39,970 nucleotides of DNA from contig JBOZIK010000001.1 of assembly GCA_051453625.1 (NCBI GenBank), positions 30,234,766-30,274,735 of the forward strand, written 5' to 3'. Made by a program: the position numbers and the translations under genes. How positions within the stretch are numbered: position 1 is the first letter of the stretch; each line of letters begins with the position of its first letter. A model generated the notes under the pieces. It made no database searches. It had not been told where the DNA came from and saw only the letters and a list, made by a program, of their open reading frames with translations. Below, in pieces: positions 1-39,970 of the stretch. The DNA is from Welwitschia mirabilis (lineage: Eukaryota).

Positions 1-1604
1 ATTTCTATCATAGATTAAAGAATTTTTAGATTGCTCATATATTCACTCTTCATCTAACAAATAGTTTTCTAACACCTCAACATCCTCATCTAAATAGCCA
101 TCCTCATCTTCATTGTTAAAAGATATAGTCGAATTGTCATTGTCTCCCCTTTGCTTATCTCATAATGAGTAGGATCATAAAGTTGATCTAAAATTTTATT
201 TTCAATTTGAAAGCAAGAATCATAATCATTCATTCCTAAGTTGTTTTCATTTTCCTCAAGATAAGATATAGAAGGATATATTTGAGGATTTTGCATTAGA
301 AGAGATCATTGATTTTGTAGAAGATTTTGTTGAATAAATGCAATCATAGTTTTTAAGAGTTTGTTGGTATTTTCATGGAGCTTTTTTATTGAATCCCTCA
401 ATTCTTTCATTGGATCATTTTCTTCTTTGTTGTATTTTATGGAAGATGGATGGGATGGGTAAAAGTAATTGTATGAGGTGGAATATCTAAAATTTTCATT
501 GTTATTTCTATATAGATTTTGAAAAGGAAAGGGGAAATAATCGAATGGTTAAAAAGAGGAATGGACACAATCCCTATTATCAACATTATTTTGGTTGTTC
601 TCCCTTTTTCTGCTAAAATCTCTCTAAGAGTTTTCTTATCATCATCCTCAGATTCTTTTCTCCTTTTTTCGGCAAGAATTTTCCCAAGTGTTTTATTACT
701 ATTATCCTCAGATTTGTTTTTACACCTTTCAACAAGAATTTTTATATGGGCGTCTTTCACTATTTATTTTTGAGAAGAATGGAAAGAAGAGAATCTAGTT
801 GAAGATGAAGATAGGTGCTCAGTGATGATTAGGTTTTAATGTTTTACAAATAAAATGAGCTCAGAAGAAAAATAATATATGCACCTGGAGCTTGCGTTTT
901 TTATTCTATGTTGAAACTGAACAATCCTTCTCTAATACTTTTTTCTATTAGCAACCCCCCATCGTTTTTTCTCTGATAAGCCTTTTTTTTGGATCGACAA
1001 TGCCACAGTACCTACAAATATAAAATAACAAAAAACAAATAAAAAATAACATTGTCATCCTCTCTATCATGGGAACGATAGAAGGAACAACACACATAGA
1101 AAACAGGAAAATAGAATTGAAAATCGGAATAGAAAGTGAAAAACTCAAAAAACAAAACTATCATCCTCCTAGTTGTGCAGACGGTAGAGAAGATGATAGA
1201 AACTAATTTTATTACGAAAAAGTTGAAAACTGAAAATAAAATTGAAAATAAAATGAAAAAGTAAAATTGCATGTTGTCATCCTGTCTATTGTGGGGATAA
1301 TAGAAAGGATGATCACTATTTTTCTACAAAAAATCAAAACCTAAAATGGAAACTAAAAAACAACAAAAGAAACAAAAAATAAAAACTGAGCATTGAAAAA
1401 CTAAAAAAATCAAAAAAATAAAAACTGAGAACCAAAAAACCAAAAAATTAAAAAACTGAGAATCGAAAAACTAAAAAAATAAAAACCACAAATATAAAAC
1501 CTATGATTTCTAATAAAAATACAATGTCACTATAGATAAATAACTAAAAAGAAATTTGATATTCTCAACCAAACGACGATAACCCTCATATGCCTCAATA
1601 CCCT

Positions 1605-1622
1605 TCCCTGGCAATGGTGCCA
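1605..1622 (-). promoter_or_regulatory. Primer-binding site (tRNA-Asp type)
   Basis: TGGCACCATTGCCAGGGA matches TGGCGCCGTTGCCGGGGA at 15/18; all three mismatches are G>A at former CpG sites. Confidence 0.8.
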
Positions 1623-1625
1623 ACT

Positions 1626-2826
1626 TGTTGCAGTGTGTATTTGTGCAAGTGCTTAAGTTCAAAAGGATTCTGTAATTCATAAAATAAATAGATATCTCAC
1701 ATAATGCAACACACTAGTATGAGTGAAAGTAGACCCAAAATGTCATATTCACGTTGAAAACTATGAGACGAGACTCGGATTACTTTGCAAAAGAATAAAA
1801 TGGATAAAAAATCAAGAACAATGTAAGAAATAAAAGGTACAATGCAAATGAAAGATGCAACCTAATCTAACATGCAATGTAAAATGGAACTAACACTACT
1901 TGCTTTCAACCTTAATAAAGGTTGCCCCTGATAATGTATATCACCTAAGAAATTATCACCAGATCAAGGGCAACATAGACTATAAGGGTCATCAGAAAAT
2001 CTACAATACAAACATGAAAATAAAACAAAGTTTATATTAAGAATGAGTAATAAGCATCTGGGTTACAAAGTAGTTGGGTCTCAATGGAGGATACAAAGCC
2101 CTTCATCAAGTGCATGTCTTTCTGTAACACTCAAGATGGATCTCTTACCCTTCGATCTCCTATCACGAGAATTTTTGGTGTAGCAAAGATAAGAAAAAGA
2201 GTTAAAGAAGGACTTATTTATAAAAACTCAAAGTAGAAAAAGACAAATAGAAAATGTGGCTAGGCACGCTCATAAATGAAATGGATAAGATGATCGAAGG
2301 TCAGTTGTCAGAGTCGGTTACATATCAGTATCATCCTGGCTATCATCTGGATGATTAAGGGGATAACAGATCATCATAAAAGTTGACTTATCAAGTGTCT
2401 CAGTAGTTGATTCAGTAGTCCATGTTAGCAACTTAGTAATGTCGTCATCCTCCCTACCATGGGGAAGATGGAGGGGACGATGGTCTTCTTAATCATTTAA
2501 TTAAAGAGAAACTTAGCATCTTTGTCAGTAATCCTTGGCTAAAGCTCTATGCATCAGAATGTGCCTTTAATACATTAAATTTAGGTAAGAATTGCATATT
2601 TCCAAGATCTTCTATCATTTCTTCAAAATCCTCAGAATTTCACCTAATCCTATATAAAAGTCCTGCAAAACAACTCATAAAACTCCATCAAGTAATCACA
2701 AATTGGCAGTGTAATAATAAGCTTATTTCTTTCTTTAGTAAAACATTAAATGAAGTTAATCAAAGTATTTAACTTATGAAAAAGAGTTATAAGCTATCTT
2801 GTAAGATTTAAAATATGCATACATTA
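1626..2826 (-). repeat. 5' LTR of Athila-like element 1
   Basis: Starts TAATGTATGCATATTTT (decayed TGATG...CATATTTT, an Athila-like start) and ends CAACA just before the PBS. The 2826 boundary is approximate. Confidence 0.65.
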
Positions 2827-4408
2827 CCCATTGTGTAAGGTATTTATTCTTTTGATTAATCATAAGACTTGGAATGCAACTAAACTGTGACCCCTAAGCT
2901 GAATCAATGGTTTTTTAGTTAACTAAGTAACTATCCTAGTGTAGTCAATGCGGATCTAGTCTTTAAATAGTCAATATATATTAAATTCTAACTAGACTAA
3001 GTGATTAAAGAACTTACAAGAATTCAATTTTTTCATCAAGCATAAGAGTGGAAAAAGCAATAGAAGTAGCTTATGCATTAAGTATGATTCAATATAGGTT
3101 GATTCATTGAAAGTTTGATGTTAGTTTATATCATCTTTTAGACCTTATAAATGTGATTTACATTTTGAAGAAGTGTGTGTTACAGAAATCCTTGGAAGGA
3201 TGCCACTACAAAGATTTCCATGTTCAAGATAATCTTCTCTATAAGAAGGGAATGTTGTATGTTACTAGATGTTCTACAAAGAATAAAGTTTTATAAGAAA
3301 ATCATAATGGAGCTTTGGCAAGATATCATAGGGTAGAGAAAACTTATGTATTGGTGCTAAGAAATTATAGTTGATATAACTTATATGAGGATCTACAAAA
3401 ATGGGTGAAAAGAATATGGAATTTATTAACGAGCCCTAGGAGGATCTTACATCTAATGAAAGCCTATATAAGCCATTACTAGTTCCTATAAGATCTTGAA
3501 ATAACAAACATAGCAAAATGACATATTTTATTCCATTGAATAAGAAAAGTAATTCATCACATGTAGCATTTGTTAATATTGTTAGGTTTCATGAATTATC
3601 TAAAATTATTATTTCAAATATAGATGTAATGTTTGTATCACATTTTTGAAAAATTTTATGGAAGAAACAAATTTAAGCTAGATTCAGCATATCATTCACC
3701 AAATTATCATCAAACAAAGGTGGTGAAGTGGAGCATTGGAAACTTATTTCAATGCTTATGTAATGGAAAACAGAACTTATGGGAGGGCTATATCTCTCAC
3801 ACTAAGTTTGCGTATAATAACTCCAACAACAAAGGGACAAGGAAAACACCATTAGAAGTGGTGTATAGATTTCATCCAAAAAAGCTAGAATTGGTTGGAA
3901 AGGTAAAAGACTTATTATCAATGAAAGATGACTTTGTAATAGGATTGAAAATATTCATAAGTATGTATATAGACAAGTTACATACTAGAGTTTGAAGATG
4001 AAGGAAAGAGTGAATTAATGAAGGCAACATGTGGAGTTTGAAGAAAGTGATTAATAAATGGCATACATTTAGAAGGATAAGTTTTTAGCAAGAACTTATG
4101 ATAAGCTAAAGCATAGGAAGATTCGACCATGCAACATTATCAAAAATATTTCTTCACATGCATAACAACTATAATTTCCAAACAGTATTAGTCTTTCTTC
4201 AACTTTTTAATGTTGCAAATTTGACAAAGTATCATCATGAGATGATAGCACATGGATAGAGGAATTACATAAGATAAATGAAGGAAAGAATAAGGTGTAT
4301 GTATCACCTCTAATGTTAAGCCAACACGAGAAATCTACAAGGAGGAAGCACTATGTAGAATACTTAGTTCAAATTCTAGATCAACAAATGGAACATCTAG
4401 TTTGAATG

Positions 4409-4409
<1 letters not shown>

Positions 4410-4481
<72 letters not shown>

Positions 4482-4581
4482 NNNNNNNNNNNNNNNNNNN
4501 NNNNNNNNNNNNNNNNNNNNNNNNNNNNNNNNNNNNNNNNNNNNNNNNNNNNNNNNNNNNNNNNNNNNNNNNNNNNNNNNN

Positions 4582-4651
<70 letters not shown>
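4410..4651. repeat. (CA)n microsatellite spanning an assembly gap
   Basis: Perfect CA run on both sides of the 100-N gap. Confidence 0.97.
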
Positions 4652-4655
<4 letters not shown>

Positions 4656-4751
4656 ATAGTTCATATTCTAGTGGAAAGGAATGATCTAGAGTATTGTTTT
4701 TAGAAAAAAATAAATAGTTAAAAACATTAATAGCTAATTGTAATTTGAACT

Positions 4752-5310
4752 TGTAGGAAGTTTGGTCTTAAACTATAAAACTTTTTTAATGTATAACTAA
4801 GTTTATAGGGTCCATTTTGTTGTCAAATGGTGTAATTTTAGGGTACAACCAAGTGCAACAAGTGAGGATTTCTTTTATATATGAAAATAATGAGTTTGTT
4901 GCTGAGTTTAATCAAGAAACAATGTTAGTTATGCATAAAGTAGTGGGGGCATCTTTCATATAATTTTTAGAAATGAAATCTTATAATCATTAGTTCATAA
5001 GTTAGAATGTTGTAAGAGGTGTAAGTTAGATTTTATAAGTTTGTAATGACCTCTCTTCATGGCCTATAATTTAGAGGAAGTACTAGGCAATCAAACCTCA
5101 TGCTTGTAGGATTTTCATTTGGAGTGGAAGGATTGTGATGGAAGGTTATTTCTAAGAACCTCATGGTTGAGAAAACATTATAAGCTTGTACGTCATGCAA
5201 TATTTCTTGTTAATAGAAATTATATTTGTTGGTTACTTCAAAATCATTATTGAATTTCTAATTTTAATTTCCCAAGAAAGGTCTTGGGTCTTTCAATACG
5301 TGACTCTACA
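4752..5310 (+). repeat. Probable 3' LTR of the CRM-like remnant
   Basis: TGTAGG...ACTCTACA termini (TG..CA with a short inverted repeat) downstream of integrase. No partner LTR in the window and no clear PPT. Confidence 0.45.
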
Positions 5311-5799
5311 TTAGTTAATAAATGTCATTTACATATTAGTTATGTAACTATATTATATAGCTAGTTTTAATAGTAATTTGAATGTTATTATTATCATCAT
5401 CCATTTTGACAAGCTATTATATGACTAACATGCATAACATCATAGGTTATTAATATTTACATTATGCTTTTATAAATTTACATATAATTTTATACATTTA
5501 TTTTTTAGAGAGTACCATTAGTAAAACCAAAACTAAAAGAAAAATGTTAACTCTTTCTATAAATAAGTTTAGATTCATTTTAATCTTGAGAAATCACTGC
5601 AAACTAGATATAGTAATAATCTTTTATAGCAAGTTTTTGGGACTTGTTTCTAGTCATAAAGAGCCTTCTTAATATTATAAACATGATAAGAAAACATAGG
5701 ATTTATAAAATAAGGATATTTTTCAAAATAAACTTATTCTTTGATATACATATTAACAAATTCACTCTTTCATAATCATTTAAAATAATTTAATATTTT

Positions 5800-6200
5800 T
5801 AAAAGTAGAAGTAAATGGATACCTTTTAACTGGCTACCTGTGCATCGTTTTCACCATAGTTAATACCTTTAACCTGAAAGTAGCCTTAAGGAACTAGCTA
5901 AGCTTTTTTTTCATTAACATTTCCATGTCCATCTAGATTTTTCTCGTAGATCAATTTTGTTCTAGTGATATGTTTATCCAAATTTCTTAGCAGTGTATTC
6001 CAACACATTGATTCTCTTAAATTGATTAAGTTCTTATTACATAGTATTCATCTAAAATGCATCTATTTCAACCCATTTTATAGATTTTAATTGAACAAGT
6101 AATACATATTACATATGACCATAAATATTTTCAACATGTCTTCTATTTCTTTCTCATAATTTGAATCACCAATATAATATTAGCTAGATGATCTCTTCTA
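5800..6200 (-). pseudogene. Ty1/copia (SIRE-like) reverse transcriptase fragment
   Basis: The minus strand gives ELNQFKR(I)N.VW-like, TKLIY..NLDGHGNV and A*LVP*GYFQVKGINYGENDAQVA, matching copia RT ARLVAQGYxQxEGIDYGETFAPVA. ELNQFxRN is SIRE-like. Confidence 0.7.
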
Positions 6201-8098
6201 ATTTTGAACATGAAGAAGTTGATACAGGAAAGAGGTTAAGAGTGTTATTATTATATTTTAAAGTATCATTGTAGGAAAAGAGTAATGAACTAGAAAGAGA
6301 TTCATTATTGATTTTTAGCTTTTATAATTTTATATAGATTAATTTTCAATGTATTAGAGAAATTAAAGGACGAATAAGAAAAAAACTTAAATTAAGAGAA
6401 GTAAAAAACATTATCATTTTTACTTGAAAATTATGATTCCATCATTGCAAACTTCCATAAGTAGCACACATTAAATATGAAACATTAAATATTAAAATAA
6501 ATGTCAATGTAACCTTAGACTATTAGCAATTAAGATCAATTCATGAAACTTAGACATCTTCTTTTTTCTCATTTTATTTTATTTTTTCTTTACTTTTATC
6601 TAATTTCTATTTTTATTACATGGAGTATAATTTGATTAATTAGGGTATTAATTAGTCATTATTTTAAATAAGTTCATCATATGAGTTTATCCTAATTAGA
6701 TAGCTAAATCACTCTAGTATATTATCAAAGTTTTCTGATAGTTAAAGCCCGTATATTAGTCATTATGTTTTCAATAAATCTAAGAGAAGTTAAACACCAT
6801 AAAATTTTCTATTGTTTATTAATAAAATGTCTTTATTTTATTGCTTTGATTGCATATAAATCTAACAAATGGTAAGAAAGCTTGGTTGAGTTACAGAAAT
6901 TGAGTATTGTTTGATTCTCTAAGAATATAAGATTAAAGATTCCAATACTCTTGGTGACTAAAACTTTTCTTTCTTAGTATGAAAGAATATGTAACATTGC
7001 TAAATCCTAAGATCTTAATATTCTAGAGATTAGTTTCTTGATGAATGTAATCTAGTTAAGTTTTTAACATTAAATGCTAAACAAGCTTATTCATAAGGCT
7101 TTTTGCACTTTTTAAAATCCTAAGAATAATTTTAAATTCTAAACTCTTGTTAGATGTTCATAGTTGAACCTAAAAGTTAAGTTTTTTAAAACTTCTTCCA
7201 TAGTAGTAAACTTAGTTTGGTGACTTTTGTGGGTAAAAGTTTCAAATATTCCTAAATTTTAATTGGTAAAATTTTAAATTTTCTTGAACTCTGATTGATG
7301 GATTAGTTATAATAAATAAGTTCTTGAGAAATTTTCATGGCAACTATTTTAAGAAAACATACTACTAAATTTTTATTTGTGAATAATTACATGTTGGAAA
7401 GTGCAACTTTATTATCTGTACAAGTTTATATAAGATAAATTAATTGCAAGTTCCTATTTACAAGTTTTCAAAAAAAAAAAATTTACAATTGTGATGGTTG
7501 TGAGTCAATCCATTCTACACCAGAGCCAAGATTATTTTATTCAATAATATTTATTTAAGAAAATTATTATGGGATTTATTCTACCATCCCATTATTCTAA
7601 ATCACACTTTTGTATTTTGGAAATTCAAAAATACACTATCATTCTTTTCTTTCTAGCAATGCATTTTGTTATATTGCATTTATGTGAAAATAAAAAATTA
7701 TGCTTATTTTACATGAATGAGTCTTCTAAAAATATAATAAAATGACTATTTTAACTATTAAAGTGAAATATAGAGCGTAAAGTAAAATTTGAATAAAATC
7801 ATTATCAGTTTAATAATTTTAGGTGAAATTAGAATTAGGGTATAAACCATGAAAACTAGATTTAGTAGAAATTTTATCAAACAACATTTTCATTACAAAG
7901 ATCCATAAATATAAAAAGAATATGAAACATTTTAATGCAAAAAAATTCTATTAAGAAAGGATATAAAACATTTCCTTTATAAAATATTTTATTATAGAAA
8001 ACTATCTTCATTAGCAAAAGAAGGATTTGTAGTTCACTAAACTATATGCATTCAAAGATGTGTAGTATTCCTACTTAATGAAATGATATAACATAACT

Positions 8099-8309
8099 AG
8101 ATAAAAAAAGATCTTCCGATTAAAACTACTAGCAAAGAGAAGAAAATTTCTTGTACCTGTAATTACTAATAAGTACACTATTAAAATAAATTACACCTAA
8201 GATATAACTTTTAAGATCCAACTATCTATAATAGAATTAATTAGATATAAATTTATGGATTTTAGAAGATTTAAAGTATTAATTACATTATTAAGAAAAC
8301 TTATCTACA
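8099..8309 (-). repeat. 3' LTR of Ale-like copia
   Basis: Colinear but strongly diverged match to 12761-12970 (e.g. TACACTATTAAAATAAATTACACCTAAGATA vs TACACTATTATAATAAGATACAACTAAGATA; TTTTAGAAG shared). Confidence 0.7.
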
Positions 8310-11300
8310 CTCCACTGTAACTAAGAGTTAAATTAAACTGTAAGCTTGGATCTAAGTAATGCAAATCATGTGGAAGAGGGGCCTTTTGTAAAAATTTCTA
8401 CAACCTAATTATGAAAAGAGATAGATCATACCTGAAGTTGTGAGTCACACATTTTTGAATGAAGTGGAAATTAATATTGATATGCTCTATTTGAGCATGA
8501 ATAACTAGATTGACTATTAAATAGATTATAGAGATACTATCATACCAAAGACTCAAGGGGTGAGATAAATAAAGTTGAGGCTCTGTAAGAATCATTCCAT
8601 GTTAGTTAGCTTAGCTATAATATCAGTTAGCCCTCTATATTTTGATTTAATACTTGATTAAGTAATAGTTCTTTTCTTTTTTGAGATCCAAGAGAAAATA
8701 TTTAGGTCTGATAAGACATCAAATCCATTAATAAAGTAATAATTATCTAGGTTATCAAGCTTCTAAACATCTGAGTAAGCAGGTAAAATTTCATTAGATG
8801 ACTTAGTAATTTAGAGACTATGATGAATAGTATGTTGAAATTCTTGTATAATTCTCATAACTACATTTTAATGCTTAGTAAGATTATCCATCTACTAGAA
8901 AACTTGATAAATAAAGTATGTAATATCAGGCCCCATAAGAGTAAGGTACTTGAGTACTCTAATAATGCTTCAGTAATGAGTTGGATTAGAATATGAATCA
9001 TTACTAGAGAAGATAATTTAAAGACAAAAAATGGAGGAGGGATTGTATGTTTAGCACCACCCATTTGAAACCATTTTAAGATATCATGAATGTACTCAAA
9101 CTAGATGAGAATGAGTTCATTAGAGATAAATTGGGATTTTATATCAAGAAAATAATTAAGAGGACTCTAGTCTTTCATAGATAATCTATGTTTCAAATTA
9201 GTAATAAAGAATGAAAGCTAAATTACTACATATTAATATAATTTTCATGATTTACACAAGGAGTATTATGATGTAGGATTAAGTTTTCTTAATGAAAAGA
9301 GCATTTTTAGCTCATGATCTGTGAAATTCTAACTCAAATAGATAATCTATGCAAGTATAACTCAAATATATAATTTTCTAGATAAGTGAACTAAGATCTA
9401 GAAACTCATTTAAGATCATATGTGATTTATAGAGGTAATAATCATACTGTGGATGGGTTGGATGCATAAAACCTAATGGTTTTTTCATATAGACTATTTA
9501 TCATGTAATAAGGTATATTTAACATCTAACTAACAAAGTGGTAATTCATCAAAGATCATTATTATGAGATCATATGTATAGTGATAGCCTTGAAAATAGG
9601 TCTAAATGTTTCTTCATTATTAGTATATTTTTGTTGATTAAATCCTTTTGCAATAAGAGATACCTTATAGTAATTAGCAAACCCATCAAATTTACACTTA
9701 TTCTAAAACACCCACTTCTAACCAATGATATATTGATTTTGTATGGGAGAGACTAGAACTCAGGTATCATTACTTATAACAGCTTAATGTTTTTCAGCCA
9801 TTACTTGATTCCAAAGGGAACTCATTTAGACTTGATTATAATAGATTGGATTATTAAGATTAGTATAAGTAGTATAGGAAAAAGGATACCAAGTTCTTAA
9901 AGTAAAACAATAAGGCTTCAAGATGTCATCCTTTACGTATGTAATCATTGGATGTATGCTAGTAGATTTGGATCAGAATCACTTTTTTAAGATATAAAAA
10001 TGTGGTTATTGATAGTGTCAGGAGGAAAGATAATGGATTATGGACCATAGAATTGTTGGTCAATGGATGAATTAGAAATTTGAAGATTACATAAGCCATA
10101 CATGAGGTCTATAGTCTTGATCAGTGAGTTCAGTATAGACATGGATATGAATTTGCTACTAGAGGTTTGTATAGGAATTGATGCTAGGTGATGAGATTGA
10201 TTTCTAAATAATGAGAAATTTGGCAAAGCATGTTGTATGAGATGAGATTCTAGAGAGTCATCAAAGTTCATCACAAGAACATGAATTTTGAAATTTGATA
10301 GCTAATAATAGGAACCTGTAAAACCAACATCAGTAGGAAAAGATTAAGAATTAGGATCATTCATGCTCATAATAATTCAAGAAGTTTAGATAGATTATAA
10401 TCCATCCACCAATTAGGGGGTGAAAGGAATAGGAGGCAGAAAGAAACATTTCTAGTGTAAAGATGAAGGTTGAAATGGAAGAGTACAAAATGGTCCTAAT
10501 CATTAAAAAATTCACTCTTATCATTGATGACATCATTAAATATTCATATGTAGTTATTTATTGGATCATAACATGATAACCAATTGAATACTCAAAGAAC
10601 ACACATAGTTGAGATTATAATTAAAGTATATGTGTATTATAAGCCTAAAGACAGAAAGCATTATTAAAAAATAGTTAATGATGTGCATAACCTATTTAAA
10701 GAAAAAATCCCAAAAGGATATGGAGGCTTTAGATTGAGTAAGAAGATTTAACTCTATCTCAATAATATGATGATGCTTTTTCTATGCTTTTCTATTTTAG
10801 TACACAAATAAGAAATATGATTATCAATATTATCATTCCTTTAGTTCCCATTTCAAGGCATTAAAACAAATTCCATGTGGTCCACCAGTTTAAAGAAACC
10901 TAATATTATAATTAAATACATTTTTAATGTGATTTTGGAAAATAATAAATGTACATAATCCATTAGAATGATTTACAATGGAATATAACCAAGAATACTT
11001 AGTGTGATCATCCATGAAATAAACATAGTATTTACATACCAAGTGTAATGTAATAGAAGTGGAATCCTAAGTGTTCATAAACATTAGATAAAGTGATTCT
11101 TGTGAAAGATAAGTAGACTGAGTATATGGATGTTCACGAATTTTTCTTAGTTAATAAAACATGTGAAGATGAGATAAAAAAATTTTTATTCAATAAGATA
11201 GGAGAATGAGACATTACCTTAGAAATAATACTCCTAGTCACATGAGCAAATTGATTATGCAGTAATGAATAATCAAAATTGAACAAGGTTATAAGAGTAG

Positions 11301-12760
11301 TATAAGTTCTTGAAGAAGGTTTATTAAAAAGATAGTTAACATCCTATTTTGCTAGACCTTAAAAGATAATTAATCTAGTGTGCTAGTCCCTTATAAAAAA
11401 TAATTTGGATGAAATTAAAATAGTAGGAGTTATCTTTGGTAAACTTGAAAATAGAAAGCAATTATTTTCTGATTGACAAGCTATGTAGAATGACACTCCA
11501 ACGAAAAATATGATTAAGAGTAGAAAGTGTATAAAACCAATTCTATTGATTAAAAAACTTGACCCATTACTAACGTAAACTTAATCAAATCCATTTTAGG
11601 TAATTGAATCATTAGGTTAATTAGATCTAGAGTAATGTAATGGAAAACACTGAAATTTGGATACTATTGAAAATCATGGATTGATGTAGTATGACCTTAA
11701 GAAAAAGTGAGCATAACTTGATAAGCATGGCTAAGTTGGTGATGGCAAGCCATAGTCCATAACAATTGCATAGTTGACACTTAATGGAATTACTATTAAT
11801 TGCTATTAAAGAATTAAGACTAAGTTCCATCTTATGAAGTTCCACCATACCATTTTTTGTTGCTAAAACAAAATTATTAAACTAGAAAGTTGATGAATCA
11901 AATTGAGAATTACTACTGTGTTAATGATTTTGTGATGAAGCAAGACATTTGAATGTAACTTGAGCAAAGGACAAAGGAATAAGACTACACCAGACGCACT
12001 ATAACTAACATAGGAGAAAAAGTACTCACACCCATATTATTATATTAGAAGCATTATTTCAAGTTCATAAATGGAGAGGGATGGAATGAAGAAAGTAAGA
12101 TCAAGAATAAAGGATACTAATTTAGGTTCCAAAGCATCCAAAATATGTTTTATATTCTAATTTTTATGAATCTCATAACTAGCAAGTTTAAGCTAATTAA
12201 TGAGCATTTTAGTAGTACGAATATATTGAGTTATAAAAGCTAATGATTTCTTTAAGTATTCCCATTGTAAATAGAGAATATTACAATTAAAACTCATCTA
12301 AGAGTTTAAAACTGCTTCCAAAGTAGTCCATATAAAATTAAAATAATAAGAACTAATAACTTGTATCCCTACATCATTAGCTAGCACAAACAGAATTCAG
12401 TTGAAAGTAATGTAATCACAATCAAACCATTATTTATAATCTAGAGTTGAAGTAACCTTGAAATTTCCACTATATTTCTATTGAATTAAGAAGGAGGTTG
12501 AGAAATAAAACCATCAACATAATCTATTAGTTAAGAGGTACAAAATAAAGGTATGAATCTATTTTTCCTAAAATATGAAATTATTATATCTAGTTTGATT
12601 TCAATATTATGAAGAGAGGATATGAGTTGAGAAGAACTAGAAGAGGAGAATGAAGCAGCCATTGAGTAGCACGCTAATGATGAATAAAGAAAAGGAAAAA
12701 AAAAGGAAAAAATGACATGACAAAAAGAAAGGAAGAGATCCTTCTGATGCTTTGATACCA

Positions 12761-12970
12761 TGATAAAAATAATCTCTACCTCTCAAAACTATTATCGAAT
12801 AAAAAAAAAATATATTTATAGTTGTTGATGATTACACTATTATAATAAGATACAACTAAGATACAAGCTTGCATATTTAACTATATACAATAAATTGAAT
12901 TGGATACAAGTTTTTAGTTTTAGAAGTATTTTAATAACTACCAAAAAGAGCTATTCATGATACTCTAATA
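12761..12970 (-). repeat. 5' LTR of Ale-like copia
   Basis: Ends ...TTATCA directly before the tRNA-iMet PBS (11/12 match); homologous to 8099-8309. Confidence 0.75.
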
Positions 12971-13160
12971 AATGAACCTTAGAATTAAATCTTCATGAAG
13001 ACACTCATCATATTTGTAGTAGCTATAATAAGAATGAGATATATGATGAGATGTATCCATTGATTCATAAAACACAATGGTGTTAAAAAATTACAATAAT
13101 AACAAGGAACCTTCATAATGAATATATCTAGAATTATTAGTTCAAAAGTAATCGAAGATC

Positions 13161-13215
13161 CTTAATTAAAAGAATATACTAAGTTATAACTTAATTAAAA
13201 GAATATACTAAGTTA
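13161..13215. repeat. 29-bp tandem duplication
   Basis: CTTAATTAAAAGAATATACTAAGTTA occurs twice with a 29-bp period. Confidence 0.9.
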
Positions 13216-13494
13216 ATTACATAACATATTAAAAAAACTTATTTACATATCACTTAAGCATCACATTATTATTTACTATGTCATAAGTTATAAAAGCCAT
13301 CATTATTAATTAGAACACTGGAAGCATTAACTACATGTCATTCATCCAAGTTTAAAGAAGGAAAAAATGGTAAATATTTATATTCATATAGGACAAGTAT
13401 TTTACTTAGAAGATTTAAAAATGTTAAAGTGATAAAAAAGAAAGGAAAACATGGGAAAAAACTTTTACTATTCATCTAGCAAAAAGTAAAAGAA

Positions 13495-13647
13495 AAACTT
13501 ATGATATAATTGTGAGGAAATTAATGCAAATATTCTAAATATAGTTAGATTTATTACTAAATTAACATGACAAACTTATGATATAATTGTGAGAAACGTA
13601 ATGCAAATATTTTAAATATAGTTAGATTTGTTACTAAATTGACAAGA
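13495..13647. repeat. 77-bp tandem duplication covering the start of an LTR-like sequence
   Basis: AAACTTATGATATAATTGTGAG...TAGTTAGATTT(A/G)TTACTAAATT at 13495 and 13572. Confidence 0.9.
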
Positions 13648-13745
13648 TGATAGATAGATGTACCTTGTGTAAGATACATGAGAGAATAATGTATGTCTAA
13701 GATTCTATTAAGAGATTACCTCATCTATTTAAGAATATGATCACA
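13588..13745 (+). repeat. Truncated copia-like LTR (left partner of 20925-21164)
   Basis: Aligns colinearly with 20925-21080 from the initial TGTGAGAA onward (TAGTTAGATTTGTT, ATGTACCT, ATGAGAGAA, CTATTTA shared). The 3' part of the LTR and the PBS are not seen. Confidence 0.75.
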
Positions 13746-13749
13746 TTTA

Positions 13750-14305
13750 CCATTTTAGAGCTTATATCACATAATCTAGAATCATAGGAGCATTTCACAA
13801 ATTTGGACATGATTAAAACTCTTAAAATCTTACTTGAGATTTTCTAATGCCTTTACCGTAGTTTCCTATGCTTTCACAGTGCTATCCTTTAGAAGCTTTA
13901 AAAGAGGCATGGTTTTGTCTTCTTTGATAATGATTTTATCATTCTTTTTATTATCTTCAAAAAAAAAAAAAAAAAAACATGCTATAACATTAGCCTTTTT
14001 CTTAGGCTTTCTAGACTGGAAGTGAGAAATTTGTTTCCAAACCATGTCAAGCATAGGTAGAAATTTGAGAAATAACTTTAGATTATCAGAAAAACTAGAG
14101 ACCTTAAGATATCATGTCATGTCATCAATGGAGTTGTTGAGTAGCATAGACATTTTTTGGAAACTTGTATTAAAAGTTATTATGAAGACTCTCTTTACCG
14201 CATTTTGATTGCACTTGGTAATATGAAGCAGGGCCTTTTTGAGAATCTAGTTCATTTTTCCAATGATCTACACTGTGAGATAGTTATACAAATAGTTAAA
14301 CCTAC
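13750..14305 (-). pseudogene. ARO: ARMADILLO REPEAT ONLY-like gene fragment, second part (N-terminal domain plus first ARM repeat)
   Basis: Translation NYLYNYLTV*IIGKMN*ILKKALLHITKCNQNAVKRVFIITFNTSFQKMSMLLNNSIDDMT*YLKVS...PMLDMVWKQISHFQ...EDNKKNDKIIIKED..PLLKLLKD is colinear with ARO1-type DLYERPTRRIIDDTEQVL.KAL.LV.KC...MKRVFTII...F.K..MQLENSIGDVSWLLRVS...PILCLIWEQ...DNDRYG.LIIEEGG..LLKL.KEG. Confidence 0.85.
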
Positions 14306-14623
14306 TGATGTAACTCCATAATTAAAGTAGTTTATTATAAATTCAATTCATATTATCAAGCCCATAGATTGTTAATTGGCCCCATAATTTATTATTTTTG
14401 TTATTTTCTTAAATCCACATGAATTGCATATTTTTTCAGGAGGATTTTATGTGCTATAATAAGTGGGTATTGTATTACTTTATCATCATTGAATAAAGTT
14501 TGAACTCTTATTTTGAAGGCTAATCATCCTCAAAGTGATTATTGGAGGCTTGACCCCCTCAAAGTGGTTACTTGCTTTCAATTTTCTGCATTTACTTGTA
14601 TTCTTACAACCAAGTTCATAACA
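14306..14623 (+). repeat. 5' LTR of Reina-like element
   Basis: TGATGT...ATAACA; end-to-end homology with 19097-19416. Confidence 0.93.
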
Positions 14624-14651
14624 TTTAGTATTAGAACCTCCTTTCAGATCC

Positions 14652-17600
14652 ATGGCAGATGGCATGAGACTTTCAAAGATATAAAATGACCTTAAAGTCA
14701 TGAAGGAAACATTCGTCAGACAAGTATAAGACATGGAAAGATCAAATAATAAATTAGAAAGAATAGTGGAAATGAATACAGAGGCATTAGAAGATATCAA
14801 AAAAGTAATTGGTGCACTAAAATTAAAGTATAGCCAAGGGAAATCCTTAGCTTCTTTTAAAGAAGTATCTTCTATGGATCATGATCAAACTAAACACCTA
14901 GGATAGAAGGAACTGATACATCAAGTGGATAATGGTGGTGCAATTAAAACATGATTCATGAGACTAGAATTTCTGTGTCTTAATGGAGATGATCCCAACA
15001 AATGGAGCTATAGTGATAAATACTTTTTTAAATTTAATATAACTTTGGAAGCATAAAATATTAGCATAGCCTGCTTTCACCTTGAGAAGAAAGCTCTCTA
15101 ACGATATTAATGATTTGAGAAGATATGAAAAATTAGGGTGTGATGTGGATGAAGTTTTTGAGGTCCTTTGTGCCTGATTTGATTCCATCCTTTATAAAGA
15201 CTATATAAGAGAACCCTTCAAATTTTGATAAACTTCATCTATTCATGATTATCAATCATGATTTGAGCAATTAGTAAATTACACTACTGGATTGATTAAG
15301 TATTTTTTATAATTTGCTTCATCAGTGGATTAAAAGATGAGCTAAAACATTATGTTTAATTTTTTAGATCAATCATAATGTTTGTTGCAATTGAAGTAGA
15401 ATTATTACAAGAGAAGTGACAATAAAACCTAAGTCAATTAAGAAATGAAAAGTTTGTTGCCCCTAGTTCTTTAACTATTCCCTCAACAGAGGGCCCTGTT
15501 GCTCTACTAATTAAGTTGCTAACTCCAGTCGAGCTAAAGACTAGAAGGGATAAGAAGTTATGCTACAATTGTAACAAGAAGTTTGCTCTAAGACATAAAT
15601 GCAAGTTACAACAATTGTTCTTATTAGAAGGGAAGTGGTTTGATGAGGAAAAAGATGAACAACCTACAAATGTTTAAGAGGAGATTCTGGCTGAGGTTTC
15701 CATGTATGCTATTATAGGTTTATTATCAACCCAAATAATGCAACTCAAATGCCTACTTAAATATTAACCTATTATTGTTTTGATTGACTTTGAAAGTACC
15801 CATAATTTTATTGACCTTGTAATTACCAAGAGATTGGAATGCCACATATAGTAAGACAAGTATTTAACGTTATGATGGCAAACGAAGAGAGATTAAAAAC
15901 TCAAGAAAAATGATCTAATTTGCCTTTATTATTTTAAGATTTTAGATTTAGAATCTAGTTATATTTTCTTCCATTAAGTGGTTGCGATGTTATATTAGGG
16001 ACCTTTTGGCTTCACACACTTGATTTAATTTTATGGAATTTTTTTAGACTATTTACATAGTTTAAATAATCAAGGATAAAAATATTCACTGCAAGGGTTA
16101 AGAGGATCACCAACATAAACTATAACATCCATTGCATTGAAAAAAAAAAAATCTAAAAAGAATGCAGCTATTTTAATCAAGTTGTGCTCTATGAAGGAAA
16201 ATAAAGATGCCATAGATGGATCACTAGAATTGAAGAAGTTACTATAAAATTATAGTAATATCTTTGCTATACTTATTGAGCTTCCTCTTACATGGACTCA
16301 AGATCATCAGATTCCTTTATAACCTAGGATCCAACTACCAAATATTTAACTTTATTGGTATCCCACGTCCAAAAAAGAAAAAATTGAAAAACAAATAATG
16401 GAGATTCTTGATGCAGGGATTATTCAGCCTAGTTAGAGTGCTTACTCTTTTTTATTTCTTTTAGTCCAAAAGTCAGATGGTTCCTAAGGGATGTATGTGA
16501 ACTATCAGGAGCTCAATAAAATTATCATTAAAGATAAATTTTCTCTCCCTATCATCAAGGATTATTTGATGAACTTCATAAAGTTTCATACTTTTCCAAA
16601 CTAAACCTTCATTCTGGTTATCATCATATTCATGTATGAGAAGAAGGCATATGCAAAACAGTCTTTCATACTCATCATGGGTATCATGAGTTTTTCATCA
16701 TGCCATTTGGATTAACAAATGATCCATATTCCTTCCAAAGTCTCATGAATGATGTTTTTATCCCTTATCTATGGCAATTTATTTTGGTCTTCTTTGATGA
16801 TATTCTAGACTACAGCCCCACTTAGGAGAAACATATGACTAACTTATAGGAAAATTTTAATGTTTTGAAAAAGAATAAGCTTTTTGTTAAATAATCAAAA
16901 TGTTCATTTGGACAAGATCAAGTAGAATATCTAGGGCACATAATATCCCATTATGGAGTGGCCATTGATCCAAATAATATTGCCTTCATGCTTGATTAGT
17001 CAGTGCCTAAAAGTATTCATGGTTTAAGGGGCTTCTTGGGATTGACTAATTACAATAGAAATTCATCAAAAATTATGGAAAGATTAGTGCTTCCCAAACT
17101 AATCTCCTTAAGAAGGATTCATTCAATTAGAGTTTTAAAGTAGAGCAAGCTTTCAAGGATCTTAAGCAAGCCATAACCATAACATTGATATTAGCTCTCC
17201 CTAATTTTTTAAAATTATTTATAATTAAATGTAATGCCTCTAGTGTAGGAACTAGTGTAGTTCTTATACATGAGAGATGACCATTATCATATACTAGTTA
17301 AATGCTCTCTCAAAAGAATCTTCAGCTATCTACATATGAAAAATAAATGCTAGTTAGTGTGCATGCTATATTAAAAATGGCAACAATACTTAGTTGGAAG
17401 GCATTTTAAAATTTGAAGCAATCATAAAAGTATAAATTATTTAGTCGCTCTGAGAGATGAAATACTAATCCAACTAAAATTAATGGTTAAAATCATGGAA
17501 TATGACTATGAATTTGAGTATAATAAATGTGTAGAGAATGCAACAGCCAATGCTCTCTCTCACAAGTTAGAATTATATCTTTTAGTCCTTTCTTAATCAC

Positions 17601-19070
17601 TATATGCAATAGCTAATGCTCTCTCTCACAAGTTAGAATTATAGCTTTTAGCCCTCTCTTATTCACTATCAACATGAGTTAAAGAAGTAAAAATAGAAAC
17701 TAGTAAAGATAAATTCTCTACACATTATCATCACCAAGTTACAAGAAGTACCAAACAAAGTTCTCAAGTATTCCTATAAAGATGGATTTCTTTATCAAGG
17801 AAGACTAGTTTTGAATGAAAATTCCCAATGCTAATTCGACCTTCTGAAACATCTCCATGATTCTCCTGAGGTAGGGTGCTCTAGGTTGCATAAAACATAT
17901 AAGAGGTTTTCAAGAAACTTCTATTAAAGAGGTACCAAAAAAGATATCAAGTCTTATACTACTAAATGTGAAGCCTATCATAGGAATACGTATGAGACAT
18001 TCTTACTAGGGGTACTTCAGCCATTACCTATCCGTGAATGTATTTAGTTTGACATCTTCATGGATTTCATTAATAGCTTACCATGATATCAGGACAAGAC
18101 TACAATTATGGTGGTGGTGAAATGTATTTCCAAATATGCTCCTTTTGTATCATTGTCTCATTCCTATATAGCACAATAGATGATCAAGTTATTCCTTAAA
18201 AATATCTTTAAATTACATAGTATGCCTACATGCATTATTAGTGATGACCATGTTGTATTTACAAGTGGTTTTTGGAAAGAGTTATCCAGGATGCAAGGTT
18301 CACACTTATGCATGAGATTAGGCTATCATCCATAATCATATAGGTAAATGGAGGTTGTAAATAGATGTTTAAAGACATATTTAAGGTGATTTAATTAGTT
18401 AATATCCAAAGTGATGGGCTAAGTAGCTTCCATTAGTTGAATGGTGGTATAATGCCACTTTTTATTCGTCCACTCAAATAACTCCCTATGAAGCTATTTA
18501 TGGACAATTACCACCTATACTATTATCATATGTTATAGGAACAATAGAAGTTCATCATGTGGATAGGGATTCGCATGAGGAAAACCTTAAAGCTATAAGG
18601 ATCCACATGAAACAACAAGCAGACAAGCACTACATAGAGAATTCCTTTGAGATTGGTAACTTTGTATACCTTAGATTATAGTCATATAGATAAACTTCAC
18701 TAGCTATTCATCATAATTTAAAGCTCTCTCCTTGATATTAAGGACCCTATAAAGTGCTTTAGAAAATTGGCTCCGTTGCTTATAACCTTGAATTGCCTTC
18801 AGGATCTCATAGACATACTATTTTTCATGTCTCATGTTTAAAGAAAAAGATTAGGGATGAAACTATAATAACTATAAAGCTTNNNNNNNNNNNNNNNNNN
18901 GGGATCTTACAAGTACAATTGAAAACTATCTTAGACCATCATATGATAAAGTTTCAAAATCGAGCAGTTACAAAGGTGCTTGTTTAATGGGATAACTTTC
19001 CTCCTGAAAATGCTACTTGGGAATTTCTACATAAGTTACAAGAGAGGTTTCTAAACTTTCAGCCTTCAAA
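14652..19070 (+). pseudogene. Reina-like gag-pol polyprotein pseudogene
   Basis: RLEFLCLNGDDPNKW (gag), LCYNCNKKFALRHKC (zinc knuckle), LIDFESTHNFID (protease), MPFGLTN and LVFFDDIL (RT), CNASSVG (RNase H), MDFINSLP and GPYKVL (integrase), KVLV*WDNFPPENATWE (chromodomain). Many stops. Confidence 0.93.
17539..17669. repeat. 66-bp tandem duplication at the end of RNase H
   Basis: TGCAA(C/T)AGC(C/T)AATGCTCTCTCTCACAAGTTAGAATTATA... at 17539 and 17605. Confidence 0.9.
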
Positions 19071-19096
19071 ACAAGGTTGTTTTGAAGAGGGTGGAA

Positions 19097-19416
19097 TGAT
19101 GTGACCCAATAATTATAGTAGTTTATTATAAACTCAATTCCTATTATCAGGTCCATAAATTGTTAATTGGCCCTATAATTTATTATTTTTGTTATTTCAT
19201 TAAATCCCACATGGATTATGTGATTTATTAGGATGATTTTATGTTCTATAAATAAGTGGATATTATAGTTCTTTATCATCATTGAATAATGTTTGAACTC
19301 TTATGTTTGAGGATACTCACCCTTGAAGTGGTTGTTGGAGGATTGACCCCCTTGAAGTGGTTACTTAATTTTACTTTTCTATACTTACTTACATTCTTAT
19401 GACTGGTTTTGTAATA
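19097..19416 (+). repeat. 3' LTR of Reina-like element
   Basis: TGATGT...GTAATA, directly after the PPT. Confidence 0.93.
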
Positions 19417-19600
19417 GTTACGTGTGGCTTGCTAAAGTAAATGTGTGAGTTTCTTGCTAGAGTAAAGATATGAGTTTCTGGGTCTATTTCTTAAGATCCA
19501 TGTATTTCTCCTTAAATGAAAGTATTACTTACACTATTTTATAGAGCTAATCCACCATTTGAGTTGGACTTGATAGTATCTGCTTTATTCTCTTCATCAT
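19417..19600 (-). pseudogene. ARO: ARMADILLO REPEAT ONLY-like gene fragment, first part (start codon region)
   Basis: ATG at 19600: MMKRIKQILSSPTQMVD*LYKIV*VILSFKEKYMDLKK*TQKLISLL*Q vs ARO-type MADIVKQIL.RPIQLADQI.K..DEA.SFRQEC.E.K.KTEKLAGLLRQ. It continues at 14305 on the other side of the Reina insertion. Confidence 0.85.
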
Positions 19601-19745
19601 TTCCACACACAAATCCTTTATCTTTTTCTCCTTGTCTTCTCTTCAAATATGGCAAATTGCAAATCCTTTTTGGGAAATAGAAAAGCCTTAAGCCTATAGC
19701 CTTTAAACTAGTTCAAGATAAAAGAAAAAAGATTAATGACTAGTT

Positions 19746-20420
19746 ATGCTGATAGCATTTTAGGTAATATTTACATCACTAACACGAGCCTTGCATTTAC
19801 CATTAGTAAGAACTAGGATGAAAACACTACTTAGTATTAATCTTTGACACATCTATACACTAGTTCTACNNNNNNNNNNNNNNNNNNNNNNNNNNNNNNN
19901 NNNNNNNNNNNNNNNNNNNNNNNNNNNNNNNNNNNAGGGCATGTAGTGGTTTTTACATACATGTGGTACATGCCTATATTTTCTAGAAGATACTTTTTCT
20001 TTGGGAGACATACATTAATGCCTCCAATACAATGCTTATGATGCACAAAGAAATCTGGTTGCTAACATAATAGGATGCTACAAATGAAGTATTTAACATG
20101 GTAAATGGGGATGCCTTCACTTGGAGAAAGCTTTGGCCATGATTGATGCATGCCTTTGGTTTTAAGATGACATTATAGGGGAAGACTATGAATAAGAATC
20201 TACATGCTATATATTCTATGAGTGACATGGAGTCTAGTTAGGAGGAGATCATTATTGTACATTTGGTGTGGCCAACAAGATGTAAGATTTGGCAGAATGA
20301 TGGCTTTTGAATTATATGTTTGAATGCTGTTTTAATATGCATGAGTAGTAAGAACTGTTTCTTTGAACATCAATATTAGTAAATCAACAATCTATAGATG
20401 AGGGAATTTCTACCATTCAA
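19746..20420 (+). pseudogene. VEP1: PRISE family (progesterone 5-beta-reductase / iridoid synthase-like, VEP1-like SDR) gene fragment lacking its N-terminus
   Basis: RALHLPLVRTRMK/HYL (cf. LKHVSLQTGxKHY), LWETYINASN (cf. WE.Y.DASDA), EIW, NEVFNMVNGDAFTWRKLWP*LMHAFG (cf. NEAFN..NGDVF.WK.LW..LA..FG), MSDMESS*EEII and DLAE*WLLNYMF. Confidence 0.85.
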
Positions 20421-20924
20421 AACTATGAGACATGTTATAACTTTTGATATTTTAGATTAAACACAAAAATTAGAAGACCCAAGAAAATTAAAAATAAAAT
20501 ATAAAACATGATCTTAAGATTGCAAAAATAGTGTGATCTATTACATAGGCATACTATAAAGTAGCTAAAAACAGTGAATTCCACTATTAAGAAGATGCAT
20601 TCTTGAGAAACTTTATTGTACAAGTTGACCAATTTAGCTTATGTGCAAAAATGTCTTACTCCACTTACCAATAAATCAAGAAGAGAAGCATTAAGAAGAT
20701 AATTTGAGTCTTTAACATCATGTGATCAAATCCAAGGAGATCTAGTATGGCAACACCATCAACAATAAAGAAAGCAGATCTCTATTCAAAAAATAAAGAT
20801 AAGCATAAAGACAAGTTAGCTAATATAAATGCATGACTTTGTAAAATGCACATGTAATTGAATAATACATGCATTAAGGGTGTGTATTAGATGATAATTA
20901 AAATTTCATCATTAAAGGGGTGAT

Positions 20925-21164
20925 TGTGAGAAGTGTAATACTAGCATTCCAAATGTAGTTAGATTTGTTCCTAAATTAAGAGGATGAGATACATGTACCT
21001 ATGTAAGGCATATGAGAGAACAATGTATCTATGAGATTATATTGAGATATTGTCTTAGCTATTTATAGAATATGGTTATGAGACTCTCTATATAAATACA
21101 ATTGAATGCTAATGAATATATAGTTACACTAGTGTGGTTTCAACCACTCTACTGATTTTAATCA
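20925..21164 (+). repeat. Complete copia-like 3' LTR preceded by a PPT
   Basis: AAAGGGGTGAT PPT (20914-20924), then TGTGAG...TAATCA with a TATATAAA box at ~21089. Upstream KDKLANI...KGVY* (~20808-20890) resembles a copia RNase H end. Confidence 0.75.
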
Positions 21165-21370
21165 TGGATTTTAATGTTTGGATAGTTTTCGTCCTACTTA
21201 TTTCTTATTTCTCATTAGGTTGTTAAATATTTTGATGATACTCATCATCATGAAGTATTCTACATCTTATCTCATATTTAGAACAAATCATGGATGTTGT
21301 TCTTTTCTCTAAGACTTTCTTCATTTTAACAAACAACATACCATAGTAGAACATGAAATTCCCCATGCCA

Positions 21371-24300
21371 TATTTATGCATTATTTCATTTTTAAATTTC
21401 ATTGAAATATGTGCCATTCATTGGAGTGTGCAACCTAAATGATTAGAAGATCCATCAATCTAAAAAAATGTAGATCTTTGAAGTTTTTGGGAATTAAAAA
21501 TAAAGGATAGAAATGAAGGGAGATTTAATAGCTAAAAACTAGTGGTATTCATGATCTATCAGCTACACTCAACTATTCAGAATGCTCAAACTGATTTTGC
21601 AAGGAGTAGTTCCTTTCTCTTACTTCAGTCAACCAGATTATGGAATTCAAGTAATGTTCCATAGGGTGTACTTCTTGGTCAATGTTGTAAGAAAGGCTCT
21701 GAAGAAATTGATCCCATTGGTTTTACAAGCGGATTCCATTGTAGAAAACTCTAATTAACAAGATTGTGAAAGCACTTTTTATGAAAGCTACAAAAAAGCA
21801 AAGGAGTCCAAAACAATAGCAGCAGTAAAATTCATGCCCTAATTCATCTTTATTCTAAGGCAGATTATTCAAAAATAGGAAATACTTATCCTAATGAAAA
21901 TGCAACTTCTTTCCTACCTAATCACCAACTAGAAAAATAGTAACAACAACTGCATAGTGCCGATGTGAGTTGTACTAGTAGCAATATCGATGGTATTTGT
22001 GACGAGTCCTCAGATAATAACCTCAAAGGGAAAGAAATGCTGAGAACCAAAGGACATGAAGAATAAGATAAGGTTTTTCAAAGTTCAAGCATTCTAATGG
22101 TGGAGGAAGTACTTTTATGTAGGGGTTAGAGGACTAGATAGTTTATTAAGCTCTATCAATGCCATTATTGTGTCCTCATAGAAGGCTTAAAGCTAAGGTA
22201 TTGAGACTTTTATATGACGTATGGAAAGATCACATAGAGGGATCCTACTACTAATGAAAATGATTTTCTGATAGGCTTTAGTATGATTTCATGGGCTATA
22301 AATCAAAGCCCATGGCTCTTACTTCATTTTATTTTAATCATGTTCTCTTTGACAAGCACCAGTAGCTCTATAAGGCTTATTCTAATGTCATAAAAAGGTA
22401 TAGAATTGATATAGTCTTTGTCAATTCTTGCATCTAGCTTTTAATTTTTCATTGCATAATTCTATGATTTTCAATGAACCTGACACACTCTAATATAGTA
22501 GAAAAAATACACAAGAAAGAAATGAATGCGTTATAAAAGTTTTATTTNNNNNNNNNNNNNNNNNNNNNNNNNNNNNNNNNNNNNNNNNNNNNNNNNNNNN
22601 NNNNNNNNNNNNNNNNNNNNNNNNNNNNNNNNNNNNNNNNNNNNNNNATATCAAGCATCCTGATATACAATATGGACCTATTCTATTATTTAACTAAAGG
22701 TGTTCAACATTAATACCATAAACATTTATAATAAGGTACATATGTCAAGTCCAATTCTTATTGTTATGTTTTCATTTATTAATATTACGTTATTATACTA
22801 CATACAAAACATATGTAGTATACTACATACAATATATGCATAATATTACATATATGTTATGTTATATTATATTATATTACATTACACTATATTACATACA
22901 TTACATTATATTATATTATATTACATAACTTTATATTACATCATGCTGTCTCATATGCATAATATTATATATGTATTATGAAAGTGGTAAACATGTTTAA
23001 TTGCTAAACACTTTAGAATTTATTCAGATCTTTGTTCTCCTTTGATTACATAACATCATGAAGTACCTGAAAAATATAAATTAATCTTAATGTTTTTAGA
23101 ATATTTACTCTAATAGAATGCTTTCTTACTCTCAATTAATTAGTGATTAATTTAGGTTAAATGTTAGATGTATTTTCTAATATTCATGTTTCTTCTGGTA
23201 TGATTTAATGCATTCAAATTATGCATAGTATAGTTATTAAATAATGTAATCACATTATGCTTTTCTTACTCTTAATGATTATAGTTAATTCTAGTATAAC
23301 TTGATGCTTTCTAGGTATGTATCCTTAAATATGTATTTTCATATATGTTCATGCATATGAGTTAAATGTTCTAAGTAGTTATTACTATCTTATGCATCAA
23401 ATGATATAATAATAGTAATTATTCTTTAATGCTCATTGAAGTAATTTGGAATTTGATTAACTGTCTTATCTTTAAATTTCTATTATACAAAGTTTATTGA
23501 GATAAATGATTAATTAGTATAATAGAGGCTAGTTCATTCTTGCATACTATACATATATTATATTATAAAAGGAGTAGTTTTAACATACCCTACTAAAATA
23601 GAGTATGTGTATATGCATGTGTGTGTAATTCATATTTTTGCATAAGCTTACTATAATGACATCCTATTATGATATATCCCTTCTGTTGGCTCTAGCCAAG
23701 ACACTAAAGAGATATGAGGGGTCTTTTGTATTTGCTAAATGTCATTACTAATGAATGATTATTGCTAAGTAACCTCTTCAAGGATTTACTCTCTCTCTCT
23801 TTTTACATACTTACATACATACCTACATACATAAATTTACATGTGTATTATCATCATTCATACATTGGAATTTCTTAATAGTATTAGATGTTATAACCTC
23901 AGGAGTTCTTGACTAACTACCTCTTATACTTTTACATATGGCTACTATGTATATGTACATATATTCGTGTGCGATATGTATTGATATTGGTTTGAATATT
24001 AAGTTATTGCATTATTCCTTGCATTCTTTCATGTTTAAGATTACCACATGTCACTGACATGAACCACTTTGATCTATCTTATGCTCATGTATATCGGTGG
24101 AGATGGGAATGAGATCCAAGATAAAATTATGTGTGGTTTTCAATCCTCTGGATGACGACTACATAAGCATTGTTGCTCAGCAATTGGAGAAATAAACCAC
24201 TTGACTACAACCTACCCACTTCGTCTATGTGCCTTTAATCAAGATTTCTGATTAATCTTAAGACTAGTATGATATTAGTCAGGTGGACTATTATCACATA

Positions 24301-24475
24301 GTTCACTTGATGTAAATCCTATGAGTAACTGAAAGCTAAGTCTCTCAGTTGTAATGTAAATCATTCTATTGCAATGTTTAATCTTGTCATGTAAATTACT
24401 ATTCTATAATGTAATTTAGTTTTAAAAAAAAAACATTTATGCCTTTAGATCCAACCCAAAAACTGGGTTGTGACT
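21371..24475 (+). repeat. 5' giant LTR (copy A) of a non-autonomous Tekay/Del-like element
   Basis: Long direct repeat with 24660-29103; ends CTGGGTTGTGAC(T), cf. canonical GGGTCGTGACA, followed by a PBS. The true start is probably ~10-15 bp left of 21371. Contains a 100-N gap. Confidence 0.75.
21790..22397 (+). pseudogene. KANSL2: KANSL2 / INO80 complex subunit D-like exon, copy A
   Basis: Core 22082-22397: LMVEEVLLCRG*RTR*FIKLYQCHYCVLIEGLKLRY*DFYMTYGK, then YDFMGYKSKPMALTSFYFNHVLFDKHQ*LYKAYSNVIK. This matches plant LTREEVLRRR.RR.KQL...YRDHYWALMEELK..YREYYW.YGK and zf-C3Hc3H C.F.GCKSKAMALTSFC..HIL.D..Q.LYK.C.YVIK. Followed by an AG|GTATAG donor at 22398. Confidence 0.88.
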
Positions 24476-24478
24476 TTT

Positions 24479-24490
24479 TGGTATTACAAC
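24479..24490 (+). promoter_or_regulatory. Primer-binding site (tRNA-iMet type, decayed)
   Basis: TGGTATTACAAC (9/12 to TGGTATCAGAGC) followed by CTAGGTT, as typical downstream of Tekay/Del PBSs. Confidence 0.7.
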
Positions 24491-24646
24491 CTAGGTTTGT
24501 ATCCATTACTTTGTCAAGTAGTTAATGATCTTATTAAAGTAATGCATGGCTTAGTCTTAGGTTTGGATCCATCACTTAATCAATTCATTAATGATTTTAT
24601 TAGAGTAAAATTTGGGCTAAGTACTTTTTAAGGATGAAAACTTATT

Positions 24647-24659
24647 AAAGAGGAGAGAA
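24647..24659 (+). promoter_or_regulatory. Polypurine tract
   Basis: TTTAAGGATGAAAACTTATTAAAGAGGAGAGAA|TATAACACC parallels the Tekay/Del TTCGAGGACGAAA...TAAGGGGGGGAGAA|TGTAACACC junction. Confidence 0.75.
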
Positions 24660-25077
24660 TATAACACCTCCTATTTATGCACTATTGCATTTTTAAATTG
24701 CACTGGGGTGTGTGCCATTCATTGGAATGTGCAACCTGAATGATCAAAAGAGCCATTAATCTAGAAAAATGTATATCTTTGAAGTTTTGGAGAAATGAAA
24801 ATGAAGGGTAGAAAGAATGGGAGATTCAATAGTAAAAAACTAGTGGTATTCATGATCTGTTGGTTGCACTCAACTATTTAGAATGGGCGAACCAACTTTA
24901 CAAGGATAGGTTCCTCTATCTCATTTCATTTGACCGAAATGCAAAATTCAAGTAATGTTTCATAGGATGCACTTCTTGGTCAATGTTGTAAGAAAGACTC
25001 TAAACAGATTAGCCATATTGGTTTTATAAGTGGATTTAATTATAAGAAACTCTAATTGAATAGCACCTTTTATGGAA

Positions 25078-25681
25078 ACTACAGGGAAATAGAGTAATTC
25101 AAAAAGACAACAATAATAAAACCCATGCCCTAATTTATCTTTGTCAAAGGCAAATTATTCAAAGAGGAAATACTAACCCTAGTGAAAATGTAACTTCTCC
25201 TATGACCCATTACTAGCTAAAACAATAGTAACTACGAGTGCATGATGTCAATGCAAGTTGTAATTGCAACAATACTCATGCTGTTTGTGGTGACACGTCA
25301 GATAATAACCTCAAAGAGTGAGAAATGCTGAGAACCGAAGGACATAAATAAGAATATATGATTTTTCAAAGTTCAAACATTCTAATGATGTAGGAAGTCC
25401 ATTGACATAGGAGTTAGAGGATGAGATAGTTTGTTAAGCTCTATCGGCACAATTATTAAACCCTCATGGAGGGCCTAAACATAGGGTATTGATACTTTTA
25501 TATGAAGTATGGAAAGAGTGCCTGGAAGAATCCTACTACTGATAAAAATGATGTTTCTATGACTTTAAGTATGCTTTCATGGGCTACAAATCAAAGTCCA
25601 TGGCTCTCACTTCATTTTGTTTTAATCATATTTTTTTTTATGAGTTCTAGTATCTCTACAAGGTTCTTATGTCATAAAAAG
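25078..25681 (+). pseudogene. KANSL2: KANSL2 / INO80 complex subunit D-like exon, copy B
   Basis: Core 25370-25681: LMM*EVH*HRS*RMR*FVKLYRHNY*TLMEGLNIGY*YFYMKYGKSAWK, then YAFMGYKSKSMALTSFCFNHIFF...YLYKV. Confidence 0.88.
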
Positions 25682-27019
25682 TTATGGAACTGATATATTC
25701 TTTATGAATTCTTGCATCTAACTTTTGATTTTGCATTGCATAATTCTATGATTTCAAATGAATACAACACGCTTGGATATAGTAAAAAAGATACATAAGA
25801 AAGAAGTGAGTGAGCTTTGAAAGTGTTCATTAATGTTTTAAGATTAACTATTAGAAGAGTGTATTAACGACTAGTTCTATGGTAAAATTAGAGTTTACAT
25901 CTCATTTGGATAAATTCTGGCTTTGAAAGTTAACACATTAATTAAATGATTGCTTTAAATACATGTAAAGTTATTTTTCTTTGTGAATTTTTATTTCTTA
26001 ATGAAATGATTCATGTGATACCTAAAATCACTTATAATTTAATGCACATTCCTTCACTTACAAAGGTTACTATAGCACTGAATTTGAGAGGTGTAGTGAC
26101 ATGTCTACTTGTCAATTGAAGGAATCTTTGTCAAATTCAAATTTATTAAGATACTTTTTAAATTTGCAGCCCTTATATTAGGAAGAAATCAATTTAATAT
26201 AATGTTTAGAGCATTACCTGTTGGAACTCCAATCATAGTTAGGATAAGTGAAGAACTAAAAGTTAAAAATGTTAATTGAAAAAAATAAGAAATTTATAAT
26301 AATCATCTGGAAGTCATGTAACAACAAAATGTAATAAATTTCATTAAATATTTGAGAAGTACTTCATGATTCCATTAATTATTCTTTTTATACATATTTA
26401 TGTTTAATATAATTATAATTTATTGACAAACAAATTTTCAATTTTACAAGCTACAACACTAGCCTAACATTGTAGATATTTTATATATTTAGAAGAATGA
26501 TAAGCATGGCAGATTAGGAAAAACTACATACATTGAAGAATTTAAGTGAAATAAACAAAAACAAATAAGTTGCTAGGACTATACCAAGGTCATAGAACTT
26601 AACAACCACCTCAATAAAAGAATGTAGCCTAAATGTACCTTTAAGTTAGAACTTACAAGACTACATCCATTGTTAAAAGTAAAGTGTAATATATAAATTG
26701 TCTAAGTCAAATAAGTTGTTACCTTCTCAATCACCAGAATGTTTTAATGACTAAGGAAAACTTGTTTCCAAAATAAGAGAAGCACTTATATAAATCTTAA
26801 GAGTTTAGCTAGTATTTAAAGGATACCTTCATTGTATCTATTATCTATTAAACACCTTTTTTTCTAGTATGTTATTTAAAGAAAGTTAATTTGATTTAGA
26901 AAAACAAAAAGGCCAAAACGGTTGTCAATTTTGTGAAAAATCAATAGATGCCTAAACTTAAGGAAGGATATTATTTTGGTATTTGTGTTGTAAAATAGAC
27001 ATTATAAAATAATGCATAT

Positions 27020-27198
27020 GTATAATGTCATATTATATTATGTTATATTATATCATGTTTTAACATAATATTATATTATGTTGTGTTATATTATAAGATA
27101 TTATATCATAATAAACTATATTTCTTATAAATTATATTATATTATACATTATATTATCTTATATTAAATTATTATATTGTATTGTAACTATACTATAT

Positions 27199-27241
<43 letters not shown>

Positions 27242-27480
27242 TATTGTATTATATCATAATTATATTATATNNNNNNNNNNNNNNNNNNNNNNNNNNNNNN
27301 NNNNNNNNNNNNNNNNNNNNNNNNNNNNNNNNNNNNNNNNNNNNNNNNNNNNNNNNNNNNNNNNNNNNNNTATTAAATTATTATATTGTATTGTAACTAT
27401 ACTATATTATATTATATTATTTATATATATACTATTATATTTTATTATATCATAATTATATTATATTATATTACATTTAA
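27020..27480. repeat. (ATATT)n/(TA)n low-complexity tract; shorter counterpart at ~22780-22940
   Basis: Degenerate TATTA pentamers and a TA run. Confidence 0.9.
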
Positions 27481-29101
27481 GCATAGTATCATATTAAATT
27501 ATATAATGTCGTCTCATGTGCTTAGCATTATGTATTTATTATAAAGGATAGACATGTGTAATTACTATCTTAAAATGCATTAGGCGATGAGAGAGATTTC
27601 AATCTCAACATTCTAATATTTGTACCTTTAACTTATATTACAACTATCATGACCTATTAAATGAAGAAGTAACCACTAGTTAGACTGCAACAATGTTCAT
27701 ATTTTTAGGCTTAAACATCTTTTATTTAGGAGTTAAATATACAANNNNNNNNNNNNNNNNNNNNNNNNNNNNNNNNNNNNNNNNNNNNNNNNNNNNNNNN
27801 NNNNNNNNNNNNNNNNNNNNNNNNNNNNNNNNNNNNNNNNNNNNTAATTATTATCTTAAAATGCATTAGGGAATGAAAGAGATTTCAAACTCAACATTCT
27901 AATATTTGTACCTTTCACTTATATTACAACTATCATGACCTATTAAATGAAGAAGTAACAACTAGTTAGACTACAACAATGTTCATATTTTTAGGCTTAA
28001 ACATCTTTTATTTAGGAGCTAAATATACAATATATTATACAAATCAGATTATCTATGATATGTTTATGATTTCATGCAATTATATTATGTATAATATAGT
28101 AAATTATGGTGCAAGTTTAGCATGTTTTTCAAAGTTGCTTTTAGGATGCCGTAATGCTTTCTAGAAATGCCTAAAAATAATTTCTTACATGTCCATGCAT
28201 ATGAGTTAAATATTCCAAGTAGTCACTTGTTATCTTATGCATAAAATGATATAATAATAGTGAATATCATATGGTGCTCAATGAAATAATTAGGCACTTA
28301 ATTAGTGACCTTTATCCTNNNNNNNNNNNNNNNNNNNNNNNNNNNNNNNNNNNNNNNNNNNNNNNNNNNNNNNNNNNNNNNNNNNNNNNNNNNNNNNNNN
28401 NNNNNNNNNNNNNNNNNNAAATTAGATTATGTATGATATGTTTATGATTCCATGCAATTATGTTATGTATAATATAGCAAATAATGGTGCAAGTTTAGCA
28501 TGTTTTTCAAAGTTGGTTTTAGGATGCCTTAATGCTTTTTAGGGATGCCTAAAAATAATTTCTTACATGTCCATGCATATGAGTTAAATATTCCAAGTAG
28601 CCACTTGTTATCTTATGCATAAAATGATATAATAATAGTGAATATCATATGATGCTCAATGAAATAATTAGGCACTTAATTAGTGATATTTATCCTTTGA
28701 CTTCTATTGACCTCATTCTATTGAGATTACAAACTTAATCAATGGCATATGGGCTATTCTCATTGGCATGTTATATGTATATATTATCAGGATCATTATG
28801 ATATGTTATAAAAGGAGAAACTAAGAGGTATCNNNNNNNNNNNNNNNNNNNNNNNNNNNNNNNNNNNNNNNNNNNNNNNNNNNNNNNNNNNNNNNNNNNN
28901 NNNNNNNNNNNNNNNNNNNNNNNNNNNNNNNNNNNNNNNNNNNNNNNNNNNNNNNNNNNNNNNNNNNNNNNNNNNNNNNNNNNNNNNNNNNNNNNNNNNN
29001 NNNNNNNNNNNNNNNNNNNNNNNNNNNNNNNNNNNNNNNNNNNNNNNNNNNNNNNNNNNNNNNTACTAATGGATATTTTTGCTAAGTGACTAAGGGATTT
29101 A

Positions 29102-29103
<2 letters not shown>

Positions 29104-29155
<52 letters not shown>
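29104..29155. repeat. (AC)n microsatellite
   Basis: Perfect AC run. Confidence 0.97.
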
Positions 29156-29157
<2 letters not shown>

Positions 29158-30501
29158 CATTTTAATAGGATACCTCTTAGTTTACAACCTATGCTCAGTT
29201 GTACATTTTACGAGGAGTTTTTAATGTTTTTATCTTTTACATTTATTTTCTCACAAACCATATTCAGAATGTAGTGGTCCTTTAGGCAAAATTCGTTAGT
29301 TTGATATGTTCTACAAGTCTATTAGATTTGATTTTTCATTTGAGCACTTTGAATTTTTACCATATGTGAGGCCCACTTAAAACACCACTTTTCAAATTTT
29401 CACACATTTCACATTTTTCTTCTTCTATTTAGGCAATTTAGAATGTATTGTGATTCTTAAAGTGTTCAGGATGTATTTTTAACATTTTTCATATTTTTTA
29501 TTAATTTTTGGGGGTCGTTATTATGCATCCATGTGATCCATTTGATGTATTTTTTTCCATTTTTGCATGATGTTTTTATGTATTTTAGATTTAGTAGCCC
29601 CATACATGTAGATCTAAATAGGCTGAGGTAGAGGCTGAAGCTATAAAGTAGGAGGCAAGCACAATAATATTGTCAAAAATAGAGTGTGTAGGAGGTAAGC
29701 CTAATGATATTTATCATTCATCAAATTAGAGGTAAACCTTCTGTGTAATACAGACTTGAGGTATTTACTTGGATAATCCTTTTTTTTCTATTTCTTATTT
29801 CTCTAATTTAACTTGTCTACATAATAGATACATTATGTTTAATAAGTGGAATAATCAAAACTAGAATTTTACCAACAGGTTCTGCCTTTTAGCAATTATA
29901 TTAGATAGAACTCTCTAAGATTATTTTACAACATCATTTTTTAGTGGTTCAAATATAAGTTTAACTCTACTATCCACATCCTTACATGTTAATCTTAAAA
30001 CATCTTTTGTTGCTCTATCACCTAACCCGTTCATGATAATAGTCTTCTCACTCTTGTCTTATGTTTATTTAAGAAACACTAACCCATCAATTTTTAACAA
30101 GCTAATCATGCAATTCAAAAGATTTGTAATAAAGGATTCCATTCAACACTAGTCTTAAAAATTTAAAAAACATTATGACATCCTTTATTCCATCTTCATA
30201 AATAAGTTTATAACAGACAAATATCAGAGCACTAGTATCCTCTTTGTAAATAATATAAAATGATGTAGTAAGATCCTTGATTTGATGTTGTGTTTTATTT
30301 AATATTGTTACCTTTAAAGTATTTATTCTTTAAAGTTAATTTTCCTCTTTTAATCCATTTGCCTAAATTCTCCAAGAAATGGAGCATTAAAAAAGCTAAT
30401 TGAATGCATTCATAACTCATAAAACTTTAGCCTTCTTCAATAGCATCATGACCTCAAACAAGAATACACTTTAATGATATAAATTTATAAATTGCATAAT
30501 T

Positions 30502-32275
30502 TGTTATCTAATACTTAAAATGTTCTATTTTGAAATATAGAGCCATTGATAAAATTTAATTAGATCATTTAATAATAATTTATTAAAATCTCCATTGATA
30601 ATATCTGAGTAGGACCTTCTTAAGAGTAGAAGATGAAAAAGATTGATTTCTTTTTGAACTAGAAGATGAAAAAGCCTGTTACTCCTCTGTCGTTCTCATG
30701 ATATGTAGGACGATAGCACTAATAAAATGGATGAAGTCTGTGGAGTTGACTATGTGGTCTAAAGCTAATAAACCAACTTTTGACATGAAGTGATGTTCCC
30801 ATTATCATCCCCATGATAGTTAGGATGATACCTATTTTTGTATGGAAGGAAAGAATTATCTTTGTAATGGGGTCATGNNNNNNNNNNNNNNNNNNNNNNN
30901 NNNNNNNNNNNNNNNNNNNNNNNNNNNNNNNNNNNNNNNNNNNNNNNNNNNNNNNNNNNNNNNNNNNNNNNNNNNNNNNNNNNNNNNNNNNNNNNNNNNN
31001 NNNNNNNNNNNNNNNNNNNNNNNNNNNNNNNNNNNNNNNNNNNNNNNNNNNNNNNNNNNNNNNNNNNNNNNNNNNNNNNNNNNNNNNNNNNNNNNNNNNN
31101 NNNNNNNNNNNNNNNNNNNNNNNNNNNNNNNNNNNNNNNNNNNNNNNNNNNNNNNNNNNNNNNNNNNNNNNNNNNNNNNNNNNNNNNNNNNNNNNNNNNN
31201 NNNNNNNNNNNNNNNNNNNNNNNNNNNNNNNNNNNNNNNNNNNNNNNNNNNNNNNNNNNNNNNNNNNNNNNNNNNNNNNNNNNNNNNNNNNNNNNNNNNN
31301 NNNNNNNNNNNNNNNNNNNNNNNNNNNNNNNNNNNNNNNNNNNNNNNNNNNNNNNNNNNNNNNNNNNNNNNNNNNNNNNNNNNNNNNNNNNNNNNNNNNN
31401 NNNNNNNNNNNNNNNNNNNNNNNNNNNNNNNNNNNNNNNNNNNNNNNNNNNNNNNNNNNNNNNNNNNNNNNNNNNNNNNNNNNNNNNNNNNNNNNNNNNN
31501 NNNNNNNNNNNNNNNNNNNNNNNNNNNNNNNNNNNNNNNNNNNNNNNNNNNNNNNNNNNNNNNNNNNNNNNNNNNNNNNNNNNNNNNNNNNNNNNNNNNN
31601 NNNNNNNNNNNNNNNNNNNNNNNNNNNNNNNNNNNNNNNNNNNNNNNNNNNNNNNNNNNNNNNNNNNNNNNNNNNNNNNNNNNNNNNNNNNNNNNNNNNN
31701 NNNNNNNNNNNNNNNNNNNNNNNNNNNNNNNNNNNNNNNNNNNNNNNNNNNNNNNNNNNNNNNNNNNNNNNNNNNNNNTGATTATAGTTTCATAATATTT
31801 CTATAGTTTATTTAGATTATAAGGTTGACTTTGTTAGTTTAGATTTACATTGCTATTTCATTCCAATTCTATATTTGCATTATCCATATTCTATTTGGTA
31901 ATTTTTTATAGTTTATACTGGTTAGGAATAAGTAATAAAACTCTTCCTAGTTGATCTAAGTTCTAAAGAAATAGTTCTTGTGATAGAAGAATTAGAACCT
32001 AAATAGAATTCATGTCATTTGCATTTCATCCATTTGCATTTCACCATCCTTCATCCNNNNNNNNNNNNNNNNNNNNNNNNNNNNNNNNNNNNNNNNNNNN
32101 NNNNNNNNNNNNNNNNNNNNNNNNNNNNNNNNNNNNNNNNNNNNNNNNNNNNNNNNATGTATTATGACATTTGGGTTAAATTTTATCTATACTAGCATGT
32201 GTTTGTTTTTCAAGTATTATGATTTCCAGGTTTTTGCCTAAGGACTTCAAGGTTTCATAAATCTACATCATAACA
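30502..32275 (+). repeat. 5' LTR of Athila-like element 2 (largely gap)
   Basis: 3' end defined by CA plus PBS. The start is approximate (TAATACTTAAAATGTTCTATTTT near 30509). Shares the hairpin motif with the other Athila-like LTRs. Confidence 0.55.
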
Positions 32276-35200
32276 TTTTGAGACCATTGCTGGGAAAGGT
32301 TATAAGAAGCTAGATGATTGTTACTATCTATATAAGTACCTTGAATTTTAGTTCAAGTTATTTATTTGAAATAGTATTGTATTTTTATTTATAGTTTGAT
32401 GGGTCTATTTCAGTAATTTTTTTATTTTCTGTAGTTTTAAAGATCTCTGTCATCTTCACTATCATCCCCATGACATTAGGAATGACAGTCCTAAATTTTT
32501 AAATTTATTTTTTTAGAATTTTCTTTCTAATTTTAGAGTAGTAATAAGAATATTATCATCTTCTCTGTTAGACCCAAGATATACTGAATAATAATCTAGT
32601 NNNNNNNNNNNNNNNNNNNNNNNNNNNNNNNNNNNNNNNNNNNNNTGATCATTGTTCCGTTCTGTCTTCCCCATGACCATGTGGACAACTATTAGTTGTT
32701 TTTAATTTTAGGTTTTGTTTAATATCTTAGATATGTAAGTTTATCATGAATTCTAGTAGAAAGATGAAATTTTAGAGAGAGTGGAACTTGATTAAAGAAA
32801 ATATCAAAGAAGGATTATTTGACTTTAAGCAAAATCCAAGTATGCACATTCTAGGTACAAAAATTCCAAGAATTAAAGAATAACACTTTCCTACTTTTAT
32901 TATTTTAGAATCAAATTTTACAAAAGAAAATGATAGCATAGAAATAGATCATGTCATTTATTCTTCAACTACATTAAAATCTTCACAAAAATAAAAGCAA
33001 GTCACTTTGTCTAATACGTCAATCATGATAGGAACTTCTACTTTAAATGTAAATGTTACTCTTAGAGATTTAGTTGCTAATAGAAAATGTAAAATCAATA
33101 ATCTTTTTGACTTACCTACCAGTGATGATGTAGAATTAAGAAATTTGGGTGTTTATCCAACATTTTTAGAGAAACTTGAAAAAGACCCTTTCCAACATCT
33201 AGCTGACATTGAACAACTTGTGTTTACCTTAGGAAGTGGAAAGAAACACATTAGTGATCATACTTACCTGATTATTTTTCTAGTCATACTTAGAAAAAAG
33301 GCAAAACTTTGGATTAAAACCATTCCACATAAGAGTCTTAAATCATAGAGTCAAGTGTAAGAAGTTTTTATTAAAAGATTTTTAAGTGGAAGTACCATGA
33401 GAAAAAGAAGAAAGAAAGTTATCAAATTTTAACAACCACCTTACGAGAATTATGCCACAACATATGAATGTTTTATTATAGCTNNNNNNNNNNNNNNNNN
33501 NNNNNNNNNNNNNNNNNNNNNNNNNNNNNNNNNNNNNNNNNNNNNNNNNNNNNNNNNNNNNNNNNNNNNNNNNNNNNNNNNNNCCAGGTATGCACATTCA
33601 AGGTACAAAAATTTCAAGAATTGAAGAATAACATTTTGCTGCTTTTATTATTTTAGAATCAAATTTTACAAAAGAAAATTGTAGCATAGAAATAGATCAT
33701 GTCATTTGTTCTTCAACTATATTAAAATCTTTACAAAAACAAAAGCAAGTCACTTTGTCTAATACGTGAATCATGATAGAACTTCTACTTTAAATGTAAA
33801 TGTTACTCTTAGAGATTTAATTGCTAACAGAAAATGTAAAATCAAAAATATTTGTGACTTACCTACCAGTGATGATGTAGAATTAAGAAATTTGAGTGTT
33901 TATCCAACATTTTTAGAGGAACTTGAAAAAGACCCTTTCCAACATTTGGCTGACATTAAACAACTTGTGTTTACCTTAAGAAGTGGAAAGAAACACATTA
34001 GTGATCATAATTACCTGGTTATTTTTCTAGTCATACTTAGAAAAAAGGTAAAACTTTGGATTAAAACCATTCCACATAAGGGTCTTAAATCATGGAATCA
34101 AGCGCAAGAAGTTTTTATTAAAAGATTTTTAAGTGGAAGTACCATGAGAAAAAGAAGAAAGAAAGTTATCAACTTTTAACAACCAACTTACGAGAATTTT
34201 GCCATAACATATGAATGTTTTATTATAGCTAGCCATTTCAACCCTATTGATAAAGAAGAGCTAGTATATTATTTCTACAGTGGATTAAACATTCAAATTA
34301 ATTAATTATTGTGGTGGAAACTTAATGAACTTAGTTTTAGAAGAGGAATGAAATATGTTGGAAAACCTAGTAGAGATAAGTCAAACTTGGCTTAAACCCA
34401 CTAAAGACAATCAAAATATAAATTATAAAAGACTTAAAGGAGATAANNNNNNNNNNNNNNNNNNNNNNNNNNNNNNNNNNNNNNNNNNNNNNNNNNNNNN
34501 NNNNNNNNNNNNNNNNNNNNNNNNNNNNNNNNNNNNNNNNNNNNNNTATAAATTACAAAAGACTTAGAGGAGGTAAAACATGAAAAGGAAAAGAGATAGC
34601 TAACTTAACCAATGTAATTAAGGATTTCACTACCACTTTAGAGAAGTACACTTAATTGATAGTTGACATAAAGGTAGTAAAAAATAAAAAAGGATAGTTT
34701 TGACTTATAATATTTATGAAGACAACTCTTATCTAACTAAAGAGTGTCCCTTATTACCAACTTGTAAAGAAAGGATGTTTAAGGAGATGGATGTATTCAA
34801 CCAAAGAACACTGAAATTTAAAAGCCAATCACANNNNNNNNNNNNNNNNNNNNNNNNNNNNNNNNNNNNNNNNNNNNNNNNNNNNNNNNNNNNNNNNNNN
34901 NNNNNNNNNNNNNNNNNNNNNNNNNNNNNNNNNTCGACTTATAATATTTATGAAGACAACTCTTATCCAACTAAAGAGTATCCCTTATTACCAACTTGTA
35001 AAGAAAGGATGTTTAAGGAGATGGGTGTATTCAACCAAAGAATACTAAACTTTAAAAGCCAATCACAATTTCACCAAAGATTTAGTGGATACTCACAATT
35101 GAAACCTTTTGAGAATAGATTTAAGAATGCAAACTTTCAAACAAGTAACCTCAATTTTCAACCAAATCAAAATGATCTACTTAGAGAATCTATAGAAGAA

Positions 35201-38200
35201 TTGAAAAATATGTAAGAAAAGACTAACAATAATATTTAAAACTTATTGAATGTCCTTCAATAAATAATGCTTGCTAATTAAATACGACAAAGGTCTCTTG
35301 CATCTCAACCTTTGCCCAACTCAAATGAAGTCAAGAGATATTTAAAGGCTATAATAAGAAGTAGATATGATGCAACACCTCCTACTCATGGGATTTTAAC
35401 TTTCAAAAATAATGGAAAAAGTAATGAAAAAAGATGATGTATAAATTTTGGACTCATATAACTTCCCATTAACATCTCATGCTAAAACTGCTACTAAAAA
35501 TTCTTTACAAGAAAACAAAGGTGAAAAAACCATCTACTTCTTGGCTTGATCAGTTAAATATGATTTTTACTTTTGATGAATACTTGAAGACCTTGATACA
35601 AGAGGTAAACATCAACTTATATTTTTAAAAACTCTTGTAAGATAATCCTAAATATTCTAAGTTATGAAAAGACCTAGTGAGAATGAAATAAAAATATACC
35701 ATTCCTAGTAAAGTATTTTTTGCTTAATATATTTCCAATTTAGTCATGAAAAAGTGTTCTAAATTTAAAGACCTTAGAGTAGTAATAATGAGTATTACTT
35801 TTTAAGAAAACAAAAGAATTCAAAAAGCTTTAATTGACATAGAAACTAGTATAAATATCATGCCTTTGCACATACACAAAAGACTTGGGTTAAAAAACAA
35901 AATAGAACCTACATGAATTATCTTGGAATTGGCTAATACTTTAATTAATAAAACCTTAGGAATTATCAAGAATGTAGTTATCCAAATAGAGGAAGTTTTT
36001 TACCCCATAAATATAGTCATCATTGAGGTAGAACATGATGGAGATTATCCACTACTTTTATGAAAAGCCTTTTATGTAAATGTCTACTATGTCATTGATA
36101 CATGAACCAAGATAATGGAATGTCATTTAGGCAATAAGAAGTTTACTAATTTATTTTTTGATGCTATTAAAAAATAAATAGAATATGAGTTTAACTTAGA
36201 AAAAGAACTTAAACCAATCTTTTTTTTACAACATCAGCCAATTGAGGAGAGATTAATAATGTTACACGAACTATCTTTGTGTGATGACCTAACCAAAACA
36301 TACTACTTTGAGTATGAGAGTGAGGAAACTTTTAAGAAAAACCAACATGTTTACTCACTAGAAAACCTTTTTTTAGTGTCATCCCATGTCTATTGTCCCC
36401 AAAATAGATAGGACAATAGTTTAAAATTCTAACTTAGAACTTAAGGAATTACCTAAAGGTATGAAATATATTTTTCTATCCAATAATCTAAAGAAACCTA
36501 TGATAATAAGTGATTTTCTTACTCTTAAATNNNNNNNNNNNNNNNNNNNNNNNNNNNNNNNNNNNNNNNNNNNNNNNNNNNNNNNNNNNNNNNNNNNNNN
36601 NNNNNNNNNNNNNNNNNNNNNNNNNNNNNNGGATATAAGTTTAACTTAGAAAAATTGAACTTAAACCAACCTTTTTTTTACAACATCAGCCAATTAAGGA
36701 GAGATTAATAATGTTACACGAACTAGCTTTGTGTGATAACCTAACCAAAACATACTACTTTGAGTATGAGAATGAGGAAATTGTTGAGAAAAACCAACAT
36801 GTTTACTCACTAGAAAACATTTTTATAGTGTCATCCCATGTCTATCGTCCCCAAAATAGATAGGACAATAGTTTAAAATTCTAACTTAGAACTTAAGAAA
36901 TTGCCTAAAGATATGAAATATATTTTTCTATCCAATAATCTAAAGAAACCTCTGATAATAAGTGATTTTCTTACTCTTAAATAAGAGTCCAACTTGAACT
37001 CACTTTTAACTTCTAAAAAATATTCTTTACTTAGACTCATAAAGAGTTAGTTGTCATTCCTCTTTTCATAGTCCAATACAAAACTTACCTTGAGGATAAT
37101 GCTAAACCTATTAGGAAACCCTAACAAAGGCATAACCCAGTCCTTAAGTAAATAGTTAAAGATGAAATTATTAAACTTATAAATGCTAGTATCATCTATA
37201 ATATATTTAATAATAAGTGAATTGACCCTTTAATAGTAGTTCCAAAAAAGGGTGGAAAATGGAGAAGGTGCATTAATTTTAAAAAACTTAATGAGGTCAT
37301 TAAAAAGGATCATTGCCTTTTTTCTNNNNNNNNNNCATGCCTACTATTATTTTCTTAATGGGTATCGTGGCTATAATCAATTTTGCATAGTAAGTAAAGA
37401 CCAAGCTAAAACAACCTCTACCTCATCTTTAGAACCTTTGCCTTTAGATGAATGCCTTTTAGACTTTCTAATGCTTCTAAAACTTCCCAATGAGTAATGA
37501 TGAGGATCTTTTTTGATATGATAGAGGATTCTATTAAAATATTTATGGATGACTTCTCCATCTTTAGTAAAATATTTGAATAAACAATAGAAATATTAAA
37601 GAGATTCTTCAATTGATGTATAGAGAGTGGTCTACATTTGAGTTGGAAAACGAGTTTCTTCCTTGTCAATTATGAAATTGTTTTAGGTTATTACATTTCA
37701 AAGGAAGGGATTAAGATGGACCCTACAAATGTTGATATCATTAAAAACCTTAGCCCTGCAACTAATGTCAATAAGTTAGATCATTTCTTAGTCATGCTAG
37801 TTTCTATCATTGTTTTATTCATGATTATGCTAAAATTTGTAAATCCTTTCACTCATAACTCAAAAAAGACACTAAATTCGATTGGAATGATTCGTGTCAA
37901 CTTGCATTTGATACACTTAAGAAAAACATTTCTTCTAAACCTATTGTCATAGGTCCTGATTGGACTAAAGATTTTGAACTCATGTGTGATGTAAACAACA
38001 TCGTTCTGGGTGGGGTTCTTGGCTAAAAATATGAAAATAGTTTTAAAGTTATATCCTATCTTAGTAAAAATTTGTTCAAAAGTATAATCCAACTACACCA
38101 CTATTGAAAGGAAAATGCTTACCATTATTTTTTGCCTTAGTTATCTTAGACATTATCTTATTGGTTTCCACATTAATGTTTATATAGATCACATAGCTAT

Positions 38201-38501
38201 ATGCTATCTTATGACTAAAAACGATTTTAGTACCAGACTTATTAAGTGGATCCTTCTCATACAATAATTCAATCTCATTATAATTGATAAAGCTAAAAAA
38301 CATAATAGCTTTGCAGATCATCTATCTCGACTTTCTTATTCTTATGATGAACTTCCTATAAAAGACTTCTTTCCTAATGAACAACTATTTATTGTAAAAC
38401 AACTTTATGCCATCTCTTCTATTCATTTCACTTCTTATTATGTTGATACTGTGAACTACCTTATTACTATGAAAACACCTTAGCATTAGAACTATAACTA
38501 T
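30502..38501 (+). mobile_element. Athila-like Ty3/gypsy element 2 (5' LTR, PBS, gag, protease, RT, RNase H), interrupted before integrase
   Basis: LTR ends ATAACA (32275), then PBS TGAGACCATTGCTGGGAA (32279-32296). Gag EKDPFQHL...KAKLWIKTIP...SWNQAQEVFIKRF, protease ALIDIETSINIMP (~35827), RT FLNGYRGYNQ and IFMDDFSIF (~37540), RNase H FELMCDV...PRLIKWILLIQ...ADHLSR. Confidence 0.9.
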
Positions 38502-39970
38502 TGTGATCCCAAATTGTCATATTTTAATGGTGTAATTGGCAATGTTTTTTTATAGGGAATAGGAACTCAATTTAGTCATTTCCAGGCATTTTATCATGAA
38601 CTAATGTAACAATCTAATTATGACATTAAATGTCATATTTTCATCTAGAAAAGTGAGAATTCAATCAAGGAATAAAATGAAGGAAAAAGTGGAAGAAAAG
38701 ATCAACAAATTGGCTATCATCCTTAATGTCTTCCCCATAACATAAGGCATGACCACATGGATTAAGGCATTTAAATGAGGCTAACAAGACTAGCTTGGTG
38801 AGGCTGACATGACTTGCTAGTGTGGCTGTCATGAGGATGTCGTCCCCATAACATAGGAGACAACATAGCTGTTAACTTTCAAATTCAAAAACCAATGATA
38901 TTCTGATGGCAGGCTGTGACTGGCTTATGAAGGTATGCCATGTCCAGTGTCATGCTCATAATGATAGTAACATGACAGTGCCATAAATTCTTCTTAATTG
39001 AATCAATTAAGATCTAGTTTATGCCTAATGATGCTTTTTTTGCTGTACCGACCTCCTTGACCCATAACCACCTTAGAAAGGCTACAAAACCCACCATTTA
39101 GTATTATTTGGTCATTTTTTAGCATTGAAGGATTGGTGACAAAGGTATTCAAGGAGTCAAGGATCCAATTCAGTATAGAAAAGATTGTTCTTGGTGTGAA
39201 GGCTATGTTTTTGACATTAAGGAGTCACTACCTTGTTGAGGTATTGTAAAACATTCCATTGATTTAATAAAATGTCTTTCTTCTATGATTTGTATTGAAG
39301 TTTGATTAATACTATTTCCTAGATTAATTCTAAATCAAACATAGTTCATAAGGGTTGAGTTGGGTGATAACAACTTATAAATTTGGTTATCATAGGCTTG
39401 CATTTTATCTTACTTTCCTACTTTACATTGCACATTAGAATAATTGCATTGTCAATTTCNNNNNNNNNNNNNNNNNNNNNNNNNNNNNNNNNNNNNNNNN
39501 NNNNNNNNNNNNNNNNNNNNNNNNNNNNNNNNNNNTGCTTGATTAAATTGTTTCTTTATGCTCTCTAGATTATGACATTCATTAGTTAATTCATCTTATA
39601 CTAAGCCTAATTACAATTTCCCTGTTTAGAGCATTGATTATTTTTGAAGTGCAAATTTAGGCCACCAATATTTTGGCACCATTACTAGTAAACATTAGAA
39701 TAATCTATCAAGTGCATTGAAATCAAAATTAAATAGATTGAATTTATGCTATTATTATTCATATTTACTTTTGATTTTTATCTAATATCTATTATTGCAA
39801 TCTACTTACTTTGAGGAGATTACCTAAAGAGATCTACTTTTCCTTTGATCAAAGGCAAGATTATCTCCAAAGTCTACTCCTATTCAAGCAAGATTATTCA
39901 CCTTTAGAGAGTAACATATTGTTTTCACTTATTGTTTATGTTGTGCACCCTTTAATTGTCTCTTCTTTTC
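38502..39970 (+). mobile_element. Athila-like LTR inserted after RNase H of element 2, running off the window end
   Basis: Pol similarity (VDTVNYLIT..P) stops abruptly at TGTGATCCCAAATTGTCATATTTT. The following non-coding sequence has LTR-like composition and the same CCCC-loop hairpin motif. Confidence 0.65.

Follow-up and report, generated by a model that had tools for sequence, protein, structure and literature searches.

The window, that is, the whole stretch of 39,970 nt of Welwitschia mirabilis DNA analyzed here (contig JBOZIK010000001.1, positions 30,234,766 to 30,274,735), contains 37,623 non-N bases. It carries two long direct repeats in the same orientation, labeled LTR1 and LTR2 below, with a 184-bp spacer (24476-24659) between them and a decayed piece of a host gene inside each. 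The features of the repeats were as follows.

21359..24475, + strand: LTR1, the upstream long repeat, placed by repeat alignments, with its 3' end set by the primer-binding site (PBS) that follows
~21875..22428, + strand: gene copy 1, decayed INO80D/KANSL2-like 5' end (PF13891 profile, phmmer, tblastn)
23172..24475, + strand: high-copy 3' part of LTR1 (summed depth 1790-11,293, DNA runs X3 and X5)
24660..30214, + strand: LTR2, secure to ~29105, starting with a TGTAAC-like 9-mer (one mismatch)
~25247..25700, + strand: gene copy 2, decayed INO80D/KANSL2-like 5' end (PF13891 profile, tblastn)
29104..29155, + strand: (CA)n microsatellite, up to which LTR1/LTR2 homology is detectable

The two long direct repeats claimed by an earlier sequence-only reading were recovered. 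Self-BLAST and MAFFT gave 77.9% identity over 1177 columns between 21371-22543 and 24672-25827, and relaxed scoring added two weaker collinear matches, 23102-23459 with 27963-28304 (67%) and 23199-23561 with 28443-28787 (68%). The pair differed by 174 transitions and 77 transversions over 1161 sites (K2P 0.263), a divergence of ~26%. The repeat lengths of 3-4 kb in that reading were unreliable, being distorted by gaps and gap-flank duplications. Position 29103, where it ended repeat 2, only marks the border of an N gap; a signature of LTR end plus PBS lies at 30204-30230.

The LTR1 equivalent of the (CA)n microsatellite is a degenerate CT/ACAT-rich stretch (~23795-23840). The last ~680 bp of repeat 1 (~23800-24475) showed no significant counterpart in repeat 2, and homology of the 3' third of LTR2 to LTR1 was not demonstrable. 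Because the likeness of 23841-24416 to 29156-30149 was not significant (rank 72 among 204 control windows), LTR2 may break off at the microsatellite, and the PBS and interior beyond it may come from another, related element. The LTR2 stretch 29156-30149 is either rearranged or part of a related nested or recombined LTR.

The termini showed several features that count against an LTR reading. The repeat boundaries had been expected to coincide with the PBS and the polypurine tract (PPT). The PPT indeed lies 12 bp before the homology, but the homology starts at 21371/24672 and not at the putative LTR start 24660, and in the first 12 bp only 4 or 5 of the 12 positions are identical between LTR1 and LTR2. 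LTR2 begins TATAAC, LTR1 ends ...GTGAC, and the motif at 30204-30215 ends ...ACA; clean TG...CA ends are absent from LTR1 and LTR2.

The gene fragment (~550 bp) lies on the element's strand in the first ~1.1 kb of each repeat. The KANSL2/INO80D-like exon proposed earlier for the first ~1 kb of both repeats was thus confirmed, and it proved longer than stated, running into the intron. Copy 1 spans approximately from the first residue of the homologues through the exon/intron junction into the intron, with the zf-C3Hc3H part at ~22288-22413. Direct matches to the PF13891 profile stayed under the 27-bit cutoff for copy 1 (E 0.0062, 17.2 bits) and for copy 2 (E 0.042, 14.6 bits, on 25552-25647). 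Significant similarity came from searches with homologues: the copy-1 read-through matched three proteins at E ≤0.001 in a phmmer search of 1.84 billion proteins, all three with PF13891 above cutoff, and tblastn found both copies. With 122 family proteins as queries, tblastn gave 431 matches at E ≤0.01 in the window, all in 21800-22430 or 25200-25700, with 36-60% identity over ~135-145 residues for each copy. The relatives are named in their sources as INO80 complex subunit D-like or KAT8 regulatory NSL complex subunit 2.

The tblastn match runs past the AG|GT junction into apparent intron read-throughs of two database proteins, and the same 122 queries detected no further exons of the gene in the window. 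Reading of copy 1 gave 8 in-frame stops in 120 codons and of copy 2 12 in 125, and two cysteine positions of the zf-C3Hc3H motif are altered in copy 1. Both copies are dead pseudogenes. As the fragment keeps the exon/intron junction, it comes from genomic DNA or unspliced RNA and not from a processed mRNA; its source was probably genomic DNA of an INO80D/KANSL2-like gene, from the 5' UTR through the first coding exon into the beginning of intron 1.

The spacer showed the following features.

24479..24490, + strand: PBS, 3 mismatches to an initiator-Met type 12-mer
24492..24608, + strand: leader with an internal direct repeat (24492-24542 vs 24558-24608, 42/51 identical)
24647..24659, + strand: PPT, a 13-nt purine run directly upstream of the LTR2 start

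The PBS motif alone was not significant, with 12 window matches at ≤3 mismatches against 20.5 expected. The earlier claim that the spacer starts with an LTR end and an iMet PBS was instead borne out by contigs of other family copies: the loose-end consensus of 45 X5 contigs aligning from 24556 onward has a near-canonical PBS immediately upstream, and such contigs carry a one-mismatch PBS at the same place as 24479-24490. The score of the internal repeat of the leader was reached by none of 500 shuffles, and TRF did not report this repeat. Its copy number differs among family members, with contig joints 24608>24553, 24385>24553, and 24398>24476. Depth at 24552 was 392 and 1712. The PBS and leader are features of a high-copy family.

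At the other end of the spacer, the 13 purines are followed by TATAACACC, the TGTAAC-type LTR2 start, in agreement with the PPT plus LTR start read there before. The 9-mer directly 3' of the PPT has one mismatch to TGTAACACC, for which the window holds 12 one-mismatch sites against 6.2 expected; the PPT is one of 19 purine runs of ≥12 nt on the + strand of the non-N bases. The window also holds a verified Ty3/gypsy element (RVT_1 2.4e-19, RNase H, integrase zinc domain, SH3_Tf2-1) whose PPT, LTR start, LTR end, and PBS are of the same style.

Downstream of LTR2, a second set of element features was observed.

30204..30230, + strand: LTR 3' end motif (30204-30215) and second PBS-like site (30219-30230, 3 mismatches)
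34030..38270, + strand: decayed Ty3/gypsy-type interior with frameshifts and stops, from domain profile matches
34030-34290, + strand: gag (Retrotrans_gag 2e-6, 28.4 bits)
37374-37664, + strand: RT (RVT_1 8.8e-7, 29.3 bits, just below the 29.6 cutoff)
37883-38270, + strand: RNase H (RT_RNaseH 1.2e-13; RT_RNaseH_2 1.5e-9 and 1.2e-11)

Apart from the verified element itself, 30204-30215 is the only window match at ≤1 mismatch to the LTR end of that element. The stretch 24405-24545 showed modest likeness to 30140-30290, with a score reached by 0.43% of 1399 control windows, a figure that counts the query's own windows among those reaching the score. DNA depth drops at 30204-30230 from 843-1024 to 10-12. 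The Tekay/Del type read earlier is a candidate assignment that would call for an RT/RNase H/integrase phylogeny and a chromodomain at the integrase C-terminus; the domains found were just generic Ty3/gypsy-type RT and RNase H, and no match to an integrase or chromodomain was found downstream of 38270 within the window. The locus extends past the window at its 3' end, where the partner of any 4-6 bp target-site duplication would lie. The middle LTR has a PPT upstream (24647-24659) and a PBS-like site and an interior downstream, the arrangement of a complex element.

Copy number differed sharply along the repeat. The gene-bearing segment showed a summed contig depth of 6-85 (~1-5 contigs per site, single contigs ~4-8), and the 3' part of the repeat with the leader ~400-13,000, where each figure adds up contigs at 80% likeness and is not a copy number. 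The 3' part of LTR1 thus belongs to an abundant LTR family. We observed no sign of further multiplication of the gene-bearing LTR, and this contrast in depth lends no support to the earlier idea that it multiplies by transposition. A low-copy gene part next to a high-copy LTR remainder would also fit host DNA adjoining an inserted element.

On balance, we favor one old, decayed complex or internally deleted Ty3/gypsy-type LTR retrotransposon whose LTRs carry a piece of a host gene, at what is essentially a single locus. Its LTRs are likely very long (≥3-4.5 kb) and composite, with a short LTR start, the low-copy gene segment, and the high-copy 3' part. The layout would then plausibly be LTR1, PBS, a 184-bp interior remnant (leader and PPT), LTR2, PBS, leader, and a decayed gag-RT-RNase H interior running off the window. 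The gene fragment would have entered the U3 part of the LTR before the last reverse-transcription cycle, which would explain its presence in both LTRs. Unequal LTR-LTR recombination or template switching may then have given rise to an array with LTR2 common to two interiors; alternatively, a related element may have nested or recombined into LTR2. An illegitimate deletion would have cut the first interior to 184 bp. Since LTR2 has a PBS-like site of its own on the far side, followed by a homologous leader and decayed gag, RT, and RNase H, the miniature element appears to be the upstream half of a rearranged or complex element, with a 184-bp interior that looks like the remainder of a deletion. 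The locus looks like a single rearranged one and not like a new kind of mobile element.

Other explanations have to be weighed against this reading. The window has 17 N gaps, at least five of them with near-identical duplicated flanks (94-95%), two inside repeat 2, so the repeats might be mis-scaffolded alleles or collapsed repeat copies. LTR1 contains 100 N at 22548-22647, a gap that probably hides further sequence and into which a 720-nt contig of run X5 extends by 261 nt. LTR2 contains four gaps (27271-27370, 27745-27844, 28319-28418, and 28833-29063) and two artefactual gap-flank duplications of ~95% identity (27559-27744/27845-28030 and 28041-28318/28419-28696). However, the repeat copies differ by 22% and the artefactual duplications by just 5%. 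Each copy is covered at 97-99% identity by separate contigs of two independently labeled run sets, and the spacer/LTR2 junction is crossed by contigs, at least one passing 24671 with 116 letters to spare. The locus is real, and an assembly artefact as the origin of the repeats is scarcely credible. The main rival, which we consider unlikely but worth keeping in view, is a segmental tandem duplication. A dead INO80D/KANSL2-like paralogue would have received an LTR retrotransposon in intron 1, and a ~3.3-4.3 kb block would then have been duplicated, reaching from upstream of the gene through exon 1 and some of the intron to the 5' LTR, the PBS, and ~195 bp at the start of the interior. The gene fragment would then never have lain within an LTR, and the PPT-like run would be leader sequence. 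This explanation accounts for the low copy number and natural genomic order (upstream region, exon, intron) of the gene-bearing part, for the sharp onset of homology at 21371/24672 and not at 24660, and for the lack of clean LTR termini and of a visible target-site duplication, and it predicts the PBS, leader, and gag-RT-RNase H found after the second unit. On the other hand, it requires a 13-nt purine run and a TGTAAC-type 9-mer to fall by chance within 12 bp of the junction, against a background of 19 purine runs per strand in 37.6 kb and 12 9-mer sites in ~80 kb of both strands. For the 63 bp on the PPT side of the spacer (24609-24671), moreover, no counterpart appeared past the second leader, after 30271 (score 21, equalled by 71% of 1381 control windows), which argues against simple duplication of the 5' end of the element, although sensitivity is limited for 63 diverged bases.

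The model of the sequence-only reading was a non-autonomous family with 3-4 kb LTRs, a ~184-bp interior, and the gene fragment in U3, transposing as such. Its order of LTR end, PBS, short interior, PPT, and LTR start is real, and a fragment shared by both LTRs implies one or more reverse-transcription cycles since its capture. Coverage of the PPT/LTR-start junction at 24671 by 10 X3 and 4 X5 contigs, against 1-3 contigs ~150 bp further in, also fits such a family. A distinct family with a TRIM-sized interior was not supported: the short interior looks like a local deletion because LTR2 precedes its own PBS, leader, and coding interior. The low summed depth of the gene part, with its few contigs per site, is explained by the two local copies, a possible third LTR, and an expressed parent gene, and the LTR divergence of 0.263 means nothing recent happened at the locus. 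We regard this model as improbable. A version in which the gene 5' end joined a Ty3/gypsy U3 and was retrotransposed at least once, so that the host fragment was doubled by reverse transcription itself, and a small family including solo LTRs persists and feeds small RNAs against the expressed parent gene, appears very doubtful.

The decayed complex or internally deleted element favored here can be compared with known systems. In TRIMs the LTRs do not exceed a few hundred bp, the total length is ~1 kb or less, and the elements occur as multi-copy families, while LARDs have long LTRs and a multi-kb non-coding interior and also form multi-copy families. The locus resembles both in having no coding capacity between LTR1 and LTR2 and in keeping PBS and PPT. 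A TRIM is ruled out by LTRs of at least 3.1 kb, and a LARD by the 184-bp interior and the low-copy gene-bearing LTR part.

Capture of gene fragments by plant LTR retrotransposons has been described, with Bs1 in maize and 425 of the intact maize elements (Baucom et al. 2009, PMC2774510), surveys in rice and sorghum (Jiang & Ramachandran 2013, PMC3726574), and a review in 2026 (PMC13317346). As in these captures, the fragment is a non-functional piece of a host gene in sense orientation that decays as a pseudogene. The sections of these papers compared here place the captured pieces inside the element and leave a location in the LTR unstated, and their supplementary tables might list LTR cases; at the present locus the fragment lies in both LTRs and its exon/intron junction is kept. 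BARE-2 and the long Veju TRIM variant have chimeric LTRs that arose through aberrant template switching (PMC13317346). There too, foreign sequence was built into the LTR region and then appeared in both daughter LTRs. As far as that review describes them, the foreign part came from retrotransposons or had no known origin, and the variants grew into families, unlike the host gene fragment here, which showed no evidence of a family.

Complex insertions with one LTR common to two LTR retrotransposons have been attributed to post-integration recombination or template switching (Sabot & Schulman 2007, PMC1950507). Compared with the complexes as described in the parts of that study considered here, the first interior of our locus is only 184 bp, the LTRs are unusually long with host-gene sequence inside, and no homology could be demonstrated between LTR1 and the shared LTR over their 3' thirds. 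The central architecture is nevertheless alike: the LTR in the middle is preceded by a PPT and followed by a PBS, and the units are co-oriented.

The two direct repeats of the locus, repeat 1 (LTR1, 21359..24475, + strand) and repeat 2 (LTR2, 24660..30214, + strand), are separated by a spacer of 184 bp (24476-24659). In self-BLAST, 21371-22543 aligned to 24672-25827 with 77.9% identity over 1177 columns, and the K2P distance between the repeats was 0.263 (174 transitions and 77 transversions in 1161 aligned sites). With the usual plant substitution rates (1.3e-8 and 7e-9 per site and year), the repeat copies would be about 10-19 million years old. Further on, collinear likeness was detected with relaxed scoring only (23102-23459 with 27963-28304, 67%; 23199-23561 with 28443-28787, 68%). 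About 45 bases after a 231-N gap (29064-29105) were similar to 23746-23795 by eye, with a local alignment that was overall non-significant (score 67 vs 58.5 +/- 7.2 for shuffles). A microsatellite present in both copies marks the limit of detectable repeat homology. Comparison of 23841-24416 with 29156-30149 was non-significant (rank 72 of 204 control windows), and no significant counterpart of this segment, as the missing tail of LTR2 would be, was found elsewhere in the window. No third LTR or leader was found 5' of LTR1, as 19936-21370 showed no similarity to the rest. A short-LTR model with the LTR start near 23880 was ruled out, since 23800-24671 had no match in 24672-25800. The 11 bases that 24662-24672 shares with 35371-35381 were put down to chance on a rough estimate.

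The window is AT-rich (G+C about 22-33% per kb outside gaps) and contains 17 N gaps. At least five gaps carried the same sequence on both sides at 94-95% identity in self-BLAST, for example 32836-33483/33584-34230, 28041-28318/28419-28696, and 27559-27744/27845-28030. More broadly, the two sides of many gaps, those at 4482, 27271, 27745, 28319, 33484, 34834, and 36531, had sequence in common (85-100% identity, blocks of 70-648 nt). We read these gap-flank duplications as artefacts that scaffolding left in a draft plant assembly; they look like unmerged overlaps or alleles, by which apparent repeat lengths are inflated, and two of them lie inside repeat 2 and lengthen it. Repeat 1 holds a 100-N gap, in which about 1 kb is probably hidden, because a 720-nt contig from DNA run X5 extends 261 nt into the gap and a 921-nt contig from DNA run X3 matched 26081-27017 at about 84% identity, as expected of the copy-1 counterpart.

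Each repeat head contains the decayed 5' end of an INO80D/KANSL2-like gene (copy 1, 21875..22428; copy 2, 25247..25700). When the repeat heads were split into 52 stop-to-stop frames and compared with Pfam, a single weak match was obtained, at 25552-25647 (PF13891, zf-C3Hc3H, E 0.042). The read-through of copy 1, with X at stops, matched PF13891 with E 0.0062 (17.2 bits, under the 27-bit cutoff), and that of copy 2 gave no match to PF13891. The copy-1 read-through found three proteins at E <=0.001 (1.8e-4 to 6.7e-4) by phmmer among 1.84 billion representatives, and all three carried PF13891 above the cutoff. One of them had 338 relatives at E <=1e-5, with source names of INO80 complex subunit D-like or KAT8 regulatory NSL complex subunit 2. 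Searching PDB sequences with the fragment of copy 1 returned nothing meaningful. In tblastn, the best protein aligned to copy 1 at 21962-22228 (residues 38-126) and 22288-22413 (residues 169-213), and to copy 2 at 25250-25549 (residues 38-137) and 25567-25662 (residues 166-197); residue 1 of one homologue aligned at 21875. The exon with its zf-C3Hc3H motif, proposed from sequence alone for both repeats, was recovered by tblastn in each of them, in a fragment larger than had been described.

The tblastn match extends past an AG|GT junction, beyond which two database proteins apparently contain intron read-through, so the fragment derives from genomic DNA or unspliced RNA. No further exons were found in the window, because all 431 tblastn matches (122 family proteins, E <=0.01) fell within 21800-22430 or 25200-25700. 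Judged from their reading frames, both gene copies are dead; in-frame stops number 8 in copy 1 and 12 in copy 2. RNA reads on the exon were 80-90% alike, which makes them uninformative on expression of the two copies themselves; likeness of >=95% was shown by 0 of 139 reads in RNA run X13 and 1 of 81 in RNA run X16. We attribute these reads to a paralogue that is expressed and is presumably the parent gene. Terminal inverted repeats of a Pack-MULE-like carrier were sought around the gene-bearing segment, and only AT-rich low complexity was observed.

Two other retroelements of the window served for comparison or were recognised beside the locus:

14306-19399, + strand: compact, decayed, recognisable Ty3/gypsy element with RVT_1 (2.4e-19), RNase H, integrase zinc-binding, SH3_Tf2-1, and frameshifts
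~9568-12760, - strand: Ty1/copia remnant with a one-mismatch primer-binding site (PBS) at 12749-12760 after ...TCA and RVT_2 (E 1.5e-8) at ~9568-9768

The verified Ty3/gypsy element has LTRs of about 320 bp (about 83% identity), a polypurine tract (PPT), and a PBS-like site at 14626-14637. Its LTR starts with TGATGTAAC after a purine tract and ends in ...AAGTTCATAACA, and its PBS carries the same T at position 7 as that of the locus. No tRNA genes were found in the search. A motif of some 40 nt that resembles a hairpin occurred four times, at 30808, 32465, and 32668 (+) and at 1075 (-), with short inverted arms flanking a TCCCCATGA core that is conserved, and may mark where a small repeat ends.

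Inside the spacer, the 12-mer that resembles a PBS (24479-24490) had three mismatches, and the motif alone was non-significant (12 sites vs 20.5 expected). The PBS is borne out by 45 X5 contigs aligning from 24556 onward, which have a one-mismatch PBS directly upstream. The leader (24492..24608) contains an internal direct repeat, 24492-24542/24558-24608, with 42 of 51 positions identical in pairwise alignment and a score reached by 0 of 500 shuffles; TRF gave no row for it, and its copy number differs between family contigs. The spacer ends in a run of 13 purines (the + strand of the window has 19 runs of 12 nt or more), immediately followed by a one-mismatch TGTAACACC (12 such sites in the window vs 6.2 expected). 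This junction is 12 bp upstream of the start of repeat homology. Since the verified element has the same style of signals, we accept with moderate confidence that the junction represents a PPT and LTR start, as the sequence-only reading had proposed; a published statement of the Tekay LTR terminus was not found in the main texts of the literature searched.

Contig depth in X3 and X5 differed strongly along the locus. The stretch from ~23172 to ~24600 belongs to a high-copy family, with summed depths of 1790-11,293 over 23172-24507 and of 392 and 1712 at 24552, whereas the gene-bearing segment (21502-22503, 24842-26845) showed 6-41, or about 1-4 contigs per site. A single contig gives a depth of about 4-8; summed depths are not copy numbers, and dips are not to be taken as findings. 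The 3' part exceeds the gene-bearing part by a 100- to 1000-fold peak, which is no mere dip. The first ~130 bp of LTR1 and its flank showed 78-85, and 10 X3 contigs and 4 X5 contigs extended over position 24671. The low depth is explained by the two copies of this locus together with the parent gene and a possible third LTR, and X3/X5 contig depth gave no sign of an amplified gene-bearing family. Directly upstream of LTR1, 20834-21167 was moderately repeated (420-529) and matched 13586-13739 at 79% over about 155 nt.

Repeat 2 probably extends beyond the end at 29103 first assigned to it. The 12-mer at 30204 is the sole window match, on either strand, within one mismatch of the verified element's LTR end besides that element itself, and a PBS-like site (30219-30230) follows 3 nt after it. 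The end of LTR1, the PBS, and the first leader unit (24405-24545) aligned to 30150-30271 with a score reached by 0.43% of 1399 control windows, windows of the query itself included. DNA depth drops from 843-1024 to 10-12 at the LTR-end/PBS motif near 30204. Downstream, a decayed coding interior was detected:

34030-34290, + strand: decayed gag (2e-6)
37374-37664, + strand: decayed RT (8.8e-7, slightly below cutoff)
37883-38270, + strand: decayed RNase H (1.2e-11 to 1.2e-13)

Because a PPT precedes repeat 2 and a PBS and coding interior follow it, repeat 2 bears the signature of an LTR common to two units, and may be read as such. Another possibility is that a related element became nested in LTR2, or recombined with it, at the microsatellite. 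The bin that immediately follows the (CA)n tract, 29184-29517, had the top DNA depth of the examined stretch (12,204-13,233) and showed no detectable likeness to 23840-24173, which is equally abundant; this bin may be a small element of its own, present in very high copy number. RNA-seq reads from two runs on 30167-30269 and 30316-30497 gave the highest RNA depth of the examined stretch (4-8 per strand class, <95% likeness). Their ends were sharp, and the read sequence beyond was GC-richer with an agreement of 0.98-1.0, which suggests that an expressed locus elsewhere has these pieces in common. No Pfam match was found in 30167-30497.

We consider an old complex or deleted element with gene-bearing LTRs, in single-locus form, to be the probable explanation, as it accounts jointly for the PPT and PBS signals and for the boundaries of the repeats. 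This reading must accept 12 unconserved bases at the LTR1 start, unclean termini, and a target-site duplication beyond verification. A plain tandem duplication of a host pseudogene together with a 5' LTR, PBS, and 195 bp would explain the low copy number of the gene-bearing part, the abrupt beginning of homology at 24672, and the coding interior after unit 2. However, it needs the PPT/LTR-start motif at the junction by coincidence and predicts the last 63 bp of the spacer again after the second leader, where they were absent (score 21; 71% of controls as high), and we regard it as rather unlikely. The dedicated non-autonomous family of the sequence-only reading, with giant LTRs and a miniature interior, is improbable, given gene-bearing depths of only 6-85 vs 1790-11,293 over the 3' part. 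That the locus is an assembly artefact, despite its gap-flank duplications, is scarcely credible. The original observation was confirmed in part and its interpretation supported in part. For practical work, the copy number and flanks of long repeats in gap-rich draft assemblies should be checked before anyone proposes a new class of element.

In the favoured reading, the locus is an old, dead, single-locus element. Its copies are dead, essentially single-locus, and, by the usual plant rates, 10-19 million years old, and any present-day effect is therefore unlikely. If the gene fragment truly lies within the LTRs, reverse transcription put host genomic sequence at both element ends. Such placement is rarely described, as most reported captures are said to sit inside the element. 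A host exon stated to be in both LTRs was not found in the main texts searched, and we make no claim that it is unreported.

It is well established that plant LTR retrotransposons capture gene fragments (review, PMC13317346); Bs1 is one example. In maize, 425 elements from at least 189 captures were described (PMC2774510), and rice and sorghum yielded 672 and 1343 captures, respectively (PMC3726574). Captured fragments can tie transposon silencing to the parent gene, and small-RNA cross-talk between the two has already been studied in maize as conflict (bioRxiv 10.1101/777037). Complex elements with a shared LTR are not uncommon (PMC1950507), and template switching built foreign sequence into the LTRs of BARE-2 and of a long Veju variant (PMC13317346).
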